A stretch of DNA of 59,908 nucleotides, taken from positions 1 through 59,908 of the IMG/VR virus record IMGVR_UViG_3300033141_003139; one strand, given 5' to 3'. Below, piece after piece: positions 1 to 59,908 of the stretch. The translations under genes were made by a program, and so were the position numbers. This stretch comes from a virus (Duplodnaviria; Caudoviricetes). Under the pieces are notes generated by a model. The model saw only the letters and a program-made list of their open reading frames with translations. It did no database searches and had not been told where the DNA came from. Positions within the stretch are counted from its first letter, which is position 1; every line of letters starts with the position of its first letter.

Positions 1-114
1 GCTCATGCAGATGCGTTGGACGCTCATGATACGGCAATGGATACTGCGCATGCTTTACTCGCTACCGAAGAGAAGCAGGATGTTATCGACACCGTAGTAG
101 ACCGCATCGAGCAG
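1..114. repeat. Terminal direct repeat, copy 1 (circular assembly overlap)
   Basis: Bases 1-114 are identical to 59795-59908. Confidence 0.97.
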
Positions 115-1287
115 CAAGTAGGCTTAGGCTATCCTGCGGCAAACATCTTCTATATTGACCCGACTAATGGTAGTGACGATGACGATGTTCCTGGCACAAA
201 GGATGCACCGGTCAAGAGTTGGTACGAGATGTTCAATACCGACGATGGGCGTGCCTATGCGAAGTCGCCTGAGCCGGTACTTGTCTATATGCTCGCCCAG
301 CAAGACCAGACCCCTATTGATATGGACGCCTCTGCTGAAACTCCCTTAGGCTGTAACATTGAACAACCTAATGTACGGATTGTCGGTGTTGGATACCCAT
401 GGTTAACGAACACTGATGATGGTGATTGTACGATAAGTTTTGAGGATGGTGCCCATAACTGCGAGATTAGTGGATTTCGTATATCTCATCCAAGTGCTCA
501 AGGTATCCATTGTTATGCAGACGATGTTCTTATACACGATATTATTCTTTGTGGTGATTGTAGCAAAGAAACTGCTGCAGGCATTGGTTTCCAGAATGCA
601 AAACGCTGTCATGTGTGGAACGTTCGGTCAGTGGCTGATGCGGATAAACCAGAATCAGTTACGGTTAGTTTTATAGATAGCCACTACTGCTCGGCTAGGG
701 ATATTAGAAGTAATTACGTTAGTCATTCTCTTGTTTATTTCTATCGATCTCATCAGTGTAGGGTAATAAATTGTCATCTTACTAAGGCTGCGGGGACACA
801 AGGAATTTACTATGGGCTAGAGTGCACAGATTGCATTGCTTTAGGCTGCACTGAGGCTTGTGATGTTATAAGCAGTAATGTTTTCGGAAGTGGGAATAAA
901 GTATCGAGCCTCGAACGGCAGACCGCTGATGATGCACTAACGGCTTACGATCCGCCGACGAAAGCTGAACTAGACGCATCTGAAACGCGTGTTGAAGTCA
1001 ACGCTGCTTATGACTCTAGTTCAGGAGTTTTACAAGTCAACGCATTTCTTGAACAAGCTGGACAGCTGAGAACAGTAACAGACTGGACTGCAAAGCTGTA
1101 TGATTACAAGGGTGCAGAAGTAGAAGACTTAGAAGGAGAAGCTGGTACTACGAATGATGTTGCTTACTGGCAGGCCACATTGAGTACCAGGCTTACCGCT
1201 GGCGTAGCTTATTACGTTAAGGTATTATGTACCTATAGCGGTGTTACTTATCATGGCGTCTGCTTGATTTCAACTGGGCTTGTGTGA
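1..1287 (+). CDS. C-terminal part of a ~998-aa virion protein with a right-handed beta-helix (pectin-lyase-like) domain; continues from 58085 across the junction
   Basis: In frame with 58085..59794; motif IFYIDPTNGSDD..GTKDAPVKS followed by parallel beta-helix-like repeats (NCEISGFRI, DDVLIHDI, HQCRVINC). Confidence 0.75.
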   Translation, partial: AHADALDAHDTAMDTAHALLATEEKQDVIDTVVDRIEQQVGLGYPAANIFYIDPTNGSDDDDVPGTKDAPVKSWYEMFNTDDGRAYAKSPEPVLVYMLAQQDQTPIDMDASAETPLGCNIEQPNVRIVGVGYPWLTNTDDGDCTISFEDGAHNCEISGFRISHPSAQGIHCYADDVLIHDIILCGDCSKETAAGIGFQNAKRCHVWNVRSVADADKPESVTVSFIDSHYCSARDIRSNYVSHSLVYFYRSHQCRVINCHLTKAAGTQGIYYGLECTDCIALGCTEACDVISSNVFGSGNKVSSLERQTADDALTAYDPPTKAELDASETRVEVNAAYDSSSGVLQVNAFLEQAGQLRTVTDWTAKLYDYKGAEVEDLEGEAGTTNDVAYWQATLSTRLTAGVAYYVKVLCTYSGVTYHGVCLISTGLV

Positions 1288-1493
1288 TGATACTGGTTAA
1301 AGGTTACAGGTCTCAATTACTAATGTTGAGTGGTTCTGGGGCTACTATCGCTATTGGCCGTGACTCCCAGATATTTTTCAGCAGGAGACTATATCCTGAT
1401 AGTATTCCGTCGTCGACGCCATTGGAAACAATACCATCTAGTACACCAAGATGGAGTATTCCTTCGAGTACTCCTATAGAGACAGTAGAGTAG
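1284..1493 (+). CDS. Small protein with three tandem IPSSTP repeats
   Basis: Start overlaps the upstream stop; 9-aa periodic repeat at the C-terminus. Confidence 0.55.
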   Translation: MMILVKGYRSQLLMLSGSGATIAIGRDSQIFFSRRLYPDSIPSSTPLETIPSSTPRWSIPSSTPIETVE

Positions 1494-1503
1494 GAGAAAC
1501 TCT

Positions 1504-1887
1504 ATGCCTGGGCGTGATCCTGAAGTAATTTACATAAATCATCGGGGTTTCTTCCAACGCACGTTCAAGTTAGAAGGTGTTGCCCAGGATATGTCTGCCT
1601 ATACGGATGCTTCTAACAATATTACATTCGAGTTTTATGAAGAAGGGCAGACTGTCCTGTATTCTTTCAACAACTATAGTGATGCTTCTAACTTTGATGA
1701 TAGCAACCTATCTACAGGGGTCATAGTATTCAAGTACACCGAAGAGACTTTCGATGAAGCGACCATATTTGGGACATCTGATGACGTGAGTCGTCGCTAC
1801 CGTTGCAGAGTAATTCAGATAGACAGCACTTACCCCAGTCCAGGAAGAGTAAACCCTGAAACATTCGAGGTGGAGTTTAGACGCTAA
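1504..1887 (+). CDS. Hypothetical beta-rich virion accessory protein
   Basis: AGGAG RBS; acidic, beta-strand pattern; lies in the structural region. Confidence 0.65.
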   Translation: MPGRDPEVIYINHRGFFQRTFKLEGVAQDMSAYTDASNNITFEFYEEGQTVLYSFNNYSDASNFDDSNLSTGVIVFKYTEETFDEATIFGTSDDVSRRYRCRVIQIDSTYPSPGRVNPETFEVEFRR

Positions 1888-3743
1888 TGATTTACAAGGA
1901 ACAACAGGATATATTTGTAGATGCCATGGTGCATCAGTATGAACTAGCATCTGGTTCTTTGCAGGCGTTATTCCTGATACCTAAGTTGATAGGTAAAGTA
2001 CGTCATGAAGAAGACATTAAAAGGATAGACAGGCTTGAGCGTATTCTTATGAGTAGGTATAAGCCACGCAAGAAACGAAAGCGATCTAAAAAGTACATGC
2101 TGCAATATGGGTGGTTCGACTGGTTGCTTAGAGAAAAAACGCCTGAAGAATTGAGGCAGCGAAAACTAGCTAAACGCAAGAAAATTCTAATGGAGAAGTT
2201 TGGCCCTCACCTCGCAGCCGAGCAAGACTGGATAGCGGCTTCAACTGCAAGAAGGTTGTCACCGTTGGCGGAAGAAGCCAGCAAGGCTGAAGCGGTTACT
2301 CGTGTAGTAGACAGGCCACAAACTCCTTTCAGGGTTGCCCTGCGTGAACAACGCCTCAAGCGCGCTGAGGCAGGTTTCCCTGAAGTTGGCAGGCCAGTAA
2401 GGGTTGCTACCAGAAAACAGCGTGCTGAATGGGAGAAAGACCCTAGAAGAACTATAACACCCAAGCGGAAACTCGGTGAAAGCATCCAGTTGAAGCTAGA
2501 ACAATTTCTCAGGAAGAACCGTCTTTACGGCAAAAGCCCAAGTGAGATTAAAGCCCAGTTGAACAGAATGAGCTTTGATACAGTCGTACGAGGTTACAAA
2601 CTGTTTAAGATTTTAGCTGCAAAAGGAGCTAAGTCAGTAGGCGGGTCTATAATAGAAGGATGGCTCCAGGCTTTCAAAGAAAATCTCTGGGAAAAAGAGC
2701 AACGCACCCTTTTTGCTAATAACAGTAACGTCGTTCGTTATGCTGACGAAAACTTGTTTACTGAGTTGCTTCGTGCAATTGCGATGAGTGCAAGGAATGC
2801 TAAAACTGAAGTACTGGAAAAAACATTAGCCAAGGCTCATCGTATGGCCATGCGAGTCCGTGAGATTGCTCTTAAGAATATGTTCATGTTCTGGGCTGGA
2901 TTGATAGCAGGAGAGCTGATGCATCGTGCTGCAAGCAAGCAAATGGTAAACGTGGTAACGCCTGAAGGCAAGAACCTGTCACGTGAAAGACGAATGATGT
3001 ATGCTGGTCCGTTCCTGACAATGGCCAGTAGTATTATTGCAAGGTTATTTCCAAAGGCTGTAGCTAAAAAGGCATTGTGGAGTAAGGCTATATCCAGTGG
3101 AAGAGCCGCAAGTGTTACCAGGGCAGCAAAGACAGCCCAGGTTCGTGGCGTTGCAAGGGCGGCTCTCAGGGAGACCAAGCAGAAAGGTATTCGTGGTGTC
3201 AAAACAGGAATAGCAACAGCTGGGGAGGTAGTAAGACCTCATTGGAAAACGTTCAAGTGGACTCATCCTCATGCTGGGGCTATACTGACGAAAGGTGGAC
3301 GGGCTGGGCGCTTCATAGTCAAACATCCTTTTGCTACGTGGATTGGAGCCGAAGTTGGTCTTCAAGCTCTCCGCAAGAAAAAACAACGTCAATTGGAAGA
3401 TCAGTATTACCCACGGTACGACTTGCAAAGGGAAGCCTTCAAAAGGTATGCCTTTTATGCACCACTTACGTCATGGCTGAAGAAAGCAAAGAAAGCGTAC
3501 GAAGGTTTCATAATGAAAGGTTCCGTTGGCAGGGGGTTGGTAACCGCTACACGAGGCGTTGGTATGATTGGACGTGGTGCCGTGAAAACCGTAGGTGGAG
3601 CAATGAAAGCAACGTCTCGTACTATGACACCTAAAGGCAAGATACTAGCAGGGGGCTTAATGGTAGGCGGATATGCCTGGGGCAAACGAAAGGGACGACA
3701 GCAAGGTCCCCGTCGGCCTTTTTTCAGGGGGCATTTACGATGA
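1887..3743 (+). CDS. Highly basic modular protein, putative internal head polyprotein
   Basis: 618 aa, K/R/A/G-rich, translationally coupled; segments separated by xxQY/xxRY motifs. Confidence 0.7.
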   Translation: MIYKEQQDIFVDAMVHQYELASGSLQALFLIPKLIGKVRHEEDIKRIDRLERILMSRYKPRKKRKRSKKYMLQYGWFDWLLREKTPEELRQRKLAKRKKILMEKFGPHLAAEQDWIAASTARRLSPLAEEASKAEAVTRVVDRPQTPFRVALREQRLKRAEAGFPEVGRPVRVATRKQRAEWEKDPRRTITPKRKLGESIQLKLEQFLRKNRLYGKSPSEIKAQLNRMSFDTVVRGYKLFKILAAKGAKSVGGSIIEGWLQAFKENLWEKEQRTLFANNSNVVRYADENLFTELLRAIAMSARNAKTEVLEKTLAKAHRMAMRVREIALKNMFMFWAGLIAGELMHRAASKQMVNVVTPEGKNLSRERRMMYAGPFLTMASSIIARLFPKAVAKKALWSKAISSGRAASVTRAAKTAQVRGVARAALRETKQKGIRGVKTGIATAGEVVRPHWKTFKWTHPHAGAILTKGGRAGRFIVKHPFATWIGAEVGLQALRKKKQRQLEDQYYPRYDLQREAFKRYAFYAPLTSWLKKAKKAYEGFIMKGSVGRGLVTATRGVGMIGRGAVKTVGGAMKATSRTMTPKGKILAGGLMVGGYAWGKRKGRQQGPRRPFFRGHLR

Positions 3744-5518
3744 GTAATTTCAATCGTGCTGGCAACTTAGTCCTAAAATATGCCGTTCAGCGACAGAGTC
3801 TTATCAACCGGCTATTGGATCTGGCGTCTTCGATTAAGCATGGTATGGGAGCGGGTAAGGCAGTAGAAATACTAAGGTCTCCACTTGGAGCTAAGTTAGC
3901 CGCTGGTGTAGCAGGGGGAGCGGTAGGCATATCTTTAGGTAAAGCATTACAGCGTATAGAAGACGAAGAGGAAGCAATAAGAGAAAAGGAACGTGCTCGA
4001 ATACTTGCTGCTGTCAACATGCTTGAGTCATTAAATGCTCCTGTTGATTATATGACGATCGATACGATTGTCAGGTATGAAGGATGGAGAGAAGAACTTG
4101 CTAAGCGGACTCCTGAGTCGTTGTTAGCTGCATGGAATAAGTTCCGCGAAGAAACCGCTCGTACCACGGACGTGCCCAGGCAGGTTAGCGAAGCTCGAAA
4201 AAGCGTTGGTCAGGCTCTTTTGGATACTCTGGCTGCTCATGGATACATACCAGATAAAGAAGGCAGAATGAGACTATCCGAGGCTAAGCCAAAGGGAGTA
4301 GCATTTCCTGCTCCTCCGCCTGGGATGCGTATAAAAGCCGCAGAGGAACATATTACCAGTACATCGCATATCCCAATGGGCGAAGCCAGGTCCATAGAAG
4401 GCATGGAGGTAGGCGGAAAAATAGTTGTGCACCCAGCGAAGTTGACGGCCCCAAGATACGTAGCAAAGCCCAGGTATGACCTGGATGCCTTATCAAGGAT
4501 CCAGATGGAGAGAGCTGCGAAGGGCACATCTGTTACTGGTCTAGGTGCAGTTAGAAAAAGAATCGGTGAAATACATGAAGCAACCAGGGGTGGTCGTGAA
4601 ACACCACTCATGAAGTCTGTACTCAGTAAAACAATAGATGCTGCTGAGCATGCTCGCATCCAGAAGAAGCTCGCTACAAAAGGTTTTCGCTCGTTGACTG
4701 GTGTTGAAAAGCGAACTATTGGACGGCTTCTTACCAAAAGGGCAAAGCGTTGGGGTCTTCGTTTCAATGAACAAGCTCCTACCCAGCAGTACGCTTTTGA
4801 ACGCACCAAGCGAGCATGGCGTAAGGCCAAGAGAAAAGTAAAAGGAGCTTGGCGAACAGGGACAGCGTGGGGACGTAGGTTAGCCAGAAGGATTTCTTCT
4901 GCTGCCAGGGTTGCTACTGCTCAAAGTATGGTTACTGCACCAGGTGTTGCGTGGCAGGAAACAGGACGTTTCTTGGAACGTGAGGCTTCAGCAAGAATTC
5001 CTGCCCTGAGCGAATCCCATCCAAGGCTGGCTGCAATAGCTGCAATGGGTGTCAGGCAGGCGGCTGTTACAAGTAGGAGGCCTACCAGCGTTGATCCTCG
5101 ATTTAGAGAATATACCACGGAAGAACTACTAGTAGAAGCATCTGGTCTCAGCGGGGATTTGCGAAAGCTATTGAATGATTTTGCGAGTAACAAGGCTACA
5201 CAAAGTGGTTTTGAAAGCAAACTTCACAACGCAATAACTGAGAGCGAGCGAGCAGGGATACTCAATGAAAAGAAAAAGGTTGATACGACCAGGGGGCTTC
5301 TCAAGGAAGACATACTGTTTACTCGTAACAGGTTACGGGATATACGAGATGAACTAAGGTCACGTGGTACTCGTGTACCCAACGATATTAACGCTGTATA
5401 TGCTGAAGCCATATCTCTTGCCGAAGTACCACCATCACCAAGGCGACCAGTAAGACCTGCTCCTACCCTGGAAAAGCAATTGATAACAGAATTACTTGGT
5501 AACAGGTACTACAGATGA
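3740..5518 (+). CDS. Highly basic modular protein, putative internal head polyprotein
   Basis: 592 aa; ATGA overlap; Gly-zipper helix AAGVAGGAVGISLG; VLKY, IVRY and QQY motifs. Confidence 0.7.
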   Translation: MSNFNRAGNLVLKYAVQRQSLINRLLDLASSIKHGMGAGKAVEILRSPLGAKLAAGVAGGAVGISLGKALQRIEDEEEAIREKERARILAAVNMLESLNAPVDYMTIDTIVRYEGWREELAKRTPESLLAAWNKFREETARTTDVPRQVSEARKSVGQALLDTLAAHGYIPDKEGRMRLSEAKPKGVAFPAPPPGMRIKAAEEHITSTSHIPMGEARSIEGMEVGGKIVVHPAKLTAPRYVAKPRYDLDALSRIQMERAAKGTSVTGLGAVRKRIGEIHEATRGGRETPLMKSVLSKTIDAAEHARIQKKLATKGFRSLTGVEKRTIGRLLTKRAKRWGLRFNEQAPTQQYAFERTKRAWRKAKRKVKGAWRTGTAWGRRLARRISSAARVATAQSMVTAPGVAWQETGRFLEREASARIPALSESHPRLAAIAAMGVRQAAVTSRRPTSVDPRFREYTTEELLVEASGLSGDLRKLLNDFASNKATQSGFESKLHNAITESERAGILNEKKKVDTTRGLLKEDILFTRNRLRDIRDELRSRGTRVPNDINAVYAEAISLAEVPPSPRRPVRPAPTLEKQLITELLGNRYYR

Positions 5519-6372
5519 AGTTAGAACTCGTATGGAGTTATCTGGGACGGAACTGGGACTCACCAGTGAAGCGTTACTTGATAAGAGAATGGCAGGAAGC
5601 ATACGCCCGCCCCAGCATGGGTAAGACCAAGAGTAAGCAATCCTGGTGGCAACGTATGAAGGGCCGTGTTAAGTGGTACAAGAGAGAAAAGGCCCGTGCT
5701 CGTATTAAAGAAATACGTCGCCAGCTTGGCAACCTGAAAACAGCAGGACTCAGAGCTATCAATCGTGCTTACAACGAGATAGTCGCCATTGGGATAGAGA
5801 CTAAGGATCGTACCATCCAACGTGAAATTGCCCGTCATAAACGAGAGCTTAAAGCAGCTGGTCAAAGGATTGTCCTGGAAGGTAAACATATAGACTGGGA
5901 AAAATCTCATGAGTCCAAACTCAAAGGAAGAAATCTTGCACGGGTTGCCGAGATATTACATCGTATGGGCGAGTCTGAAGCCAAGGCTAGGCCTGCCCCC
6001 AGGGCCATCATAGGAGGAGTCGAGACAGGACTTTTCGGTCCTGAGATCAAACGAACTGTTTCCCAGTCGCATAGGCTGGCTGCAAAAGGAATGCAACTGA
6101 AAGATTTAGCCGAGGAACTTACGAAATCTCCTGAAAGTACATTACCACAACATCACCCTGCATACGTAAGGGTACCTGGAGCAAAAGGGCCAGCAGGAAT
6201 GAGTACACATGACCTCAGAGAATTAACGGGCATAGGTGTTAGGTCAATCGGCTGGACCAAGCCAGTTGACCCTGCATCTCAAGCATTTCTTGCTCCCTTT
6301 AGAGAAGAGCTTGGTAAAAGAGTGGCCAGGGCTGAACTTGCAATGGAACGGGAGGCTTTAGGACGACAATAA
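5515..6372 (+). CDS. Basic protein, putative internal head protein
   Basis: 285 aa; ATGA overlap; directly upstream of the protease gene. Confidence 0.7.
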   Translation: MKLELVWSYLGRNWDSPVKRYLIREWQEAYARPSMGKTKSKQSWWQRMKGRVKWYKREKARARIKEIRRQLGNLKTAGLRAINRAYNEIVAIGIETKDRTIQREIARHKRELKAAGQRIVLEGKHIDWEKSHESKLKGRNLARVAEILHRMGESEAKARPAPRAIIGGVETGLFGPEIKRTVSQSHRLAAKGMQLKDLAEELTKSPESTLPQHHPAYVRVPGAKGPAGMSTHDLRELTGIGVRSIGWTKPVDPASQAFLAPFREELGKRVARAELAMEREALGRQ

Positions 6373-6397
6373 TGTAAAAAAAATTACAATTTAGTTC

Positions 6398-6425
6398 TTG
6401 CTTTTTTATTTCATTATGCTATATT
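6398..6425 (+). promoter_or_regulatory. Sigma70-like promoter for the head/tail operon
   Basis: TTGCTT-16nt-TATATT with extended TG, in an AT-rich gap. Confidence 0.5.
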
Positions 6426-6440
6426 TAGCATAGAGGTGTA

Positions 6441-7766
6441 ATGATGGCGAAACTATTTGACTTGTCACGTAGTACAGATGGACGCACTTATACTCTCAGG
6501 AACGTCCCGATCTTCAAAACTCATGATGATCGTGGGTTCAATTGCGATGAGAAGTGGCTCGATGAAGCTATCGAGAACCACAACCTTCGTAAAGCAAAGG
6601 GTTATTTGCCTTCTGTTTTCGTTGGACATACATCTAAGAATGGCGAGGAGAAAGAAGCAATAGGCTTTTTGGATACCCTTTATCGCAAAGGCAAGATAAT
6701 TTATGCGAATATCGCAAAGATACCTGAGACTATAGCACAAAAGTTCAAAGCGAATGCGTTTCCCAATCGTTCGTGCGAGGTACTCCCTAAGAGTAAAAGG
6801 ATCGTCGGCCTTGCGTTCCTGGGAGCCACGCCACCGCATTTTGCTTTACCTTCGATGATATATGAACAGACCGACGAGAAGTCCCATTGGGTTAATTACG
6901 AACAACAGGAGGAAAAACGGATGAGTGGAATTGGTGAAATGTCTCCAGAGCAGTTTGGTGAAATTGTTGCCAACGCAGTGGTTGCAGGTATTGAGAATTA
7001 CAACACCAAGATGGAGAACGAAGAGCAGGAAGAATACCAGAAGTTTGTTGACGGCCTATCCAAGGAAGAGAAAGAAGCGTTCAATTTGAACCCAGAATTG
7101 TTCCTGGAGTTGTACGGTCAGTATGGCCCTGGTGTCGTGGATGTAGATGTTATCCAGCAAACTTCAGGTGGACCGCTCAATGAAGAAGCAGTAGGAGAAG
7201 AGACCAATGTTGACAGGGCCAAGCAAATTGACGTTGGTAACCTGGATGATACCATGATGCGTACCGTCGATGAAAAAGGGGCTGTAAAATCAGCTGGTGC
7301 TCCTGAAGTAGAGCCTGGTACTGCTGTTGCCGAAATGACGCAGATGAAAGAAGACACTGAAACCCTGGCTTATGCTATAAGAGATCTCCAGGAAGAAGTG
7401 GACGTGTTGACGACTGCTAATCGTGCTCTACAAAGTCAGAAAGCTGCCAGTGAAATTAAGGCTTACCTGATGGATTTGAAAGCACGAGGCTATGCCTTGA
7501 ATGAAAAAGACATAGACCATCGTGTTGACATGATGATGAGAATGGATGAAGATCTCCGTAAGGATTACATGAAGGACCTGGAAAGTTCGCTCCCGAAAGT
7601 CCCTACTGGCCGGTTTGATTTTTCAGGTGGTCTTACCAAGGCTCAGCTTGGCGACTCGAATGAACTGGCAGTCAAGTTTGAAGCCAACGAAGAAAAGTAC
7701 AGGGCAGCTGGTGTAACTTGTGCGGATGATCTTAAGTACGTATCCCTTACCGGTGGCGAACTTTAA
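6441..7766 (+). CDS. Mu I-like prohead protease fused to scaffold
   Basis: Motifs VGHT, EAIGFL, NRSCEV, GLAFLGATPP; acidic coiled-coil C-terminal half; precedes capsid genes. Confidence 0.8.
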   Translation: MMAKLFDLSRSTDGRTYTLRNVPIFKTHDDRGFNCDEKWLDEAIENHNLRKAKGYLPSVFVGHTSKNGEEKEAIGFLDTLYRKGKIIYANIAKIPETIAQKFKANAFPNRSCEVLPKSKRIVGLAFLGATPPHFALPSMIYEQTDEKSHWVNYEQQEEKRMSGIGEMSPEQFGEIVANAVVAGIENYNTKMENEEQEEYQKFVDGLSKEEKEAFNLNPELFLELYGQYGPGVVDVDVIQQTSGGPLNEEAVGEETNVDRAKQIDVGNLDDTMMRTVDEKGAVKSAGAPEVEPGTAVAEMTQMKEDTETLAYAIRDLQEEVDVLTTANRALQSQKAASEIKAYLMDLKARGYALNEKDIDHRVDMMMRMDEDLRKDYMKDLESSLPKVPTGRFDFSGGLTKAQLGDSNELAVKFEANEEKYRAAGVTCADDLKYVSLTGGEL

Positions 7767-7798
7767 GTTCAGACTAGTATAAAGGAGGATTGCAAGTT

Positions 7799-8956
7799 AT
7801 GGCGACTTATGGCAATAAGACGTACAAGTTTAAGAATTCTGCTGGGGCTATTTGCAGGTATCCAGTTGCTGCCAACGTTGTAATTTATCGCGGACAAATG
7901 GTGGCGTTGGAGGCCAGCGGGTATGCAATCCCTGGAGCTGATGATCCTACGCAAGTTGACGAGACTGCGTTGACACCAACGCTTTTCGTAGGGTTTGCGA
8001 TGGAGCAGGTTGATAATACCAATGGCAGCGATGGCACCAAGTACGTCAGGGTGGACCGACGCAAGCAGGTTATGCGGGATATGGTCATCACTGATACTAC
8101 AACGATAGCCAACGTTGGCGATATTGTCTACCTTGGGCTTCAGGAAATAAATTCTGATGAGTACACTGCTGATAGCGATCAGAACGAAAGCGTTTACCTG
8201 GCAGCTAGCTCTACGAATTACGTTCCCGTTGGCATGATTACCAAGTGGACTAGTGCCCACGTTGTAGATGTCGATATTATGTGCGGCGTGCTCCCGTTCT
8301 CAACGGCATTGTATACGACGACTGCTGACCTTGCGTCTGTTGCTGATGCTAAGGGTGCTGACCTTATCGGTATTACCACTGATATTGGGTTTACTGGTAC
8401 TGACGTAAAAGCAGCCCTGGAAGAAATATACACGCACATGACTACAAGCCAGGGCTACATTCCGCTGGATATATGCAGCCTGAGAGTGATTGATAGCGAT
8501 GAGGTTCACAACAAGACTAATATCGGTGGTCTTCTTTGCGAGGATTCAACCCCGATATTGAAGCGGACGGATACAGCACAGGACAAGTCACTGGTCGTGC
8601 ATTGGACGACATCCGGCGTAGAAGAACTGATATGCCAGATTCCCAAGCCTCCAGACCTGGATGCAAGTGCTAACCTCGTATTGCATGCCTTGATTGGTAA
8701 AGGGTCGAATACAGATGATTCCGCCAAGTTCGAGGTTGGCTTCTGGGATGGTATAGGCGATACGGAATATTCTACCCAGGTTACTCTTGCTACCAGCGCG
8801 TTGACTGAGTATACGATGGCACTTACTGCGGCGAATCTTTCGGCTGCACCAGGTGTTATCAACGTCCGTATGAACCCGACTGACACGCATGACAATGACA
8901 CTATTCAACTTGCCGGTTTGTGGGTTGAATATACAAAAGCACAGTTGACATCATGA
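7799..8956 (+). CDS. Head decoration/cement protein with a C-terminal extension
   Basis: YPVAANVVIYRGQMV...FVGFAMEQVDNT pattern typical of decoration proteins; lies between protease and MCP; ATG at 7799 follows AAGGAGG. Confidence 0.65.
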   Translation: MATYGNKTYKFKNSAGAICRYPVAANVVIYRGQMVALEASGYAIPGADDPTQVDETALTPTLFVGFAMEQVDNTNGSDGTKYVRVDRRKQVMRDMVITDTTTIANVGDIVYLGLQEINSDEYTADSDQNESVYLAASSTNYVPVGMITKWTSAHVVDVDIMCGVLPFSTALYTTTADLASVADAKGADLIGITTDIGFTGTDVKAALEEIYTHMTTSQGYIPLDICSLRVIDSDEVHNKTNIGGLLCEDSTPILKRTDTAQDKSLVVHWTTSGVEELICQIPKPPDLDASANLVLHALIGKGSNTDDSAKFEVGFWDGIGDTEYSTQVTLATSALTEYTMALTAANLSAAPGVINVRMNPTDTHDNDTIQLAGLWVEYTKAQLTS

Positions 8957-9150
8957 TGATTGATCATTGGAAAAAAGTAATAGAAGATGCAAAGGGACCA
9001 GGCAATACATCCAGCCAATGCCTGGTTGACGTTGGTCGTAAGTTGGGCTTTATTACGGAGGGAGCTTCACAGGTAGAGGCTCCCCCCGTGACGGCGGAAA
9101 AAAGCACTAGTAAAAGAGCCAAACGAAAAAAAGGCTCGACCACAGCGTAA
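8953..9150 (+). CDS. Small hypothetical protein
   Basis: Coupled start; basic C-terminus. Confidence 0.55.
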   Translation: MMIDHWKKVIEDAKGPGNTSSQCLVDVGRKLGFITEGASQVEAPPVTAEKSTSKRAKRKKGSTTA

Positions 9151-9225
9151 TCTCGCTGTGTCCCGTATTGACGGAGTATTTAATGTGGCCCCTATTAAAC
9201 TAACAGGTTAGAAAGGAATGGGGCG

Positions 9226-10365
9226 ATGCTAGGTTATGACTTAGGAATTTTCGATGCAGGTGTAAGGTCTACTTTTTGCAAGGAATTCATTGCCAGGGCC
9301 AGGAAAACGGTCTGGCAGGAAATCTGTACTGTAGTGCCTTCGGACAAGAAGACGGAAACGTATAAGATGTTGTCCAGCGTACCAGCGTTGGAACGTCTTA
9401 TGGATGAGGTTACTCTGCATAGTTTCAGCGAGTATGAATATGCATTGACTAATCTCACCTTCAAGACAGGGTTCGAGATTGAGAGGGACGTACTGGAATT
9501 CGACCAGACTGGTCAAACGCACACGTTCCCTGCTCAGCTTGGGTCCCGTTCAGCAAGTCACCCTGATAAGTACATTGCTGCATTGTTGAAGCATGGTGCA
9601 ACTAGTACGATTACTGAGGCTATTCGCAAGGACGGTATCGAGTCTACCAGCGGTTATGATGGTACCACTTTCTTTTCTACCAGTCATGCCCTGGCAGACG
9701 AGTCGCAACCCTCCAGTGGTAACTTGTTGACTGGAACCCTGAGCGCTGATGACTTGACTGCTCTTGGTTCTGTTGATGGAACTCATGGCGGAACTAAACT
9801 TGAGGAATGTTGCGCCCAGTTCACCAACGACTTGAACAATGCTATCGTGGCGATGGCTAATTTCAAGGACTCCCGTGGAGAGCCTTGGCATGAAAGCATC
9901 GAGCCTGAAAGTCTTGTGCTCATCTGTGGGCCTGAAATGGTTATGGTAGCCAGGGCGGTTATCGAAGGCATTACCAATGTATTCGGTGGCGGCGGAACCA
10001 ATCCGATGGTGAAATCGGTTGGTCGTATCATCGTAATGAACAGGGACATCGGCAACCGCACCGGTGATAACCCCAGGTATGGAACATTCTACCTGTGCAA
10101 GGTTGACACACCCGTGCGTCCGTTCCTGCTGCAATCGTTTACGCCGAAGACGATCGACCCGTCTGAATTCCCTGAAGTAGACCCGAACATTCTGACAGCA
10201 TTGGCGGGAACTACGATCGAAAGCAATCTGCCACGTGTCAATGGCCCAATGGACTCCCAGTTCATCTTGACCGAGAAGATTATCTGGGCTGTCCGGCGTA
10301 AGTATGCCATGGGCTATGGTATCTGGCAGAATTGTGTCAAGAGCGTAGGGCTGCCTCTGTCGTAG
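9226..10365 (+). CDS. Mu gpT-like major capsid protein
   Basis: VPSDKKTETY, LTNLTFKTGFEIER, YDGTTFFSTSH and C-terminal RYAMGYGIWQ-type motifs resemble Mu gpT. Confidence 0.85.
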   Translation: MLGYDLGIFDAGVRSTFCKEFIARARKTVWQEICTVVPSDKKTETYKMLSSVPALERLMDEVTLHSFSEYEYALTNLTFKTGFEIERDVLEFDQTGQTHTFPAQLGSRSASHPDKYIAALLKHGATSTITEAIRKDGIESTSGYDGTTFFSTSHALADESQPSSGNLLTGTLSADDLTALGSVDGTHGGTKLEECCAQFTNDLNNAIVAMANFKDSRGEPWHESIEPESLVLICGPEMVMVARAVIEGITNVFGGGGTNPMVKSVGRIIVMNRDIGNRTGDNPRYGTFYLCKVDTPVRPFLLQSFTPKTIDPSEFPEVDPNILTALAGTTIESNLPRVNGPMDSQFILTEKIIWAVRRKYAMGYGIWQNCVKSVGLPLS

Positions 10366-10377
10366 GGAGATACTTGA

Positions 10378-10851
10378 ATGTCGGCCTATCTGACCGTACG
10401 TGAACTTGACTTGATGTACGACAGAGAGATGATCTCCAGGCTGAGTTCAGAAGATGACAGGGGTGAGCGTGACATAGCAGTAATACAAGCTGCGATTACG
10501 AAGGCATCATCTATCGTTCGTGATACCTTGCGTGCCGTTTACAGCGATGCCACGTTGGCTGCTTCTGAGACTATCAAGGAAATAACCGGCAGACTTGCCA
10601 TGAAAGCATTATGGGGGAGGCGACTCGATCGTGGTCGTCTCCCTGATATTTTGCTTGAGCAAATCAAGGAAGCCATGACGTTCTTAGAGCTTCTCAAGAC
10701 TTCCAGGATGCACCTTGATGGTAATTATCCTACACCCTGGATTGGACCTGACTCGTTGAGTGAACCGAAAAACGTGTTTGCAGGGAGCGGGGCGTTTGAT
10801 GGCATGCCTGATATTGACCATGAATACAATAATGAAATAGGGGATAACTGA
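10378..10851 (+). CDS. Mu gp36-like head-tail adaptor
   Basis: AYLTVREL...IQAAITKASSIVRDTLRAVY pattern; follows MCP. Confidence 0.7.
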   Translation: MSAYLTVRELDLMYDREMISRLSSEDDRGERDIAVIQAAITKASSIVRDTLRAVYSDATLAASETIKEITGRLAMKALWGRRLDRGRLPDILLEQIKEAMTFLELLKTSRMHLDGNYPTPWIGPDSLSEPKNVFAGSGAFDGMPDIDHEYNNEIGDN

Positions 10852-11375
10852 TGGCACTCGCATATTTTCCTGGGTGCTTCAAGGTTACTTTTAACAGTAA
10901 AGATTTAGGAGCTACCCAGAATGGTGTAGAGATACATGAGACAGTTTTATGGTCTCCTATCAACGTAGACCACGAGGGTGGGACGGAGATAAACGCAATC
11001 TACGCTGGTAAGCGAGTAACCCTTTCTGTTATCATGATGCAGTATGATAAAGAAACCATTGAAGCTCTCTTCGTAGAGGGTGATGATGGAAATACTACCA
11101 GGGGGAAAATAGGGCCCATTGGACAGTTGGCTGTTGATGGTGATAACTCCCTGGCTAAGACTTTAGTACTCAACGAAATAATTGCAAGTACTCGTGCTAA
11201 CAAGGAGAAGGGTGTTCAAATAACTGCAAATAGGGCCGTTTTAGAGGGAGACACTGCCTTGTTACTTTCAACAACTGCTCCTTCCAGGCTGACGCTTACC
11301 TTTAAACTGCTACCGGATGATACACAGGATAATGAACGGGTTTACTATAAAGAAGAGGAAAATCCTGCTGAATAA
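10851..11375 (+). CDS. Major tail tube protein
   Basis: DLGATQNGVEI motif, beta-rich; upstream of the frameshifted chaperone. Confidence 0.65.
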   Translation: MALAYFPGCFKVTFNSKDLGATQNGVEIHETVLWSPINVDHEGGTEINAIYAGKRVTLSVIMMQYDKETIEALFVEGDDGNTTRGKIGPIGQLAVDGDNSLAKTLVLNEIIASTRANKEKGVQITANRAVLEGDTALLLSTTAPSRLTLTFKLLPDDTQDNERVYYKEEENPAE

Positions 11376-11385
11376 GGGAGAAATC

Positions 11386-11838
11386 ATGCCTGGTGAAGAT
11401 ACATTTGAAGTTGACCTTTCGACTGCTCCTGCCCCTGTAAAATTCAAACTTGTCCTGGAAGATGGAAGCTCACTTGAGTATGACCCAACCGTACTCCTGA
11501 TGAAATTCTACAGGTACATTCGCATACCAGAAATAGATCCTTCCCTCGATGATACCCAGGTAACAGCACTGGTTGAGAAGCACTTGAAAGAATTGGACCC
11601 AGGGGTCTTCCATCGTGCCATCAACTCCCTGTTCCCAGAACAAGTGGAAATGTCATTGGGTGTTTGCCAGGCAGTGTACAAAAAGATACTGGAAGCCGCT
11701 ACCGAAGATGACAGGCGATTAAAAAAAAATCGCTTCCTAGAGCAGAACTTTGCAGGTTCTACGGATGGAAACCAGAAGACCTTGAAAACATCGATCCAAT
11801 CACCCTCCGAGAGTTCTACAGATGTATCTCCATCCTGA
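11386..11838 (+). CDS. Tail assembly chaperone (gpG-like)
   Basis: ATG at 11386 after GGGAG; contains the A9 slippery run at 11721-11729. Confidence 0.7.
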   Translation: MPGEDTFEVDLSTAPAPVKFKLVLEDGSSLEYDPTVLLMKFYRYIRIPEIDPSLDDTQVTALVEKHLKELDPGVFHRAINSLFPEQVEMSLGVCQAVYKKILEAATEDDRRLKKNRFLEQNFAGSTDGNQKTLKTSIQSPSESSTDVSPS

Positions 11839-12005
11839 AAGCACGGGAGCAGCTGGACCTGGCTATAGTCATGATGGCTGCAAAAGAAGGCCACCTGGAA
11901 CCCTTGATAAAAGGCACGGAATATCCTCACAAGGAACATTACCTATGGCAAGCCAGGCGTTTAAGACGGAAGAAATCAGATGAGTTTTACCAGTACGACG
12001 TTTGA
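11721..12005 (+). other. Programmed -1 frameshift extension (gpGT-like)
   Basis: The -1 frame is open to TGA at 12003-12005 and reads LCRFYGWKPEDLENIDPITLREF, typical of gpT extensions. Confidence 0.75.
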
Positions 12006-13401
12006 TACGTTTTGGGAAAGATTAGGCAGGCTGGTCTATCTTGTCACGGCTCTGGACAAGATAGAGGAAACTACAACTAAACAAACAGGCGATATTTGTC
12101 AGGGTCTGCCTTACCTAGAAGATATAGCAAAGGACCCCTTTGAAGAAGATACCGATGAATGGGTTGAAGCTTATGGTAAAGCTCAAGCCGAAATTGAGAA
12201 CTTGACTAATGCCTTTCGTGCTGGGCGAAACTCCCTCGTGTCATTGAAACGTGCCGTTAAATCGTCGATTGATCGACTCATGTCTGATGCCGTTCAAGCA
12301 TGGGATTATCCTGATCCCAGTCCCGTCAACCAATGGTCTTACCTGACGAAAGAAATGCTTGCCGCCGATCCGAACGAATTGCTGGTAGCTAACGACGCCA
12401 AGGTCAACGTAGCAGGAGGTGGTGCTGCTTACGAAGGTAAAGGGCAGGATTCTGGAGCTAAGACTACACAGGACGGCTACATCATAGCGTCTACTATCAG
12501 GCCTCATTCAGATGGGACAAGTAAACTAACGGAACTTCCCATCGCTGAAACCATGAAGGTAACATGTACCAAGGATGTATTCGGTGGGGCGACAGCTGGT
12601 AGTGAACGCTTCACGATAAGAGGTACTCCCAAGCTGCCGTCGGTTTACCATGGCGGAACAAGAGGTTCTGGAGCAGGGCCCAGTTTTACAGTAATCCATG
12701 GAGCAGGAACCAATGAGATTACTAACGGGGATTGCGAAAACTGGACTAGCAGCGCTTTGGATGGTTGGACAGCTGTTGATGGTGCCTTCGGAACGGAAAT
12801 AACACAATATTCAACGACTTCCTTTTTGTCGACTAACGTCGTCAAGATGACGGCTGCATCGGCTGCGGACACGTTATCTATCAAGCAGGATCTTACTAAC
12901 CTTACTGCGAATACTGTTTATGGCGTGGGGTTATGGACATACTGGAACATTTCCTCTGATGATGGCACCAACACGCTGGAGATAACGTTACATGATGGCG
13001 ATGACAACGAGGTAGGCACTACCGACCTGGCAGTAGCAGATGGTAATAAGCTCACGCTTACTACTGCTGCCGAAGCTACCTGGACTTTCCATGGTTTCAT
13101 GTTTGCAACACCAGATACGATAACAGGCACACCCTACCTGAAGATCGAAGCAAAAATGAATGCTACCAGCGACCTGATACTGATAGATAATATCGCCATG
13201 GGTAAGGCTACCGAACATAACCACGTGCAGTTTGCTGCATTTCGTGGGAACGTCGATTTCGTGCTTGATGATGAAGTCACAGTAGTTGTTACCAATAACA
13301 ATACCAGCATCATGCAAACGCAAATTGGAAGATTGTATGACGTGCAATTACCTTCAGGTACACCCGTAACGGTTCCAAACTCCTTGAGCGAGATTCCATA
13401 G
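11980..13401 (+). CDS. Virion protein with a helical N-terminus and a carbohydrate-binding-like beta-sandwich
   Basis: NEITNGDCENWT...GWT resembles the start of CBM4/9-like modules; T/D-rich. Confidence 0.6.
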   Translation: MSFTSTTFDTFWERLGRLVYLVTALDKIEETTTKQTGDICQGLPYLEDIAKDPFEEDTDEWVEAYGKAQAEIENLTNAFRAGRNSLVSLKRAVKSSIDRLMSDAVQAWDYPDPSPVNQWSYLTKEMLAADPNELLVANDAKVNVAGGGAAYEGKGQDSGAKTTQDGYIIASTIRPHSDGTSKLTELPIAETMKVTCTKDVFGGATAGSERFTIRGTPKLPSVYHGGTRGSGAGPSFTVIHGAGTNEITNGDCENWTSSALDGWTAVDGAFGTEITQYSTTSFLSTNVVKMTAASAADTLSIKQDLTNLTANTVYGVGLWTYWNISSDDGTNTLEITLHDGDDNEVGTTDLAVADGNKLTLTTAAEATWTFHGFMFATPDTITGTPYLKIEAKMNATSDLILIDNIAMGKATEHNHVQFAAFRGNVDFVLDDEVTVVVTNNNTSIMQTQIGRLYDVQLPSGTPVTVPNSLSEIP

Positions 13402-13853
13402 TGCGTTACTCATTGTTAAAACAAGCAGTCAAAGAACTACGTGAAAGCACGTACGTAACATTGTCTCGTGATATGTGTTATGCTGTACCTTCACCCGTGA
13501 CCATGCCTGAGATGCCGGAATTTGCAGTACAGGTATGGGACAACGGTACGCGCTGGACTGACATCGCAGGCGGTTCGATCAGTGAACAAATCTCGCTGGG
13601 AATAGCAGTATACTCCAGGCAACCGATGGATCGCACCGGTCACAGGGCTCTTACTGAAGACTTGCTTGACAAGTACAGGGGTGTACTGAGAACACTATAC
13701 TTGTCTACACTGGATGACGCCTTGACGGTTCCCTTAGTTCCAGTCACCGAAAGTTCCGTTGATCGCATGGAAGCCAGCGAGATAACACATTTACGTAAAA
13801 CCATGATCTTCGCTGGTCAAATTTGGATGGATACTGATAGTATAACCTGGTAG
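13401..13853 (+). CDS. Putative tail terminator/completion protein
   Basis: Size, position and alpha/beta pattern; GTG start overlaps the upstream stop. Confidence 0.5.
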   Translation: MRYSLLKQAVKELRESTYVTLSRDMCYAVPSPVTMPEMPEFAVQVWDNGTRWTDIAGGSISEQISLGIAVYSRQPMDRTGHRALTEDLLDKYRGVLRTLYLSTLDDALTVPLVPVTESSVDRMEASEITHLRKTMIFAGQIWMDTDSITW

Positions 13854-13861
13854 ATTCAACG

Positions 13862-14791
13862 ATGCCCAATGGCGATTATACGTATCATATAGGCAGGGGC
13901 TTCGAGGAAATGCGACCTGGCGTATTGTCTGAGGTTGCTGGCATTCCTGGACGAGCCTTGCGCGGAACAGTAGGAGGAGTAGGAACAGGAGTTGTAACAG
14001 GGGCTGTTACTGGCGTATTATTTGGTGGCCCAGCGGGAATGGCTGTTGGGGCTGTTACTGGAGGAGCAGCATTACTGGTAAAGGCTTTCAAAGGCCTTAC
14101 TGAAACAACTCGCAGGTTGACCAGTACCGTCCTGAGATTCTCAAGGACTTTCGAGGATATAAATCCTGTTTTTGCCAGGGTCGCTGCTGACTTGGAACGA
14201 AATGCCGGTCGCATGCGGCGGAGAATAGCCCGCACGCTGGAGCCAACGTTACTGGCACAATCCCGTCTCGCAAAAGAGACTGCGAAGAGTTATGAACGTT
14301 TGGCCACGTTGTACAACAAACTACGAGCTAGAATAGAAGTGCCTGTCCTGGATGCTTTCACTGGTCTGGTCAAACGCATAAACAGGTTGTTCGGTGTTGA
14401 TCAACCGAACGTCAGGAATATAAATTATCTATTCGAGGCAATGCGTAGTATCCAGGGAGCAGTTGCTCGCCGTCATCAACAGCTTGTTGAAACTAATGCT
14501 CCTGGACTAGTAACACCTCGTCCACCGGAAGAAGCTGCCATCCAGGATATTGTTGTACGACGCCGGAGGAACGTTGAACCTAGTTTACCAGTCATGCCGG
14601 CAGAGGTAATACAGAGAAAAGCTACCAGGCGCTTTGAGGGAGGTGCTCCAGGTGGAGTAAACGTTCATGCAGAATTTTACCTGGATGACAGCGAGTTGCA
14701 ACGTAAGATGAGCCAACTGGCAAGGAAAGTCGAAAAAGAGATATGGCTTAATCGTTTTGCCAGCTTGAATGGGAATCTTGTAAGGCCGTAA
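13862..14791 (+). CDS. Putative short tape measure protein
   Basis: Gly-rich hydrophobic stretch (GGVGTGVVTGAVTG..GGPAGMAVG) followed by helical coils; position in the tail module. Confidence 0.5.
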   Translation: MPNGDYTYHIGRGFEEMRPGVLSEVAGIPGRALRGTVGGVGTGVVTGAVTGVLFGGPAGMAVGAVTGGAALLVKAFKGLTETTRRLTSTVLRFSRTFEDINPVFARVAADLERNAGRMRRRIARTLEPTLLAQSRLAKETAKSYERLATLYNKLRARIEVPVLDAFTGLVKRINRLFGVDQPNVRNINYLFEAMRSIQGAVARRHQQLVETNAPGLVTPRPPEEAAIQDIVVRRRRNVEPSLPVMPAEVIQRKATRRFEGGAPGGVNVHAEFYLDDSELQRKMSQLARKVEKEIWLNRFASLNGNLVRP

Positions 14792-14810
14792 ACAGCGGAG
14801 ATATTTCCAG

Positions 14811-16454
14811 GTGGCTGTAACCGAGACCAAGCTGACGTATAATGACGTTACCCTCAATCGTGTCAGGGTTACGATTGATTGGATGCCTGTACGCAAGGGT
14901 GGCAGGGATACGCCTTATGATAGCAATGAACGTTGGGACGAGAGTGTCTTGCGGTTTCGTATTATGGCGGATGGCTATCTGATCGCATCATCACAGGAGA
15001 CGTTTCAGGCGTCACTAAGATCTCTTGCCCAACATGGGGGATCAGGCCTGGAAGTACTTCAGACTGTCTCAGGTGAAGACCAGAAACTTTTCCCCAGTGT
15101 AAACGACGGGGATATTTCCAGCACTGACCTTACCGGTGGCCCTTACGTGGAGACATGTGAAGTTTCCCAGTTCTTTAACGAAAAGGTAGCTCGGATAAGA
15201 TGGGCGTGTACTACTGATCGCATCAGGGGTTCTAATGCTCTTGCCCAGAATGAACCGTTACGTCATATTTATACCGTCAATCATACCGTTGATTTGAATG
15301 GGCGAGTAGTAAGAACTATCAATGGGACAATTGAATTTCAACATAACGTAGCAGTCGATGCTGACGCCACGTTCCGGCCAAACTTAGATGCTTATAAAGT
15401 ATGCCCAAGGCTTCAGAATTTTGAACGTACATACAGCACGCAATTGGGACCATACGGTCGTATCCTCAATTACACGATAACTGATACACAAGTAAGGTTC
15501 CATTGGCCTGGCTACGTTACGGATGGCAACATTCACTATAGGATTATATTTGTTGGGGACCCATCTAATGCTGTGAAACTGCGTCGTGAACTCAGTGGCG
15601 CAGTAACTGCTCCATTCGGAGTAGGGATAACTGAGCATTATAATGCTATCATAGCCGTAATCGAGTCCAAGTTCGGGACTGCTTTCTCCAGCCCGTCTAA
15701 TTCCAAGATACTCTGGAAGCATTTTTCACTAGATGAAGTAGTCGAGACCAATACATTGAGTTTTCGTATAGCCTGCGAGGAGACGCTTGCAGACAGGCCG
15801 TCTACCAAGGAATACCAGGACATACTGTTGTCACGTGGCCTTGGTAACACACCCGATCCAGGTTGGTCTTTCAGGCTGGGAGCACTAGGAGCTACCAACG
15901 TTTCTGGGCGATGTGGTGATGGTAAATCTTATGGTGGTTCTTCTGCTGGCGACAGGCAAGGTGTTTATGATACAGAAGAGGTCAAGTGGGGTTATGGAGG
16001 AGCAGACAGCAAGATAGGAGAAGTAGCCGATAATTCCAATTCTGATGACCAGAACAAGGAAGACGACTACATTACTTACGTTAATGAATTCAGTTACATG
16101 ATCAAGACTGGTTATCGACGAATGGTTACTCTTGGAGTTACCGATGATGTAATGTTGCGTTTACATGATCCAGTCATCTACCTGACAATGGATGGTTATG
16201 CTGAGCGTATTAACAACATGCCTGAACCTCCAGTAATACCAGACGGCTCACGTATCATAGAAAGCAAGCTGGAACCCAAGCTGGGTGAAATCGGTGCTCT
16301 TGGCGGACAACAGGTTTACCAGTTATCATGGAATATTATCGCTACTGATCCTTCATGGAAAGTAGATGATGCCGTCATTGCTGGTACCAAGACTGGATTT
16401 CCTGCCGATGAACAACACCTGGTGCCCATGGACAATATCAAGGATGCCTTCTGA
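14811..16454 (+). CDS. Putative distal tail/baseplate protein
   Basis: 547-aa beta-rich ORF after the TMP candidate. Confidence 0.55.
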   Translation: MAVTETKLTYNDVTLNRVRVTIDWMPVRKGGRDTPYDSNERWDESVLRFRIMADGYLIASSQETFQASLRSLAQHGGSGLEVLQTVSGEDQKLFPSVNDGDISSTDLTGGPYVETCEVSQFFNEKVARIRWACTTDRIRGSNALAQNEPLRHIYTVNHTVDLNGRVVRTINGTIEFQHNVAVDADATFRPNLDAYKVCPRLQNFERTYSTQLGPYGRILNYTITDTQVRFHWPGYVTDGNIHYRIIFVGDPSNAVKLRRELSGAVTAPFGVGITEHYNAIIAVIESKFGTAFSSPSNSKILWKHFSLDEVVETNTLSFRIACEETLADRPSTKEYQDILLSRGLGNTPDPGWSFRLGALGATNVSGRCGDGKSYGGSSAGDRQGVYDTEEVKWGYGGADSKIGEVADNSNSDDQNKEDDYITYVNEFSYMIKTGYRRMVTLGVTDDVMLRLHDPVIYLTMDGYAERINNMPEPPVIPDGSRIIESKLEPKLGEIGALGGQQVYQLSWNIIATDPSWKVDDAVIAGTKTGFPADEQHLVPMDNIKDAF

Positions 16455-18619
16455 TGAGTATTAGCGTTACCTATGGATACCCTGGTAACCCCTATCCCGT
16501 GTTGCTGGAATATGGTACTCGTATTTACCTGTCTGAAGGGGCATTCCCTGCGGTTATAACATGTCACGTTGATGGAGACACACTTGATAAGTTGCTTGCC
16601 TGCATGTCAGATGGAGCAGGTCATTATGGCACGTTCAAGGTCGAGGGTAACCCCGATAGTTTCACTTGGGATAACGTCTACTTGTGTGATTACACCCTCG
16701 TAGATGGTGCTACTGGAGCCATAGAAACGGGAGGCAAGATATATAAGCTCACGTTGATGGATGAACGTTCCGCTTGGATGGTTGAACACCTGGATTCAGA
16801 TTGGGTTGTCAACTTCATCAGTCCAAACAGGATTTCAGATGGGCCTGAAGGAGTTCTCTACAATGCAATTGGCAGTACACTCGGTGAGCTTATAGATGGT
16901 TTACGGACTGCTTTCCCAAGCTTCAACATCCCAGACACTGCTATTACACAACTGGCTCCAGTAAACCTATGCATGGTTGGAATGAACGTGCTCGAAGCCT
17001 GGCAGCTTATACTCGATTTATCATTTGGAACTGCTGGTGAAGGTCAAACCATATTATGGAACCCAAAGACTGGTTCCGCTGAAATTACTGCCAGGTATTT
17101 GACAGCAATAGATACTGATGACTTTCTTGAAGGTGAAGCTGGTGAACGATACCTGCGTGATTATTTACAGGACATGTCACAGACAACTTACCTGGAAGAC
17201 GTTAGAATACCAGCGACCGTAAGAACGCTAGTACCCGTAGTCGAGCCTTACATGATTGTTAAGGCAAGCGAAGACGCACAGGAATCGGTACACGGAGTAG
17301 TAGCTGATCCTGGTGGTCCACTTGCTACTGATGACAGGCGGTGGATATATTTCGACAATTCAGTTACCATCGTTGATAACACAGGCGCAGGCACAGCCAG
17401 GGTTTTTTGTACTGATGCTGTTGCTTATTACTATACTGATTTCGCCTCTTCGCCTGGCGTTTATCTCAAGTCCTGTCCTGCTGATATTGATGAGATAGAA
17501 GATGTTTGCAGTTATCGTGCCAACCAGTACGTTTACCAACTTGCTCATCCCAGCTTGATGGCTAAGCTGGCAGGTATTCATGACCTGGATCTTAATGCAA
17601 ACAGACGGGCCATCCTGTGGGAAATTGATGACGAAGGAGCAACCACTACTTATGCGACTAAGCCGTCGCTAATTATACCTGGATTCGCAAAAATCCCGCA
17701 ACGAACTTTACTTTCAGGAGATAATTTCTTTTCAGCTGAATATGATAAGGTTAGCCAGCGTATAGGTATGATCCGACGTACCGCTCTTGATAACGTGTAC
17801 TCAGCTGTAATCACTAGTGTTGGAGGAACTCCATCGAACTATACCTATAGGGTCAAAATGATTGCGGCTCCCTATGATGATACACATTTCCCAGATAGGC
17901 TCTTAAGTCCTATAAATAGCCTTGCTGACTGGGATATAACTGCTACTGTTACTCCTGCTTCCGTCGGCGATCCATGTCTGGTAGTTGTGCATGACATAAA
18001 CGACATCGACTTGATACAACTGACTGAAAAAATAGCCACCACAACTGGTGATTCCCCAATAAAATGGGCAATAGCTACAGCTGATTGGGTAAACGTCGAA
18101 CCAGGAACCGAGCATAATGCCTGTTACGTTCCGTGCAATCCTTGTGATGACAGGAAAGGCACTAATCCTGATACAGGTACTAATTTCAATGTATATCTAC
18201 CACGTACAGGTGACCAAGACCCCAACGTAAGAGGACCTTCGCCAGGCCCTGCTGATGTTATAGGCTACATTATCAACGGCGAGGGAGACCGCATTTGCGT
18301 GACTGATTATCTTGATGATAAGATAGGCACTATTAAGATGTGGAATGTTGGTGATGATGATGGTCCTACTGGAATACCTCGGGGCTGGGAGGAGCTGACT
18401 TATCTCAGAGGCAGATTCCCCGCAGGGCACTTCCAGGGAGATGACGATTTCGGTACAAAAGGAGGGACGGGTGGGGACAAGAGTCACTCCCATTCTATTA
18501 TTACTGTTCTCCCTACCGCAATACAAGCGGCTCAGGAATATGAAGATGAAATAGGTACTGACACTCAGAAGCATTTACCTCCCTTCTATACGCTCTTCTT
18601 CATTATCAGGGTAAATTAG
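16454..18619 (+). CDS. Tail tip/hub protein with a C-terminal collar-like domain
   Basis: C-terminal IGTIKMW..IPRGW..LRGRFPAG..GGTGG..HSH..HLPPFYTLFFII is a tail collar/fibre signature. Confidence 0.7.
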   Translation: MSISVTYGYPGNPYPVLLEYGTRIYLSEGAFPAVITCHVDGDTLDKLLACMSDGAGHYGTFKVEGNPDSFTWDNVYLCDYTLVDGATGAIETGGKIYKLTLMDERSAWMVEHLDSDWVVNFISPNRISDGPEGVLYNAIGSTLGELIDGLRTAFPSFNIPDTAITQLAPVNLCMVGMNVLEAWQLILDLSFGTAGEGQTILWNPKTGSAEITARYLTAIDTDDFLEGEAGERYLRDYLQDMSQTTYLEDVRIPATVRTLVPVVEPYMIVKASEDAQESVHGVVADPGGPLATDDRRWIYFDNSVTIVDNTGAGTARVFCTDAVAYYYTDFASSPGVYLKSCPADIDEIEDVCSYRANQYVYQLAHPSLMAKLAGIHDLDLNANRRAILWEIDDEGATTTYATKPSLIIPGFAKIPQRTLLSGDNFFSAEYDKVSQRIGMIRRTALDNVYSAVITSVGGTPSNYTYRVKMIAAPYDDTHFPDRLLSPINSLADWDITATVTPASVGDPCLVVVHDINDIDLIQLTEKIATTTGDSPIKWAIATADWVNVEPGTEHNACYVPCNPCDDRKGTNPDTGTNFNVYLPRTGDQDPNVRGPSPGPADVIGYIINGEGDRICVTDYLDDKIGTIKMWNVGDDDGPTGIPRGWEELTYLRGRFPAGHFQGDDDFGTKGGTGGDKSHSHSIITVLPTAIQAAQEYEDEIGTDTQKHLPPFYTLFFIIRVN

Positions 18620-18643
18620 TGAAAATAGCACGCTTTTTACAGC

Positions 18644-18672
18644 TCGACAGACAATAGGCCACCCTTTATAGT
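18644..18672 (+). promoter_or_regulatory. Possible sigma70-like promoter
   Basis: TCGACA-17nt-TATAGT. Confidence 0.4.
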
Positions 18673-18763
18673 GTTAGCCTTTATTCAACGGATAGATTAG
18701 ATATAATTACCAGGCAACATGTTACTCTGCTCTCAGGCTGCTGGAAGTCGGGCCTGAAGCACT

Positions 18764-18802
18764 GATCCTCCTGGCCTTCTCCCTCCAGGAGGATCTTATT
18801 TT
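18764..18802 (+). terminator. Intrinsic terminator after the structural operon
   Basis: GATCCTCCTGG/CCAGGAGGATC 11-bp stem followed by TTATTTT. Confidence 0.7.
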
Positions 18803-18950
18803 GCTTGAAAATAATCGTAAAATAATGCAAAAAAACTATAAAATAACCGCAAAAACGCCTTATTCCTGTATTATTACAGAGAGGCAGGTTTTATTGGAGC
18901 ATTCGCACCATACCTGGCTTTCATAGGCTCATGAACATGAGGAGACCAGC

Positions 18951-19181
18951 ATGAGCAAGAATGAAAATGGCAGTGACGTAGTGACAGATGCCGAGAGAAC
19001 GCAAAAGCGTGGCAAATTTCTTGATGCCCTTAAGTGGCATGCCAGTATGCACCTCCAGGAAGTGGCGTATGGGTTTTTCTTCGCTGCGGGGATGCTAGCA
19101 CTGAACGTCCTCGTTGGAGGGATAGCAGGTAAACCAAAGAGGCTGACAAGGCCTCCCCAGGATGATGGTCCTGGGGCATGA
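18951..19181 (+). CDS. Small membrane protein
   Basis: GAGGAG RBS; one hydrophobic segment; followed by its own terminator. Confidence 0.65.
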   Translation: MSKNENGSDVVTDAERTQKRGKFLDALKWHASMHLQEVAYGFFFAAGMLALNVLVGGIAGKPKRLTRPPQDDGPGA

Positions 19182-19191
19182 TTTCGGACAT

Positions 19192-19225
19192 AGGGGTAAC
19201 TCGATTATGAGTTGCCCCTTTTTTT
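19192..19225 (+). terminator. Intrinsic terminator
   Basis: AGGGGTAACTC/GAGTTGCCCCT stem plus T-run. Confidence 0.8.
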
Positions 19226-19395
19226 AGCAGCATAAGGAAAAACAAAATGTATGAGAGTTCAAAAAACATAAACCTTTGTGATGTTTGTGTATTGACCGCA
19301 GCCCAAGTTGTAACTACCTTGGCCACATTCGCTATATGTTATGGCATTGGCGAATTGCTCAATAGAGCATATAAGTGGACTAAAAATCGGGTAAA

Positions 19396-19719
19396 ATGAA
19401 CCTACCTCAAGCACGAAGGATGTCCAACGAGAGCAAACTCTTGTTGGAACAGCTTTGGGCAGGATCATGGAAAGCAACAGTTATTGCTAATCCTGCTAAG
19501 GAAGCCTACATCTATTTCCTGAGATGCTTATGCTCTGAAGCTAAAGCATCAAAATGCAAGTGGATTATAATGGGAATACGGGCTTATTATCAACGTCGTG
19601 GGCGATCATATATGCCCGACGTGATATTTTTAGACCGTAAAACTTTGAGTACGTGGTCAGCAAAACATCTCGATAACATGAGTGAAGGCTGGCTGCGTTA
19701 CCTGGAGTCCAGCCTATGA
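19396..19719 (+). CDS. Hypothetical protein
   Basis: ORF coupled to the next gene. Confidence 0.55.
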   Translation: MNLPQARRMSNESKLLLEQLWAGSWKATVIANPAKEAYIYFLRCLCSEAKASKCKWIIMGIRAYYQRRGRSYMPDVIFLDRKTLSTWSAKHLDNMSEGWLRYLESSL

Positions 19720-20024
19720 AATACCGTTATGTTACCTGGTGGACAAACGCTAGCCAAGAGCAACGGTCAAGTATCGTTGACAAAGCCCGTCTTATCTACG
19801 GCGGGTTTCGGCTGGAGGCTTGTAAGAGATGGACTGTGCCAGGCAAAGCTGTTTCAGATGAGCCTCTAAAGATGCTGTACGAGCATGAATGGCAGCATCT
19901 TAGTCCGTCGGAGAGATCTGCAATTGAGCGGACGCTGTATTACACGTGGAGAAAGAAGTACAACGTCCCAGCGAACAGAATTGAATGGCCTGCAAACGTT
20001 AGCAGCAGACCGTTCCTGAGCTAA
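19716..20024 (+). CDS. Hypothetical protein
   Basis: ATGA overlap; followed by a terminator. Confidence 0.6.
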   Translation: MKYRYVTWWTNASQEQRSSIVDKARLIYGGFRLEACKRWTVPGKAVSDEPLKMLYEHEWQHLSPSERSAIERTLYYTWRKKYNVPANRIEWPANVSSRPFLS

Positions 20025-20033
20025 GGCTAAATA

Positions 20034-20115
20034 AGCCCCCCTCCTCTTGAGGGTGCTCTTACTGCAACTCGCAGTGAGCGTACTCTTGAGGGGAGGGGGG
20101 CTGTCGTTTTTTTTT
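20034..20115 (+). terminator. Long hairpin terminator
   Basis: ~30-bp imperfect stem AGCCCCCCTCCTC...GAGGGGAGGGGGGCT followed by T9. Confidence 0.75.
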
Positions 20116-20127
20116 CGTAAAACACCC

Positions 20128-20156
20128 TTGCTTTTACCAGGCGTATCAACTATAAT
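20128..20156 (+). promoter_or_regulatory. Sigma70-like promoter of the early/replication operon
   Basis: TTGCTT-17nt-TATAAT. Confidence 0.7.
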
Positions 20157-20329
20157 CAATAGACTACTAAGAGGGAGAAATCAATGTACCTGCCTACTAA
20201 GTTTCCGTTGGTTATATAGCAATACATACTAATTTCACAAGGAGGAAATCAGTTCTAATGTAAAGTAACTACCTGCCGTCGTAAACATTTCATTGATGAT
20301 ATTATGTATCATTTACAGGAGTCAGCCAA

Positions 20330-20497
20330 ATGCCTAAGGGCAAACACCATACTTCGTGGAACGTATGGGTAGAAAACATATTGCTGGTGGGTTCTTTCCT
20401 GCTGGCCGTGGGCACCGCCCTCATAGAATTCGTCACAACTTTCAGGGAAAAAAAGAAGGAGCACCAGGATGACAACAAAACTGAGGCCGAGAACTAG
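20330..20497 (+). CDS. 55-aa single-TM protein (below the ORF-track cutoff)
   Basis: AGGAG RBS; translates as MPKGKHHTSWNVWVENILLVGSFLLAVGTALIEF... Confidence 0.5.
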   Translation: MPKGKHHTSWNVWVENILLVGSFLLAVGTALIEFVTTFREKKKEHQDDNKTEAEN

Positions 20498-20744
20498 AAC
20501 GGTTTACGTCAGCGATGGTTTACACGAGGCCTTCCAGAGACTTGATACATTGGCAGGTAACAAGGGTATCAGTTTCGGAAAAGCAATGGAGTTAGCTCTC
20601 AAAAGAGGCCTCCGAATGAAAGCTCCTGATTTTGCCAAGCGTAAGAAAAAACAGAAAGCAGATAAATCTGCTAAGGCTAAGGCTCGTACCACCAAGGGTC
20701 AAGCTGCTGCAAAAAAGGCTGCTACAAAAATGGTAAGCAAATAA
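20469..20744 (+). CDS. Putative ribbon-helix-helix DNA-binding protein with a Lys/Ala-rich tail
   Basis: RTVYVSDGLHEAF...GISFGKAMELAL resembles an RHH fold; AK-rich C-terminus. Confidence 0.55.
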   Translation: MTTKLRPRTRTVYVSDGLHEAFQRLDTLAGNKGISFGKAMELALKRGLRMKAPDFAKRKKKQKADKSAKAKARTTKGQAAAKKAATKMVSK

Positions 20745-20745
20745 C

Positions 20746-21654
20746 ATGGCTAAACCAAAAATAATAAGTCTTACTTATAGTTCCCAGGACGCATTCTGGC
20801 ATTGTCCGATGAAGTACTACTGGAGTTACGAGGAACAAATAGCTACGTTAGTTCCAGCTGTCTACTTCGTGGTGGGTGGTGCAGGGCACGCTGGACTTGC
20901 CTCACTTCTTGCTAATAACAACGTAGAACTAGCTGAAAAGGCTGTCCAGAATTATTTTCGTGGTATACGCAAGTATGACCCTCCGTGGGATCCCACCAGG
21001 TATTGCCAGATGACACGAGCGTTGATACGGGCATACAGTCAGCAATACAGCCCCGTTCGTCTTGAAGAAGGTGAAGGACCTTTCAGCTTTGAACTAGGCG
21101 AAGTTGATGGGCATACGCTGGTCATTGAAGGACGCTTCGATGCTATCCAGAAAAAAGGTCGTAAACGTGAACTCATCGAGCACAAGTTCCTGGAATCGAC
21201 TTTACCAGATGACGAGGCATTGCTGTCGATGGATCGCCAGGTCACCACGTATATAATGGGAGCCAGGGAAGATCGCAACTGGAAGCTGTCAGGCGTTACT
21301 TATAACATTATATACAAGCCTAACATGTCATCTCGTACCAAGTGGACACGGCGGAAGGATAATGAAAGCTGGGAGCAGTATACCAATAGAATTGCCGAGC
21401 ATATTCTGAAATATCCTGGCAAGTACTTTGATCGAATACGAATGAAGAGGAACTCCAAGGATATTCAAGAACTTAAGCAGCATTATTTTTATACGGCTCA
21501 TCGTATCCTAAAATGTCGCCGTGACAAAACATGGGCCAAGCCATCCAGCATCTTTCGTTGTCGTTTCTGTGAATTCAAGCCGCTTTGCTTAGGACGGAAA
21601 GGAGCATCAAAGAAGTTTCGGAGAAAGACGGCGTTGCATGAGGAGCTAGAATGA
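20746..21654 (+). CDS. PD-(D/E)XK exonuclease (Cas4/AddB-like)
   Basis: CPMKYY, GRFDAI, IEHK, Q...Y and C-terminal CRFCEFKPLC. Confidence 0.85.
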   Translation: MAKPKIISLTYSSQDAFWHCPMKYYWSYEEQIATLVPAVYFVVGGAGHAGLASLLANNNVELAEKAVQNYFRGIRKYDPPWDPTRYCQMTRALIRAYSQQYSPVRLEEGEGPFSFELGEVDGHTLVIEGRFDAIQKKGRKRELIEHKFLESTLPDDEALLSMDRQVTTYIMGAREDRNWKLSGVTYNIIYKPNMSSRTKWTRRKDNESWEQYTNRIAEHILKYPGKYFDRIRMKRNSKDIQELKQHYFYTAHRILKCRRDKTWAKPSSIFRCRFCEFKPLCLGRKGASKKFRRKTALHEELE

Positions 21655-21878
21655 GTCAAAGCGATCTGCATATTATTGATAACTTGCTCTTAGCAATGCT
21701 ACAAACAGAAGAAACCCATGATATTGAAGTTCTTAAGCGGCATTGGGGTAGTTGCGTCTATGATGCACTTGACAGACTCCACGAAGCTTGGAACAGTAGA
21801 GAGATGAAATCTATTACTGCTACCTGGTCTATCTACTTCGCCAAGTTGGATGGGACCCCTTATGAAAGGCTGGAATAA
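21651..21878 (+). CDS. Hypothetical protein
   Basis: Coupled ORF. Confidence 0.5.
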   Translation: MSQSDLHIIDNLLLAMLQTEETHDIEVLKRHWGSCVYDALDRLHEAWNSREMKSITATWSIYFAKLDGTPYERLE

Positions 21879-21993
21879 TAGACATAATGACACCTGAACA
21901 TCCTCGTTGCTATAGAGAATGGGCATAAGGAGATAGCAAGACTATTAAGTACACACATGAAATACAGGAAGTTCCCTGATATAGGAGACCTGA

Positions 21994-22797
21994 ATGCCAA
22001 GACTTAAACTAGCAAAACCTGTCTTCGAGATACCAACGAAAATAACAGACTACCTTGTACTAATACACGGGGGCCCAGGCATCGGTAAAAGTTCTTTTGC
22101 TGCCCAAACGCCTGACCATTACATCTTCGACTTCGAGCATGGTTACAAGGCTCTGCCATATCGAGGCGAGTTCATCTCCAATGGATGGACTGGAGATGTA
22201 CCATCAGGTGCTCCCTTCGAGCATATGTGGGATGTGTTAGCCCTTTGTAAAGATGCCAAAGACATAACAACAATTATCATAGACCCAGCCGAAGCTTGGT
22301 TCGAGATGGTCTGTGCCTACGTTTGTTCAAATTCAGGGACTACTCACATTAACACAGGGCCCCTCAAATATGGCGTAGGATATAAATTCGCTTGCGATGA
22401 AATCCGTAATATATTAAACGAGACGCAAAACTTAGGCATGAACGTGCTTCTGGTGAGCCACTCCAGGGAGATTGAGATTGAAGAAGGAGATCTTAAGTAC
22501 TCCAAGTCCGTCCCTGATTTTCCCGCGTCAGCAAGGAAGGTGCTTATGGACCTTCCAGACTTGGTTCTTTACTTCGGCTGGGAACGGTTCGATGAAAAAG
22601 GAGAAGTTCTCGAAGAGCCAGAACGCCACATCTACGCACAACCATCTGAAGATTTCGAGGCGAAATCCCGTATCATGTCGTTTGAAGGTTGTAGCATGGG
22701 CAACAGCCCCCAGGAAGCCCGTGCTAACTTCGAGGCAGCATTCGAGAAAGCAATAAAGCAGGAACAAAAAGCCTGGGGTTCTAAAAGGAGGAAATAA
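21994..22797 (+). CDS. Sak4-like (AAA_24) recombination ATPase
   Basis: GGPGIGKS Walker A, DFEHG, IIID, LLVSH. Confidence 0.85.
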   Translation: MPRLKLAKPVFEIPTKITDYLVLIHGGPGIGKSSFAAQTPDHYIFDFEHGYKALPYRGEFISNGWTGDVPSGAPFEHMWDVLALCKDAKDITTIIIDPAEAWFEMVCAYVCSNSGTTHINTGPLKYGVGYKFACDEIRNILNETQNLGMNVLLVSHSREIEIEEGDLKYSKSVPDFPASARKVLMDLPDLVLYFGWERFDEKGEVLEEPERHIYAQPSEDFEAKSRIMSFEGCSMGNSPQEARANFEAAFEKAIKQEQKAWGSKRRK

Positions 22798-22800
22798 CCA

Positions 22801-23235
22801 ATGAAGAATAGGAACTTGGCACACAGCGACAATTGGGCTACACCAAAAGCATTGTACGATAAGCTGGACGCCGAGTTCCATTTCAACTTTGATCCTTGTC
22901 CGTTGCACGATGGTCCAATTGCTCCTGAACAAGATGGCCTGCTCATACCGTGGGGAACTCGGAACTTTATCAATCCGCCATACAGCCGAAAACTAAAGGA
23001 GGCATTTGTACACAAGGCTGTCGAAGAGGCCGCAAAAGGCAAACTATGTGTGATGTTACTACCAGTGAGTACTAGTACCGTGCTTTTCCACGAATGGATA
23101 CAGCCGAATGCAAGCGAGATTCGATTCTTAAGAGGCAGGGTAAAGTTTTCAGGTTATAATACCAAGGGTGAATGGGTGACGGACAAGGCAGGTATGCATG
23201 ATAGCATGGTTGTGATTTTTGATGGGAGGAAGTAA
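22801..23235 (+). CDS. Phage DNA N6-adenine methyltransferase (Dam-type)
   Basis: WATP, FDPC, FINPPY, IRFLRGRVKF. Confidence 0.85.
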   Translation: MKNRNLAHSDNWATPKALYDKLDAEFHFNFDPCPLHDGPIAPEQDGLLIPWGTRNFINPPYSRKLKEAFVHKAVEEAAKGKLCVMLLPVSTSTVLFHEWIQPNASEIRFLRGRVKFSGYNTKGEWVTDKAGMHDSMVVIFDGRK

Positions 23236-23432
23236 TGGAAGCAACGGTCGAAGGTAACGAGTTGACCTTGAAAATCCACCTGGCGAAGCTGGACGAGGCT
23301 CCGATTTCCAAGCAGGGTAAATCTCGTGTAGTAGCTTCATCACATGGATTTCAGCACTTGGTGGTCTATGAAGGAGCATCATTGGCCATCAATTACAATA
23401 TCACTGCTCCAATTACACAGAAAGGGCAATAG
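23235..23432 (+). CDS. Small conserved hypothetical protein
   Basis: SKQGKSRVVASSHG motif; coupled. Confidence 0.6.
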   Translation: MEATVEGNELTLKIHLAKLDEAPISKQGKSRVVASSHGFQHLVVYEGASLAINYNITAPITQKGQ

Positions 23433-23434
23433 AC

Positions 23435-23962
23435 ATGGCAAGACGTAGTTCAAAACCGAAGTCGGAATTTACTGGATTGACAGCGGCATGGAAGAAAACC
23501 AAGGCAAGAGAACGTCCTGACTTCACTGACCTGCCTGTAGGCTCTTACCAGTTTGAGATCACGAATGCTGAAGTCAAGGAGACCAAGGCTGGTAACTCGC
23601 TCCGGTTGTGGGCGACGTGCGTAGTTGTCGGTGGCGATTATGAAGGTCGCACCACGACTAAGAGCTGGACGCTGGCATCTATCGAATTGAAACCAGCTGG
23701 CCGTGGCAGTAAAACGAAGGTCAAGAGCTATGAATGGGACGAGATGGGCCTTGAATACCTGATGACCGACATGATTACGTTGGGCATCGCTGAAGACGAG
23801 AAAGATGCCCGCACGTTCGACCCCGCCACAGAAGTAGCAGAGGCAATGGTGGGATTGGTCTTCGATGGAGCTATCGTAGAAAGTAAGAAGGTCGACAGGG
23901 ATGGAAAGCCTTATCGTAACATTTACGTCAATGGCTTGGTAACTGAAGAGCATAGACTCTAA
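23435..23962 (+). CDS. DUF669-like single-stranded DNA-binding protein
   Basis: FTDLPVGSYQFEITNAEVKETKAG...GDYEGR; next to the Sak4-like gene. Confidence 0.75.
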   Translation: MARRSSKPKSEFTGLTAAWKKTKARERPDFTDLPVGSYQFEITNAEVKETKAGNSLRLWATCVVVGGDYEGRTTTKSWTLASIELKPAGRGSKTKVKSYEWDEMGLEYLMTDMITLGIAEDEKDARTFDPATEVAEAMVGLVFDGAIVESKKVDRDGKPYRNIYVNGLVTEEHRL

Positions 23963-23981
23963 GTCCAGTAACTTAAAAGGT

Positions 23982-24052
23982 GCCTGGGGCTTCTTCATTG
24001 CATTATCTCCTCGATGCAACAGACAAGAGAGAAGCCCCAGGCCATAGGAGAT
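23982..24052 (+). promoter_or_regulatory. Structured leader upstream of the queD-like gene
   Basis: 13-bp stem GCCTGGGGCTTCT/AGAAGCCCCAGGC; inner stem TTGCAT/ATGCAA; its loop ATCTCCT is complementary to AGGAGAT at the SD. Confidence 0.5.
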
Positions 24053-24057
24053 TATAT

Positions 24058-24411
24058 ATGCCGCCGTTATTCACGTTCAAAACAGAAACCACGTTTCAAG
24101 CTGCTCATGACATCGAAGGGATGCATGGTCATACCTGGAAGGTTGAAGCTACTTTTCTGTTCAGTGTGATCAACCCTGAGACTAATAAGGTAGCTGATTT
24201 CACGCTTTACAAGGAGGCCCTCGATAATGTAGCAAGAAAGGTTCATAATACTATTCTCAACGAAGCATTAGCAACAGCTCACCCTACCGCAGAGAAGCTC
24301 TGCTTGTGGTTCAGTGAGCAGCTTAAAGCAGAAGGTTATCCACCGCGTGAAGTGACTATTTACGAAGGAGATGAGTCCAGCGTATCGTATCGCATTGAAC
24401 GCTCTCTTTAG
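24058..24411 (+). CDS. queD: QueD/6-pyruvoyl-tetrahydropterin synthase-like T-fold protein
   Basis: FQAAH, HGHTW, DF, LNE, PTAE and VTIYE motifs. Confidence 0.8.
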   Translation: MPPLFTFKTETTFQAAHDIEGMHGHTWKVEATFLFSVINPETNKVADFTLYKEALDNVARKVHNTILNEALATAHPTAEKLCLWFSEQLKAEGYPPREVTIYEGDESSVSYRIERSL

Positions 24412-24414
24412 CTA

Positions 24415-24681
24415 ATGACACCCCGCATACTAATATCCTGGCATTCCCTTGACCAGTTGAGTTTACGTGGCCTTGACTTCTGGCAGCGCCACAGTGACCC
24501 CAACGAGGGTATGGTTACTTTTCTCAAGCGAAAGGCCGTCGAAGCCTGTCACCAAGGTGACGTGCTTGAACATATCAAGGGTATTGCCAAGGTATCGTAT
24601 GCGGGGTATATTTGGATCTTCAGGACAAGTGATGACCCACGAACATATTACTTGAAAACGCTCTACAAGAGAAACTCATAG
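24415..24681 (+). CDS. Hypothetical protein
   Basis: ORF abutting polA. Confidence 0.55.
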   Translation: MTPRILISWHSLDQLSLRGLDFWQRHSDPNEGMVTFLKRKAVEACHQGDVLEHIKGIAKVSYAGYIWIFRTSDDPRTYYLKTLYKRNS

Positions 24682-26550
24682 ATGGCTACTGATAATTTCG
24701 ACCTCGAAGAATTTGTCGCTTTTGATACTGAAACCACCGGCCTTAAGATGTGGCATCCACCAGGCGTCAGCGTCTTGACTTACTCGTCGAAGGACTGCTG
24801 TGGGAACGTTACTATTTCAGATAAGACCGAGGGTCTTTCACCTGAAAACCTTACCAGGTTGGTTAAGGAGACAGCCAGTTACAAAATGCCATTTGCGCAT
24901 AACTTAAAGTATGATCTGAGCGTGCTGGATGCCAATGGCGTAGACATTTCCTTGCTGGATCATGCTAACTGTACCATGCTGATGGCTCACCTTAGCAATG
25001 AGCACGAAGCATCACTACAGCAGGAAACCTTGTATGTAAGAAAACTAGGGCTTCCAGTAGATGATGCCGACGAGATGGACGCCTGGTTGAAAGAGCATGG
25101 TCTTACCAAGGGCGAAATGGTGAAAGTACCACCCAGGATACGCAAAAAATATGCAGTAGGCGACGTGCATCGTTGCTTGAGCCTGGGTGTACATTATGCT
25201 CCAATAATCAACCGCCGTGATTACAAGACTGAAATGCAAGTACTTCGTATTCTCATCAAAATGGAAAAGCGTGGCATCTTGCTAGACATATCTAAAGTCG
25301 AGGCTATTAGACAAAAGACACAACGGCAACTGGCCCGTCTTATCAGGAAATGGGGTCTTATTGACGCTGGTCCTTACTGGAAGCTCGAACGAGAATTACT
25401 CCACGAGGGATATAGCATCAAGAGAGCACGACAGAAAGCCAGTAACAAGATGAAGAAAGCTATCAACGACGCCGGTGGTATCAACCTGGGAAGTTCAGCA
25501 CAGGTTGGCAGCGTATTGCTCCAGGAGGGTTTCGCCCTTGAAGAGCTTCACAAAACTGAGACTGGAGCCATATCTGGTGCTGGTAAACACATGAAAGAAC
25601 TGGCACGACAGGGCAGCAAGGTAGCAAAAGCACGTATTGTTTACATGCAGTTAGGTAAATTACTAGGCACTTACCTTGACCAGTTGGAAGATGCTGCTGA
25701 TTGTAACTCGGTTATACATACCAACTACAACCAGACCGTGACTGTTACGGGCAGGTTGAGCAGTGATAACCCTAACCTGCAAAACGTGGCTACAGATGAA
25801 GGTCCTTACAAGGGAGTTCGTGAGCTATTTATATGCAGGCCAGGACACGAGTTGTTTTTTATCGACTATCGTGGCCTCCAGCTTAGGATTGCTGCTCATT
25901 ATGCCAGGGACGAGATCTTCCAGGATATTGTGTCTAATCATGACGATGTTCATGGAGCCGTAGCTAAAATGGTCGGATTGACGGGTAAGCGTGGTCGACT
26001 CCAAGCTAAAGGCGTAGTATTCGGCACCCTGTTCGGACGAACCCCTTACGGCTTATGGAAAGACCCATCATTAAAGCTGAAAAGCCTGGATGATGCAGAA
26101 CGACTCAGGGCTAAAGTACTAGGCTTCATGCCAGGGCTTGAGCGTAAGATACGAGAACTCCAAGAGGAATATGCTGCTTGTGGACACATTGAAGATGATT
26201 TTGGCAGGTTATACAGGCCGCTTGAACTAAAGGACTTGCTCGTGAACCTCGTTCAGGGTACTGAGGCAAGTCTCGTAAAGCGTGCCATGGTAAAGACTTA
26301 TCCAGTTGTAACAGACTTCGGTGGTCATACAATCCTGCAAATACACGACGAAATAGTATTCGAGGTGCCGATGAAAGGAAAGCGTCTTGCCAGTCGCCGC
26401 CGTAAAATAGCGACTGCACTAGGAGCCGCTATGGTAGAAGATGCACGACACCTGGAAGTACCATTAAAGGTACAAGTAAAAGTTACACAAACAAATTGGG
26501 CAGAGGCTGCAACCATATTACAATTTGATAGCAACAAAGGAGTATGTTAA
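24682..26550 (+). CDS. polA: Family A DNA polymerase with 3'-5' exonuclease
   Basis: FDTETTGL, HNLKYD, TGRLSSDNPNLQN, DYRGLQLR, AKGVVFG, IHDEIVFE. Confidence 0.95.
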   Translation: MATDNFDLEEFVAFDTETTGLKMWHPPGVSVLTYSSKDCCGNVTISDKTEGLSPENLTRLVKETASYKMPFAHNLKYDLSVLDANGVDISLLDHANCTMLMAHLSNEHEASLQQETLYVRKLGLPVDDADEMDAWLKEHGLTKGEMVKVPPRIRKKYAVGDVHRCLSLGVHYAPIINRRDYKTEMQVLRILIKMEKRGILLDISKVEAIRQKTQRQLARLIRKWGLIDAGPYWKLERELLHEGYSIKRARQKASNKMKKAINDAGGINLGSSAQVGSVLLQEGFALEELHKTETGAISGAGKHMKELARQGSKVAKARIVYMQLGKLLGTYLDQLEDAADCNSVIHTNYNQTVTVTGRLSSDNPNLQNVATDEGPYKGVRELFICRPGHELFFIDYRGLQLRIAAHYARDEIFQDIVSNHDDVHGAVAKMVGLTGKRGRLQAKGVVFGTLFGRTPYGLWKDPSLKLKSLDDAERLRAKVLGFMPGLERKIRELQEEYAACGHIEDDFGRLYRPLELKDLLVNLVQGTEASLVKRAMVKTYPVVTDFGGHTILQIHDEIVFEVPMKGKRLASRRRKIATALGAAMVEDARHLEVPLKVQVKVTQTNWAEAATILQFDSNKGVC

Positions 26551-26900
26551 TGTATTTAAGAGACTTGATAACTTTCCTGGAAGAAGAGGATCCAACTCGA
26601 ATATTACCAGTAGGATTCAAGCGTCCCCACAGTTACAGGGGAGACTACTCTGAACTTGCATTCCAGCCAGCCCTGAATGTATCGGTCAAGGACATGCTGG
26701 AGGATGCCAAGTCCGCTCTGGGTCGTGAGTTTACTGGTTACAAGGGAGGCGAATATAAAATGCATGAATACACAGAATGTTACCTGGCTCATTATGGCCG
26801 CACGGGAGGGTTGATCAGCCCAATACTTCTTGCTTTTATGTTGGGTAAAACACAAGATGAAATCGCTGAGATAGCCATGCGCACAGACTGGCTTTTGTAG
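26544..26900 (+). CDS. Conserved phage hypothetical protein
   Basis: PHSYRGDYSELAF and FTGYKGGEY motifs. Confidence 0.7.
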   Translation: MLMYLRDLITFLEEEDPTRILPVGFKRPHSYRGDYSELAFQPALNVSVKDMLEDAKSALGREFTGYKGGEYKMHEYTECYLAHYGRTGGLISPILLAFMLGKTQDEIAEIAMRTDWLL

Positions 26901-26918
26901 TAGACACGGGTACAAGTT

Positions 26919-27536
26919 ATGAGCAACTTGAAATATCTTCGTAACTGGACAACAAGACTCCATAAGTGTGAAGCCTGTGAGTATCGAAGCCAGGCGTTAC
27001 GACCAGTGGGCACACGTGGTAATCCAGATAGCCCCGTAATGATAGTCGGTATGAACCCAGGTGTTACTGAGAACTGCAAGGGTATACCCTTCGTAGGGCC
27101 AGCAGGTCGAGAACTCGACAAGGTGCTGGCGTTCTGGGGTATTGAAGATCCTATCATTACTAACGTCTTGAACTGTTACGTTTATGATAACGCTATACTT
27201 ACACATGATGCAATGGACTTTTGCTCTAAGAAATGGTTACTGCCATTGATACGCAATCTCGATCCCAAACTGATTATAGGTCTTGGTGCCTGGGCAGCTG
27301 TTGAGTTATTAAAACATGCTGGCGAGACTGAGTTGGCTGCAAAGTCAGTAGGCAAACTTGCTGGCATGATGAAGCCGATTAAGCTCAAGGGCTGGCGCGG
27401 GTATCTTGCTATTACATATCATCCTGCCTACATGTTACGATCGAGAGGAAAAACTGGAGCTAAAGCTACCAACAAGTTCTGGGATGCAGTACGACAGTTA
27501 CGTTTGCCCATACAGGAATTACTACATGAAAGTTAA
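26919..27536 (+). CDS. Uracil-DNA glycosylase, family 4-like
   Basis: CEAC, VGMNPG, PFVGPAG, TNVLNC, TYHPAY. Confidence 0.9.
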   Translation: MSNLKYLRNWTTRLHKCEACEYRSQALRPVGTRGNPDSPVMIVGMNPGVTENCKGIPFVGPAGRELDKVLAFWGIEDPIITNVLNCYVYDNAILTHDAMDFCSKKWLLPLIRNLDPKLIIGLGAWAAVELLKHAGETELAAKSVGKLAGMMKPIKLKGWRGYLAITYHPAYMLRSRGKTGAKATNKFWDAVRQLRLPIQELLHES

Positions 27537-27813
27537 TCTAGTTGCAAACGATGCTTGCTACGAATTCAGTGTTACGCAAGACGACCACAAAGAGCTACTC
27601 GATTTTGTAGCTAATAGATTTCGCCGGTGGGCAGATAGAGACGACGTGACTGGTACTAGAACTGTTGTAGATACAACTGGTGTTACTATCCATGTAGTTT
27701 TTACTAATGGCGCCACCCTGTGTATAGCTACATTTGAACCAGACGACAAAACTATTAGTAACATCCAGTTATTGCAAAAAATACTACTGGATAACCATAT
27801 CAACCCAAGGTGA
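27526..27813 (+). CDS. Hypothetical protein
   Basis: ATG at 27526 overlaps the end of the UDG gene. Confidence 0.5.
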   Translation: MKVNLVANDACYEFSVTQDDHKELLDFVANRFRRWADRDDVTGTRTVVDTTGVTIHVVFTNGATLCIATFEPDDKTISNIQLLQKILLDNHINPR

Positions 27814-27816
27814 TTT

Positions 27817-29058
27817 ATGCCTAGAGCCAGTCCCTATGTATCTTTTAAGAGGTCGCTAAGAGAGTTATTAGGTCTGAATCAGACCCTTTCCTTGCATTTC
27901 GACCTGGTAATTGCTACAATAGTAGCCAACCGCTGGCCTGGGGATCCATTATGGCTGATGCTGGTAGCTCCTCCTGCGTGGGGTAAGACACTGGCTTTAA
28001 GCTGTACGTACAATGCTTCTGACGAGGTATATCCTCTAACCAAGCTCACGCCTAGAACCCTCGTAAGTGGCTGGGGAGGTGAATATGGTGCTGACGACTG
28101 TTCGTTGATTCCAAAGATCAACGGCAAGGTACTCATGATAGAAGATTTTACCGTTATCATGTGTCTCCGGCATGAGACAATGCTGGAAATACTTTCACAG
28201 TTACGAGCAGCCTACGGCGGGAAGTTAGCCTACGAGTTCGGGACTGGTGCCCAACGTATTTATGACTGTAAGTTCGGACTGGTGGGAGCCGTGACCGACG
28301 TGATAGATACGCATGCAGCGACAATGCAACAGCTTGGTGAACGCTTCTTGAAGTATCGACTGAGAGGCATAGATATGCGGGATCGTATCTCCAGGGCCTT
28401 GGATCAAGCGCATGACAAAGATAACATAATAAAAACTATCACCGGTAAAGTAACAAAAATACTATCCCATGTGGAAAAGGATCCCCCAAAGGTTCCCTTG
28501 CGTTTGAGAGATCGCTTATTCGACATAGCAGGGGTAATAGGAGATTTACGTAGTGAGCCTTACATGGACAGAACCAGGGCCCAGGTAGTATACCGTCCTA
28601 TGCCTGAGTCTCCTCTTAGGTTGGCTTTGCAATTGCAGGCGTTGGCCAAAGGTCTGGCTGCTATTCGTTTGAAGGACAAGGTTACCATTACTGAAATAGA
28701 TGATTGTGCTAGGGTGGCTTGGGATACATTGTCAGGGAGAACTCAAGCTGTATTGCATGCCCTATGGGAGCCGGATGCAGATGGTTCTACTGCGTTATCT
28801 ACTGTGAAGATAGCTAGCAAAACACAGTTAGGCTATCAGGTAGTGCGTAACGACCTGGCGATGTTCCAGTCTATGGGGGCTGCTTACTACACGTCTGCAA
28901 AGGAGTTACGATCCTGTACTGATGAGCCTATACCTGGTAACGAAGGACTCTGGAAGATGAGTGAAGATTTACGTAAAGCATTCAGTCTCTACAATATACC
29001 CGTTGAGCTGGGTGCTCCCTGTGGTTCTTCTTTGAGACGACGATGGGTCAGAAAGTGA
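27817..29058 (+). CDS. AAA+ ATPase, putative replicative helicase
   Basis: Walker A APPAWGKT, Walker B LMIED, GERF Arg-finger-like motif; possible C-terminal winged helix. Confidence 0.65.
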   Translation: MPRASPYVSFKRSLRELLGLNQTLSLHFDLVIATIVANRWPGDPLWLMLVAPPAWGKTLALSCTYNASDEVYPLTKLTPRTLVSGWGGEYGADDCSLIPKINGKVLMIEDFTVIMCLRHETMLEILSQLRAAYGGKLAYEFGTGAQRIYDCKFGLVGAVTDVIDTHAATMQQLGERFLKYRLRGIDMRDRISRALDQAHDKDNIIKTITGKVTKILSHVEKDPPKVPLRLRDRLFDIAGVIGDLRSEPYMDRTRAQVVYRPMPESPLRLALQLQALAKGLAAIRLKDKVTITEIDDCARVAWDTLSGRTQAVLHALWEPDADGSTALSTVKIASKTQLGYQVVRNDLAMFQSMGAAYYTSAKELRSCTDEPIPGNEGLWKMSEDLRKAFSLYNIPVELGAPCGSSLRRRWVRK

Positions 29059-29064
29059 GATAAT

Positions 29065-29544
29065 ATGGATGAAGACGAGCATGCTGGCATTATAATGACA
29101 ACTAAACTTGCTGATGCTACCAGGTCAGCAGCATTGGCTATTGGTAACTTCATTGACGTGCTCATAAAATCACGCTATTTCCACGTTAATGAAAATCGTC
29201 ACCCTAACGAAGGCGGCATTGTTCTAACGCTTAGTTACGCTACGTGCCTGTTATTTGAAGAGTTTACACGAGACAAATACAAGTTCAACAAGCCGGAACA
29301 TGATGCAGCTAAAGAAATAGCGAAGGTTGTTGTAAAACGCATACAAGAAGAAGATGCTATTGCACACTTGATAAAGGACATACGAGATGGAACTGACGAA
29401 CTTTCTGGAGCTAGTAAAGGAACATCCGAAGATGGAGGTAATAGCAACACTGGAAAACCCTTCGAGATTGATATTAGTAGTCTCTTCGGGGGATCCTCAG
29501 AAACCTTACCTCCCAGTGGAAGTAATGGAGACTGCGATACATGA
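29065..29544 (+). CDS. Hypothetical protein
   Basis: ORF whose 3' part overlaps the next gene. Confidence 0.5.
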   Translation: MDEDEHAGIIMTTKLADATRSAALAIGNFIDVLIKSRYFHVNENRHPNEGGIVLTLSYATCLLFEEFTRDKYKFNKPEHDAAKEIAKVVVKRIQEEDAIAHLIKDIRDGTDELSGASKGTSEDGGNSNTGKPFEIDISSLFGGSSETLPPSGSNGDCDT

Positions 29545-29710
29545 TTACTCATGGGCTGAGTTAAGCGACGTAATACTTGGTGGCGATCCGTTTCCTCTCT
29601 ATCACGTCACGAGAATCGTCGGCTATTACAGCAGGGTTGAAAACTGGAATAAATCAAAACTAGGCGAGTTGAAGGATCGCCGTCAAGGTAGTTACGTACT
29701 ACAGGAGTAA
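29387..29710 (+). CDS. Small NrdD C-terminal-like glycyl-radical motif protein
   Basis: VTRIVGYYSRVENWNKSKLGELKDR matches the class III RNR C-terminal motif. Confidence 0.7.
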   Translation: MELTNFLELVKEHPKMEVIATLENPSRLILVVSSGDPQKPYLPVEVMETAIHDYSWAELSDVILGGDPFPLYHVTRIVGYYSRVENWNKSKLGELKDRRQGSYVLQE

Positions 29711-29713
29711 CAA

Positions 29714-29941
29714 ATGCCAGGGATGAAAGGAGTTCCCCAGGAACGGGTAGGAGCTAAAAAAGTTCATCTTAATGGAAAAGCAGCCAGAAGACGAGTATGC
29801 CTGCGATGTACCAGGACGTTCATGTCTGAAGGTCCCTGGCATCGTATATGCCCCACGTGTCAGCGCCGTGAGGATGCAGCAATTACACCTGGGGCAGCTC
29901 GTGGCAGAGTTGATGCTTCCTTGGAGAAAGAAAAACAATGA
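29714..29941 (+). CDS. Small zinc-finger protein
   Basis: CLRC...FMSEGPWHRICPTC. Confidence 0.7.
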   Translation: MPGMKGVPQERVGAKKVHLNGKAARRRVCLRCTRTFMSEGPWHRICPTCQRREDAAITPGAARGRVDASLEKEKQ

Positions 29942-30162
29942 CTACAAGACTCGAAGATGCAGACATGATCAATCATCCGCCACATTATTGTCATGGTGGT
30001 ATTGAAGTGATTGATGTCATAGAGGCATGGGAGTTGAATTTCAGACTGGCGAACGTGATTAAGTACATAGCCAGGGCCGACTTCAAGGATACACCTTTGC
30101 AAGATCTAAAGAAAGCCCAGTGGTACTTGAACCGTGAGATTGCAAAACGCAAGGAGAAATAA
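29938..30162 (+). CDS. DUF3310-like protein
   Basis: INHPPHY..GGIEVID..NVIKYIARA..DLKKAQWYL. Confidence 0.9.
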   Translation: MTTRLEDADMINHPPHYCHGGIEVIDVIEAWELNFRLANVIKYIARADFKDTPLQDLKKAQWYLNREIAKRKEK

Positions 30163-30166
30163 TCTA

Positions 30167-30625
30167 ATGGAACCTGAACCAACTACATGCATGCGATGTG
30201 GAAGAACACTAGGTCCTGATGACTATCCAGCTCTTTACATAGGCGAACTGACTTCAGACATAACGCATATTGACCTTTGTGAAGAACATGCTGAGGAACT
30301 GGACAATCTAGTCGAAAATTACATATCACATCGTACAAGAAATTCTTCGGCGATAAATCCTAATATTATCTCCATAGGACAATACTACATGGAGCCTGGA
30401 ACCGTCAGAGACCCTGTATTGTACTTTTTAGCCAGGCCAACCCATTACAAGGCTGTACTGGTAAATACCAAGACTGGTAACAGGTGGGTGGACCCAGTAA
30501 CAGTAACTAATCCTCGTAACATAACAACGCAAGAGTGGAGCAGAATAGTGGGCAGTCATTATGATGCCCACGAATGGAAACTCCAAGCGGTAACCTTCAA
30601 TAGTAATGCAGAGGACTCAACATGA
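30167..30625 (+). CDS. Hypothetical protein with an N-terminal Zn-binding motif
   Basis: CMRC...LCEEH. Confidence 0.55.
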   Translation: MEPEPTTCMRCGRTLGPDDYPALYIGELTSDITHIDLCEEHAEELDNLVENYISHRTRNSSAINPNIISIGQYYMEPGTVRDPVLYFLARPTHYKAVLVNTKTGNRWVDPVTVTNPRNITTQEWSRIVGSHYDAHEWKLQAVTFNSNAEDST

Positions 30626-30793
30626 AAAGGTAATATAAAACCCCTGGTAGTACAAGCACATCATTCAAAGGAGGCGCCTATGACATAAAGTAATAACATC
30701 CTGCTTAGTAATACAGCCCGCCAGGCAAGTAAAATCCCCCCTATTGGTGGTAACGTTTTTACTTTTCGGAATATTCCAAAGAAGGAAACCAGT

Positions 30794-31012
30794 ATGATTA
30801 CAGTATTATTCATCAATAATAGTGGTGGTGGTTTTGCAGACTATGTTACCATTGAGCCTAACGTGAGTGTCGGTGAATTCTTTATATCTCACATGGGTGG
30901 TAACCCCGCTGACTTCATGATTCGTGTTAATCGCCAGCCAGTGGCGAGAGATTACGTCTTGAAGGAGGGTGATCGTATCACCATTACCCCAACAAAAATA
31001 GATGGTGCTTAA
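30794..31012 (+). CDS. Ubiquitin-like (ThiS/MoaD beta-grasp) protein
   Basis: [22 protein letters not shown]; ends in KIDGA. Confidence 0.85.
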
Positions 31013-31027
31013 GCAAGGATAACCATC

Positions 31028-31065
31028 GGGGGGCGTATCCTCAAGGGGGTACGCCTCCCTTTTTT
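31028..31065 (+). terminator. Terminator/attenuator after the Ubl gene
   Basis: GGGGGGCGTATCCTC/GGGGGTACGCCTCCC stem plus T6. Confidence 0.7.
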
Positions 31066-31078
31066 ATAGGGGTTATAG

Positions 31079-32131
31079 ATGGACAAACAATTACTTATGA
31101 TTTCTAAGCTGGTACATAAGGCGTTGATAAAACGCTATCTTGACAGGTACCGCATAATAGAATATTGTACAAACGAGATTGCTAACTTATCAAAACAGAT
31201 GGCTTGTAAAGGCCAACGTCACAAGCATTATTTAGCTCTCGAAGAGATTGACAACGCTACTAAAATTGCGTATGGCATTGCAAGTAGGACTAATACTTTA
31301 CAACGCTATACAGGGGATTTATCTTCAGCTTTATCCAGGCTGAAAGCCCCACGGGACCAACGTTATATCTACAAGGATTTAGTAGCCCTACAACAGGAGT
31401 TCGATGTTGTTGGTTACGATCATAACAGCCGGTGTTTAGGTGTTACTACTGAGCCTATAATTTTACATGGTATTAACCTGGGTCCGTTCAGCATTGAATT
31501 GATGATAGACGCCCTTCCCTGTCCTGATGATTCATGTTGTTGTAGAGTCGTAGCATTGTCCCCTAATCCTTCATCTTGTAATGAGTATGTAACCCATCCG
31601 CACGTAGAAGAAGAGACGATTTGCCTTGGCCAAGCGAAACAAGCTGTTGCTGAAGCGCTGGACGATAGTCGTATACTAGATGTATTCATGCTTATTGCAG
31701 GAGTACTACGCAACTATAACAGTGATTCTCCTTTCGTGAAACTGGAAAACTGGTATGGTGAACCCTGTTATAATTGCGGCGCTATTTGTGATAATAACTC
31801 TGAACTTCACACATGTGAATTTTGCGAGCATTTATTTTGCCCTGATTGTATAGGCACATGCGGATATTGTTCAGCGAGCGTATGTGTAAATTGCATGGAA
31901 TACTGCAACACTTGTGAAGAGTATTACTGTTCCAACTGCGTTTGTGTGTGTCCTCATTGTGAGAGACCTGTTTGTACTGCCTGTTTAGAAGGTGACGGCT
32001 GTGTATGCCAGGAGGAGTCTGAAAATGTTCAACAAGTGGCTTCAGTTCAAGAAAGAACCCAAGGTGTTGCCACCCAAGACGTTCAAGCAGCAAGTGGACA
32101 CTGGACGATCCAGTATCGTCCTGCAACCTAA
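31079..32131 (+). CDS. Prokaryotic E2-like conjugating protein with C-terminal CxxC repeats
   Basis: HPHVEEETICLG (E2 HPN...C-like); many CxxC pairs; lies between Ubl and JAB. Confidence 0.7.
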   Translation: MDKQLLMISKLVHKALIKRYLDRYRIIEYCTNEIANLSKQMACKGQRHKHYLALEEIDNATKIAYGIASRTNTLQRYTGDLSSALSRLKAPRDQRYIYKDLVALQQEFDVVGYDHNSRCLGVTTEPIILHGINLGPFSIELMIDALPCPDDSCCCRVVALSPNPSSCNEYVTHPHVEEETICLGQAKQAVAEALDDSRILDVFMLIAGVLRNYNSDSPFVKLENWYGEPCYNCGAICDNNSELHTCEFCEHLFCPDCIGTCGYCSASVCVNCMEYCNTCEEYYCSNCVCVCPHCERPVCTACLEGDGCVCQEESENVQQVASVQERTQGVATQDVQAASGHWTIQYRPAT

Positions 32132-32141
32132 AGGAGCACAC

Positions 32142-32942
32142 ATGAAGAAAATGAACGATACTATCCTGCGGTTTACACCTACGGCCTGGGCCAAGCTCTT
32201 GTTTTTCAGGGATCTCGGCAAAACAGAAATAGGTGGCTTTGGTATAACGAAACCAGATGACCTTCTGTTGGTCACCGATTTTGTTACTGTTAAACAGAAT
32301 GTTAGCATGGCCAGTGTAAAATTTGATGATACAGCTGTTGCTGACTTTTTTGAAGACCAGGTGGCTGCCGGTCGTCATCCAAGAGAATTCGCACGTATAT
32401 GGGTGCACACCCATCCGATGATGAGTCCTTCGCCCAGTGGAGTAGACGAGGAAACTTTCGAGCGTGTGTTTGGTAGTTGTGATTGGGCTATTATGTTCAT
32501 AATAAGCTCTACTTCTAAAACCTACTGCAAGTTGTATCTCAACGTTGGGCTGAGTATTGCTATTGACATCCCAGTTGAGGTCAGCTATACAAATGAATTC
32601 GGCCCTAGTGATTTTGCCGCCTGGAAAGCAGAGTACGAGGCTAATATATGCAAGGAAGTCTACAGCATCAGCAAGAAACATACTAGTAAAGTATTCAAGG
32701 ACGGCATTTGGAGTGAGGAACCAGGATCACTTGACGATGAAATTTTTGATGATGATGACGATGATGATGATGATGATACAATTGACGTTGCCGAAGGGTT
32801 GGTTATCAATGAACAATACGATGATGAACCTCCCATGGAATGGGCTGAAGAACTAGAGGCAATGACCGAAGAAGAACGAGCTGAATTCTTGCAGGATCTA
32901 TATGATTATCCAGACGAATTAAGGAGTAGCAAATGGATGTAA
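32142..32942 (+). CDS. JAB/MPN metalloprotease (alternative start at 32025)
   Basis: EIGGFG...WVHTHP..SPSPSGVD JAMM motif; acidic tail. Confidence 0.85.
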   Translation: MKKMNDTILRFTPTAWAKLLFFRDLGKTEIGGFGITKPDDLLLVTDFVTVKQNVSMASVKFDDTAVADFFEDQVAAGRHPREFARIWVHTHPMMSPSPSGVDEETFERVFGSCDWAIMFIISSTSKTYCKLYLNVGLSIAIDIPVEVSYTNEFGPSDFAAWKAEYEANICKEVYSISKKHTSKVFKDGIWSEEPGSLDDEIFDDDDDDDDDDTIDVAEGLVINEQYDDEPPMEWAEELEAMTEEERAEFLQDLYDYPDELRSSKWM

Positions 32943-33598
32943 TAGCAGATGAACGTTATAGCAGGCAAGCTGACATAATCCCAGCTGAAAAACTGGATGA
33001 AATAAAGCCCACTGTTATAGGGGTTGGAGCCATAGGCAGGCAGGTTGCATTGCAACTTGCAGCAATCGGAGTGAGTAGTCTCCAATTGATTGACCATGAC
33101 ACAGTAGAAGAAAGCAATATAGCCAGCCAGGGTTTTTATGAGACGGATATGTCCTGCTGGAAGGTTGATGCTGTAAAGCATACATGTACAAGCATCAATT
33201 GCCTGCTGCAAGTGGAAGCGAAGCATGAGCGTTTCAAACGCAGTCATACCGTGGGCAACATTGTATTTTGTTGTGTTGATGATATACAGACACGTAAGAT
33301 GGTAAATGATGTTGTCCACGCTGACTTATTTATTGATGGCCGCATGTCAGCTGAAGTGCTCAGGGTTCTAACTGTATGGGACTTCAAGACGAATGATTAC
33401 TACAAGGGAACGTTATTTACTTCAGAAGAGGCTTATGCTGGTTCATGCACGGCCAAGACGACTATTTACTGTGCAAATATAGCAGCGGCCTTGATGGTAT
33501 CCCAGTTGACCAAGTGGTTGCGAAGGATACCACTTGAACGAGATTTTACATTGAATATACTAACGAATGAACTTACGCTGGGAAATCCAGAAGGATAA
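32933..33598 (+). CDS. ThiF/E1-like activating enzyme
   Basis: RYSRQ, GVGAIG, DHDTVEESNIASQ, CVDDIQTR, DGRM, GSCT. Confidence 0.92.
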   Translation: MDVIADERYSRQADIIPAEKLDEIKPTVIGVGAIGRQVALQLAAIGVSSLQLIDHDTVEESNIASQGFYETDMSCWKVDAVKHTCTSINCLLQVEAKHERFKRSHTVGNIVFCCVDDIQTRKMVNDVVHADLFIDGRMSAEVLRVLTVWDFKTNDYYKGTLFTSEEAYAGSCTAKTTIYCANIAAALMVSQLTKWLRRIPLERDFTLNILTNELTLGNPEG

Positions 33599-33634
33599 AT
33601 CAATACAAGAACCTGAAAAACAGAAATACCAGGT

Positions 33635-33919
33635 ATGAAACGACGACACAGGAAATGGGACCGACGACAGAGGAGAGTATATTATCTCACAGAGGACATG
33701 GAGTATCGCTGGTGTGCATGTGGTGATCGGGCAACGGTTGTTGTTGGTAAGACGGCATATTGTCCTGATTGCGCGAATGAAGTGCTAACGGACAACGTGC
33801 ATGATAACGTTGAGAAGATTATGAATGAAAACGCCGCTCGATCGGGAGGCAGTTCAGGACGATTTCATAACGACGGTTGTCTGGACAATGGGGTTCGGGC
33901 GTTGGAAGATGCATCATAA
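33635..33919 (+). CDS. Small zinc-finger protein
   Basis: CACG...YCPDC. Confidence 0.55.
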   Translation: MKRRHRKWDRRQRRVYYLTEDMEYRWCACGDRATVVVGKTAYCPDCANEVLTDNVHDNVEKIMNENAARSGGSSGRFHNDGCLDNGVRALEDAS

Positions 33920-34042
33920 TGTTGCAATATGCGGCACCTGGGCCGGTAGGCTAGCGGCAAAGCCGAGGTCGCCGGTCGGGTGCCGCGGCACCACAAAATC
34001 TTAAGGAGAGAAAAATGAAAAAAAAAAAGGAAGAAGGAAGAT

Positions 34043-34315
34043 ATGAATTACTTTGCGTGGTATGGCACTGTATTGGGCAATGACGGGCATACTCTTGGCC
34101 ACACGGTCAACGGTCAAGTTGTCCGAGCATCGGCCCGCATCCCGCTGGGTCGCTGGCTGTGGCTCGCTGAATCACGACGATCATGGCGTAACATGACAAT
34201 GAAGGAAACCGTTGAATGCGTGGGGGAATATTATCGGTGGACTCATCCTGAGATTGATTGGGAACATTACGATTGGGAGCAATACAGTAAGAAACAGAAG
34301 GAGAAGTATCATTAA
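34043..34315 (+). CDS. Hypothetical protein
   Basis: Purine-rich RBS region upstream. Confidence 0.5.
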   Translation: MNYFAWYGTVLGNDGHTLGHTVNGQVVRASARIPLGRWLWLAESRRSWRNMTMKETVECVGEYYRWTHPEIDWEHYDWEQYSKKQKEKYH

Positions 34316-35114
34316 CATTAACCTGAACGTCCTCAAAGCTGAACCAGCTAAAGAATACTATGCCAAGGCAGGCGAATATCTCACCAGCCCACAATTGCTG
34401 GATTTTATGAAGTGTCCTTGGCTGTACCACAAGAAGCAGCTCGGTCTAATAGCTGAAGAGTACACGTCCGTACTACTGATCGATAGTGCCGCTCGCTGTC
34501 GGATTCTCGAAGGTCGGGACGCCTATGAGGCACAGTTCGCTTTCGATGGCCCCATCGATCCCAAGACGAACAAACCCTTCGATTCGAAAATAAAGGCCTT
34601 CGCTGAGTGGGCACATGCCCAAGGTAAACCCGTGCTGCCGCACGATCAGGCCGAACTCATCGAGCAGATGGCTTCCGGCGTCGCCATGAACGACGAGGCT
34701 GTTGACCTGCTGCTGTATGGCCGAGCTGAAGGCGTTGTTCGTGCTGAGTATTGTGGTGTGCCGTGTCAGATTCGCATTGATTGGATGCATCCACAGCGAG
34801 GTATTGTGGATTTCAAGACTTGCGATGACCTGACGTGGTTCGAGGCGGATGCCAGGCGTTACGGCTACCACTGGCAGATGGCGTTCTACCGTGCTATCCT
34901 CGCCCAACCTCTCGACGGTTTACTGGTGCCGGTTCATCTCGTCGCAGTCGAGAAGAAAGAACCCTTCCGCTGTGGTGTGTGGAGTGTCAGCGATGACACG
35001 CTGGCCATCGCCCAACGCGAGAACGAGGCGGCGATCCGTCGACTGGTGAATTGTCGTAAGCAAGATCATTGGCCAACCGGCTACGAGGAGGTCCGCATCC
35101 TCGACATTGCATGA
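34308..35114 (+). CDS. PD-(D/E)XK exonuclease VIII-like (DUF3799-type) protein; start uncertain
   Basis: CQIRIDW, IVDFKT, YHWQMAFY, AVEKKEPF. Confidence 0.8.
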   Translation: MININLNVLKAEPAKEYYAKAGEYLTSPQLLDFMKCPWLYHKKQLGLIAEEYTSVLLIDSAARCRILEGRDAYEAQFAFDGPIDPKTNKPFDSKIKAFAEWAHAQGKPVLPHDQAELIEQMASGVAMNDEAVDLLLYGRAEGVVRAEYCGVPCQIRIDWMHPQRGIVDFKTCDDLTWFEADARRYGYHWQMAFYRAILAQPLDGLLVPVHLVAVEKKEPFRCGVWSVSDDTLAIAQRENEAAIRRLVNCRKQDHWPTGYEEVRILDIA

Positions 35115-35163
35115 ATCTTTGAACATGGTTAATATTAAAACTCTAACTTCGAGGAGATTGACA

Positions 35164-35865
35164 ATGGCTAACCTGAATGGATTTGACGCACGCACTGTTG
35201 AACCTGCTGTTGCTATTGATCTTGAACCGATCCCTGCTGGCAAGTATATTGCTGCGATCACCGAAAGCGAGATGAAACCTACCAAGAGCGGATCAGGCAG
35301 TTATCTCCAACTGTCCTTCACCATCCTGAAAGGCGAGTACAAGAACCGTGTCCTCGGGGCGCGGCTGAACCTTTATAGTCCTAATGCCACGGTAGTCGAG
35401 AACGCACGAGCGGAACTGTCGGCGATCTGTCACGCGGTCGGTGTATTGACGCCGAAGGACTCAGTAGAACTTCATAACTTGCCGCTAATAATCACGGTCA
35501 AGATTGTAAAGCGTTTCGATACAGGTGACTTGGTCAATGAGATTATAGGCTACGCCGAAAGGAAAGTTGCGGTCCATCAGATTCAGCGGACTTTTCCTGC
35601 TGATGACGTCGAAAAGGTTGATACAGAGAGTGTATGCACTTGTAAGATGCTTCCCTCTGATTATATGATCGATAAGATGCAAGCTGACGGATATGTTTTG
35701 ATGAATGCGTTTGTTGATCGCTTCGGTCTCTATGATTTGACTTTTCATCGTTGGGATAACGGTGATATTATTTCAGTAGACAGTGCTGAGACGTGGCGAG
35801 ATGCAATCTGTAATATATATGCAAAATTCTTGAAAAGTAGGAGTACCACTGATGGCAGAGAATGA
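35164..35865 (+). CDS. Second DUF669-like SSB with an unrelated C-terminal extension
   Basis: MANLNGFDA..EP..IPAGKY..SEMKPTKSGSGSYLQL; GAGGAG RBS. Confidence 0.8.
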   Translation: MANLNGFDARTVEPAVAIDLEPIPAGKYIAAITESEMKPTKSGSGSYLQLSFTILKGEYKNRVLGARLNLYSPNATVVENARAELSAICHAVGVLTPKDSVELHNLPLIITVKIVKRFDTGDLVNEIIGYAERKVAVHQIQRTFPADDVEKVDTESVCTCKMLPSDYMIDKMQADGYVLMNAFVDRFGLYDLTFHRWDNGDIISVDSAETWRDAICNIYAKFLKSRSTTDGRE

Positions 35866-36049
35866 GACCAAGCGAATTTACAAACGGATAATCAGCAATT
35901 GTATAATGTGCCCGAACGCCCATGATGTCTTTCCGTGGCGAGGCACGTGGTGGTGTATGGCAGCTAAGCGGACTGTCGACGATCCGGAAGGGCCAATACC
36001 GGACTGGTGTCCGCTGGAGACGGCAGACACTGAACAGAGGACCTTGTAG
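35852..36049 (+). CDS. Small Cys-rich protein
   Basis: CIMCP...IPDWCPL. Confidence 0.65.
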   Translation: MAENETKRIYKRIISNCIMCPNAHDVFPWRGTWWCMAAKRTVDDPEGPIPDWCPLETADTEQRTL

Positions 36050-36085
36050 AAGCAATAATATCTAATACAAAAAGGAGGATTCAGT

Positions 36086-36379
36086 ATGTCACATCCGTTA
36101 GTAGTGCACTGTAAGAAGTCGAAGTTTGACGTTTACATAGGTAGACGGTGCGGGAGCTTTCCAGCAAGTTTCTGGGCGAATCCCTTTCGTATTGGTAAGG
36201 ATGGAACGAGAGAAGAGGTGATTGAGAAATATAAACAGCGCCTTCTAAATTCTCCAGTTATGCTCAAGAGGCTTGGGGAATTAAAAGGCAAAGTTCTTGG
36301 CTGTTGGTGTGCTCCTCTTCCTTGTCATGGGGATGTGTTAGCTGAGATGGCTAACGAAAGTGAGGAACAAGGAGAATAA
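36086..36379 (+). CDS. DUF4326-like protein
   Basis: DVYIGR..WANPF..LGCWCAPLPCHGDVL. Confidence 0.9.
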   Translation: MSHPLVVHCKKSKFDVYIGRRCGSFPASFWANPFRIGKDGTREEVIEKYKQRLLNSPVMLKRLGELKGKVLGCWCAPLPCHGDVLAEMANESEEQGE

Positions 36380-36380
36380 G

Positions 36381-36758
36381 ATGACCTACAAGGAGATGTT
36401 GCCGCTGATGGGGCAGATTGTTACAGTAAGAACAACGCTAAGACGATACCACGAAGGTAATTATGGCAGGGTGTGGCGCTCTGTCCCTTGTCACAAACCT
36501 TGGGCAGGCTGGGTTGTAGGTTTCAGGCACAAACACAATGGGACTGTTGATCATCCTTTTTATCATGCTATGCTCGGCAAATCTACACCCTTCACTATAA
36601 TTAGTAGTATCCCTTGTATGATGGTTGCTCCCTGCCCCACGATGAATGCAATACCTGTGCCGCTTGATGGATACGAGTTAGGCGGCAAGCCTGAACCACC
36701 TGACAATGGAGGTTGGCGTAGTTATAAGGCATTCGCAAAGGAGCCAGAAAATGAATAG
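36381..36758 (+). CDS. Hypothetical protein
   Basis: AAGGAG RBS. Confidence 0.6.
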   Translation: MTYKEMLPLMGQIVTVRTTLRRYHEGNYGRVWRSVPCHKPWAGWVVGFRHKHNGTVDHPFYHAMLGKSTPFTIISSIPCMMVAPCPTMNAIPVPLDGYELGGKPEPPDNGGWRSYKAFAKEPENE

Positions 36759-36993
36759 CAACTCAATGCTTTTCCTAGATTTTGAGTCACCAAAGACGAT
36801 AATTGCTATGCAGCAAATGCTCGATAGGCTCAGACTCCGTCGAGTGCGGAAAGTAGTTATTAGTCTTGAGTATTTCGAACATCTTCGTGTTGCTCAACGA
36901 AAAGTCGAGCAGCTCAGAGCAATCCTGGAAGATACGGACAAAATCACTATCTCCGAAGAGGAACAAAGGAAGCTTTGTGATGACGAAGAATGA
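36751..36993 (+). CDS. Hypothetical protein
   Basis: AAGGAG RBS; coupled. Confidence 0.5.
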   Translation: MNSNSMLFLDFESPKTIIAMQQMLDRLRLRRVRKVVISLEYFEHLRVAQRKVEQLRAILEDTDKITISEEEQRKLCDDEE

Positions 36994-37411
36994 AACGAAA
37001 GCAAAATGGAACTTGATAAAATATGAGTTTAAGATGCTGCGTGCAACAGCAGAAAACATTCACGGAACGGGCGATTATCAACAGCCACAGTTGAATGCCT
37101 TCCTTGAGTCATTCTTGATTCATGCTCGTAACTTGATCACATTGTTTTTCATCGAAGGAAAAGGTGATGATATTACGGCAAGAGATTTCTTGAGCGACAA
37201 AGGTCAAGCTGAATGGGCAGACTATAGCCTTCGCTCTGGCCTTAGAAAACAGTATTTATGTAAATTACTTCGCCCAATCAATAAAAGGCTTGCTCACATA
37301 ACCAGCTACAGATTGAAGCATTCAGACAAAGAGTGGTTCACATGGGATATTTGGCTTAATATTTCTTATTACTGGGACAAGTTTTTGTCGATCAAAGGAG
37401 AAGAAAAATGA
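36980..37411 (+). CDS. All-helical protein, possibly HEPN-like
   Basis: ESFLIHARNL...INKRLAHIT. Confidence 0.5.
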   Translation: MTKNETKAKWNLIKYEFKMLRATAENIHGTGDYQQPQLNAFLESFLIHARNLITLFFIEGKGDDITARDFLSDKGQAEWADYSLRSGLRKQYLCKLLRPINKRLAHITSYRLKHSDKEWFTWDIWLNISYYWDKFLSIKGEEK

Positions 37412-37860
37412 GCATTATAAATAGATTCAGAGGCAAGTACAGTTTTCTCTCTAACTTTGCTGCCGCCGATGTAGAATTAGATGGTAAGATATATCGGACG
37501 GTAGAACATGCATACCAAGCAGCTAAAACTTGTGATCCTTTTATTCGTTTCGAGATTAGAACTCAACCGACGCCTGCTGATGCCAGGCGACTTGGTCGTA
37601 AGGTTAAACTACGCGATGACTGGGAGTCAAGAAGACTTCAAGTCATGCGAGATTTGCTTTACAAGAAGTTTCAGAGAGCGGATTTGAAGGAACTGCTGTT
37701 ATCAACTGGTGACAGTGAACTTGTAGAAGGCAACTACTGGCATGATAACTATTGGGGTTCGTGTGAATGTTTCAAATGTTCTACTTGTTTGCACCAAAAT
37801 CATCTTGGGAAGTTGTTAATGGAAGTTAGGACACAACTCAGGAGGAGCACAAATGGCTAA
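37408..37860 (+). CDS. NADAR family protein
   Basis: FLSNF, TVEHAYQAAK, ARRLGR, LLSTGD, WHDNYWG, NHLGKLLMEVR. Confidence 0.92.
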   Translation: MSIINRFRGKYSFLSNFAAADVELDGKIYRTVEHAYQAAKTCDPFIRFEIRTQPTPADARRLGRKVKLRDDWESRRLQVMRDLLYKKFQRADLKELLLSTGDSELVEGNYWHDNYWGSCECFKCSTCLHQNHLGKLLMEVRTQLRRSTNG

Positions 37861-38152
37861 GTATCGAAAGAAACCAGTAATCGTCGAAGCAGAGCAATTT
37901 CTTCCTCCGCATAACTGGCCTGAGTGTGTTGAACCTCTGATAGTTTATCGTGGCGTAAGTTCTGCATTATGCGAGGAATGCCACCTTCGTTTCAGCGAGT
38001 CAGAACATGGATGGATATGTACCCGCGAAGGTCTACGAATTGTCTGTCCAGGAGATTGGATTATTACTGGTGTTGAGGGCGAGAAATATCCTTGTAAACC
38101 TCGTATCTTCAGGAAGTCATACGAGCTTGTTGAAGAAGGAGAGAGCGAATGA
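37853..38152 (+). CDS. Conserved phage protein (PGDWII motif)
   Basis: KYRKKPVIVEAEQ..PGDWIITGVEGEKYPCKP. Confidence 0.8.
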   Translation: MAKYRKKPVIVEAEQFLPPHNWPECVEPLIVYRGVSSALCEECHLRFSESEHGWICTREGLRIVCPGDWIITGVEGEKYPCKPRIFRKSYELVEEGESE

Positions 38153-38739
38153 ATTTACTTATATTGGTCACCGTTTCGCTTATAGGAAATGCAATGGATT
38201 TTCGTCATGACGTAAACGGCGATTGTGTAGTGAATGTTCTTGACATCATGGTAATAAGAGCTAACTTAGGCAGAGAAGGAAGTAGTATCGTCCCTACAAC
38301 AGCTGATGTTAATAGAGATGGCGTCTGTAATATGGTCGACTTATTGGCAGTGAGAAGCCAACTTGGAACCTTGTTAGAGAGGGTGTCCGTCTCAGAAGAA
38401 GATCATCGGCCTTTCTATTTCATCAGTGCTTATGAGAGCGGTAGCAAGGTGAGGCGTCTTTGGCATCCAGAACATCGCAACATCCTTTGTTATGTAGGTC
38501 AAGAACTGCCTCTTGTATGGAGCAGACAGTATTTATCTCCTGTGGTAGTTGAGGGAGTGAGATTTTGGTTGAATGACGCAGACGGTCCAGCATTGTTCGC
38601 TTCGATAGAGAATGCAGAGAAACTAATCAAAGTCTATGCCTGGCACAATAAGGCAGATATGTATGAAGTGCAAGAACTTAGAGTAGTGTCTCGTTGGAAG
38701 ATTACAAGAGACATGGGATTTACATATCCCTGGGATTGA
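38149..38739 (+). CDS. Secreted protein with a dockerin-like domain
   Basis: N-terminal hydrophobic signal; paired DVNGDCVVNVLD and DVNRDGVCNMVD Ca-loop repeats. Confidence 0.75.
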   Translation: MNLLILVTVSLIGNAMDFRHDVNGDCVVNVLDIMVIRANLGREGSSIVPTTADVNRDGVCNMVDLLAVRSQLGTLLERVSVSEEDHRPFYFISAYESGSKVRRLWHPEHRNILCYVGQELPLVWSRQYLSPVVVEGVRFWLNDADGPALFASIENAEKLIKVYAWHNKADMYEVQELRVVSRWKITRDMGFTYPWD

Positions 38740-38756
38740 TGTAAGGAGGACAAGAA

Positions 38757-39395
38757 ATGAAAAATGGAGTTTATTGTCCTACTTGTAAGAAGATTGTATC
38801 TTCGGGAGGAATGGATTTTTCTCGGATTGGCGGAAGTCATCCTGATGTAAGAGTTGAGCATAGAGACGAGTGGGGACATTTACAAGACCACGTCTGTCCT
38901 GTTTGCGGAACATCGTTGCAGTCCAGTCCTCCTGGTTGTTTGATAGCTTTCCTTGTCTCTATCCTTCTCTTTATTATTCTATGTGGTGTTATGCAGAAGC
39001 CTTATGGTGGCACTATTCCAAAAGGTAAAGCTCTCACAAGGCATGTTCTTATCTTCAGGAATCTCTATTGGGGAGAGAAAGATGGAGAACCATATCCTGT
39101 TGGCTTGAAGGTAAACCATTTATCCTATGGTCTTTTCTATAGATATTCATTTGAATCAAAAAGAGAGGCTAAGGCACTGTCTCGAAGGTTCCCTGTTGGT
39201 AAGGTGTTCCCTTTAGAGTATCGTATCTATGGATACGACATAGCAAAAGCTACCGCAAAAGGCAGTAAAAACCTTGGTTCGTTCGGTTCTTACAGCGGAA
39301 AAGTAAAGCTCACAGAAAAGGAGATACAGAGTTGGATAAATTCAAAACTTGACGAGGCTAAAGTAGAACACAACAGAATGCCAGAAGGTAAGTGA
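38757..39395 (+). CDS. Zn-ribbon plus TM membrane protein
   Basis: CPTC...CPVC followed by a hydrophobic helix. Confidence 0.6.
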   Translation: MKNGVYCPTCKKIVSSGGMDFSRIGGSHPDVRVEHRDEWGHLQDHVCPVCGTSLQSSPPGCLIAFLVSILLFIILCGVMQKPYGGTIPKGKALTRHVLIFRNLYWGEKDGEPYPVGLKVNHLSYGLFYRYSFESKREAKALSRRFPVGKVFPLEYRIYGYDIAKATAKGSKNLGSFGSYSGKVKLTEKEIQSWINSKLDEAKVEHNRMPEGK

Positions 39396-39509
39396 AGCCT
39401 CAGATATAGTTGCCTCTGATCCTATGAGTGATGAGAGCTATCCTAATTTCCCCTTCGTCGTATCGAAGGGTTGGCTCTATGGTAGTCTTGTCGAAGAAGG
39501 AGAAAGTGA

Positions 39510-39872
39510 ATGTTAGGAATATTTATATGTGTACTTGTCGGTCTTGCTGTTGTATTTACGATTATAGCAGCTGTGTATTATCTTGACCAAACACCTGAAC
39601 AGCGTGCGATAACTGCTGCTAAACGTGAGCTTTTGAAAGAGGAGAAAGGATTACTTGAAAGAATATTTAAGCTCCAACAAGAGGTGTCCAGACTTAAACA
39701 AGAGGCAGATGATAAGAAGCGTTTTGATAAGATTGAGAACCAAAGAGTGAGAGAGCAAAGTAGAGCATTTTACCTAGCGAGAACATACAATATCTGTTTG
39801 GACCAAGCCTGGGAGTTAGCTCAAGATATTGAAACTGGGAAGTTGAGAGAACCGAGAACGAAAGGAGAATAG
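39510..39872 (+). CDS. Membrane-anchored coiled-coil protein
   Basis: N-terminal TM helix and coiled coil. Confidence 0.6.
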   Translation: MLGIFICVLVGLAVVFTIIAAVYYLDQTPEQRAITAAKRELLKEEKGLLERIFKLQQEVSRLKQEADDKKRFDKIENQRVREQSRAFYLARTYNICLDQAWELAQDIETGKLREPRTKGE

Positions 39873-39873
39873 G

Positions 39874-40812
39874 ATGGCTGTTGTTTACCTGTGTGTTGTG
39901 ATTATACTCGCAGCCTGTGGGATACTTTCTATCGTCTGCTACAATCACATGACGGAAGGTTATCGTAAGCTTTCTTTATATAATATGGTTGCAAGTGTTG
40001 TAATCATAGGGTTGTATTCGGCCTATATGTTTGATGAACGAATTAAGGACGCTGAAATAAAGAAGGAGAGCCAACGACAACAAAAGATTCTTGAAGAACA
40101 AAGACAGTCTGAGGTCAAATCTTGGACGAACAAATGGGAGGCTAGTATAGCCAAAGTTCGTGCTGATGCAAAGAAATCTGTAACTGAAGCACGACAGCAA
40201 GCGGAACAGCATATACAAGAGTTGAAAAGTGCTCTGAAACTCGCAGACGAAAATCATGCAATGCACCGAGCAACATCTGATAAAGAAATAGAGAGGTTAC
40301 GTAAGTTAGTAAGAGAGTATCAGAAACAGGTAGAAGACTATGAGAAGGTTCTTACTGAAAATAATGACAAAGCAATATCTCCAAAGCCTACGGTTGCTAA
40401 GTGTGAAAAGCTGCCAAAGCGAAAACCAAAGATTCCTCTTTCTCGCGAATCTATTACTCTTGTTACCAACCGCATTGGAACCTTTGCACGAAAAACTGGA
40501 AATGAGATGGGTCTGTCTGTGGGTTCTGGTTGTGTATATGACATTAAAAGAACTATGTTTCGCATTATCGCACAACGGGAAGCCCAAATGAAAGCAGTGA
40601 AAATCTTGGGCAGATCTGCGGAACAACATTCCCGTTACAATTGGCCCGTGTTTCTTTCAGATAAATTGAAGAAGCAGCTTGAAGGAGCAAGCAGATCATT
40701 AAGAGGTTCACACACTAAAGCAAATGGTGACAGGCTTGTAAAAATCCTTGCAGAGAAATGTCGAAAGCATGCCCTCATGTGTTTACGTGAGATTGATTGG
40801 AAGATTAAGTAA
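39874..40812 (+). CDS. Membrane-anchored coiled-coil protein
   Basis: Two N-terminal TM helices and a long coiled coil. Confidence 0.65.
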   Translation: MAVVYLCVVIILAACGILSIVCYNHMTEGYRKLSLYNMVASVVIIGLYSAYMFDERIKDAEIKKESQRQQKILEEQRQSEVKSWTNKWEASIAKVRADAKKSVTEARQQAEQHIQELKSALKLADENHAMHRATSDKEIERLRKLVREYQKQVEDYEKVLTENNDKAISPKPTVAKCEKLPKRKPKIPLSRESITLVTNRIGTFARKTGNEMGLSVGSGCVYDIKRTMFRIIAQREAQMKAVKILGRSAEQHSRYNWPVFLSDKLKKQLEGASRSLRGSHTKANGDRLVKILAEKCRKHALMCLREIDWKIK

Positions 40813-40833
40813 AGGAAAAAGTTAAGGAGAAGT

Positions 40834-41094
40834 ATGATGATAAGTTGGTTAGCGTCTCATGTTACTGAGGTGTGTGCTATATTTACTTGTGTGTCTGCTG
40901 TTGCTACTATGATAGCAGCTATCGCAACTTGGAGAGAGTCACAAGGTTTAACAAATGCTTGCAGACAAATGGTAAATACATTTGAACAGATGGCCAGAGC
41001 TTCTGAAAGCATGAAGAATCATACACGAGATATACAGTCAAGCATAGGAAACATAGCGAGAACTATACCTTTTCTTGAGAACAGGAGAATGTAG
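40834..41094 (+). CDS. Small membrane protein
   Basis: AAGGAG RBS; one TM helix. Confidence 0.55.
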   Translation: MMISWLASHVTEVCAIFTCVSAVATMIAAIATWRESQGLTNACRQMVNTFEQMARASESMKNHTRDIQSSIGNIARTIPFLENRRM

Positions 41095-41141
41095 CAGAAT
41101 AAAAGAGCTTCATCCTGTTCACCTTTCGTAAGGAGAGTAAA

Positions 41142-41432
41142 ATGAAAGTAGTAATAAATAAATGCTATGGTGGCTTTGGTTTATCATCTAAAGCCGTAGC
41201 AAGATTATACGAACTGCGGGGCCTCTCCTGCACTGATGCAGTTGACAATTCATTTTTCGACATCAATCGAACCGATCCTAACCTTATCAAAGTCGTCCAG
41301 GAACTTGGCAAAGAAGCAAATGGAAGTTATTCCAAGTTGAAGATAGTAACAATACCAGATGACGTTGATTACGAGATCGAAGAGTATGACGGCATGGAAT
41401 GGATTGCTGAGAAACATAGGACATGGGGATAG
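41142..41432 (+). CDS. Conserved phage protein
   Basis: KVVINKCYGGFGLS..RTDP.L..VV..LG..EYDGMEW. Confidence 0.8.
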   Translation: MKVVINKCYGGFGLSSKAVARLYELRGLSCTDAVDNSFFDINRTDPNLIKVVQELGKEANGSYSKLKIVTIPDDVDYEIEEYDGMEWIAEKHRTWG

Positions 41433-41501
41433 TACGAAGGGAACAAACATGAGTAAGAACAAGAAGTCTTACAAGGAAGGTTGTTGCATAAGGAGAACTG
41501 T

Positions 41502-41714
41502 ATGACTCGTTGGCCTGCCCCTAAATTCCAGACTGGGAATTATCCGCGTTCAGCTTCATGTTGCGATGAAGTCGTAATATGTCAAGCTGAGTGGGATGCT
41601 TTGCAAGCCTTATATAATGCAAGTATGAAACTGGACCTGTTTGACTATGGTTTTATACCTGGCAAATCAGACTTCAGTCGTGCACTTGAGTGCATAAAGA
41701 AGCGGGTGTCATAG
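41502..41714 (+). CDS. Hypothetical protein
   Basis: AAGGAG RBS. Confidence 0.55.
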   Translation: MTRWPAPKFQTGNYPRSASCCDEVVICQAEWDALQALYNASMKLDLFDYGFIPGKSDFSRALECIKKRVS

Positions 41715-41810
41715 TTAATGTCTAATCTACGTCCCTCATCTGATGCTCCAGGAAACATGTTAATAAGATGTGAATACATGCTAAATTAACATTAACAAGG
41801 GAGAACTAAT

Positions 41811-42098
41811 ATGAATACACCCTGGACTGCACCGCTTTTCTACCTTGACCATCCAGAAGACGATGATGTAGACCTTCTTGGGATGATTAGAGAAGAAGGG
41901 CTAGGAGGCAAATCGCTCGTAATTTGCGAGGAAAGGGAGTATAGAGCTTTGATCGATATATATGCCTGTGCTAATATGTTGATAGCTGAGAATCCCAATG
42001 TGACTCCAAGTGCTTGGGCAATGGAGAGAGATAAACTAGTTAGGCTTGTAGAGTTTGCTCATAACAGGGGAGTAACTGATGAGCAAAACCAAGAATAA
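41811..42098 (+). CDS. Hypothetical protein
   Basis: GGGAG RBS. Confidence 0.55.
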   Translation: MNTPWTAPLFYLDHPEDDDVDLLGMIREEGLGGKSLVICEEREYRALIDIYACANMLIAENPNVTPSAWAMERDKLVRLVEFAHNRGVTDEQNQE

Positions 42099-42594
42099 GA
42101 AGTTGAAAGCAGGAGGCGCCACCAGCATGGACTCTCAAACGCAGATTGACCTACTGCGATCAGCACTTGATGACAAACTCGAACAAATCCAGGAACTGGA
42201 AGCCGAGAATAAAAAGTTGAAAGCACGTTACAATAAGGAGAGCAACATGCCTGAAAAGCTACGAGCGAAGAATATCAAGAGTACCAAGTATCGCCCTGGA
42301 GCAAAGGAACATACTCGCATCGTACGAGAGCTAACGGTCAAAATAGAAATGCTGGAAAAGCAACTTGCCGCAGCGGAGACGGGGCGTCAACATGCTTTTG
42401 ACTTGTCTGACAAGTATCACGCTGACTTGGAGAAACAGAAAGTCAAGGCGCAAGAAGCCCTCACGCTACTCAATAACGCGCTTGGCCGTGCTGACAAGGC
42501 AGAGAAGGTCATATTAGCAATGCTGTATGAATGGTACCTGCCGGTCAAACAATATTGCGCTAAGGACAAACGGTGTTGCATAAAGGATAAGTAA
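42079..42594 (+). CDS. Coiled-coil protein
   Basis: Heptad pattern. Confidence 0.6.
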   Translation: MSKTKNKKLKAGGATSMDSQTQIDLLRSALDDKLEQIQELEAENKKLKARYNKESNMPEKLRAKNIKSTKYRPGAKEHTRIVRELTVKIEMLEKQLAAAETGRQHAFDLSDKYHADLEKQKVKAQEALTLLNNALGRADKAEKVILAMLYEWYLPVKQYCAKDKRCCIKDK

Positions 42595-42791
42595 TGTTGA
42601 CTAACAAGTATCAATCTACCACCAAGAAAGTATGCAGTCGATGTGGAAGCCGCTTGGATTATCCTACTATTTTTACCGACATCGGGGAGTTTCATACGTT
42701 TCCAGGGGTGCCAGATTCTGTTACCCTTTGTACAAAATGCTACTGTAAACTGCGTGACATGATATTAGCATTTTTCGATGCAACTGTATAG
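42594..42791 (+). CDS. Small zinc-finger protein
   Basis: CSRC...LCTKC. Confidence 0.55.
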   Translation: MLTNKYQSTTKKVCSRCGSRLDYPTIFTDIGEFHTFPGVPDSVTLCTKCYCKLRDMILAFFDATV

Positions 42792-42831
42792 TAGTACTTG
42801 AAGCGATGCTCCAGTAAGAGGAAGGACGAAC

Positions 42832-43026
42832 ATGTCACAAAAACCCAAAGAATGTGCTGTATGTTTTGATACGATTACTATAACACCAGCCAATGACGGC
42901 TCAATCTATTGCTGTAATTGTGGAGTTGGACCATTATGTGATGATTGTTACGTTATGCCGGATTATGACCCCTACTGTTGGGAGTGCTGGGAGATGTTAC
43001 TAGTAGAAAGAGAGAAGCATACGTAA
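42832..43026 (+). CDS. Small Cys-rich protein
   Basis: Four CxxC-type pairs. Confidence 0.55.
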   Translation: MSQKPKECAVCFDTITITPANDGSIYCCNCGVGPLCDDCYVMPDYDPYCWECWEMLLVEREKHT

Positions 43027-43780
43027 CGTGCTGGTTGCCAGCTAGTACTTAGAATAAAAGGAAACGTAAATAATGGAACCAAGGAATTTACTTTGCTATT
43101 ATCTAATCATGCAAGGACACAACTAATGCACGACGACGCTGGAATCGTAAAAAGCCCACGCTCATACTTTGAACCCTACTGCGGTAACATGTTTGATTAC
43201 AACGGCCTCATATTTTACTGCTGGTTTCCTAAGGGCCATAAAGGGCCTCACCAAGCTAGTGGCGTCGACCCAGGTGGCCGTAAGTGGCAACTGCAATGGG
43301 GAGATTATAATCAGGAAAAGTCAGCGAAATAGTTTTGCCGCCTGTATTTTATGCATGCATTTTATCACCGTTTTACTTGAGAATTGCCAGCAAAATAGTA
43401 TAGTATGTCCTGTAACTTGCTTAATTTTTTCTTGCGTTTTACCTCATTTTGGCCATGTAAACGGCCATTTTGCCCTCATTTTATGCTGATTTTGCTTGTA
43501 TATTTGTCTATTTTGCCAGTGCCTTACCTGTACTTTCCCTGTATTCCGAGTATATTTACCCTTGTTTTCCTTGAATTTTAAACCTATTTCATGTATCAGA
43601 CCGTATGAACTTCTCCTGGTTTTTCACATGTGAACACTCATTTTCAGCTGTTTCTTGCCTGTTTTTGGCCTGTTCTTTGGCTGTTTTGGATGTTTCTAAG
43701 GCTTTTTTGCTTGTTTTTCATCCCTGTTTTATACTTGTAATACATAGCAAGCGTTATTGCATTACAAAGTCCCAGTTGGC

Positions 43781-43955
43781 CTAACTCTAGATATAACAAC
43801 AACTTAGATGCTAAAGTACGTACATTTTACTAGTCATGTAAAAGGGACCTATCTAAGTCTAAGTATATCAACGACTTAGCGCCTGCATAGTATTCTATAC
43901 TAAAACACATGAATTACTCAAATTGCACTTAAGTTCAAACAAAATAAGCACTTAC
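43781..43955. repeat. Three 27-bp TAA(G/C)T-N15-ACTTA elements with IHF-like half sites
   Basis: 43781-43807, 43853-43879 and 43929-43955; the second contains TATCAACGACTTA, matching WATCAANNNNTTR. Confidence 0.55.
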
Positions 43956-43968
43956 AAAAAATCAGGAT

Positions 43969-44081
43969 GTGTTACCCATATACTTACTAAGAGAGTCCCT
44001 CGGTGTGCGGAAATGTTATAGTATAATATATATAAGGACCGACAGAGGGGAGGAGACTTTTAGTAAGTATATAGGTAACAC
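43969..44081. repeat. 22-bp inverted repeat around an AT-rich core (candidate origin or packaging site)
   Basis: GTGTTACCCATATACTTACTAA versus TTAGTAAGTATATAGGTAACAC, 21/22 match. Confidence 0.75.
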
Positions 44082-44148
44082 CTTTTTGGTGCTATTTGCC
44101 TACAGGGAGGAAGAACAAGGAAGGACCAGATACCAAGCAGGGCATGCC

Positions 44149-44177
44149 TTGACTTTTCCCGTTGGTTCTATTATAAT
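44149..44177 (+). promoter_or_regulatory. Sigma70-like promoter of the packaging operon
   Basis: TTGACT-17nt-TATAAT. Confidence 0.8.
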
Positions 44178-44234
44178 ACCAGTAGAATAAACTCGTACTG
44201 TTTATCAGGAAGTACCAGGAAGGACAAGTAAGTC

Positions 44235-44651
44235 ATGCCACGGATTATTGGTAACACGTCAAAGGCTCACAAGCTGAGTCGTGTTCGTGAAGTAGCTCGT
44301 TATCTCGGTGAAGGTCATACTCGTGAAGAAGCGTGTGCTTATGCTGAGAGAGAGTGGCACGTATCACGTAGGACAGCAAGGTCTTACCTTGATGATTGTT
44401 TTCGTATACATCTTGAGCATCAAAGCGAGGAGTACCTGCGTGAGCATCTTGCCAAGCACTTGATGATACGACATAAGATTGTAGAAAGAGCTATCGCCGC
44501 TGAACAGTTTGACGCTGCGTTACGAGCAGCGCAAGACCTGGCTAAACTAGAAGGAATAACCCCATCGAGTTTTACTAATGGTAACGAACCAGAAGAAGTA
44601 CAAGCCCAAGTCAAGTTTATCATACAACAGGTGGAACAGCACACAGCCTAG
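44235..44651 (+). CDS. Putative terminase small subunit
   Basis: N-terminal HTH; AALRAAQDLAKLEG; upstream of TerL. Confidence 0.6.
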   Translation: MPRIIGNTSKAHKLSRVREVARYLGEGHTREEACAYAEREWHVSRRTARSYLDDCFRIHLEHQSEEYLREHLAKHLMIRHKIVERAIAAEQFDAALRAAQDLAKLEGITPSSFTNGNEPEEVQAQVKFIIQQVEQHTA

Positions 44652-44695
44652 TACCTGCTAGTACTTGGCACTGATACCAGAATGGAGTATAAGTT

Positions 44696-45187
44696 GTGGC
44701 TCATGCCGAAACTAATGCCTGGCAGATTGTAATTGATAGTCGTGAAAAGCAGCCCCTTGAAGGCTTTCGGCGTGAGACATACGTTGAAAAACTGGACATC
44801 GGGGACTATGCAATCTCCGGCTTTGAGAAACGAATCGCAGTAGAGAGGAAAGGTCGCCAGGAAATATTCACTTGTTGCGGCACGGACATCAAGCGTTTCC
44901 GCAAGCAGCTTAAAAACATGCAGCAACTTGAGTATCCTTACTTGCTCGTTGAAGCTACAATCGACCAGCTGCTTGCTGGTTCCAGGCATAGCGAAATGCC
45001 AGGTAGTGCTGTGGTGCGTAAGCTCGTAGAGCTTCAGATCCAGTATGGGTTTTACCTGGCTCTTGTAGACTCACGGGATGCTGCTAAGTACGTTGAGCTT
45101 ATCTTCGACTCGTGGTATGACTACTATGGGCCTGGAAATCCGTGGCGTGGTACTGGTGGTTATAAAAGAAAAAAAAGGAGAACTTGA
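44696..45187 (+). CDS. ERCC4-domain nuclease
   Basis: IVIDSREKQP, LDIGDY, IAVERK. Confidence 0.88.
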   Translation: MAHAETNAWQIVIDSREKQPLEGFRRETYVEKLDIGDYAISGFEKRIAVERKGRQEIFTCCGTDIKRFRKQLKNMQQLEYPYLLVEATIDQLLAGSRHSEMPGSAVVRKLVELQIQYGFYLALVDSRDAAKYVELIFDSWYDYYGPGNPWRGTGGYKRKKRRT

Positions 45188-45393
45188 TGAGCAAAATATT
45201 CAAGTGGGTAATAATAGTAACAATATGCTTATTTGGAATCATAAGTCCAGCACTTGGAGTTATAATCTTGATAATCAGTTTAAGCTGGTGGTACTTCCAT
45301 AGTCCCGTTGCAAAATATTACCGCAGGCATGCAAAACACAGCTACAAATGCTGGCATAATAGGATACTTGCCGAGGAAAAATCCAGGGAGTAA
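45184..45393 (+). CDS. Small membrane protein
   Basis: Long hydrophobic N-terminus. Confidence 0.5.
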   Translation: MMSKIFKWVIIVTICLFGIISPALGVIILIISLSWWYFHSPVAKYYRRHAKHSYKCWHNRILAEEKSRE

Positions 45394-45399
45394 AAAGTA

Positions 45400-45594
45400 A
45401 TGAAAACTTGTACCGCCGTTGTAGATGGTAACAGAATTCAACTGGACATCAACAAGGAGGACGAAGGTTACAAAGAGTTCGCACTAGTACTGCATGACAT
45501 TGAAAAGTATGGCTGCTTGTCATGGTACGGTGATATATGTCTTCCAGACGGTACCGAAAGGAGCGGTTTGGTTATTACTGCTGGTAAGTACTAA
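45400..45594 (+). CDS. Hypothetical protein
   Basis: GGGAG RBS. Confidence 0.5.
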   Translation: MKTCTAVVDGNRIQLDINKEDEGYKEFALVLHDIEKYGCLSWYGDICLPDGTERSGLVITAGKY

Positions 45595-45602
45595 AGGATA
45601 AA

Positions 45603-45655
45603 GCCCTGTAACCTGTTTAACCGCAGGCTACAGGGCAATCCTGTATTTTTTATTT
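45603..45655 (+). terminator. Possible terminator
   Basis: GCCCTGTAACCTG/CAGGCTACAGGGC stem with a T-rich tail. Confidence 0.45.
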
Positions 45656-45677
45656 ATCTCGACATAGGGAGAAAAAC

Positions 45678-45810
45678 ATGCCGGTAATAGCAAAGGCTGC
45701 TGTCAACAATGACGGTCTTGTAGGGAGCTATGGTAGGAGCGGGTAGCGTGGTTACCAAGAGCGTGCTACCAGGGAGAACTGTTGCTGGTAACCCAGCTCA
45801 CACCTTGTAA
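45678..45810 (+). pseudogene. Remnant of a hexapeptide-repeat acyltransferase
   Basis: 45724-45810 reads GAMVGAGSVVTKSVLPGRTVAGNPAHTL; it is preceded by an in-frame TAG and is out of frame with the RBS/ATG at 45678. Confidence 0.65.
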
Positions 45811-45828
45811 ACGCAATTATATACACGC

Positions 45829-46002
45829 ATGAGTTACGTAAGAATAACCCAATGGAATGACTTGAAGGCAAGACTGAACGGCGCGATATACAGTTTCCGT
45901 GAAGACCATCCTGAAATGACCAAGAAACAATTCAGCCGCATGGTATTATTACTGCTTGGGGAATTGCTCCGTGACTACCAGCAAGAACACGATAAAAGTT
46001 AA
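45829..46002 (+). CDS. 57-aa hypothetical protein
   Basis: Open frame overlapping the TerL start. Confidence 0.4.
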   Translation: MSYVRITQWNDLKARLNGAIYSFREDHPEMTKKQFSRMVLLLLGELLRDYQQEHDKS

Positions 46003-47341
46003 AGGCTTGCCCAAACAAGTGGAATTCATGCGGGCTGCCGAAGTTACCGACTCGAAGTATGTAGCCTATATCGGTGGCTTTGGCAGCGGTAAAACGCAGG
46101 TGCTATGTATGCGCCTGCTTCAATCATGCCTGGAGTGGCCAGGCGGAACATTCGTTGTAGGAACGCAAGGTGAAAATCTCCTTAAGCTGACGGTCATACC
46201 CACCTGGAACCAAGTATGTCCTACCTGGATGTGGACGAGGCCTCCCCTTATGGGCAAGCTCATCACGTATTTTCTCAAGGGTGGTGTTACTGTTTATTTT
46301 GTTACTTATTCCGACTACCAGAAAATTCGTGGCTGGAACATGGATGGCTTCTTTGTCGATGAAGCATCGGAAATATCTGAAGAAGCCTTCAAAATGCTGC
46401 AAGCCCGCATCAGGGACATCAAGGGAGCAAAACGACGTAAACGTGGTTATATCGTTGGCAACCCCAATGGGCACGATTGGGTCTGGCAGTATTTCCAGGA
46501 CAAGGGGCATCTCCACAAGCCTGAAGATTATTACTTTATCAACGCTCCGACGCAGGAAAACACCTTTCTGGAAGATGATTATGCAGAGGGGTTGATCGAC
46601 AGCTATGGTGGGCCTGATTCACTGTATGCGCGGCGTTACGTCTTCGGTGAGTCATGTGTTTTTGAAGGAACCGTGTGGCCTGGTTTTGATGACACACTGC
46701 ATGTTGTCAAAGGCAAGGGACTGAGGGCTTCCATCATCAAGAAAATAACGCATAATAGCAATTGGCGCATGATAGCAGGCATTGATTTTGGCTGGGTACA
46801 TCCTTTTGTTTACCTGCAAATAGCTGTGTCGCCGGATAAAAGGTATTATGTTATCGGTGAGCATTATGCTAATCGCACGCCACTTGAACATCATGCTGAA
46901 GCCATCCGAGAAATAGACAAAGGTATCAAGTGCAAAATAATACGTTACCATGACCATGATGCTCAGGACGCAGAAGAACTCAAGTACCACGGCATTGGTA
47001 ACCTGTTACCAGCTAAAAAGGATCGCAAGGTAGCAGGAGTGGCTTACGTTGAAAGGTTGTTTCGTGATACAACGCCAAAGGGCCCGCGGATAACCATCGA
47101 CGGAGATGCTTGCCCGAACCTTGTTCACGAGATACCACACTGGGTTTATAATGAGAAAACAGGCGAGCCTGAAACTCTCAAGGAAGATGCGTGTTCAGCC
47201 CTATGGTATGCCTTGTACAGCGAGGGTGGTTGGCTGGCACGTGGAGGCAAGGTAATAGCTGGTACTTACAGGCCAATTCTTGGTACAAGGGGCGAGTTGG
47301 GAAGATCCCTGGACGAAGTTTATGCTAATATACTGACGTGA
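45971..47341 (+). CDS. terL: Terminase large subunit
   Basis: GGFGSGKT, FFVDEAS, GNPNGHDW, GIDFGW.HP, C-terminal DACSALWY. Confidence 0.93.
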   Translation: MTTSKNTIKVKGLPKQVEFMRAAEVTDSKYVAYIGGFGSGKTQVLCMRLLQSCLEWPGGTFVVGTQGENLLKLTVIPTWNQVCPTWMWTRPPLMGKLITYFLKGGVTVYFVTYSDYQKIRGWNMDGFFVDEASEISEEAFKMLQARIRDIKGAKRRKRGYIVGNPNGHDWVWQYFQDKGHLHKPEDYYFINAPTQENTFLEDDYAEGLIDSYGGPDSLYARRYVFGESCVFEGTVWPGFDDTLHVVKGKGLRASIIKKITHNSNWRMIAGIDFGWVHPFVYLQIAVSPDKRYYVIGEHYANRTPLEHHAEAIREIDKGIKCKIIRYHDHDAQDAEELKYHGIGNLLPAKKDRKVAGVAYVERLFRDTTPKGPRITIDGDACPNLVHEIPHWVYNEKTGEPETLKEDACSALWYALYSEGGWLARGGKVIAGTYRPILGTRGELGRSLDEVYANILT

Positions 47342-47385
47342 TTTGTGTGCTGGCATACATGCGTACTCATGCAGGGAAAAATATC

Positions 47386-47414
47386 TTGCTCCTTGCATGA
47401 AACATTGATACAAT
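47386..47414 (+). promoter_or_regulatory. Sigma70-like promoter upstream of the portal gene
   Basis: TTGCTC-17nt-TACAAT with extended TG. Confidence 0.55.
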
Positions 47415-47435
47415 GGCACACAAAGGAGTTATGAA

Positions 47436-48875
47436 ATGCCGGTTTTACTACGGACACATGGCGGCGAAGACGGCAAGATGGACCCGCGCACTGCACGTGC
47501 CATGAACATGCGGGTTCTTGAGGAGCGTTATGCTGGGATCGATAGACTATTTTCTACCTACATGATGGGCATTGTTGCTGATCCTGACTTTGCGAAGCGT
47601 AAAGACCCCAGGATTTATCAGCGTATGCTACGTGATCCAGTCATATATTCAGCGCTTCTCGTCAGGCAATTAACTACGGCAGCGTTACCATGGGACGTTG
47701 AGTCCGTTGATGAAAGTGAAGAAGCAAACCAGCTGGCACTTGGTTACAAGCAGCGTCTCTCACAGTGCCGCAGGCTCAGTGAAACGTTTCAGAACATGCT
47801 TGAGGCCATACTCTACGGCTTGTCTGTCATCGAGTTGATGTGGAAATATACTAAGATCGGATACGTCGTAGAAAGAACTTACCCTGTAATGAAGGATCGC
47901 TTTACGTTCACAGTCAACGGGGAGTTGCGCCTTAAAACGCCAAGTTATCCTATCCGTGGAGTATCTCTTCCCTTTGGTAAGTTCATCCCGCATACACATG
48001 ATATACAAGATGCCAGCTTCGACAAGCCGGATGATGCTGGCTATTGTTTTTACGGGATGGGACTGGCAGATCGACTTTACCATATCTTCTACTTCAAGAT
48101 GACAGCGATACGTATGTGGCTGAAGTTTCTTGAAAGGCATGGTTCGCCTTTTAAGATAGCGTATGTACGTGAAGGCGGTACTGCATACGACAGCATGAAA
48201 GAAATCCTACTGGCATTACAGAACGATACCTCGATTGCTATCCCTGGAATGAAAGGCGAAGACGTAGAAATAGAAACAAGCCGGAGCGGTGGTGGTGGAG
48301 CCATGACGTTCGCCGGTTTTGTCAGCGACTATTGTGATGAGTTGATTACACGGGCGATCCTCGGCCAGACGATGGTAACATCAGTACCCAAGGTGGGAAG
48401 CTATGCTTTGGGTCAGGTACAAGAATCGGTCCTCTCTCGTATCGTCAACTTTGATAAGAGCGGTATCGAAGACACATGGAACTATTATCATGTATCGTAC
48501 GACATGAGGTTTAATGTACCTAATGCTCCTGAAGAGTTGTATCCAAAGTTGACGTTCAGGTACAGGGAACCTCTCGACGTTGAGATGTACTTGAGAGTTG
48601 CCGACGGGGTTCGCAGCATGGGCTTACCCATTTCCGAGCAGGACGTTCGTGAAGCTACTGGGTTCCGTACGCCGACGAAAGGCGAAGCGATTATAGCACC
48701 GATAATGCCGGAGCTGATGGGCGAAGGACCTCCAGAAACGTTAGCAAAAGAACCTGATACCAAGGAGGAAAAAGACAAGCAGAATGAAGAGGTTTCCAAG
48801 CGTATGTTGAACTTGCAGAAAGTAATACGTTATGCACTGGAGTCCCAGCATCCCAGAGTACCTGTGTTTAGATGA
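47436..48875 (+). CDS. Portal protein (Mu gp29/DUF935-like)
   Basis: MLEAILYGLSVIEL, WLKFLERHGSP, ITRAILGQTM, GSYALGQV. Confidence 0.9.
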   Translation: MPVLLRTHGGEDGKMDPRTARAMNMRVLEERYAGIDRLFSTYMMGIVADPDFAKRKDPRIYQRMLRDPVIYSALLVRQLTTAALPWDVESVDESEEANQLALGYKQRLSQCRRLSETFQNMLEAILYGLSVIELMWKYTKIGYVVERTYPVMKDRFTFTVNGELRLKTPSYPIRGVSLPFGKFIPHTHDIQDASFDKPDDAGYCFYGMGLADRLYHIFYFKMTAIRMWLKFLERHGSPFKIAYVREGGTAYDSMKEILLALQNDTSIAIPGMKGEDVEIETSRSGGGGAMTFAGFVSDYCDELITRAILGQTMVTSVPKVGSYALGQVQESVLSRIVNFDKSGIEDTWNYYHVSYDMRFNVPNAPEELYPKLTFRYREPLDVEMYLRVADGVRSMGLPISEQDVREATGFRTPTKGEAIIAPIMPELMGEGPPETLAKEPDTKEEKDKQNEEVSKRMLNLQKVIRYALESQHPRVPVFR

Positions 48876-48891
48876 TTACAAGGGAGAAAGT

Positions 48892-50244
48892 ATGTTTGTA
48901 AAGAATAAGTTGTTTGGAACTGAGCCGTGTATAATACATGCTAATGGTGGTAAACACCTGGACGATCCTACCTGGGATACTATCCTGGCCAGTTACTTTG
49001 GACAAGTCGGCGAGCTGAAAGATGGACTGGACCCATCTATTGCTGTTATTCTATGTAACAGCAAGAAAGAAAAAGGGCTAACCGAATTGTCACTTGACCG
49101 CCTGGGTATCAAGTACATGGTACTCGGTAGGGGTGTACCTGGCTGGATTAACTTGAACAAGATACCGCTTACCAGGGAAGCATTGGCTGCATTGAGTGTA
49201 TGTCCAGGCATCAAGTATGTGCTAGCATTAGATGCTCATGACGTAGTAGTGTTGCCAGGCATAGTAAACATCCTGGACGTTTGGGAAGAGCAAGGCAGCC
49301 CGAAGATGTTATTTCAAGCGGAACGAAATCCCTATCCTCCATGCACCGAACTACGGAAACATGAAGAGAAAATAACACCTCCAGGAACGCCTTACCGATA
49401 CTTGAACTCCGGTGTCTGGTTCGGAGAAATCGGTTATACAAGGGAATTCTTTGAAAAAGCCTTGAGAACCAAGCCTATCCCTGGTTTCTTACAGAGTGAC
49501 CAGGGAATTTACAGGCAGTTACGACTTGAAGACCAGTTCAACGTCAACATAGACCATTTTTGTACTATGTCACAGAGTATTTACTTGGTACCCAATGGTG
49601 AGTTGGAGTGCCATAGTACCAGGCACGATGATGCTACTTCGATAATACTTGGTGGCCACCCTGAAATACCGATGCTGCCTATTACCAGGGAGGCCCTGTT
49701 GGAGTTGTTGCCGGAGGGAGGTGATACAGTAGAAATAGGCGTTGAAAGAGGAGTGTTCTCAGATGAAATACTAAGGCGTAATAAGCCTAAGAGTTTGCTG
49801 CTTATTGATTCATGGCAGGAAAGTAATTACAACTTTGTGATTGGTAAATACAAGGACAATGCCAAGGTAACAGTACATCGTGGCGATTCAGTCGAGTCAG
49901 CTGGTGTTTTTGCAGGCAAGCAGTTTGACTGGGTTATGGTTGATGCTAATCACCTGGAAGACCGCGTATACAACGATATTAACGCCTGGCTCCCACTGGT
50001 AAAAAACGGTGGATACATGTTATGCCATGACTATACACGCTACGGTTTGTATGGAGTGATTGAGGCTGTAGACAGGGTACTATCTGAAAACGATTGCCTT
50101 GAGCCAATAGGTAATACTATTGACACGTTCGCTACGATTGTCATGAGAAAGGTTATACCTGGTACCAAGGTAGAACCATGTTCAATCAGGGAGAAATTAA
50201 ATGAGCAAACCAACGCTGACAATGGCTGTTTTGAACTGGAATAG
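48892..50244 (+). CDS. PLOD-like glycosyltransferase fused to a class I SAM methyltransferase
   Basis: LDAHDVV, FQAERNPYP, YLNSG, SDQ; then VEIGVERG, VMVDANH, GGYMLCHDY. Confidence 0.8.
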   Translation: MFVKNKLFGTEPCIIHANGGKHLDDPTWDTILASYFGQVGELKDGLDPSIAVILCNSKKEKGLTELSLDRLGIKYMVLGRGVPGWINLNKIPLTREALAALSVCPGIKYVLALDAHDVVVLPGIVNILDVWEEQGSPKMLFQAERNPYPPCTELRKHEEKITPPGTPYRYLNSGVWFGEIGYTREFFEKALRTKPIPGFLQSDQGIYRQLRLEDQFNVNIDHFCTMSQSIYLVPNGELECHSTRHDDATSIILGGHPEIPMLPITREALLELLPEGGDTVEIGVERGVFSDEILRRNKPKSLLLIDSWQESNYNFVIGKYKDNAKVTVHRGDSVESAGVFAGKQFDWVMVDANHLEDRVYNDINAWLPLVKNGGYMLCHDYTRYGLYGVIEAVDRVLSENDCLEPIGNTIDTFATIVMRKVIPGTKVEPCSIREKLNEQTNADNGCFELE

Positions 50245-50896
50245 GCCTAAGCAGATAGACTTCGTATTGTCTACGCTGGAACAGCAAACGCTAAAGCCTG
50301 TTATTTTTGTATGGAATAACGGACAACCAAGACTATTTCCTACTGCTGACTGGGTTGTCCAGTCGAATCAGAACATAGCGTGTGTCGCCAGCTGGATGAT
50401 GCTGACACGAGCGGAAACAGACTATATTGGAACCATTGGGGATGACGTACTTGTATGTGATACCCAGGTACTGGAACATGCCGTTGATTTTCTCAGCAGG
50501 CAGGATGATCCAGATATGATAGTAGGAGCAGCCGGTGTCAGGTTAAAAGCAGGTAAGACCTATGGAGATTCTGATCATATTCATTGTTGTAGTAATTTTG
50601 GCTTTGTCAAGGGAGAAATGGCCGCTCCAGTTGACGTTGTTAAGGGATGGTTCAGTATCATGCGGCGTGATGTATTAGCCAAGGTGCCGCGCATGATAGA
50701 TAGAGGCTTCATCGAAGATGACATTTTTGTGAGCGGGCATGCTGCTCGTGGTGAAAAAGGCAAGCATAGGGTACTGGGAATGTTACGTGGCCGATGCAAA
50801 GATCTTTTTGATACAAGTGATGTTGCTCTTTGTAGTCGAAAAGATCATTTGTTACGTCGGGAATTGGCCCGTCGTAAATATTGTTTTGGTTTGTAG
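50201..50896 (+). CDS. GT-A (GT2-like) glycosyltransferase
   Basis: LNWNRP, VWNNG, GDD, EDDI. Confidence 0.7.
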   Translation: MSKPTLTMAVLNWNRPKQIDFVLSTLEQQTLKPVIFVWNNGQPRLFPTADWVVQSNQNIACVASWMMLTRAETDYIGTIGDDVLVCDTQVLEHAVDFLSRQDDPDMIVGAAGVRLKAGKTYGDSDHIHCCSNFGFVKGEMAAPVDVVKGWFSIMRRDVLAKVPRMIDRGFIEDDIFVSGHAARGEKGKHRVLGMLRGRCKDLFDTSDVALCSRKDHLLRRELARRKYCFGL

Positions 50897-50916
50897 TTGA
50901 AAAAAGGGAGAAGATA

Positions 50917-51792
50917 ATGAGTAAAGCACAAGAAGACGAAGGTCGTATTGACAGCGTTGAACTCGTAGAACCAGAAAGCAATTTCGGCGAGCAAGCCTCA
51001 ATCGAAACGCAAGAAATACACCTGGGCGAAAAAGTCATACCTGGAATTGCACCTGACAAATGCGGGCCTGTAATGATTGGGTATGGTTGGCATAGGGGTG
51101 TTAATGGAGAGTTCCCCTGGTTCTATAGCAACTGGCTGGAGTTTCTGCAACGGCAAGGTTTCACGATTGCACGAGCCAGGGTAAACGGTACCTACCTGGC
51201 CGATGGCAGGAATTCGCTTGCTATGGCAGCGAGACGAGCAGGTGTCAAGTGGCTCTGCATGGTAGATGATGACATGCTTGCTCCTGATAATATATTGTAC
51301 CGGTTGCTTACACTTGCCAGCTCACACGAGATACCCGTGCTGGGTACTAATTACGTTAGTCACAGCCAGTTCGGTCCTAAGCCTGTTACCCAAATCGTCG
51401 AGGGAGAATTTGCGAGTGAAGCTCAATGCAGGATTGAGATTGCGAAAGCTCGCAAGGGAGAGTTGTCCAAGGTTTACTCTATTGGCACTGGTATTACTGT
51501 TTTCAATATTGAAGCGTTGACGGCTTTGAATGAGTACTCCAGCAATGAAACTGGATGGTTCGATGAGTATCCAGGGATAGGTGAGGATTTATCCTTTTGT
51601 AAACGTTGTCATAAGGCTGGCCTGGACATATACTGTGACTTTGGCTTGCCATTAGATGTAATGCATGCTGGTACTTACTTTTACAGCATGGCTGACTACA
51701 TGGGGTATCCTCCGATGTGGAAGCGTACGAAGCAGATGGTACCAGAATACTTGCGGGACTTAAGGTTGCGAGGGGTGTTAGCTAAGGACTAG
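50917..51792 (+). CDS. GT-A glycosyltransferase
   Basis: RNSLA, MVDDDM, GTG, GEDLSFCKR, H.G. Confidence 0.75.
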   Translation: MSKAQEDEGRIDSVELVEPESNFGEQASIETQEIHLGEKVIPGIAPDKCGPVMIGYGWHRGVNGEFPWFYSNWLEFLQRQGFTIARARVNGTYLADGRNSLAMAARRAGVKWLCMVDDDMLAPDNILYRLLTLASSHEIPVLGTNYVSHSQFGPKPVTQIVEGEFASEAQCRIEIAKARKGELSKVYSIGTGITVFNIEALTALNEYSSNETGWFDEYPGIGEDLSFCKRCHKAGLDIYCDFGLPLDVMHAGTYFYSMADYMGYPPMWKRTKQMVPEYLRDLRLRGVLAKD

Positions 51793-51796
51793 TGGG

Positions 51797-54055
51797 ATGG
51801 AATGGCTGGAACGTTACGCTAAAAGGCCGAAGGTCTTACCGGAGTTGTATCCACCAAGGACCAAGAGAGAAGTACAGCGAGCCACCAAAGCTGTTGAGAG
51901 AATGGGCGGCAAGTCAGCAGCTTGGGCTCTCAAGGTGGGGTTGCCAAGACCAGATGTCTTTGGTGAAGCCAAGCTTCCTGATGTCCCATTTAAACTTCGC
52001 CCAAGGGTGGGGCATGTTCTCAGGCATGGTGTTGGAGTCAGGACGCCTGGGTTGAGGCACTTACAGTGGACAGAGGAATACTTGCCTCCGCTCAAGCTGA
52101 AAGGCCTGAAACGTGGAGTTTTCTTGAAGCTTAGGAGGTTGGTTACTGAGGGGCAGGCGAAAGCTAAGGCTGGCAGCCTTGCTCAGAGAGTGTTAGCTAG
52201 GCTGGCGTTTGGGTTTAGAAGGCCTCTGCCTGAAGATATTCCATTGATGAAGTCGATACGCCGTCAAATGGAGAAGCGTGCTGGATACTCGTTGCAACGA
52301 TATGCAAGACGCCGTGCATTAGTTAAAGTTGTAGCCGCCCTTAAAAGGCAAGGCGTGCGTAGAATAAAAATTGCTAAAGGAAAGCGTCGGGCTGGAGGAT
52401 TTATACCTATAATAGACAAGATAGTGATAACTGATCCTGGTACAATGGACCCAGAATCTATCATCGCTATGAGACCGGTCGTGGGCCATGAACTAACACA
52501 TAGATGGCTTAAGAGAATAGGAGATCCTAGATGGGCAATAGACCCATATTTGGAGCCACCTGAAGAGATTAAAGAAGAAGTAGCCAAGGTTGCTAAGTGG
52601 GGCTGGCCTAAGGTTAATAGATTGAAAGAAGGAAGGTTTAAGCGTTTTTTAGCTAGTGCTTTGCATAGGTTATATCCTTCTAAGGCTGACATAGCGTTTC
52701 ACAAATCTGTTCGCAGGCAAATGCAACGTCGGGCTTTCAAGAAACCCTATTCCATGCTGGATGCTTACAATGAATTGATGCAATATAAGTATGGTAGACC
52801 ACTTCCAAAAGACTTTTATAAACAAAAGCGTTACGTGCGTACACTTGATAAAGAACTAAGACAACACAAGGTGCCACGGCAACAGCGTTTACAATGGTTG
52901 AGTCGTGTGTATGGTGGTAAGGGCGGCCTTATCTCAGAAGAAATTGAGCTTGCACTGAAAGGACGTTACCCAGCAAAGCAAGTCTTTATTATGCCCTACG
53001 TGAAGAAGGCCCCCCGTGAAATGAACGTGCTATTACAAAAGGCTTACAAACGTCGCCGAGAACAGGGCCTTAATCGAACGGCTGCTGCCAGCCAGGCATG
53101 GAGAGAAGTAAAAAAGGCAGGTTGGAAGCGTGATGCATCTGGAAGGTGGACCCATCCACGGAAACCTGCTGTAACGCCGTCGGACATATACCCATTTATA
53201 AGTAACGCTCCGAGTGAGGTCAACAGAATTGTCGAGCATGTATACAGGGACATGCGTCGTCGAGGACATAGCAAGGTAGTAGCCGGTATGCAGGCGTGGC
53301 GCAGCGTAAGAGCACATGGCTATCGTAAGATCAACAACGAGTGGAAGAAGCGGGCGAAACCAGTCGAGACGATTACCAAGCGTGGGTACCCACTATATCC
53401 ACTTGCTTACTCAGATGCTGGATGGCTTGAACACTATGCTACTATAGTAAGTAAGCGTAAGCAAAAAGATTCTAAGCTTAGACGTTTTGGTAGAGGGTAT
53501 CTTGGTATGGCAGTTGGTACTGGAATGGTCACCGTTCCAGCTATGGCTGCTTCTGCTATCTCTGCTGGTAGCCTTAAAAATGTTATTGCCAGCGTGAGAG
53601 GTGGCGGTCCAGTATACCAACCACTTACCCATAGAATCTCGTTGGGGGGTTTTAGATTTAAGTCCAAAGCTCGGAGGCGCGCCTTTCTTGCCCACGAACT
53701 AGGACATAAAAAGGTATTTAGTAAATTAGCTAAGACAGCGAGGGGTAGACTTGCTTGGGAACTTGCTTCTTCTAAAGGTCCAAAAGTTCTTGGGAATATA
53801 GCCATGTTAGGCATGCTGTTTCATCCAAGGCTTAGAGAGCATGCTTGGAAAGCTCCGCTAATAGGTCATGTTCCTGCTCTGGCTCATGAGGCAGCAGCCA
53901 CAGCTATAGCTATTAAAAGGGTTGGACCTAGAGCGTTGGGTACTTTAGCACCAGCATTTATAACACATGCTGCTGAACCTGCTGCTTTGGCTGCGGGGGC
54001 TAAGCTTGCTGCTAAGTGGTCGAGGAAAAAGAAAGCTCGTGGTAAAGATAAATAA
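51797..54055 (+). CDS. Basic polyvalent protein with two HExxH modules and two ChaB-like modules
   Basis: GHELTH and AHELGH..HEAAA; AWREVKKAGWKRDASGRW and AWRSVRAHGYRKINNEW. Confidence 0.7.
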   Translation: MEWLERYAKRPKVLPELYPPRTKREVQRATKAVERMGGKSAAWALKVGLPRPDVFGEAKLPDVPFKLRPRVGHVLRHGVGVRTPGLRHLQWTEEYLPPLKLKGLKRGVFLKLRRLVTEGQAKAKAGSLAQRVLARLAFGFRRPLPEDIPLMKSIRRQMEKRAGYSLQRYARRRALVKVVAALKRQGVRRIKIAKGKRRAGGFIPIIDKIVITDPGTMDPESIIAMRPVVGHELTHRWLKRIGDPRWAIDPYLEPPEEIKEEVAKVAKWGWPKVNRLKEGRFKRFLASALHRLYPSKADIAFHKSVRRQMQRRAFKKPYSMLDAYNELMQYKYGRPLPKDFYKQKRYVRTLDKELRQHKVPRQQRLQWLSRVYGGKGGLISEEIELALKGRYPAKQVFIMPYVKKAPREMNVLLQKAYKRRREQGLNRTAAASQAWREVKKAGWKRDASGRWTHPRKPAVTPSDIYPFISNAPSEVNRIVEHVYRDMRRRGHSKVVAGMQAWRSVRAHGYRKINNEWKKRAKPVETITKRGYPLYPLAYSDAGWLEHYATIVSKRKQKDSKLRRFGRGYLGMAVGTGMVTVPAMAASAISAGSLKNVIASVRGGGPVYQPLTHRISLGGFRFKSKARRRAFLAHELGHKKVFSKLAKTARGRLAWELASSKGPKVLGNIAMLGMLFHPRLREHAWKAPLIGHVPALAHEAAATAIAIKRVGPRALGTLAPAFITHAAEPAALAAGAKLAAKWSRKKKARGKDK

Positions 54056-54058
54056 TAG

Positions 54059-54087
54059 TTGACCTTTACCATATATTTTGGTATCAT
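54059..54087 (+). promoter_or_regulatory. Sigma70-like promoter
   Basis: TTGACC-17nt-TATCAT with extended TG. Confidence 0.65.
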
Positions 54088-54100
54088 TCAGGTATAGATA

Positions 54101-54289
54101 ATGCGACGTTTGCCTGAGAAATGGTTAAAATGCTTGAAGTGTGGCAGGATGATTTTTACTGATAAGAATCATCGCTTTTGTGCCAAGTGTAAAATAAAGA
54201 ATGCTATGCTTAGGAAACATAATAAAGTAACTACGGTCAGGGCTGTAATACCTGAATCCTATAGTGATACTTTTGACGAGGAAGAATAG
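54101..54289 (+). CDS. Small zinc-finger protein
   Basis: CLKC...HRFCAKC. Confidence 0.6.
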   Translation: MRRLPEKWLKCLKCGRMIFTDKNHRFCAKCKIKNAMLRKHNKVTTVRAVIPESYSDTFDEEE

Positions 54290-55158
54290 TGATGTGGCCA
54301 GCCAAGCAAGATTATTTATGGGACAACAGAGTTCTTAGAGGTAAACCTAAGATGAAATACTCACGTGTAGAAGCAATCCTGCAATATCCTCCTCCATCCT
54401 GGAAAGATGAGCCTGCTGAACGTAAACGCCAGTGGGAACATGTCTATCATGCTATGCTGAAGAAAGGCCTTTCCAAAGAACGAGCAGCTAAAGCGGCCAG
54501 CTCAGCAGCAAGTGAGAATTATTCATGGCGTGAAACAGCACAGCTTGCCAAAGCTGCCTGGCATGAGGGCCTTGTCCCTGGCAGCAAAATTCTAGGGGCA
54601 CGGATAAAAAAGGTTTGGGGTAAGAAGCATTTACCATTAAGAACGAGAATAAGAGGTATATGGGCGGCTCCAGCTAGAATACAAAGTAGTGCTGGTCGCG
54701 CTCTCAAGAAAGCCGGCGGGTATCACCAGGCCATGCAGGAAGCCATAAAAGAAAAAAGCCTTTTAGGTGAGGCTATAACTGCTCCTTTGTTTGTTGAAGC
54801 AGAACGAAAAGCCAAGGCTAAAGTAGGAGGGGCTGTAATTGGAAGGGCTGCTCAAGCGGCTATTATAGGCGCTCCTATTATTGCTGCTGGCTCTATGCTG
54901 GGTCGGAAAGTCCCTCCAGCATTCGGTAAAGGTGGTTGGGTTACACGTAAGAAAAAAGTAACACCTCTTGATGAGCTTCGTGACGGACGTGGGAGCGGCA
55001 AAGGTATGCCTGGTGGCTTGCGTCGTAATAGAAATACAAAGGCATGTACGATTGGTGGCCCAGGCTATGGGAAAGGAGCAGGCCGTGGCCTGGGAACAGG
55101 TCGTAAATATACTTTGCTGGGCGATCCTACTCCGATTACTACTTATCAGGAGATATAA
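54289..55158 (+). CDS. Basic modular protein with a ChaB-like segment and Gly-rich tail
   Basis: PAERKRQWEHVYHAMLKKGLSKERAAKAA; GSGKGMPGG..GPGYGKGAGRGLG. Confidence 0.65.
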   Translation: MMWPAKQDYLWDNRVLRGKPKMKYSRVEAILQYPPPSWKDEPAERKRQWEHVYHAMLKKGLSKERAAKAASSAASENYSWRETAQLAKAAWHEGLVPGSKILGARIKKVWGKKHLPLRTRIRGIWAAPARIQSSAGRALKKAGGYHQAMQEAIKEKSLLGEAITAPLFVEAERKAKAKVGGAVIGRAAQAAIIGAPIIAAGSMLGRKVPPAFGKGGWVTRKKKVTPLDELRDGRGSGKGMPGGLRRNRNTKACTIGGPGYGKGAGRGLGTGRKYTLLGDPTPITTYQEI

Positions 55159-55161
55159 ATC

Positions 55162-55956
55162 ATGTGTATTCCAGTTCGTTACCTGTCATTAAGCCTGGTA
55201 CTTGTTCTAACGGCTTGTCATGGCAAGTCTACAATGATAGAAGAGCGTACTGATGAAACGCACGCTCAAGTAGCTGACCTTGCTGCTCAGCTTGCCCAGA
55301 AGGCTTACGTCGGCGAACCAGTCGGAGAGCCACTAGTTGCTTCAACTGAAGCTCTTAGTACCTTCGCAGGGATTCCAAGCGAGCGATTGGATCCAGCAGA
55401 TGACCACACCGAAGTATATGCAGAGTTGATTAGGCTCAAGGATGAACGAGACAAGTTGCGAACGATGGAAAAAGCGAAAGCACGAGCTTCGGAAACAGAA
55501 CTAATCACTGCTCGCAAACAAATTGCTGCGTTTCAAGAGATAGCAAAGCTACGTCCAATAGTAACAGTAGTTTGGTATGCAATCTTCGGTCTCATTGGTA
55601 TCCTTGGAGCACTTATCACTGTTTACCAGGTCGGCGTGCGTTATGGAATAGGAAAATCCGTGAGAGGATTGATACTAGGGATTGGAACGGGAATTGCCAC
55701 GCTTGTAACAGGTACAGCCTGGTATTTCTGGGGACGGACTGTTATAATGTGGGGTATTGCTGCTGTAATTGTAAGTCTTGTTGTACTTGCAATACGTTAT
55801 TACCTTCGCACGGAAGCATTTGCTGAGCTTGTCAAGAAGGTGCAGGACGCCCGTATTGATGATGCTGGTTTCAAGGCGGCCTTCAAGAAGAAAATAGAAT
55901 TAACAGGTAGAGCAGCAACAGAAGTAAATCGCTTGAAAACCAGCATGAAAATATGA
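55162..55956 (+). CDS. Lipoprotein with a coiled coil and three TM helices (lysis candidate)
   Basis: Lipobox LTAC at residues 16-19; three C-terminal hydrophobic helices. Confidence 0.6.
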   Translation: MCIPVRYLSLSLVLVLTACHGKSTMIEERTDETHAQVADLAAQLAQKAYVGEPVGEPLVASTEALSTFAGIPSERLDPADDHTEVYAELIRLKDERDKLRTMEKAKARASETELITARKQIAAFQEIAKLRPIVTVVWYAIFGLIGILGALITVYQVGVRYGIGKSVRGLILGIGTGIATLVTGTAWYFWGRTVIMWGIAAVIVSLVVLAIRYYLRTEAFAELVKKVQDARIDDAGFKAAFKKKIELTGRAATEVNRLKTSMKI

Positions 55957-55966
55957 GGACCAGTCA

Positions 55967-56173
55967 ATGACGGAGAAGTTGAATGGGGCAGCGAAGTGGG
56001 TTGGGATGATCCTGGTACTGATACTGGCAGCCTTGGGTAGTGCTTATGGATATGGCCAACTAGCTCATCGAGTGAAGACAAATGAAGATGAAATCAGGGC
56101 TTTGAAGCCGCTTGTAAGCGAGATCCATGCGACGGTAATACGCATAGAAGAGCGGATGAAAAAAGGACCTTAG
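55967..56173 (+). CDS. Small TM plus coiled-coil protein (holin-like)
   Basis: One TM helix; C-terminal VIRIEERM. Confidence 0.5.
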   Translation: MTEKLNGAAKWVGMILVLILAALGSAYGYGQLAHRVKTNEDEIRALKPLVSEIHATVIRIEERMKKGP

Positions 56174-56174
56174 T

Positions 56175-56426
56175 ATGAGTATAACTGAGCCTGTACTCTT
56201 AGTTGGTTCCCAATGCCCGCATTGTCAAGCGGTGCGGGAGCGGTTTCCTGACGTCAAGTGTCTCGATGCCGTCAAGTCTGTAGACGGGGCAGCTATGGCA
56301 TGCTTCCATGATGTCTTCAGCTTGCCAGCACTGGTCTACGGCGAGGGCGAGGGAGACGTCGAGAGAACGAGAGAAGGGATAATCAAGAGGCTTGAGGCAA
56401 TGAGGGCCTGTAGCTCAGATGGTTAG
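56175..56426 (+). CDS. Glutaredoxin/thioredoxin-like protein
   Basis: CPHC motif and SLPAL cis-Pro motif. Confidence 0.7.
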   Translation: MSITEPVLLVGSQCPHCQAVRERFPDVKCLDAVKSVDGAAMACFHDVFSLPALVYGEGEGDVERTREGIIKRLEAMRACSSDG

Positions 56427-56477
56427 AGCACACCCCTTATAAGGGTGAGGTTAAAGGTTCAATTCCTTTCAGGCCTA
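56404..56477 (+). tRNA. tRNA-Ile (anticodon TAT), CCA not encoded
   Basis: Cloverleaf GGGCCTG/CAGGCCT, GCTC/GAGC, CACCC-CTTATAA-GGGTG, AAAGG-TTCAATT-CCTTT; discriminator A. Confidence 0.92.
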
Positions 56478-56541
56478 TTTGTGATAAAGCAATTCTTAAA
56501 GGAGGATAAACAATGGCAGAGCGAACACAGGAGGACAAATA

Positions 56542-56823
56542 ATGGCTGTCAAGTGGGCAGTCGAGATTAGTGTGATAGATTTAGCAGAGAATCGCATCAA
56601 GGCCACCTACAGGCGGACGGATGATCTGGATGGTAGTACGTGGTCGCATACAGTCAAAGGCATCGTCGATGCAAAAAATCCGGCAATGGCACGTGCGGCG
56701 ATGACCAATAAAATCTGGGCCGAGTGGCAAGAACACTTATCCAGACGGGCAAAGATAAAGGCAAAAGTTGATGCTTTAGAATCCGCTTTCGCCGCCGATA
56801 TCCAAGCGAAGGAGGATAGCTGA
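56542..56823 (+). CDS. Hypothetical protein
   Basis: GGAGG RBS. Confidence 0.65.
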   Translation: MAVKWAVEISVIDLAENRIKATYRRTDDLDGSTWSHTVKGIVDAKNPAMARAAMTNKIWAEWQEHLSRRAKIKAKVDALESAFAADIQAKEDS

Positions 56824-57251
56824 TGGCTGATACAGGATTTAAGGCGGGAAGTCTTACCCATTTAACATACAGCACTGGTACGGATATAGATGGCGTGCTC
56901 GTTGATGACAATTGGGATCTGACGAGTGATGCTGTCGATCTTAGCGGTAAGTATGGTCGTGTATATTCTGTCATCAGTGTCGAAGATAATACAGGTGCTT
57001 GCGATGGCGATGTCAATGTTTTTGTGCTGGCGAGCGACCTTGACCCTGATGGCGAAGGATATCAGGGATATAACGATCGACCGTATGCGGCAGCGATTAT
57101 TGATCAGACACAAAATGCGACTATACGCAAATCGTTCACTGTTCTGGCGAGCCATTTCCCGCGACATAAGATTTACGTCGAGAATATGTGCGGGCAACAG
57201 GTGGCGGTGACTGTGAACTATGTGGATATAACGATCCCTGCTGCAAGTTGA
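56823..57251 (+). CDS. Putative virion accessory protein
   Basis: GGAGG RBS; acidic and beta-rich. Confidence 0.65.
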   Translation: MADTGFKAGSLTHLTYSTGTDIDGVLVDDNWDLTSDAVDLSGKYGRVYSVISVEDNTGACDGDVNVFVLASDLDPDGEGYQGYNDRPYAAAIIDQTQNATIRKSFTVLASHFPRHKIYVENMCGQQVAVTVNYVDITIPAAS

Positions 57252-57260
57252 GGTTAGAGA

Positions 57261-58082
57261 ATGCCTGTTGCAACTGCTCAAATTGCAAAGCCATCCCTAT
57301 GGTGCCCAGGCCGCAACCCTGATGCGTGGGAGTTGTGGCGGGGGTGTGTGGGTTTGTGGCCATTTTGGGCTGGGGCTGGGACTGCCGTGTATGATTTTAG
57401 CCTATACCACAATTTGCTGTCGGCAAGTATAGGCAGCATCAGTTGGGTTACGGACTTGTACGGCATCGTGGGCGATTTCAATGCTGATCGTTTGTATGTC
57501 GCCGGTTCTGATGTGGCTGGTCATTCACTTGATTTTACTACAGATTTCACTCTATGGTGTTTCGCTCGACCTGATGGTGGCGACACTTATAAGCATATAT
57601 TGGGCAAACGGGGGGCGGCTGGCTATCAGTATCAGTTTCGGGTTGATGGGACACTTGCAATTAACATATTAACTACAACTGGTGGCTCAGTAGCTGGGGA
57701 TACTACGCTAACGCTAGGAAAATGGTATAGCATGGCGGCAACCTTATCTAGCACCGATAGCACTAAGCGATTGTGGCTTGATGGTATCGAAGATGGATCT
57801 GATACCAATAGTTCTTGTTCGCATGTTGCAGAAGAGTTTAGTGTGGGAAATCAAATGCAGGGTCTTGCATCATATACCGGCGCTATTGCAATTGCCGGTG
57901 CTTGGAATCGGGCCTTGAGTGGCCATGAACTCATGCAATTAACCGCCGACCCATTCTGCATGATTCGCCCACCTGAGTTCACGCCGTTCTGGGACGCGGC
58001 TGCTGAGGCTCCTTCTGCGTGTGCAATGCCGATACTTGGCGGCGGAATATCAATGTTTCGTGGCGGGATATTGCGAGGATAA
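57261..58082 (+). CDS. LamG/concanavalin-like domain protein
   Basis: DFTLWCF, GKWYSMAAT, LWLDG, G.IA....WNRALS..E. Confidence 0.8.
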   Translation: MPVATAQIAKPSLWCPGRNPDAWELWRGCVGLWPFWAGAGTAVYDFSLYHNLLSASIGSISWVTDLYGIVGDFNADRLYVAGSDVAGHSLDFTTDFTLWCFARPDGGDTYKHILGKRGAAGYQYQFRVDGTLAINILTTTGGSVAGDTTLTLGKWYSMAATLSSTDSTKRLWLDGIEDGSDTNSSCSHVAEEFSVGNQMQGLASYTGAIAIAGAWNRALSGHELMQLTADPFCMIRPPEFTPFWDAAAEAPSACAMPILGGGISMFRGGILRG

Positions 58083-58084
58083 TC

Positions 58085-59908
58085 ATGGGTTGTCAGAGCG
58101 AAGTAACTATCGGCGATAACCTGACGTTCACGGTAACAACGCACGACCCTGATACTGGCGTGCTGACCGATGCCGATGCTGTGCCGTCCTACCGCGTCTA
58201 CGAAGACGAAACAGGCACGCCGATTCTGACCGGCTCGATGGCGAAGTTGGACGGTGACAACACTACCGGATATTATTCCGAGCAGATTGCATGTACCTCA
58301 GGGAACGGTTTCGAAAGCGGTAAGAGCTATAACATATACATCTCGGCCACGGTTGGTGGCGATACGGGTGGATTGAGCTATGGATTTCGCACACTGGCCC
58401 GTGATGCGGATGACCTGGCAACTGAGGCGAAGCAGGATGTTATCGACGGGATTGTCGATGACTTGAAGGCTGCCCTGACCGTCGTCAAGGGCACTATTCA
58501 AAGCGAGAACATAACAAGTACGACGTTGCAGATTGCGAACGGCGAAGATACTGACGACGCTTACAACGGCATGACCGTAGTTTTCGAGGATACTGTACTT
58601 GGCTGGGTTGCACGTCCAATCAGCGATTATGCTGACAATGGCGTGATAACATGGGTGCTGGAGACCGATGGGTTGCCGAAAGATGGTGGAACGGCGTATA
58701 TCATACCTGTAGCATCTGATGTCATGCGTGGAACGGATGATGCAGCAACAGCCAACAAACTCCTAGCGTACGTGCAGCTACTGGCTCGTTCGGATGAGGG
58801 CATTGCGACCGATAATGCCACTGAACTATCAGAAATCAACGCTGACGGCGGACACGGAGAAGGCGACTTCGCGAATACGGTTGACAGCATAGAAGCACTG
58901 GCTGATGCCCTGGATGCCGGTCTGCCGCGTTATACGGCAGCAAGTGCATCCCAGGTTGACAACGGAAGCGGCACGGGAGACTATGAGGACACCGCAGCCG
59001 ACGATGGTAGCTACTGGCAGATAGCAGGAGCGGACAAAGGCGAAGAGGATGACTATGGTATGGATGCCACGCTCACCTTTTCGCTGGGCACGACGACTAA
59101 GCCGTCTTTCGTCCACATCAATGCGTATGAGACGTTCAATGCAGGGCCAGTTCTGGTATGGGCATATAACTACGTGACGAGCAGCTGGGATGCGATTGCC
59201 GACAGTAACACGGGCATCAGCGGGAATTCAGAGCGAAACTACACGTATATCCTGCTGGCTGATTACCATCAGCAGACAAGCGACGGCGAGGTGAAAATCA
59301 GGTTCACATGCGTAGATGAGTCGACGAATAAGTACCTGTTTCTCGACCAGGTGTTGATAGGCGGCACACGGGTATCCGGCCTTACGGCGGCAGCCATCGC
59401 TCGTGCGGTGCACGAATACAATCTTGACTATATCCGGCATACTCCTGACGAGATGATAGCAGGGCACTTGCTGAAGCGTGGCATAGCATTGGGCACGACT
59501 GTGGCAGCGGCGGATACGAATTCGACTTTCACGCTGGCTGACGGTATCGAAAGCGACGACGCTTACAAGGACATGCGCATCGAAGTGCGAGACGAATCTT
59601 CAGAAACACGTGCTATTGAAACACGGAGGATCACGAGTTATACGAGCGGCAGAGTCGTAGTAGTCAGTCCGGCCTTTACGTTTGTACCGGCAGTGGGCGA
59701 TTCGGTGCACATTCACAACCAGTTCGATGATGGGCCTTCGCAGACTTCGATGGATATGGCCCATGCTTTACTGGCTACGAGTTCGGCTCTTAGTGCTCAT
59801 GCAGATGCGTTGGACGCTCATGATACGGCAATGGATACTGCGCATGCTTTACTCGCTACCGAAGAGAAGCAGGATGTTATCGACACCGTAGTAGACCGCA
59901 TCGAGCAG
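58085..59908 (+). CDS. N-terminal part of the ~998-aa virion protein spanning the junction
   Basis: ATG at 58085 after GAGG; reads MGCQSEVTIGDNLTFTVTTHDPDTG...; runs off the end in frame with 1..1287. Confidence 0.8.
   Translation, partial: MGCQSEVTIGDNLTFTVTTHDPDTGVLTDADAVPSYRVYEDETGTPILTGSMAKLDGDNTTGYYSEQIACTSGNGFESGKSYNIYISATVGGDTGGLSYGFRTLARDADDLATEAKQDVIDGIVDDLKAALTVVKGTIQSENITSTTLQIANGEDTDDAYNGMTVVFEDTVLGWVARPISDYADNGVITWVLETDGLPKDGGTAYIIPVASDVMRGTDDAATANKLLAYVQLLARSDEGIATDNATELSEINADGGHGEGDFANTVDSIEALADALDAGLPRYTAASASQVDNGSGTGDYEDTAADDGSYWQIAGADKGEEDDYGMDATLTFSLGTTTKPSFVHINAYETFNAGPVLVWAYNYVTSSWDAIADSNTGISGNSERNYTYILLADYHQQTSDGEVKIRFTCVDESTNKYLFLDQVLIGGTRVSGLTAAAIARAVHEYNLDYIRHTPDEMIAGHLLKRGIALGTTVAAADTNSTFTLADGIESDDAYKDMRIEVRDESSETRAIETRRITSYTSGRVVVVSPAFTFVPAVGDSVHIHNQFDDGPSQTSMDMAHALLATSSALSAHADALDAHDTAMDTAHALLATEEKQDVIDTVVDRIEQ
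59795..59908. repeat. Terminal direct repeat, copy 2
   Basis: Identical to 1-114. Confidence 0.97.

What the first reader, a model, noticed from the sequence alone, without database searches (positions are those of the whole stretch)
1887..6372. Basic head-region polyproteins segmented by a Tyr-terminal motif
Seen: three coupled K/R-rich ORFs just upstream of the prohead protease are made of blocks of different character. Block boundaries repeatedly carry hydrophobic-x-[R/Q/K]-Y followed mostly by a small residue: MVHQY, LMSRY, MLQY-G, VVRY-A, RMMY-A, FKRY-A, VLKY-A, IVRY-E, TQQY-A, VKRY, QEAY-A. Several blocks are cationic amphipathic or Gly-zipper helices. Established: T4 gp21 and phiKZ gp175 cleave internal head proteins at short Glu-terminal motifs. 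Inference: this phage packages polyproteins that its Mu-type protease cuts after Tyr, releasing a set of small basic peptides for DNA condensation, ejection or host takeover. I know of no description of a Tyr-specific version.
Basis: partly seen in the sequence, partly recalled or inferred. Interest (0 to 1): 0.85.

Follow-up and report, generated by a model that had tools for sequence, protein, structure and literature searches.

The report
Basic phage cargo proteins, Tyr–Ala junctions
Three very basic, fast-evolving genes next to a phage's head protease look like proteins packed inside the capsid, built from modules joined at tyrosine-alanine sites that may be cut apart; related uncultured phages share the pattern, but no experiment has tested it.

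Summary
The three coupled ORFs are real: A 1887-3743, B 3740-5518, C 5515-6372, with net charges +81, +41 and +27. They lie just upstream of a protease/scaffold gene in a complete 59.9-kb phage with a Mu-type portal and capsid. Its consensus, hydrophobic-x-[RKQ]-Y, is enriched in A-C (8 observed, 1.95 expected). It fails in relatives (15 vs 15.3; 5 vs 4.06).

The Tyr-Ala dipeptide does replicate: A-C 9 vs 3.8, first relatives 46 vs 27.1, new relatives 15 vs 9.1.

I found seven related phages from metagenomes. Their portal-to-protease interval is filled with one to six very basic ORFs. In these proteins:
- recognisable modules (Zn-ribbon, HExxH, ChaB-like, Gly-zipper helix) are separated by Y|A;
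- basic inserts in three scaffold proteins are flanked by Y|A;
- three ORF start Mets align exactly with a junction Tyr in longer homologues;
- ends of local homology cluster near Tyr only, of 12 residues tested;
- residues 295-434 of A match one such module.

Best reading: capsid-internal cargo polyproteins joined at Tyr|Ala (or Ser), probably cut there, most simply by the prohead protease. Packaging and cleavage are inferred, not shown.

The parts
1887..3743 (+). ORF A, 618 aa, net +81. Only itself found in a full phmmer search. It holds 5 Y|A sites.
   Evidence: AF2 single-sequence model is all-helical at mean pLDDT 44
2769..3188 (+). Residues 295-434 of A. This is the only part of A-C with detectable relatives: a Gly-zipper/hydrophobic-helix module shared with basic proteins of related phages.
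   Evidence: profiles built from relatives hit A at 4.8e-8 and 1.2e-5; alignment
2739..2744 (+). This Y|A lies upstream of the conserved helix module.
3000..3005 (+). It lies where all 6 aligned relatives also have Tyr, within 1-3 alignment columns; the next residue is A, A, A, R, R and S.
3447..3461 (+).
3672..3677 (+). Y596|A597, after a Gly-rich hydrophobic stretch.
3740..5518 (+). ORF B, 592 aa, net +41. No relative found. Y|A sites at residues 14, 351 and 554.
5515..6372 (+). ORF C, 285 aa, net +27. No relative found among clade proteins. Y|A at residue 30, just before a polybasic block.
6441..7766 (+). Protease/scaffold fusion, 441 aa. The protease domain is about residues 1-141. H63, S111 and the domain-final Y141 (6861-6863) are invariant in 4 of 4 clade members.
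   Evidence: phrog_976 at 1.1e-8; phmmer 6e-56 to relatives; alignment A3
51797..54055 (+). Basic 752-aa protein (net +111) in the same head module. It has two HExxH motifs, two ChaB-like repeats and Y|A at residues 7, 169 and 547. This was the protein that led to the relatives.
54289..55158 (+). Basic 289-aa protein (net +35) with a Gly/Ala-rich hydrophobic stretch.
47436..48875 (+). Mu-type portal. It marks the start of the head module. It has a VIRY|A string 13 residues from its C-terminus, which the relatives' portals do not conserve.
   Evidence: Pfam Portal_Mu 2.9e-63
9226..10365 (+). Major capsid protein, Mu gpT family.
   Evidence: Pfam 2.5e-29, phrog_371 1e-34

Best explanation
A, B and C are capsid-internal cargo (internal-head or ejection) proteins of an uncultured phage clade with a Mu-type head. 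They evolve very fast. They are largely helical or unstructured polycations interspersed with Gly-zipper hydrophobic helices.

Like their counterparts in related phages, they are chains of modules joined at a short junction: a basic stretch, then Tyr, then Ala (less often Ser).

Proposed mechanism:
1. The precursors are built into the prohead next to the protease/scaffold.
2. They are cut after the junction Tyr during head maturation, most simply by the phage's own prohead serine protease.
3. The pieces stay with the DNA. Basic parts neutralise DNA charge. Gly-zipper helices are candidates for membrane insertion during ejection.

Shown here: gene position, composition, modularity, the Tyr|Ala junction statistics, and the equivalence of junctions with gene starts.

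Inferred: packaging, cleavage, the enzyme, and the function of the products.
For: (1) Position.
- The window is a whole phage record.
- Seven related phages were found in metagenomes (ten loci, L003-L010, L014, L015). L003 is too short to reach the basic ORFs. Similarities: MCP 7e-77, portal 1e-104, protease 6e-56, TerL 6e-46.
- In 3 of 3 loci that span portal to protease (L007, L010, L014), the interval holds 2-6 basic ORFs, net +30 to +118. In L004 the same series of basic ORFs runs up to the protease, but my gene call found no portal between TerL and the first basic ORF.
- In the 5 loci cut short after the portal (L005, L006, L008, L009, L015), a basic ORF follows the portal directly.

(2) Link to the prohead. 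In 4 of 4 relatives whose protease/scaffold I could read (L004, L007, L010, L014), a basic, Gly-rich hydrophobic block is inserted inside the protease-scaffold or scaffold protein itself.

(3) Junction statistics.
- YA is enriched in A-C (9 vs 3.8, P=0.011) and in two independent sets of relatives (46 vs 27.1; 15 vs 9.07). FA and WA are not enriched.
- At 50 de-duplicated YA sites, K/R is enriched at -1, -3 and -4 (18 vs 10.1 each) and Pro at +3 (8 vs 3.0). This is not seen at 212 Tyr sites not followed by Ala.

(4) Modules.
- L009 and L014 read Zn-ribbon | HExxH module | ... | ChaB-like module | helix module, with Y|A at each divide.
- The ChaB-like module follows a Zn-ribbon, an HExxH block, a hydrophobic block or a gene start in different phages. 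In 7 of the 8 module copies read it is preceded by ...Y|[A/T/K]; in the eighth (L004) a gene start takes that place.

(5) Scaffold inserts flanked by Y|A on both sides: L014 (105 aa), L007 (52 aa), and L004, where eight Y|ALD boundaries delimit seven units of 31-67 aa.

(6) Gene starts. The start Met of L004_13756 aligns with the Tyr of EMY|P in 5 of 5 homologues. P0005 Met1 aligns with L014 Y56|A. An internal Met of L004_9947 aligns with L006 FSY|A. That is 3 of 5 informative starts, at a Tyr frequency of about 3%.

(7) Homology boundaries. Ends of local homology between phages lie near Tyr: starts 55 of 121 vs 34.3 expected (p=5e-5), ends 54 of 115 vs 31.6 (p=6e-6). No such excess was seen for the other 11 residues tested, apart from a weaker one for Pro at starts (1.25x, p=0.005).

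(8) A itself. Residues 295-434 of A match the relatives' helix module. Y372|A lies within 1-3 columns of a Tyr present in 6 of 6 relatives.

(9) Which enzyme. HExxH is absent from all 8 basic ORFs of L007 and L010, which still carry Y|A junctions, whereas the protease is found wherever the region was sequenced (4 of 4 relatives). The protease domain ends in an invariant Tyr in 4 of 4.

(10) Inference from the positive-inside rule. In the L004 array every unit has the same order: acidic linker, hydrophobic helix, RRRRR. This suits separate single-pass peptides better than one multi-pass chain.

(11) Precedent. Prohead proteases remove short N-terminal propeptides and dice internal proteins (passages in PMC10052503 and PMC5694885).
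Against: - There are no data on virion content or cleavage for this phage or any relative.
- The YA excess is modest (about 1.7-fold), so more than half of the YA sites could be chance.
- In the same genome the 752-aa and 289-aa basic proteins have only 3 YA among 35 Tyr. L007 (2 of 28) and L008 (1 of 12) are also at or below expectation.
- B and C have no detectable relatives, so their sites rest on composition and position alone.
- 2 of 5 informative ORF starts do not align with Tyr.
- A conserved LY|A[DN] lies inside the folded protease domain, so YA alone cannot be sufficient.
- The junction residues could simply be conserved ends of modules.
- [LI]-x-E, the T4-type motif, is also mildly enriched (23 vs 15.8 in A-C; 112 vs 91.3 in relatives, partly from one conserved ILE).
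- The window's own protease/scaffold has no basic insert.
- Assignment of the protease to the Mu I family rests on PHROG hits only. Pfam gave nothing at E<=0.1 and hhalign to a Pfam-confirmed Mu-like_Pro region was weak (probability 2.7%).
- The structure models are of low confidence.
Confidence: 0.45

Rival explanations
1. The junctions are cleaved, but by another enzyme. One candidate is the zincin-like HExxH modules carried by the neighbouring basic protein (752 aa in the window), as proposed for polyvalent proteins. The other is a host protease of the Prp kind, which cuts phage head proteins between an aromatic residue and Ala.
For: - The 752-aa protein has two HExxH motifs. Relatives L006, L009, L014 and P0005 also carry them, and the four HExxH modules of L009, L014 and P0005 end in ...KLGY|A.
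- Passages in PMC5512222 propose autoproteolytic processing of packaged polyvalent proteins by their metallopeptidase domains.
- Host Prp cuts 80alpha capsid and scaffold proteins between F and A (passages in PMC5744158).
Against: - No HExxH occurs in any of the 8 basic ORFs of L007 and L010, which still have Y|A junctions.
- Pfam support for a zincin fold is below threshold (SprT-like 0.037, eCIS_core 0.0049).
- No Prp-like gene was seen among the window proteins I scanned. Not all were scanned, and the host is unknown.
Confidence: 0.15
2. The Tyr|Ala junction is real but is not cut. It would be a linker or helix-capping signature at recombination-prone module borders, or a short docking motif for scaffold, portal or capsid. 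The proteins would be packaged and act as whole chains.
For: - Junction residues are conserved together with their flanks (for example ...QY|AS.MP and KLGY|ALEDPKY), as expected for module ends.
- Modular shuffling alone would place homology boundaries near a conserved terminal residue.
- N4 virion RNA polymerase is packaged unprocessed despite a peptidase domain (passage in PMC5512222).
Against: - Gene starts fall exactly on the junction Tyr in three cases.
- The identical charge order of all units in the L004 array fits separate peptides better (inference).
- Inserts inside scaffold proteins must be freed if the scaffold is removed.
Confidence: 0.25
3. Nothing special. A-C are generic basic nucleic-acid-binding or tail-associated proteins, and the Tyr pattern is a by-product of composition, amphipathic helices or nucleotide bias.
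For:
- P0005 alone shows only YA 6 vs 2.7 (P=0.046).
Against: - The YA excess replicates in two independent sets and is absent for FA and WA.
- It is not a DNA-level motif. TATGC stands in frame 0 52 times, frame 1 once and frame 2 25 times. The TAT preference before Ala (78%) matches the general avoidance of C|G at codon junctions (72% before all G-first codons).
- The positional class between portal and protease is conserved across the clade.
Confidence: 0.1

Closest known systems
T4 internal proteins (IPI-III, Alt) with their capsid-targeting sequence, cut by prohead protease gp21
   Same: Basic proteins are built into the prohead core. Short N-terminal leaders and core proteins are cut at a short consensus by the prohead protease (passages in PMC5694885). 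In the window, B (Y14|A), C (Y30|A) and the 752-aa protein (Y7|A) have a junction close to the N-terminus.
   Different: T4 cuts after Glu. Here the recurrent residue is Tyr followed by Ala or Ser. There is no sequence similarity. These proteins are long chains of modules, not small single proteins.
Ejection proteins of phiKZ-like giant phages (SPN3US gp53/gp54 and others), processed by the S80 protease
   Same: Many head-internal proteins with propeptides are cut at several sites of one motif by the prohead protease (passages in PMC10052503 and PMC5694885).
   Different: The motif is A/S/G-x-Glu, the capsids are giant, and the families are unrelated. Those cases have mass-spectrometry evidence; this one has none.
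Polyvalent proteins of phages and conjugative elements (Iyer et al. 2017, PMC5512222)
   Same: These are long multi-module proteins encoded next to head genes. They are thought to be delivered with the DNA and cut into units, and often carry one or more HExxH peptidase modules. The window's 752-aa protein and its relatives fit this picture.
   Different: A, B and C carry no recognisable enzyme domain. Extreme basicity, Gly-zipper helices and a defined Tyr|Ala junction did not appear in the passages I read.
Prp processing of phage 80alpha capsid and scaffold proteins
   Same: Cleavage of head proteins between an aromatic residue and Ala (F|A), removing 13-14 N-terminal residues.
   Different: Prp is a host cysteine protease of Firmicutes with a longer conserved motif. 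It makes single N-terminal cuts, not multiple junctions.
Adenovirus core proteins pVII and pX/mu, cut by the viral protease
   Same: Very basic DNA-condensing proteins made as precursors and trimmed inside the capsid.
   Different: A eukaryotic virus, a cysteine protease and a Gly-rich motif. This is an analogy only.

Membership tests
Prohead-protease-processed internal head / ejection proteins (T4, phiKZ type) | Encoded in the head module beside the protease/scaffold | tested here: met
   A-C end 69 nt before the protease/scaffold gene. The same positional class is present in all loci that reach that region.
Prohead-protease-processed internal head / ejection proteins (T4, phiKZ type) | Present inside the virion | not testable with these tools
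   This is an uncultured phage with no proteome. Indirect only: equivalent basic blocks are inserted into scaffold proteins of 4 relatives.
Prohead-protease-processed internal head / ejection proteins (T4, phiKZ type) | A recurrent short motif at which the protease cuts | tested here: inconclusive
   A recurrent Tyr|Ala/Ser junction exists. Cleavage itself could not be tested.
Prohead-protease-processed internal head / ejection proteins (T4, phiKZ type) | Glu at P1 (L/I-x-E or A/S/G-x-E) | tested here: inconclusive
   A-x-E 13 vs 13.3 and [SAG]-x-E 25 vs 27.7, so no excess. [LI]-x-E 23 vs 15.8 (P=0.034). Homology boundaries are not enriched near Glu.
Polyvalent proteins (Iyer et al. 2017) | Two or more recognisable effector or enzyme domains in one chain | tested here: not met
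   A, B and C have no Pfam family above its cut-off and no PHROG. Only one module of A has relatives, and it has no known function.
Polyvalent proteins (Iyer et al. 2017) | Zincin-like HExxH peptidase module | tested here: not met
   I saw no HExxH on reading A, B and C (sequences). It is present in the neighbouring 752-aa protein and in 4 relatives, with Pfam support below threshold.
Mu I-type prohead protease (Pfam Mu-like_Pro, phrog_976), for gene 6441-7766 | Match to the family profile | tested here: inconclusive
   phrog_976 at 1.1e-8 in the window, and phrog_976 or phrog_3894 in 4 of 4 relatives. No Pfam hit at E<=0.1. hhalign to a Pfam-confirmed Mu-like_Pro region gave probability 2.7%. 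No PDB sequence match.
Mu I-type prohead protease (Pfam Mu-like_Pro, phrog_976), for gene 6441-7766 | Protease fused to a C-terminal scaffold, next to a Mu-type portal and gpT capsid gene | tested here: met
   The C-terminal 130 residues are conserved with relatives' scaffolds. Portal_Mu 2.9e-63 and Mu-like_gpT 2.5e-29.
Mu I-type prohead protease (Pfam Mu-like_Pro, phrog_976), for gene 6441-7766 | Conserved His and Ser usable as a catalytic pair | tested here: inconclusive
   H63 and S111 are invariant in 4 of 4. That they are catalytic is inference.
Tail tape-measure proteins (considered because of length, helicity and hydrophobic segments) | Lies between tail chaperone and distal tail genes; matches a tape-measure profile | tested here: not met
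   The genes lie upstream of protease and capsid, with no PHROG or Pfam tape-measure hit. The ESM Atlas structural row to a tape-measure cluster had TM 0.22.

The most novel reading that the evidence does not exclude
A clade of phages with Mu-type heads loads its capsids with arrays of small cationic peptides. Each peptide would be an acidic linker, a Gly-zipper single-pass helix and an Arg tail ending in Tyr. They are encoded as polyproteins, in one phage as seven units inside the scaffold protein. They would be released by a prohead protease with Tyr at P1, a specificity my literature searches did not find described for this enzyme class. The peptides would both neutralise the packed DNA and act on the host membrane when ejected.
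Probability: 0.3. Interest if true: 0.8.

Novelty: new variant of a known kind. Interest (0 to 1): 0.62.

Why it matters
Internal capsid proteins are known mainly from T4, P22/T7-type and giant phages. How mid-sized phages load and deliver protein cargo is poorly known.

If the reading is right, this clade offers three things:
- a compact and very plastic cargo system, with gene borders and junctions interchangeable;
- a new cleavage rule (Tyr|Ala/Ser) for a herpesvirus-like prohead protease family whose documented specificity, in the papers I read, is Glu at P1;
- a natural source of membrane-active polycationic peptides delivered with DNA.

A junction rule would also let one predict mature products in metagenomic phages. 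Finally, this shows that a protein with no match in 1.84 billion sequences can still be placed by synteny and composition.

Tried and rejected
Direct homology for A-C.
- tblastn of A against 50,697 phage records found no match.
- Word-based searches of A and B found only the query.
- Full phmmer of A against 1.84 billion representatives found only the query.
- B in viral contigs found none.
- There was no blastp hit at 1e-4 from A, B, C or the 289-aa protein to any clade protein.
- A, B and C are not paralogues of each other (best E 0.16).

Finding relatives.
- Single-protein scans with the MCP, protease and TerL in viral contigs gave one distant locus (L002, 27% MCP) or nothing.
- The whole-protein alignment A1 gave nothing.
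- Two genome-contig scans gave nothing.
- Cultured phages share only about 25% identity in MCP and portal.
- The 752-aa protein has no phage-record match.

Structure.
- The AF2 model of A without an alignment had mean pLDDT 44. Its helix ends near 4 of 6 listed Tyr cannot be trusted.
- The ESM Atlas model of B has pLDDT 0.51 and pTM 0.24. The best feature score was 0.78, below the level of a lead.
- AF2 of residues 170-560 of the 752-aa protein with 7 sequences gave pLDDT 52.7. Only the ChaB-like part reached 67-84.
- Foldseek against PDB found nothing at E<=0.001.
- Pfam on alignment A4 found no ChaB. hhalign to the ChaB domain of L002 gave probability 79.6%, E 1.5e-5, so 'ChaB-like' remains tentative.

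Motif ideas dropped.
- An N-terminal leader rule: motif near the N-terminus in 4 of 5 basic proteins of the window against 4 of 78 others. This was post hoc and not clearly repeated in relatives.
- The portal C-terminal VIRY|A, which relatives do not conserve. Its codons overlap the called start of the next ORF.
- A DNA-level cause for the YA excess.

Not run. I did not run complex prediction, because only a 4-sequence alignment of the protease was available and enzyme-substrate pairs seldom pass.

Literature.
- Searches found no description of a Tyr-specific prohead protease or of this clade. This holds only for the library searched.
The cleavage-site tables of the SPN3US papers were not seen.
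- I read passages only (via 'find') of PMC2628397, PMC10052503, PMC5512222, PMC5744158 and PMC5694885.
- Processing of the Mu portal and the adenovirus analogy are recalled, not checked.

Full report
What is in the window.

The window is a complete 59,908-bp phage record with a 114-bp terminal repeat. By my greedy call of + strand ORFs, the genes lie on the + strand. The head module runs as follows:
- large terminase, 45956-47341 (phrog_2, 6.7e-36);
- Mu-type portal, 47436-48875 (Pfam Portal_Mu, 2.9e-63);
- glycosyl- and methyltransferase-like genes;
- a 752-aa protein of net charge +111 and a 289-aa protein of +35;
- lectin-like and beta-helix fibre genes that run across the record ends;
- ORFs A (1887-3743), B (3740-5518) and C (5515-6372);
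- a protease/scaffold fusion, 6441-7766 (phrog_976, 1.1e-8);
- a 388-aa structural protein;
- a Mu gpT-type capsid protein.

A, B and C are translationally coupled through TAATG and ATGA overlaps. They have 18-21% K+R, no Cys, and net charges of +81, +41 and +27. GxxxG and small-xxx-small patterns are in excess. They hit no Pfam family above its cut-off and no PHROG.

All 11 quoted strings are there, chosen from 33 Tyr. Eight of them fit the stated consensus. Within A-C that consensus occurs 8 times against 1.95 in shuffles (P=0.0004). It is not enriched when F, W, L, I, V or M replaces Tyr. Because the motif was defined after looking, I ran an unbiased scan of 1438 residue pairs. V at -3 of Tyr ranks second, YA is at p=0.0045 and RY at p=0.0085. 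That is suggestive, not decisive.

No direct relatives, then relatives by synteny.

A has no relative in a full phmmer search of 1.84 billion representatives. A and B have none in word-based searches or phage records. The neighbouring 752-aa protein has one partial homologue, P0005, of 1052 aa and net +161.

An alignment of the shared ChaB-like region pulled eight metagenome loci. A portal alignment added two more. These ten loci come from seven related phages. Similarities to the window are MCP 7e-77, portal 1e-104, protease 6e-56 and TerL 6e-46.

Their head module reads TerL, portal, one to six very basic ORFs (net +30 to +144), protease/scaffold, two small decoration-like genes, MCP. A-C therefore belong to a conserved positional class, although their sequences are not conserved. 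Only residues 295-434 of A match profiles built from the relatives: a hydrophobic helix module, at 4.8e-8 and 1.2e-5.

In four relatives a basic, Gly-rich hydrophobic block sits inside the protease-scaffold or scaffold protein itself. This ties this kind of sequence to the prohead interior.

Testing the motif on independent sequences.

YA is 46 vs 27.1 (P=0.0003), while FA and WA are below expectation.

Using only five mutually divergent loci, YA is 42 vs 25.2 and YS 24 vs 12.1. YK, YT and YG are depleted. In non-basic proteins YA is 101 vs 86.7.

At 50 de-duplicated YA sites, K/R is enriched at -1, -3 and -4 and Pro at +3. This does not hold at 212 other Tyr sites.

The excess is not a nucleotide artefact. 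TATGC is concentrated in the Tyr-Ala frame. The TAT bias before Ala follows the general avoidance of C|G across codon borders.

Are these junctions?

Splitting the relatives' proteins at Y|A separates recognisable units. In L009 and L014 these are Zn-ribbon, HExxH block(s) ending KLGY, a small block, a ChaB-like block beginning A[LR]E[DN]PKY, and a helix block.

The ChaB-like block follows different neighbours in different phages, each time after ...Y. Basic inserts in scaffold proteins are flanked by Y|A in L014, L007 and L004. In L004 eight Y|ALD boundaries delimit seven units of 31-67 aa. Most units have the order acidic linker, amphipathic stretch, Gly-zipper helix, RRRRR-G-Y.

Three gene starts align exactly with a junction Tyr of longer homologues, one of them in 5 of 5 homologues. 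Two other informative starts do not.

Ends of local homology between phages lie near Tyr: starts 55 of 121 vs 34.3 expected, ends 54 of 115 vs 31.6. This was not seen for W, F, H, M, G, K, R, L, A or E. Pro shows a weaker excess at starts only.

In A, Y372|A lies within 1-3 alignment columns of a Tyr present in all six aligned relatives. Y285|A lies upstream of the same module, as a Y|A does in the relatives, at a variable distance.

Mechanism.

I read A-C as capsid-internal cargo polyproteins whose modules are joined at basic-Tyr|Ala/Ser junctions. That the junctions are cut is inference. It rests on four things:
- the equivalence of gene starts with junctions;
- the scaffold inserts;
- the uniform charge order of the L004 units, which suits separate single-pass peptides;
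- the precedent of prohead proteases dicing core proteins.

The prohead protease is the simplest candidate enzyme. It is present wherever the region was sequenced (4 of 4 relatives). Its domain ends in an invariant Tyr. L007 and L010 keep the junctions without any HExxH module.

HExxH modules, as proposed for polyvalent proteins, or a host enzyme like Prp, which cuts F|A in phage 80alpha, remain possible. Uncut junctions remain a serious rival.

Against the reading.

There is no experimental evidence of any kind. The effect size is modest. Three data sets are at or below expectation: the window's other two basic proteins, L007 and L008. YA also occurs inside a folded domain. [LI]-x-E is mildly enriched too. 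B and C have no relatives. The family assignment of the protease is weak. All structure models are of low confidence.

Novelty.

Protease-processed internal head proteins and polyvalent proteins are known kinds. What is new here is the class of hyper-basic, Gly-zipper-bearing, hypervariable modules, the interchangeability of gene borders and junctions, the peptide array inside a scaffold, and Tyr rather than Glu at the recurrent site. My literature searches found no prior description, within the limits of that library.

Noticed in passing
window 51797-54055: The 752-aa protein (net +111) has a 7-residue leader ending Y|A, a degenerate block and an intact HExxH block each ending ...RRQM.(K/R)R...Y, two ChaB-like repeats, and a hydrophobic C-terminal part with a further HExxH. 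It looks like a polyvalent-type packaged protein.
   Followed up: partly
L004 17443-19509: This scaffold-like protein has eight Y|ALD boundaries delimiting seven units of 31-67 aa, six of them with the order acidic linker, amphipathic stretch, Gly-zipper helix, poly-Arg and Tyr. They precede the conserved scaffold C-terminus. At DNA level only two copies are still 84% alike.
   Followed up: partly
L004 13756-14157; also L005, L007, L010, L014 and P0005: A conserved small module, P[MF]KS.AQRR[WF]...TP.GKKLPE, is preceded by EMY in five proteins and by the start Met in L004. It is absent from the window in all six frames.
   Followed up: partly
window 48832-51792, and 57261-59908 plus 1-1287: Compared with relatives, the window's portal-to-protease interval has extra genes inserted among the basic genes: methyltransferase/PLOD-type and family-2 glycosyltransferase-like genes, a lectin-like protein and a roughly 1050-aa fibre. 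The fibre ORF runs across the ends of the record.
   Followed up: no
window 48831-48836: The called ATG start of the next ORF (48832) lies inside the portal's Tyr466-Ala467 codons (TATGC). The portal's last 14 codons therefore overlap that ORF.
   Followed up: no
L002 5673-7364: A distant relative (27% MCP identity) fuses ChaB (Pfam 3.7e-17) and DUF6582 to a Mu-like_Pro protease/scaffold and has no basic ORFs upstream. ChaB-type domains are thus linked to the prohead in another lineage.
   Followed up: partly
L007, L008, L009, L005, L014, L015 (N-termini of the first basic ORF): A CxxC...CxxC Zn-ribbon of about 45 residues opens the first basic protein in six relatives. In five of them it is followed within about 10-25 residues by Y|A or Y|T; in L015 the next Y|A comes later.
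   Followed up: partly
window 20469-20744 and 13862-14791: There are further basic ORFs outside the head-cargo block: one of 91 aa (28.6% K+R, net +20) and one of 309 aa (net +18) among tail genes.
   Followed up: no
L004 16561-19509: In L004 the protease domain, a 92-aa linker ORF and the scaffold are three separate ORFs, where other clade members have one fusion. This could be a real split, a programmed shift or an assembly error.
   Followed up: no

What the first reader, a model, noticed from the sequence alone, without database searches (positions are those of the whole stretch)
25864..26037. PolA with steric-gate Glu replaced by Gln plus a Y766F-equivalent change
Seen: motif A is DYRGLQLR (canonical DYSQIELR) and motif B is RLQAKGVVFGTLFG (canonical RxxAKxxNFGxxYG). 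Motif C (HDE) and the exonuclease motifs are intact. Established: E. coli Pol I E710 is the rNTP steric gate and contacts Y766. Inference: the paired change suggests an adapted active site, with relaxed sugar selection, self-priming or use of a modified nucleotide, rather than decay. This is notable because no primase is visible.
Basis: partly seen in the sequence, partly recalled or inferred. Interest (0 to 1): 0.7.

Follow-up and report, generated by a model that had tools for sequence, protein, structure and literature searches.

The report
Phage DNA polymerase with Gln/Phe pocket
This phage's only DNA polymerase carries glutamine and phenylalanine where almost all relatives have a glutamate-tyrosine pair, and the same paired swap recurs in many uncultivated phage polymerases, so it looks like a working alternative design and not damage.

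Summary
ORF 24682-26550 (+, 622 aa) is a full-length family-A DNA polymerase with Gln400 (CAG 25879-25881) at the Glu710 "steric gate" and Phe451 (TTC 26032-26034) at Tyr766. All other polymerase and proofreading residues are present. None of 268 nearest homologs has Gln there.

The swap is not unique. A DNA-pattern scan found Gln-gate PolAs in viral, metagenome and genome collections: 62 distinct sequences, 20 Q/F and 42 Q/Y. A sample chosen only by homology to the neighbouring helicase gave 70 PolAs: 48 E/Y, 16 Q/F, 5 E/F, 1 E/N and 0 Q/Y. That requires at least 4-6 switches on the tree.

Q/F is kept across 39% core identity with synonymous codon turnover, so it is selected.

Four small bacterial genomes have a Gln-gate Pol I as their only PolA.

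Other Q/F PolAs sit beside Toprim primase-helicases. No neighbouring gene tracks the Q/F state, and this genome has no PurZ, DpdA, QueC or FolE.

Most likely this is an ordinary, active replicative polymerase using a neutral Gln/Phe alternative to the Glu-Tyr pair. The suggestions of relaxed sugar selection, self-priming or modified nucleotides are unsupported. I found no description of this natural variant in the papers I searched.

The parts
24682..26550 (+). PolA gene: 622-aa family-A DNA polymerase with a 3'-5' exonuclease domain. It is the only PolA in the complete 59.9-kb virus record.
24724..24732 (+). Exo I motif Asp15-Thr-Glu17
   Evidence: translation; near-invariant columns
24901..24915 (+). 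Exo II motif Asn74..Asp78 (NLKYD)
25150..25164 (+). Exo III motif Tyr157..Asp161 (YAVGD)
25864..25887 (+). Motif A DYRGLQLR: catalytic Asp395; Gln400 (CAG 25879-25881) replaces the steric-gate Glu
25996..26037 (+). Motif B / O-helix RLQAKGVVFGTLFG: Arg439, Lys443 and Phe447 are kept; Phe451 (TTC 26032-26034) replaces the Tyr partner
26344..26352 (+). Motif C His555-Asp556-Glu557
26544..26900 (+). 118-aa ORF of unknown function (phrog_12889), overlapping the PolA stop
26919..27536 (+). Family-4-like uracil-DNA glycosylase encoded in trans of PolA. It scores below the NCBIfam cut-offs.
27817..29058 (+). 413-aa P-loop helicase module. It is homologous to the C-terminal halves of Zn-ribbon/Toprim primase-helicases that follow PolA in related phages. 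Here it has no primase domain.
20746..24411 (+). Upstream replication/recombination genes: PD-(D/E)XK exonuclease 20746-21654, Sak4-like AAA_24 21994-22797, Dam methylase 22801-23235, DUF669 SSB-like 23435-23962, QueD/PTPS-like 23980-24411

Best explanation
The gene encodes the phage's own active, proofreading, DNA-templated replicative DNA polymerase. Its nucleotide pocket uses an uncharged Gln400/Phe451 pair in place of the hydrogen-bonded Glu/Tyr pair. This is one of two alternative natural states of that pair.

Shown here:
- E/Y and Q/F interconvert repeatedly in phage PolAs.
- Q/F is then held by purifying selection.
- Tyr->Phe is the only other core-domain position that tracks Glu->Gln.

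Inferred:
- Gln has the same size and shape as Glu, so it still fills the space under C2' of the incoming sugar. Ribonucleotide exclusion is therefore probably retained.
- Without the buried carboxylate, the Tyr hydroxyl that pairs with it is no longer needed, so Phe is tolerated or preferred. E/F forms are plausible intermediates, because Y766F is near wild type in Klenow fragment.
- The expected consequences are quantitative (dNTP affinity, fingers-closing equilibrium, fidelity) and not a new chemistry.
- Priming is left to something else: the host primase, recombination-dependent initiation through the Sak4/exonuclease/SSB-like genes, or an unrecognised phage protein.
For: Integrity:
- All other catalytic and exonuclease residues are present.
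- The AlphaFold model has mean pLDDT 91.2 and pTM 0.91, with blocks around residues 390-460 at 93-98.
- The model matches Bst/Klenow large fragments over the full length (TMq 0.76-0.77, TMt 0.78-0.83 among the top 20 Bst/Klenow rows).
- It is the only PolA in a virus record rated 100% complete with terminal repeats, and it sits inside a replication module.

Recurrence:
- A DNA pattern for D-Y-x-x-h-Q-h-R-h-h-A-H found 6 of 6 IMG/VR hits to be full PolAs, all Q+F.
- The same pattern found 56 PolA ORFs among 87 pattern-bearing ORFs from the metagenome and IMG/VR loci: 27 Q/F, 28 Q/Y and 1 truncated.
- It found 31 PolAs among 61 genome-collection matches.
- Pooled, there are 62 distinct sequences below 90% core identity. 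They form 16 groups at 45% identity: 12 Q/F, 4 Q/Y, none mixed.

Unbiased sample: loci were chosen by helicase homology only. Of 80 loci, 70 have a PolA: 48 E/Y, 16 Q/F, 5 E/F, 1 E/N and 0 Q/Y. The tree needs 6 gate changes, at least 4 of them forced by well-supported branches. One well-supported shallow clade mixes E/Y, E/F and Q/F.

Coupling:
- With a Glu gate, Phe occurs in 6 of 118 covered viral PolAs and in 5 of 54 in the helicase-linked sample.
- Fisher tests gave p = 2e-7 and 8e-12. These ignore phylogeny.
- A column scan found only the Tyr column tracking Gln, in 7 of 11 Q lineages.

Selection: one Q/F clade spans down to 39% core identity and uses both CAA and CAG for Gln and both TTT and TTC for Phe.

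Compatibility with function: in four 0.8-1.0 Mb bacterial genomes the Gln-gate Pol I is the only PF00476 match.

Literature: Klenow Y766F resembles wild type (PMC3715850, passages and Table 1).
Against: In Klenow fragment, E710Q alone is a mutator. Its overall dTTP affinity is about 280-fold weaker (Kd2 230 vs 0.83 uM) and it has a 'low incorporation rate' (PMC3715850; the kinetic supplement was not seen). A Gln gate is therefore not neutral in every background, and no Q/F enzyme has been assayed.

The window PolA sits on a very long branch (1.6-2.2 substitutions per column). It differs at 7 of 46 columns that are at least 95% conserved, and only 10 of 268 homologs differ at as many. One of the 7 (Asn at aa 521) is probably a one-residue alignment shift, judging by the HMMER alignment.

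It has no relative above about 34% identity, so purifying selection on this particular gene cannot be measured.

The codons could not be verified in reads.

Retention of sugar discrimination is inferred from side-chain geometry, not measured.

The independent-pairs test has only 4 well-supported pairs (p = 0.125, the minimum possible for 4).
Confidence: 0.65

Rival explanations
1. Altered nucleotide-sugar selection. The Q/F pocket relaxes or re-tunes discrimination at the 2' or 3' position, so the enzyme incorporates ribonucleotides or sugar-modified nucleotides more readily than E/Y polymerases do.
For: Both residues lie at the sugar-selecting floor of the pocket (PMC3715850; PMC10201439 passage on positions A2 and B4). 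The paired change is specific: no other column co-varies.
Against: Gln keeps the bulk of Glu. Klenow E710Q closes on rUTP no better than wild type (K2 0.056 vs 0.083; Table 1 of PMC3715850). Four reduced bacterial genomes rely on a Gln-gate Pol I as their sole PolA. No accessory gene tracks the state.
Confidence: 0.12
2. A lower-fidelity or slower polymerase. The Gln gate weakens discrimination between correct and incorrect dNTPs, as E710Q does in Klenow fragment. The phage tolerates this or exploits it, partly covered by its intact proofreading.
For: E710Q is one of three 'mutator' substitutions in Klenow, with poor closing on the correct dNTP. The proofreading residues are all retained. The gene is on a long branch.
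Against: Q/F is conserved over deep divergence in other lineages. It alternates with E/Y among close relatives that share the same neighbours. The co-substitution to Phe suggests compensation, not plain loss.
Confidence: 0.1
3. Adaptation to a base-modified genome, as in DpoZ of 2-aminoadenine phages, which also carry Phe at the Tyr position.
For: PMC10201439 states that Phe at B4 is a substitution unique to both DpoZ clusters. A QueD-like gene, a Dam methylase and a UDG-like gene flank PolA.
Against: Six-frame searches found no Adenylsucc_synt (PurZ), TGT (DpdA), QueC or GTP cyclohydrolase I in the complete genome. QueD alone makes no known DNA base. The paper itself judges the Phe unlikely to affect A/Z choice. 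No modification gene tracks Q/F in 71 loci.
Confidence: 0.05
4. A self-priming polymerase that replaces the missing primase.
For: No primase family is detectable in the complete genome. The helicase lacks the primase domain that its relatives carry.
Against: Q/F PolAs in other phages are followed by Zn-ribbon/Toprim primase-helicase fusions: L007 700 aa and L009 609 aa by Pfam, and L008, L031, L062 and L084 (676-703 aa) with a Cys-rich N-terminus. The two traits are therefore unlinked. Many ORFs here remain unassigned and could hide a primase.
Confidence: 0.03
5. Assembly or sequencing error at two codons.
For: Each change is a single base away from the canonical codon (GAG->CAG, TAC->TTC). 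Reads covering the sites were not available.
Against: Two independent errors would have to hit exactly the two partner residues. The same pair is found in dozens of other assemblies.
Confidence: 0.02

Closest known systems
[quoted passage not shown] 2013, PMC3715850; passages and Table 1 read, supplement not seen)
   Same: Same fold and the same two positions. The window enzyme is in effect a natural E710Q+Y766F double substitution on an otherwise complete active site.
   Different: Only about 22-23% identical in the structural alignment. The mutants were studied singly: E710Q is impaired and mutagenic, and Y766F is near wild type. The double combination in a natural background has not been assayed in anything I read.
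DpoZ polymerases of 2-aminoadenine (ZTGC) phages, clusters 18 and 19 of Czernecki et al. 2023 (PMC10201439; passages read, the Figure 3 logos are not held)
   Same: Phage PolA with intact proofreading and Phe at motif B position B4.
   Different: That paper describes the Phe as the unique substitution and does not mention a changed A2 residue. This genome lacks PurZ. The window PolA is not placed with any described cluster here.
Canonical E/Y PolAs of uncultivated phages that carry the same helicase family downstream (for example loci L270, L275, L285, L286)
   Same: Same gene order, PolA then helicase. The helicase is 27-39% identical to the window's (best segment). The motif A context is similar: DYRGIELR in L270 against DYRGLQLR here.
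   Different: They keep Glu and Tyr. Their PolAs are only about 25% identical to the window's. Most of their helicases were not checked for a primase domain.
Gln-gate bacterial Pol I of small genomes, in MAGs titled Alphaproteobacteria/Rickettsiales and Patescibacteria (loci L216, L228, L209, L257)
   Same: Gln at the steric gate in an otherwise canonical PolA that is the only PolA of its genome.
   Different: Full-length enzymes of about 915-945 aa, taken to include the 5' nuclease domain from their length (not scanned for it). They retain the Tyr partner (Q/Y). They are cellular, not viral.

Membership tests
Family A DNA polymerase (PolA) | Match to Pfam DNA_pol_A above the gathering score | tested here: met
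   198.2 bits against a 34.3 cut-off, covering 370 of 381 profile positions; 198.1 bits in the six-frame search
Family A DNA polymerase (PolA) | Catalytic carboxylates: motif A Asp and motif C Asp-Glu | tested here: met
   Asp395 and His555-Asp556-Glu557
Family A DNA polymerase (PolA) | O-helix Arg, Lys and aromatic residue (B1-B3) | tested here: met
   Arg439, Lys443 and Phe447
Family A DNA polymerase (PolA) | Near-invariant (not catalytic) Glu at A2 hydrogen-bonded to Tyr at B4 | tested here: not met
   Gln400 and Phe451. The same departure is seen in many other PolAs, so it does not exclude membership.
Family A DNA polymerase (PolA) | Klenow-like fold with thumb, fingers, palm and 3'-5' exonuclease domain | tested here: met
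   Model pLDDT 91.2; full-length Foldseek matches to Bst and Klenow large fragments, E 1e-30, TMq 0.76-0.77
Family A DNA polymerase (PolA) | Proofreading residues of Exo I, II and III | tested here: met
   Asp15/Glu17, Asn74/Asp78 and Tyr157/Asp161. Pfam exo1 scores only 22.5 bits against a 23.6 cut-off.
DpoZ (2-aminoadenine-specific PolA) | Phe at motif B position B4 | tested here: met
   Phe451; criterion taken from PMC10201439
DpoZ (2-aminoadenine-specific PolA) | PurZ (adenylosuccinate-synthetase homolog) in the same genome | tested here: not met
   0 matches to PF00709 at E<=1 in the complete record
divPolA1 / divPolA2 (Yutin et al. 2024, PMC11188092 passages) | Truncated or missing thumb, dead or missing exonuclease, and a second 'regular' polymerase in the genome | tested here: not met
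   Full-length fold, exonuclease residues present, only one PolA match in the genome. PolB and PolC families were not searched as such; Pfam scans of about 49 of the larger ORFs found no other polymerase.
Zn-ribbon/Toprim primase-helicase of phages (for the neighbouring 413-aa gene) | Helicase module homologous to the family | tested here: met
   tblastn 26-32% identity, E down to 4e-34, to the ORFs downstream of PolA in L031, L009, L062, L007 and others; atlas structure TM 0.82-0.85
Zn-ribbon/Toprim primase-helicase of phages (for the neighbouring 413-aa gene) | N-terminal Toprim primase domain | tested here: not met
   The window protein aligns only to residues 327-625 of the L007 protein and 155-474 of the L009 protein. 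There is no Toprim_2 match anywhere in the genome.

The most novel reading that the evidence does not exclude
The Gln/Phe pocket defines a functionally distinct class of natural family-A replicases with re-tuned sugar or nucleotide selection, for example tolerance of ribonucleotides or of 2'/3'-modified nucleotides, or a different fidelity set-point. Uncultivated phages switch into and out of this class repeatedly. The window enzyme would be a highly diverged member that works without a phage primase.
Probability: 0.15. Interest if true: 0.8.

Novelty: new variant of a known kind. Interest (0 to 1): 0.55.

Why it matters
The Glu-Tyr pair is treated as invariant in family-A polymerases. [quoted passage not shown] The pair is central to models of sugar discrimination and fidelity, and mutating the Glu to Gln cripples Klenow fragment.

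This work found that nature uses a Gln/Phe alternative repeatedly:
- about one in five PolAs of one phage replication-module family have it;
- several reduced bacteria use a Gln/Tyr form in their only Pol I.

That gives a ready-made set of natural enzymes and close E/Y-Q/F pairs. They can be used to test what the carboxylate and the hydrogen bond actually contribute, and whether Tyr->Phe rescues Glu->Gln. It may also be useful for polymerase engineering.

For this particular phage the practical message is more modest. The polymerase is probably ordinary in function, and the missing primase is a separate question.

Tried and rejected
- Read check of the two codons. One run (X1) held 9% of the sampled words. 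When laid, it gave only a 209-nt contig at 26087-26295 (3 differences) and a 37-nt piece, neither covering the motifs. No conclusion.
- Close relatives of the window PolA. tblastn against 50,697 phage records gave 3471 matches, all under 60% identity, with the listed ones at or below 27.3%. The word-indexed search of 5.8 billion proteins found the best non-self full-length hits at about 30%. The exhaustive search of representatives found the best non-self hit at 197 bits, 31%. A search of residues 383-460 returned only the query among 7 candidates.
- The search for related loci with the single proteins from L001 and L005 returned only themselves and one 80% relative.
- tblastn of the L001 and L005 PolAs against the phage records found nothing above about 26% among the listed rows.
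- Is the window's Q/F independent of the large Q/F clade? BLAST and both trees place the window nearer to E/Y sequences. The AU test does not reject uniting it with that clade (p-AU 0.377; some searches were unfinished runs of the same test). Left open.
- A hidden Toprim domain. Two weak tblastn hits (E 0.26 and 6.7) fall on a 77-aa ORF at 41481-41714. It is too short and too weak, so I rejected it as a primase.
- Accessory genes that track Q/F. The only enriched families come from one near-identical lineage.
- Other co-varying columns: none beyond the Tyr position.
- Astatke et al. 1998 (PMC19848) is not held.
- Our-findings look-ups gave nothing on this genome or on this variant.
- Literature on a natural Gln gate. 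Searches, and passages of PMC10201439, PMC12926913, PMC11188092 and PMC13697223, show no description of it. Figures and supplements were not visible.
Full report
**What is there.**
The window is a complete virus record: 59,908 bases, a 114-nt exact terminal repeat, and a 100% completeness rating. All large ORFs lie on the + strand.

ORF 24682-26550 encodes a 622-aa protein. It matches Pfam DNA_pol_A at 2.6e-58 and PHROG 17 'DNA polymerase' at 1.4e-75. It is the only PolA match in the genome.

Read directly:
- Motif A is DYRGLQLR (25864-25887), with Gln400 = CAG at 25879-25881.
- Motif B is RLQAKGVVFGTLFG (25996-26037), with Phe451 = TTC at 26032-26034.

HMMER aligns these two residues with the Glu of Taq motif A and the Tyr that ends Taq motif B.

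The following are all present:
- Asp395, Arg439, Lys443 and Phe447.
- His555-Asp556-Glu557.
- The exonuclease residues Asp15/Glu17, Asn74/Asp78 and Tyr157/Asp161.

An AlphaFold model built on 50 sequences has mean pLDDT 91.2 and pTM 0.91, with 93-98 around the two motifs. It superposes over its full length on Bst and Klenow large fragments (E 1e-30, TMq 0.76-0.77).

**How unusual it is among near relatives.**
The protein is an orphan.
- Against 50,697 phage records, every one of 3471 matching records is below 60% identity, and the listed rows are at or below 27.3%.
- In the 5.8-billion-protein index the best full-length hits are about 30% identical.
- In the exhaustive representative library the best non-self hit scores 197 bits at 31%.
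- A search restricted to residues 383-460 returned only the query among 7 candidates.

In a MAFFT alignment of the query with 268 of these homologs, the gate column is E 265, D 3, Q 1 (the query), and the Tyr column is Y 264, F 5.

The query differs from consensus at 7 of 46 columns that are at least 95% conserved. Only 10 of 268 homologs differ at as many. One of the 7 (Asn near residue 521) is probably a one-residue alignment shift, judging.

**It is not unique: pattern scans.**
I back-translated D-Y-x-x-h-Q-h-R-h-h-A-H into a degenerate DNA pattern. The window itself does not match this pattern because it reads R-I-A-A-H, so all counts below are lower bounds.

- IMG/VR: 6 stretches matched. 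All 6 are full PolA ORFs with exonuclease motifs and HDE, and all 6 have Gln plus Phe.
- Metagenome collection: 78 stretches matched. Together with the IMG/VR loci this gave 87 ORFs. Of these, 56 are PolA by hmmsearch and 31 are chance matches. The 56 are 27 Q/F, 28 Q/Y and 1 truncated.
- Genome collection: 61 stretches matched, of which 31 are PolA: 24 Q/Y and 7 Q/F.
- Pooled: 62 distinct sequences below 90% core identity (20 Q/F, 42 Q/Y). At 45% identity they form 16 groups: 12 Q/F and 4 Q/Y, with no mixed group.

The Q/Y forms fall into two kinds:
- Full-length bacterial Pol I.
- A clade of about 570-610 aa whose motif C reads HDG or HDS.

The Q/F forms are phage-like PolAs of about 530-770 aa, plus HDS paralogs in Desulfobacterota MAGs.

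As a control, I ran the same pattern with Glu in IMG/VR. All 120 are PolA: 111 E/Y, 6 E/F, 1 E/N and 2 not covering motif B.

**An unbiased sample.**
tblastn of the window's neighbouring proteins against all fetched loci showed that the 413-aa protein downstream (27817-29058) has homologs only beside Q/F PolAs. It had none in the 120 Glu-pattern loci, although only 49 of those have at least 4 kb downstream.

I then aligned six of these helicases (A1) and searched IMG/VR with the alignment. There were 128 relatives, and the best 80 loci were kept. This sample was chosen without reference to the polymerase.

- 70 of the 80 loci carry a PolA just upstream on the same strand.
- Their states are 48 E/Y, 16 Q/F, 5 E/F, 1 E/N and 0 Q/Y.
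- After removing near-duplicates and adding the window, there are 59 sequences: 42 E/Y, 12 Q/F, 4 E/F and 1 E/N.
- On a FastTree built without the two trait columns, the gate needs 6 changes. At least 4 are forced by branches with support of 95 or more.
- One well-supported shallow clade mixes E/Y (L270, L275, L285, L286, L280, L278, L284), E/F (L283) and Q/F (L293, L297, L292).
- All 4 independent pairs on supported branches show Phe moving with Gln. The sign test gives p = 0.125, which is the minimum possible for 4 pairs.
- Fisher tests that ignore phylogeny give 2e-7 for the IMG/VR pattern scans and 8e-12 for the helicase-anchored sample.

**Evidence of selection and specificity.**
- The largest Q/F clade is supported at 99.
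- It spans core identities down to 39%.
- It uses both CAA and CAG for Gln and both TTT and TTC for Phe. The amino acids, not the codons, are what is conserved.
- A scan of all core-domain columns that are at least 80% conserved among 104 Glu-gate sequences found only the Tyr column tracking the Gln gate. It did so in 7 of 11 Q lineages.
- In four small bacterial genomes (0.8-1.0 Mb) the Gln-gate Pol I is the only PF00476 match. A 10-Mb Desulfomonilaceae genome has 7 matches.

*Primase.* Six-frame searches of the complete genome found no Prim-Pol, Toprim_2, Zn_ribbon_DnaG or DNA_primase_S at E<=1. The 413-aa protein is a helicase module.
- Its predicted structure matches the C-terminal halves of viral proteins of about 700 aa. 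Those proteins belong to clusters that carry Toprim or Prim-Pol domains (TM 0.82-0.85).
- In the Q/F loci L007 and L009, the ORF after PolA is a 700-aa and a 609-aa protein with a Toprim_2 domain. The window protein aligns only to their C-terminal parts.
- L008, L031, L062 and L084 have forms of 676-703 aa with a Cys-rich N-terminus. L006, like the window, has a standalone form of 451 aa.

So the absence of a visible primase is real at profile level, but Q/F polymerases elsewhere have a primase next door. The two traits are unlinked.

*Modified bases.* There is no Adenylsucc_synt (PurZ), TGT (DpdA), QueC or GTP cyclohydrolase I. The QueD-like gene at 23980-24411 stands alone and scores below the NCBIfam cut-offs. 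Across 71 loci no gene family within about 6 kb tracks the Q state, apart from families private to one near-identical lineage. UDG-like genes occur in 1 of 17 Q loci and 5 of 54 E loci.

*Sugar selection.* In Klenow fragment, E710Q binds and closes on rUTP no better than wild type, and Y766F behaves like wild type (Table 1 and text of PMC3715850).

**What the literature says.**
- Hohlbein et al. [quoted passage not shown] They report E710Q as a mutator with Kd2 230 uM against 0.83 uM for wild type and a low incorporation rate. The kinetic supplement was not available to me.
- Czernecki et al. 2023 state that crucial catalytic residues are strictly conserved in all 19 PolA clusters. They also state that Phe at B4 is a substitution unique to the two DpoZ clusters. 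The passages I read mention no Gln at A2, and the logos of their Figure 3 are not held.
- Missoury et al. 2026 note that UDGs encoded in trans of phage PolAs are common.
- I found no description of a natural Gln gate in four searches or in passages of PMC12926913 and PMC11188092.

**Placement of the window enzyme.**
- BLAST puts it nearer to E/Y sequences P0121-P0124 (28-30% identity, E down to 1e-61) than to any Q/F sequence.
- It is only about 25% identical to the helicase-linked PolAs.
- An IQ-TREE with a mixture model places it in a group of short E/Y PolAs, with an E/F sequence as sister. Support is 90, below the star threshold.
- Its branch is very long, and the AU test does not reject joining it to the large Q/F clade (p-AU 0.377).
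- Whether the window's Q/F arose independently is therefore open. That Q/F arose several times overall is well supported.

**Conclusion.**
The most likely reading (about 0.65) is that this is a working, proofreading, DNA-templated replicase that uses a neutral Gln/Phe version of the Glu-Tyr pocket floor.
- Gln keeps the steric block under the sugar.
- Phe follows, or precedes, the loss of the carboxylate.
- The effects are probably on affinity, closing and fidelity, not on chemistry.

These three mechanistic steps are inference. The recurrence, coupling and conservation are shown. The rivals remain possible at low probability and are all testable with standard enzymology:
- altered sugar selectivity;
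- a lower-fidelity enzyme;
- modified-base use;
- self-priming;
- sequence error.

Noticed in passing
window 27817-29058: The replicative helicase is a standalone 413-aa module. Its relatives in other phages are mostly fused to an N-terminal Zn-ribbon/Toprim primase (676-703 aa). No primase of four common families is detectable anywhere in this complete genome.
   Followed up: partly
window 1-114 and 59795-59908: An exact 114-nt direct repeat at the two ends fits a complete, circularly assembled or terminally redundant genome of 59,794 bp. The ORF open at the 3' end (58019-59908) probably continues into 1-1287.
   Followed up: partly
L014, L021, L025, L032, L044, L056, L072, L074, L075, L087 (metagenome); L225, L240, L263, L215, L232, L239, L211, L229, L268 (genomes): A clade of PolA paralogs of about 515-610 aa, found in metagenome contigs and, among titled genome records, largely in Desulfobacterota MAGs. 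They have a Gln gate, and motif C reads HDG or HDS instead of HDE. One 10-Mb genome has 7 PolA matches including a canonical Pol I.
   Followed up: partly
L216, L228, L209, L257 and their genomes G001-G004: Small bacterial genomes (0.8-1.0 Mb; MAGs titled Alphaproteobacteria, Rickettsiales, Patescibacteria) whose only PolA is a full-length Pol I with Gln at the steric gate and Tyr retained. Many of them have Ser in place of the Gly that follows the motif B Phe.
   Followed up: partly
window 26919-27536: A family-4-like UDG sits beside PolA. It scores far below the NCBIfam cut-offs (92.6 vs 250 bits). Its first motif reads GMNPG where I recall GE(A/G)PG for active family-4 enzymes, so it may be non-catalytic or divergent. 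Four Cys residues that could hold an Fe-S cluster are present.
   Followed up: no
window 23980-24411: A lone QueD/PTPS-like gene sits directly upstream of PolA. The genome has no FolE, QueC or TGT/DpdA.
   Followed up: partly
window 31992-33598: Adjacent JAB-like (weak, 19.8 bits) and ThiF/E1-like (7.4e-23) genes inside the early region.
   Followed up: no
window 37408-37860 and 38149-38739: A NADAR-domain protein (3.4e-27) and a 196-aa protein with a type I dockerin domain (5.5e-13). A dockerin is unusual in a phage and may hint at the host.
   Followed up: no
window 48832-51792: A fused glycosyltransferase-like plus methyltransferase ORF (470 aa) and a GT2-like ORF (303 aa) lie directly after the Mu-type portal gene, inside the head module.
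   Followed up: no
window 20746-21654 / 34212-35114 and 23435-23962 / 35107-35865: There are two PD-(D/E)XK nucleases and two DUF669 SSB-like genes, so the recombination genes appear to be duplicated as a pair.
   Followed up: no
window 41481-41714 and 41811-42098: Two small neighbouring ORFs share a 'V-I-C-x-x-x-E-x-x-A-L' stretch. This stretch gave weak tblastn hits to the start of Toprim domains (E 0.26 and 6.7).
   Followed up: partly
window 24970-24972 (aa 97), 25645-25647 (aa 322): The PolA has other departures from columns that are at least 95% conserved: Cys97 where 97% have Asp (exonuclease domain, 'DTM' context) and Met322 where 97% have Arg.
   Followed up: no
window 26087-26295: A 209-nt low-depth contig with 3 differences occurs in one public run that the tool labels a hydrothermal vent metagenome. 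A close relative of this phage may therefore exist elsewhere.
   Followed up: partly

Follow-up and report, generated by a model that had tools for sequence, protein, structure and literature searches.

The window analysed here is the whole 59,908-nt stretch of IMGVR_UViG_3300033141_003139, a complete virus record with a 114-nt direct terminal repeat and genes for capsid, portal, terminase and polymerase. In the ORF list of this stretch, four adjacent, co-directional genes on the + strand at 30794..33598 encode a ubiquitin-like protein (Ubl), an E2-like enzyme, a JAB peptidase and an E1, in the order Ubl-E2-JAB-E1. A preliminary description had called this a complete, phage-encoded conjugation operon with intact motifs. 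It did not mention the extensions on either side of the E2 core, the hairpin that follows the Ubl gene, or the large, mobile and mainly planctomycete family of which this is one copy. We found every ORF at its coordinates, the catalytic motifs of all four proteins are intact and conserved across the family, and the make-up of the record bears out that the cassette is encoded by a phage.

The first gene (30794..31012, +) encodes a 72-aa beta-grasp tag precursor with the C-terminus ...TPTKIDGA, and it stops exactly at Gly71-Ala72. These two residues are each present in 74 of 75 family sequences and are invariant in an alignment of 44. The tail TPTKI(E/D)GA hardly varies within the family, and in the relatives the conserved GA is followed by 0 to ~10 variable residues. 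The match to Pfam ThiS (E=0.003) was under the curated cut-off. An ESM Atlas model of the Ubl gave TM scores of 0.83/0.87 to ThiS/SAMP2, 0.82 to Ub-RnfH and 0.82 to Ub-Mut7C; its closest named families are ThiS/MoaD.

Between the Ubl and E2 genes we noted a terminator-like stem-loop (31028..31059, +), consisting of a 14-bp stem with 9 G-C pairs and a 4-nt loop, then TTTTTTAT. To see how general this is, we took the best hairpin within 110 nt past the Ubl stop at 70 loci, with 420 random windows, six per locus, as the control. The median was -27.1 kcal/mol at the 70 loci versus -16.7 kcal/mol in the 420 random windows, and hairpins of -20 kcal/mol or below were found at 60 of the 70 loci versus 23% of the random windows. 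At 54/70 loci the post-Ubl hairpin was stronger than all six random windows (Mann-Whitney for strength against random windows, p=2e-24). The stem sequences themselves vary from locus to locus. The hairpin is probably an attenuator or an mRNA-stabilising element, giving an excess of tag over enzymes.

The second gene (31079..32131, +) encodes an E2-like carrier enzyme of 350 aa, which the ORF, the models and family conservation divide into three parts on the same strand: an N-terminal helical hairpin predicted to form a coiled-coil (residues 3-86, nt 31085-31336), a predicted UBC-fold core (residues 90-228, nt 31346-31762), and a Cys-rich array (residues 230-310, nt 31766-32008) of ten Cys pairs, nine CxxC and a terminal CxC. 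The C-terminus past the array is a low-confidence tail in the model. Canonical E2 enzymes have an HPN-type motif with the catalytic Cys ~8 residues downstream. Here the pattern is HPH-x6-C, with His at the position of the Asn in the canonical HPN, and the candidate catalytic residue is C182 (nt 31622-31624, +), downstream of H173-P174-H175. The residues H173-P174-H175 ... C182-x-G184 are invariant in all 33 homologues of one set and all 64 of a second.

The preliminary description had been made to depend on ORF 31079 having an E2 fold, and Foldseek, VIA-align and the ESM Atlas all favour one. The full-length model had a pLDDT of 87, and the core model a pLDDT of 90.7 and a pTM of 0.86, with helix 5-18, a run of strands, and helices 95-106 and 110-122. 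This predicted core appears to have the N-terminal helix, four-stranded beta-meander and C-terminal helices of a UBC-fold E2, at moderate scores. All of the matches listed in a Foldseek search of the core against the PDB were E2s, the best at E=0.011 (probability 0.99, TM 0.53/0.50), and none was at E<=1e-3. In VIA-align the top match was UBE2S, with a Z of 7.2 (middling by the tool's own scale) and an rmsd of 3.8 over 123 of 139 residues, and the matches listed were mostly E2, UEV and RWD domains. The ESM Atlas neighbours were UQ_con/RWD (TM 0.54), Prok-E2_B/ThiF (0.52) and UEV (0.51). No family in Pfam, PHROG, NCBIfam or PADLOC matched the protein; UQ_con and Prok-E2_A-E matched 0/33 E2 family members at E<=0.05, and did not match the window protein at E<=0.1. 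In E3s, RING/B-box fingers are cross-braced, binuclear treble clefs that bind E2~Ubl. The Cys array weakly resembled B-box/RING fingers, with Midline-1 B-box at E=5.8e-4 by profile and TFIIH p44 and RAG1 RING at E>0.01. Foldseek gave local FYVE, PHD and LIM matches for the array, and Pfam Prok-RING did not match the E2 or the family members scanned.

The third gene (32142..32942, +) encodes a JAB/JAMM metallopeptidase of 266 aa. Its frame is open from a GTG at 31992, and we placed the likely start at the ATG at 32142 because family conservation starts at residue 59 of the frame. The metal site E..HxH-x7-S-xx-D has canonical JAMM spacing, with E79 conserved in 70/70 sequences and H139, H141, S149 and D152 each in 69/70. 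Only ~25 conserved residues lie upstream of the JAMM Glu, and the C-terminal tail is acidic and non-conserved. The match to Pfam Prok-JAB (E=7.5e-4, 19.8 bits) was under the 25-bit cut-off, and the best PADLOC JAB model was at E=4.8e-5. By profile, the best PDB match was the Rpn11-like JAMM 6fjv (E=0.012), which we take to be a Caldiarchaeum entry, with the motif aligned.

The fourth gene (32933..33598, +), whose first 10 nt overlap the end of the JAB gene, encodes a minimal adenylating enzyme of the ThiF/MoeB type, 221 aa long and with a single domain. Conserved residues include G30-x-G32-x-x-G35, D54, D116 and R121, in keeping with the Rossmann GxGxxG ATP site and the Mg-ATP Asp of E1/ThiF/MoeB enzymes. 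Cys172 (nt 33446-33448, +), in a G-x-C-T motif, is present in 66/66 sequences and is the sole invariant Cys; from alignment with MoeB/ThiF we assume that it lies in the crossover-loop region. Pfam ThiF matched residues 19-199 at 7.4e-23 (81.4 bits, cut-off 28.1), and a profile search of the PDB gave UBA7 (4e-17), ThiF (5e-16), MoeB (6e-14), BubCD (8e-13) and Cap2 (1e-6). The best PADLOC matches were Cap2-type E1-E2 models (6.3e-12), where only the Rossmann part aligns, and the best NCBIfam rows were ThiF/MoeB, with TIGR02356 at 67.5 bits versus a cut-off of 275. When the E1 dimer was modelled together with Ubl(1-71), the ipSAE was 0.87 versus 0.02 for the best control; this mark is reached by 116/157 solved complexes and by 2/215 mismatched pairs. 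Contact agreement between runs was at least 93% and partner pLDDT at least 90. In the model, Ubl residues 65-71 contact E1 residues 116-118, 121, 137-144 and 162-176, adjoining Cys172 in the active-site region. ThiF-ThiS-type complexes have already been solved, and the strong result for the predicted complex may reflect a likeness to these. We recognised no E2-docking domain in the E1, and transfer of the Ubl from E1 to E2 is assumed.

The family to which the cassette belongs is large and seems to be undescribed, no account of it having turned up in the searchable literature. Its cluster representatives number 3442 at E<=1e-3, of which 1332 reach E<=1e-30, and Planctomycetota account for 76 of 80 titled genome loci. 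We infer a host for the phage only from these relatives of the cassette. Among the 84 usable related loci holding flanking DNA, 60 kept the Ubl-E2-JAB-E1 order, and most of the remaining 24 were truncated at contig ends; linkage of the four genes is far beyond chance. The relatives' cassettes mostly adjoin integrases, transposases and defence-type genes. Mobile neighbours were serine recombinases (12 loci), tyrosine integrases and transposases, and a sample of 123 flanking proteins included the defence-type neighbours BrxL, AAA_15/21 ATPases, restriction-modification genes, caspase and reverse transcriptase. One recurrent genomic context, at 3 loci, has an ArdC-like anti-restriction gene. The E1 tree mixes host classes (27 label changes versus a minimum of 6), and mobile elements move the cassette family around the Planctomycetota. 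The window E1 is only 59% identical to its nearest relatives and sits on a long branch (0.66 versus a median of 0.28), which could mean relaxed constraint.

Of the 88 window ORFs, only the four cassette genes are shared with the related loci, and 15 profiles of recurrent neighbour families from those loci had no match in the window. We also looked at 13 viral contigs whose version of the exonuclease encoded near the cassette is 62-75% identical, and the cassette was absent from all of them (0/13). The cassette is thus an accessory module of a tailed phage. In the window it is surrounded by replication/recombination genes, and NADAR and DUF4326 genes lie no more than ~3-4 kb away. From the adjoining replication/recombination genes, the sole basis for this placement, we infer that it sits in the early region. 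Pfam scans of the window, one of 79 ORFs and another of 10, found no integrase or recombinase domain. This is compatible with the earlier suggestion that the phage is apparently non-integrating, and falls short of proof. The same scans agreed with the earlier statement that no sulfur-transfer or cofactor genes are nearby: there were no thiamine, molybdopterin, rhodanese or cysteine-desulfurase genes among the matches of the 79 + 10 ORFs, and the sole cofactor-type gene in the window is a PTPS/QueD-like ORF at 23980-24411. The phage has PTPS/QueD-like, Dam and UDG-like genes, which are of the DNA-modification type.

The preliminary description had likened the cassette to Bil and to Cap2/Cap3 of CBASS. 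As an analogy this stands; as membership it does not, since the defining features of those systems are absent. Type II Bil is the nearest in layout. According to the available part of PMC10557695, the Ensifer aridi system (Iyer class 6c/CEHH) has the order Ubl-E2-DUB-E1, and its Ubl ends in Gly97-Ala98 and is cleaved by the JAB after the Gly. The cassette shares with the type II BilABCD of that partial account the gene order, a cysteine-based E1 and E2, and a Ubl of one beta-grasp domain whose conserved Gly precedes a short dispensable tail (Gly71-Ala72 in the window). BilD, as described there, is a multidomain E1 that has both inactive and active adenylation domains, together with a Cys domain as an insertion and a zinc site made of four Cys; the window E1, in contrast, is a single domain of 221 aa. 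In Iyer class 6c E2s a Cys replaces the classical His (PMC1779556); unlike this BilB 'CEHH' E2, the window E2 has a classical His-Pro-x...Cys site with coiled-coil and zinc-array extensions. As far as the same part of PMC10557695 covers it, type II Bil occurs mostly in Rhizobiaceae, unlike the Planctomycetota-dominated cassette family. PADLOC matched none of the four proteins to a Bil model, and this database may contain no such models.

Type I Bil (Collimonas, Iyer class 6d) is likewise a four-gene Ubl/E1/E2/JAB system, and the accessible portion of 10.1101/2023.09.04.556158 reports that its Ubl is conjugated to the phage central tail fibre, making it a working model for a conflict role. Its BilA, as described there, has two ubiquitin-like domains and a Gly end, whereas the window Ubl has a single domain and a GA end. 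In class 6d the E2 is without the classical His, relying instead on one further downstream, and the JAB is extended by a JAB-N domain (PMC1779556); in the window the E2 keeps the classical His, and the JAB has only the short conserved stretch before the JAMM Glu. Type II CBASS Cap2/Cap3 (Iyer class 6b) provided the best PADLOC matches of the E1 and JAB, but Cap2 is an E2-E1 fusion that conjugates the CD-NTase, whereas the window has separate E1 and E2 genes and a separate Ubl gene, and no CD-NTase or nucleotidyltransferase was among its Pfam matches.

Bub (6E/DUF6527) is also a bacterial E1, E2 and Ubl operon in the available part of PMC11601596; BubCD is among the PDB relatives of the E1, and BubB shares the E2 fold (Z 5.3). 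That source, as far as available, describes Bub E1 and E2 without catalytic cysteines and with oxyester chemistry, whereas C172 and C182 are invariant here. The Bub peptidase is a DUF6527 serine protease rather than a JAB, and the Pfam scans found no DUF6527 in the window. The archaeal and bacterial 'eukaryote-like' Ub-E1-E2-small RING-Rpn11 operons of Caldiarchaeum type, as outlined in the accessible part of PMC5654768, similarly have separate E1, E2, zinc-finger and JAMM elements, and the best solved relative of the JAB is Rpn11-like. The window cassette departs from them in three ways: the sequence of its tag resembles ThiS and not ubiquitin, its E2 is of a family unrecognised by UQ_con, and its zinc array forms part of the E2 polypeptide and has no recognisable RING. 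ThiS-ThiF and MoaD-MoeB share the tag fold, the E1 adenylation domain and probably the minimal homodimeric E1 design, but in the cassette the E2 and JAB are always linked, there are no partner biosynthetic genes, and equivalog cut-offs were widely missed. We also considered the PRTRC cassette: in NCBIfam only TIGR03736 matched, at 34.8 bits versus a cut-off of 144.75, and nothing matched the E2 or Ubl. The cassette stands beside Bil, type II CBASS and Bub as a sister design and belongs to none of them, and PRTRC features were missing as well.

Based on the sequences and models, we believe it likely that the cassette is a self-contained, probably active ubiquitin-like protein-conjugation system, accessory in a tailed phage. 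Every step of the following scheme is drawn from family logic and the models. The Ubl would be made as a precursor ending in Gly71-Ala72, or with longer tails in relatives, and the JAB peptidase would trim Ala72 (or the longer tails), exposing Gly71. The small, putatively homodimeric ThiF-type E1 would then adenylate Gly71 and load the Ubl onto Cys172, from which it would be handed on to Cys182 of the E2. The coiled-coil and multi-zinc extension of the E2 may replace a separate E3 and select the target, the E3-like function being a guess. The JAB may also strip the tag from conjugates, and the conserved hairpin past the Ubl gene would hold the tag in excess of the enzymes.

For the use to the phage, our tentative preference, held at a little under even confidence, is a Bil-type conflict weapon, directed at competing phages or elements that share the cell, whose proteins it would tag. 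It is possible, and in our view rather unlikely, that the cassette serves host take-over or counter-defence instead, by tagging host defence or proteolysis factors or by interfering with resident elements' cassettes of the same kind. The likely hosts commonly carry the cassette family, and given that the Ubl tail is almost invariant, the Ubl of a resident element could be a substrate for the JAB or E1 of the phage. The replication/recombination surroundings with NADAR and DUF4326 genes close by, and the ArdC-like gene in one recurrent context, also fit counter-defence. However, a decoy or deconjugase alone needs no E1 or E2, and catalytic residues are intact in all four genes; in the available parts of PMC10557695 and PMC11601596 the bacterial E1/E2/JAB operons tested are all anti-phage. 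That the element's own proteins are tagged we regard as improbable, and some other use as more improbable still.

It is very unlikely that the cassette is a sulfur-carrier pathway in the manner of ThiS/MoaD or CysO-Mec+, in which the Ubl would only be adenylated and thiocarboxylated for a cofactor or thiolated base and no protein would be tagged. The nearest named families of the Ubl, the best NCBIfam rows of the E1 and the DNA-modification-type genes of the phage lean that way, but all ThiF/MoeB equivalog scores are far under cut-off, an E2 with an invariant HPH...C is linked at 60/84 loci, and no rhodanese, desulfurase, ThiG/MoaE or CysM-like gene is in the window or among recurrent neighbours. 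Least credible of all is that the genes are passengers or decaying, acquired from a host element and no longer serving the phage, as the related phages without the cassette and the divergent, long-branched E1 might suggest, because the four frames remain open, no catalytic or family-invariant residue has been lost, the hairpin is still there and so is the overlap of the JAB stop with the E1 start, and because an insert of 2.8 kb is a burden when the packaged genome measures 59.9 kb.

Returning to an active conjugation system, protein conjugation by bacterial E1/E2/JAB/Ubl operons has only recently been demonstrated. The family described here, with at least 1,300 sequence clusters, is built differently: its E1 is minimal, and its E2 combines the classical site with a fused zinc array. 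It is largely confined to Planctomycetota mobile elements and is present here in the complete genome of a phage. As a means of setting tag/enzyme stoichiometry, the conserved hairpin would be simple and testable. We are doubtful of a bolder reading, in which a virulent phage would run a four-gene minimal pathway of new design, aimed at host proteins or host elements' copies, with the E2 acting as its own E3 through the coiled-coil and an array of about five zincs and an attenuator hairpin setting the tag ratio; if true, this would be the bacterial-virus counterpart of eukaryotic viruses bringing their own ubiquitin machinery. If active, the cassette would offer biochemistry a very small E1-E2(E3)-DUB-Ubl set, its classical HPx...C E2 lineage would join the debate on the origin of eukaryotic ubiquitination, and ubiquitin-like tagging would extend to the virus side of the conflict.

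Four consecutive ORFs lie on the + strand at positions 30794-33598 of the window, just as the preliminary description had stated. They encode a ubiquitin-like tag (Ubl; 30794-31012, 72 aa), an E2-like carrier enzyme (31079-32131, 350 aa), a JAMM peptidase (JAB; starting at 31992 or 32142 and ending at 32942, 316 or 266 aa depending on the start) and an activating enzyme (E1; 32933-33598, 221 aa). The Ubl and E2 genes are separated by 66 nt, E2 and JAB by 10 nt when JAB is taken from the ATG at 32142, and JAB and E1 overlap by 10 nt. A 299-aa ORF on the minus strand (31782-32681), which lies opposite the conserved plus-strand frames, was dropped as a gene. Only the E1 passed a curated cut-off (ThiF, 7.4e-23). 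Matches of Ubl to ThiS (0.003) and of JAB to Prok-JAB (7.5e-4) and PADLOC JAB (4.8e-5) were below threshold, and E2 had no match in Pfam, PHROGs, NCBIfam or PADLOC. Overall, we consider it likely, and well supported computationally, that these genes form a complete conjugation cassette.

The preliminary description made this reading depend on whether the ORF at 31079 has an E2 fold, and the fold searches came out for an E2, with moderate scores. The AlphaFold model of the full protein (pLDDT 87) has a long helical hairpin at residues 3-86, a helix, a beta-meander and two helices at 94-211, after which short hairpins run along the Cys-rich region. Because the N-terminal helical hairpin swamped structure searches with the full model, including those with VIA-align, we folded the core (residues 90-228) separately (pLDDT 90.7, pTM 0.86). 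The Foldseek matches listed for the core in the PDB were all ubiquitin-conjugating enzymes, the best being EhUbc5 (E 0.011, probability 0.99, TM 0.53/0.50), and none reached E≤1e-3. In VIA-align, run against 48,161 chains, UBE2S ranked first (Z 7.2, rmsd 3.8 Å, 123 of 139 residues), and the matches listed were mostly E2, UEV and RWD domains, with BubB at Z 5.3. BilB and Cap2 are not among the matches listed for the core by either program, which is no evidence of a difference. For the E2, the structural neighbours of the ESM Atlas model are clusters of UQ_con/RWD, Prok-E2_B/ThiF and UEV (TM 0.51-0.54). Moderate as they are, the structure scores agree throughout, and the His and Cys that are conserved lie at the expected E2 active-site position, so the objection that this protein lacks an E2 fold fails. 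Among viral structures in BFVD, the best matches to the core are A0A516LW79, A0A516KZW4 and A0A516M3P8 (E 7e-4 to 4e-3, probability 1.00), which are proteins of 420-590 aa that rank ahead of giant-virus E2 enzymes, and related E2-like domains may be present in other viruses.

A word-indexed search found 32 E2 homologues besides the window protein, and an E2 profile searched against 1.84 billion cluster representatives gave 3442 matches at E≤1e-3, of which 1332 reach E≤1e-30. Most of the top 150 have lengths of 330-450 aa, and almost every one covers nearly the whole profile in one stretch. In the alignment the motif V-T-H-P-H-V ... C-x-G (H173, P174, H175, C182 and G184) is invariant and 13 Cys positions from C230 to C308 are nearly so; both patterns also hold in 64 sequences. 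The Cys-rich part of the window E2 consists of nine CxxC pairs and a terminal CxC (230/233, 246/249 ... 308/310), with a repeating CxxC-x4-CxxC-x3 rhythm from the second pair onward, and by their number the pairs would be enough for about five Cys4 zinc sites. This part weakly resembles B-box, RING, FYVE and PHD fingers, and some relatives have extra Cys repeats. Many of the homologues in the E2 alignment (A1) end in approximately V-H-x-x-G-L-G-Q-A-x-V-P-A after an acidic linker, of which the window E2 has a weak version.

The consensus of 75 Ubl family members reads ...LIRVNRQPV...L.EGDRV..TPTKIEGA, where the chain either stops or continues for up to about 10 unrelated residues, and G71 and A72 are invariant in a 44-row alignment. 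The Atlas model of the window Ubl superposes on ThiS and SAMP2 (TM 0.83/0.87) and on the RnfH and Mut7-C ubiquitin-like families, and the Ubl profile against the PDB found only designed helical repeats and MoaD (E=0.086). In JAB, E79, H139-x-H141, S149 and D152 are present in 69-70 of 70 sequences, and its profile aligns motif on motif with the Rpn11-like JAMM protein 6fjv (E=0.012). The E1 keeps RxxRQ, GxGxxG and the Asp, has Cys172 in all 66 sequences compared, and is without a ubiquitin-fold domain; its solved relatives by profile search of the PDB are the adenylation domains of UBA7, ThiF, UBA1/6/5, MoeB, BubCD and Cap2. When two E1 chains were modelled in complex with Ubl(1-71), the ipSAE was 0.87, compared with 0.02 for the best of three controls; in calibration, 116 of 157 solved complexes and 2 of 215 mismatched pairs attained the ipSAE mark. 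The runs shared at least 93% of contacts, partner pLDDT was at least 90, and the Ubl tail (65-71) was modelled against E1 residues 116-118, 121, 137-144 and 162-176. Because ThiF-ThiS and MoeB-MoaD complexes have been solved, we take this model as likeness and not as binding.

We compared the cassette with the known prokaryotic ubiquitin-like systems. Type II Bil is described as having the order Ubl-E2-JAB-E1 and a Ubl with a Gly plus tail (PMC10557695), and the cassette shares both, but its E1 is not multidomain and its E2 is not of the CEHH type. It differs from type I Bil in Ubl, E2 and JAB. Type II CBASS, unlike the cassette, has a fused E2-E1 and a CD-NTase, while Bub has no catalytic cysteines and uses a serine protease. 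Membership in PRTRC or 6A-MBL was rejected, with model scores far below the cut-off. Since the defining features of the compared systems differ, we class the cassette as its own variant of the prokaryotic E1-E2-JAB-Ubl operons, set apart from Bil, CBASS, Bub and PRTRC in design. Our literature search found no description of the cassette or of a complete phage E1/E2/JAB/Ubl set, and within that literature the family is undescribed, with the proviso that earlier work from the Aravind group may cover related E2/RING families.

To find the family in genomes, we scanned one-genome-per-species bacterial and archaeal assemblies with a back-translated DNA pattern over the E2 active site, which matched in at least 120 places. 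Among the matches listed, 76 of 80 titled loci were from Planctomycetota, including Pirellulales, Planctomycetaceae, Gemmataceae, Phycisphaerae (with Sedimentisphaerales and Tepidisphaerales) and Kuenenia; the rest were two bacteria without a group name, one Victivallales and one Thermodesulfobacteriota. IMG/VR held three further copies, in two proviruses and one fragment, in which the window terminase was not found. Searches of 50,697 phage records with the 2.8-kb cassette (blastn) and with E2 and JAB (tblastn), and of 72,556 plasmids with E2 (tblastn), gave no match. After removal of 40 stubs shorter than 700 bp from 124 loci, 84 remained, and 60 of these have the order Ubl-E2-JAB-E1, most of the others being cut by contig ends. 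Apparent gene fusions within the family, E2-ThiF (the homologue P0033), JAB-E1 (L074:6491-7678) and Ubl-E2 (L055:5200-6240), would back a functional linkage if they are not frameshifts or assembly errors.

Only four of 88 window ORFs, the cassette genes themselves, have relatives in the related loci, and profiles of 15 recurrent neighbour families found nothing in the window, so the cassette travels as one module. In genomes, the neighbours sampled (given here as plain sample counts) are co-directional arrays of small uncharacterised genes together with mobile-element and defence-type genes. The mobile-element genes include large serine recombinases (12 loci), an AAA ATPase of phrog_8638 (14 loci), transposases and tyrosine integrases, reverse transcriptases of group II introns and an ArdC-like protein. 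The defence-type genes, seen in a sample of 123 further flanking proteins, encode BrxL, AAA_15/21 ATPases, restriction-modification proteins, a caspase, a HerA-like ATPase and a helicase-nuclease of 1740 aa, and no terminase, portal or capsid was found in the sampled flanking proteins. The cassette is present two or three times in some planctomycete assemblies: L023 and L077, on the same 3.8-Mb contig, agree in their neighbours and encode identical E1 proteins, as would be expected of a duplicated mobile element, and L006, L043 and L073 are from one assembly. Six loci (L013, L023, L070, L077, L080 and L083) have group II intron reverse transcriptase genes immediately next to the cassette or nearby, and one locus encodes, about 3 kb downstream of the cassette, a further ThiF protein that differs from the E1 and has a DUF6791 domain (L072:10682-11869).

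In the E1 tree the window copy is inside a supported group of 14 sequences (SH-aLRT 96). Its branch is long, and the sequences closest to it, with 59% identity, are two copies found in assemblies of planctomycetes, one of which carries the label Sedimentisphaerales; bacterial classes are intermixed on this tree. Thirteen viral contigs that share the neighbouring exonuclease at 62-75% identity have the exonuclease-SSB module and no cassette, and the single relative of the upstream 413-aa gene is also without it. Because related viral contigs lack it, we regard the cassette as an accessory insert in the phage. The host of the phage is probably a planctomycete, an assignment that we infer from the cassette alone.

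The window is rated 100% complete with direct terminal repeats by CheckV and has an exact 114-nt repeat at 1-114 and 59795-59908, with every long ORF on the + strand. It encodes a Mu-type major head protein, portal, large terminase and head protease, a family A DNA polymerase, recombination proteins (Sak4-like, PD-(D/E)XK and two DUF669 single-strand-binding proteins), and Dam, UDG-like, PTPS/QueD-like, NADAR, DUF4326 and ERCC4 proteins. The 89 window ORFs scanned yielded no integrase, recombinase or repressor domain, which fits a non-integrating phage without proving that lifestyle. A PD-(D/E)XK exonuclease is paired with a DUF669 SSB in two recombination modules, at 20746-23962 and 34212-35865; a Sak4-like ATPase additionally belongs to the first, and in the second most of the 13 related viral contigs have a Sak4-like gene between exonuclease and SSB that is absent there in the window. 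The Dam methylase, PTPS/QueD-like protein, family A polymerase and UDG-superfamily protein are grouped at 22801-27536, a grouping that hints at modified bases in the phage DNA. At about 2.5-4 kb downstream of the cassette, the window encodes a DUF4326 protein (36086-36379) and a protein with a NADAR domain (37408-37860); as NADAR enzymes process ADP-ribose adducts, the region 36086-37860 may be an anti-defence patch. A dockerin-domain protein is encoded in the middle region (38149-38739). A methyltransferase and PLOD-type glycosyltransferase fusion and a GT2 glycosyltransferase, encoded at 48832-51792 directly after the portal gene, suggest possible virion glycosylation.

Between the Ubl and E2 genes, at 31028-31059, we noted a G+C-rich stem-loop of 14 bp followed by a T-run, which the preliminary description does not list. 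Across the family a strong hairpin is usual at this site. Over 70 loci, the best hairpin in the 110 nt that follow the Ubl gene has a median energy of -27.1 kcal/mol, compared with -16.7 in 420 random windows from the same loci, and in 54 of the 70 it is stronger than each of six random windows, although the loci are related and independence is thus overstated. Hairpins of -20 kcal/mol or lower occur there in 86% of loci, in 23% of random windows and in 52% of windows that follow the E1 gene. Stem sequence varies between loci, and a T4+ tail is present in 32 of 70. On the + strand of the 168-nt gap before Ubl no sigma-70-like promoter was found, and sigma-70 may not be the type used by the host. 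The hairpin may be a partial terminator or attenuator, or a stabiliser, giving the tag in excess of the enzymes.

Based on the conserved residues, the folds, and the behaviour of Bil and ThiF-type enzymes, JAB would cut Ubl after Gly71, and E1 would adenylate the Ubl and then hold it as a Cys172 thioester. The Ubl would pass from there to Cys182 of E2, whose own extensions would choose the target that receives it, and JAB could reverse the tagging. A role in host take-over or counter-defence appears rather unlikely to us. We tentatively favour over it a conflict function of the Bil type, which the cassette could quite plausibly have.
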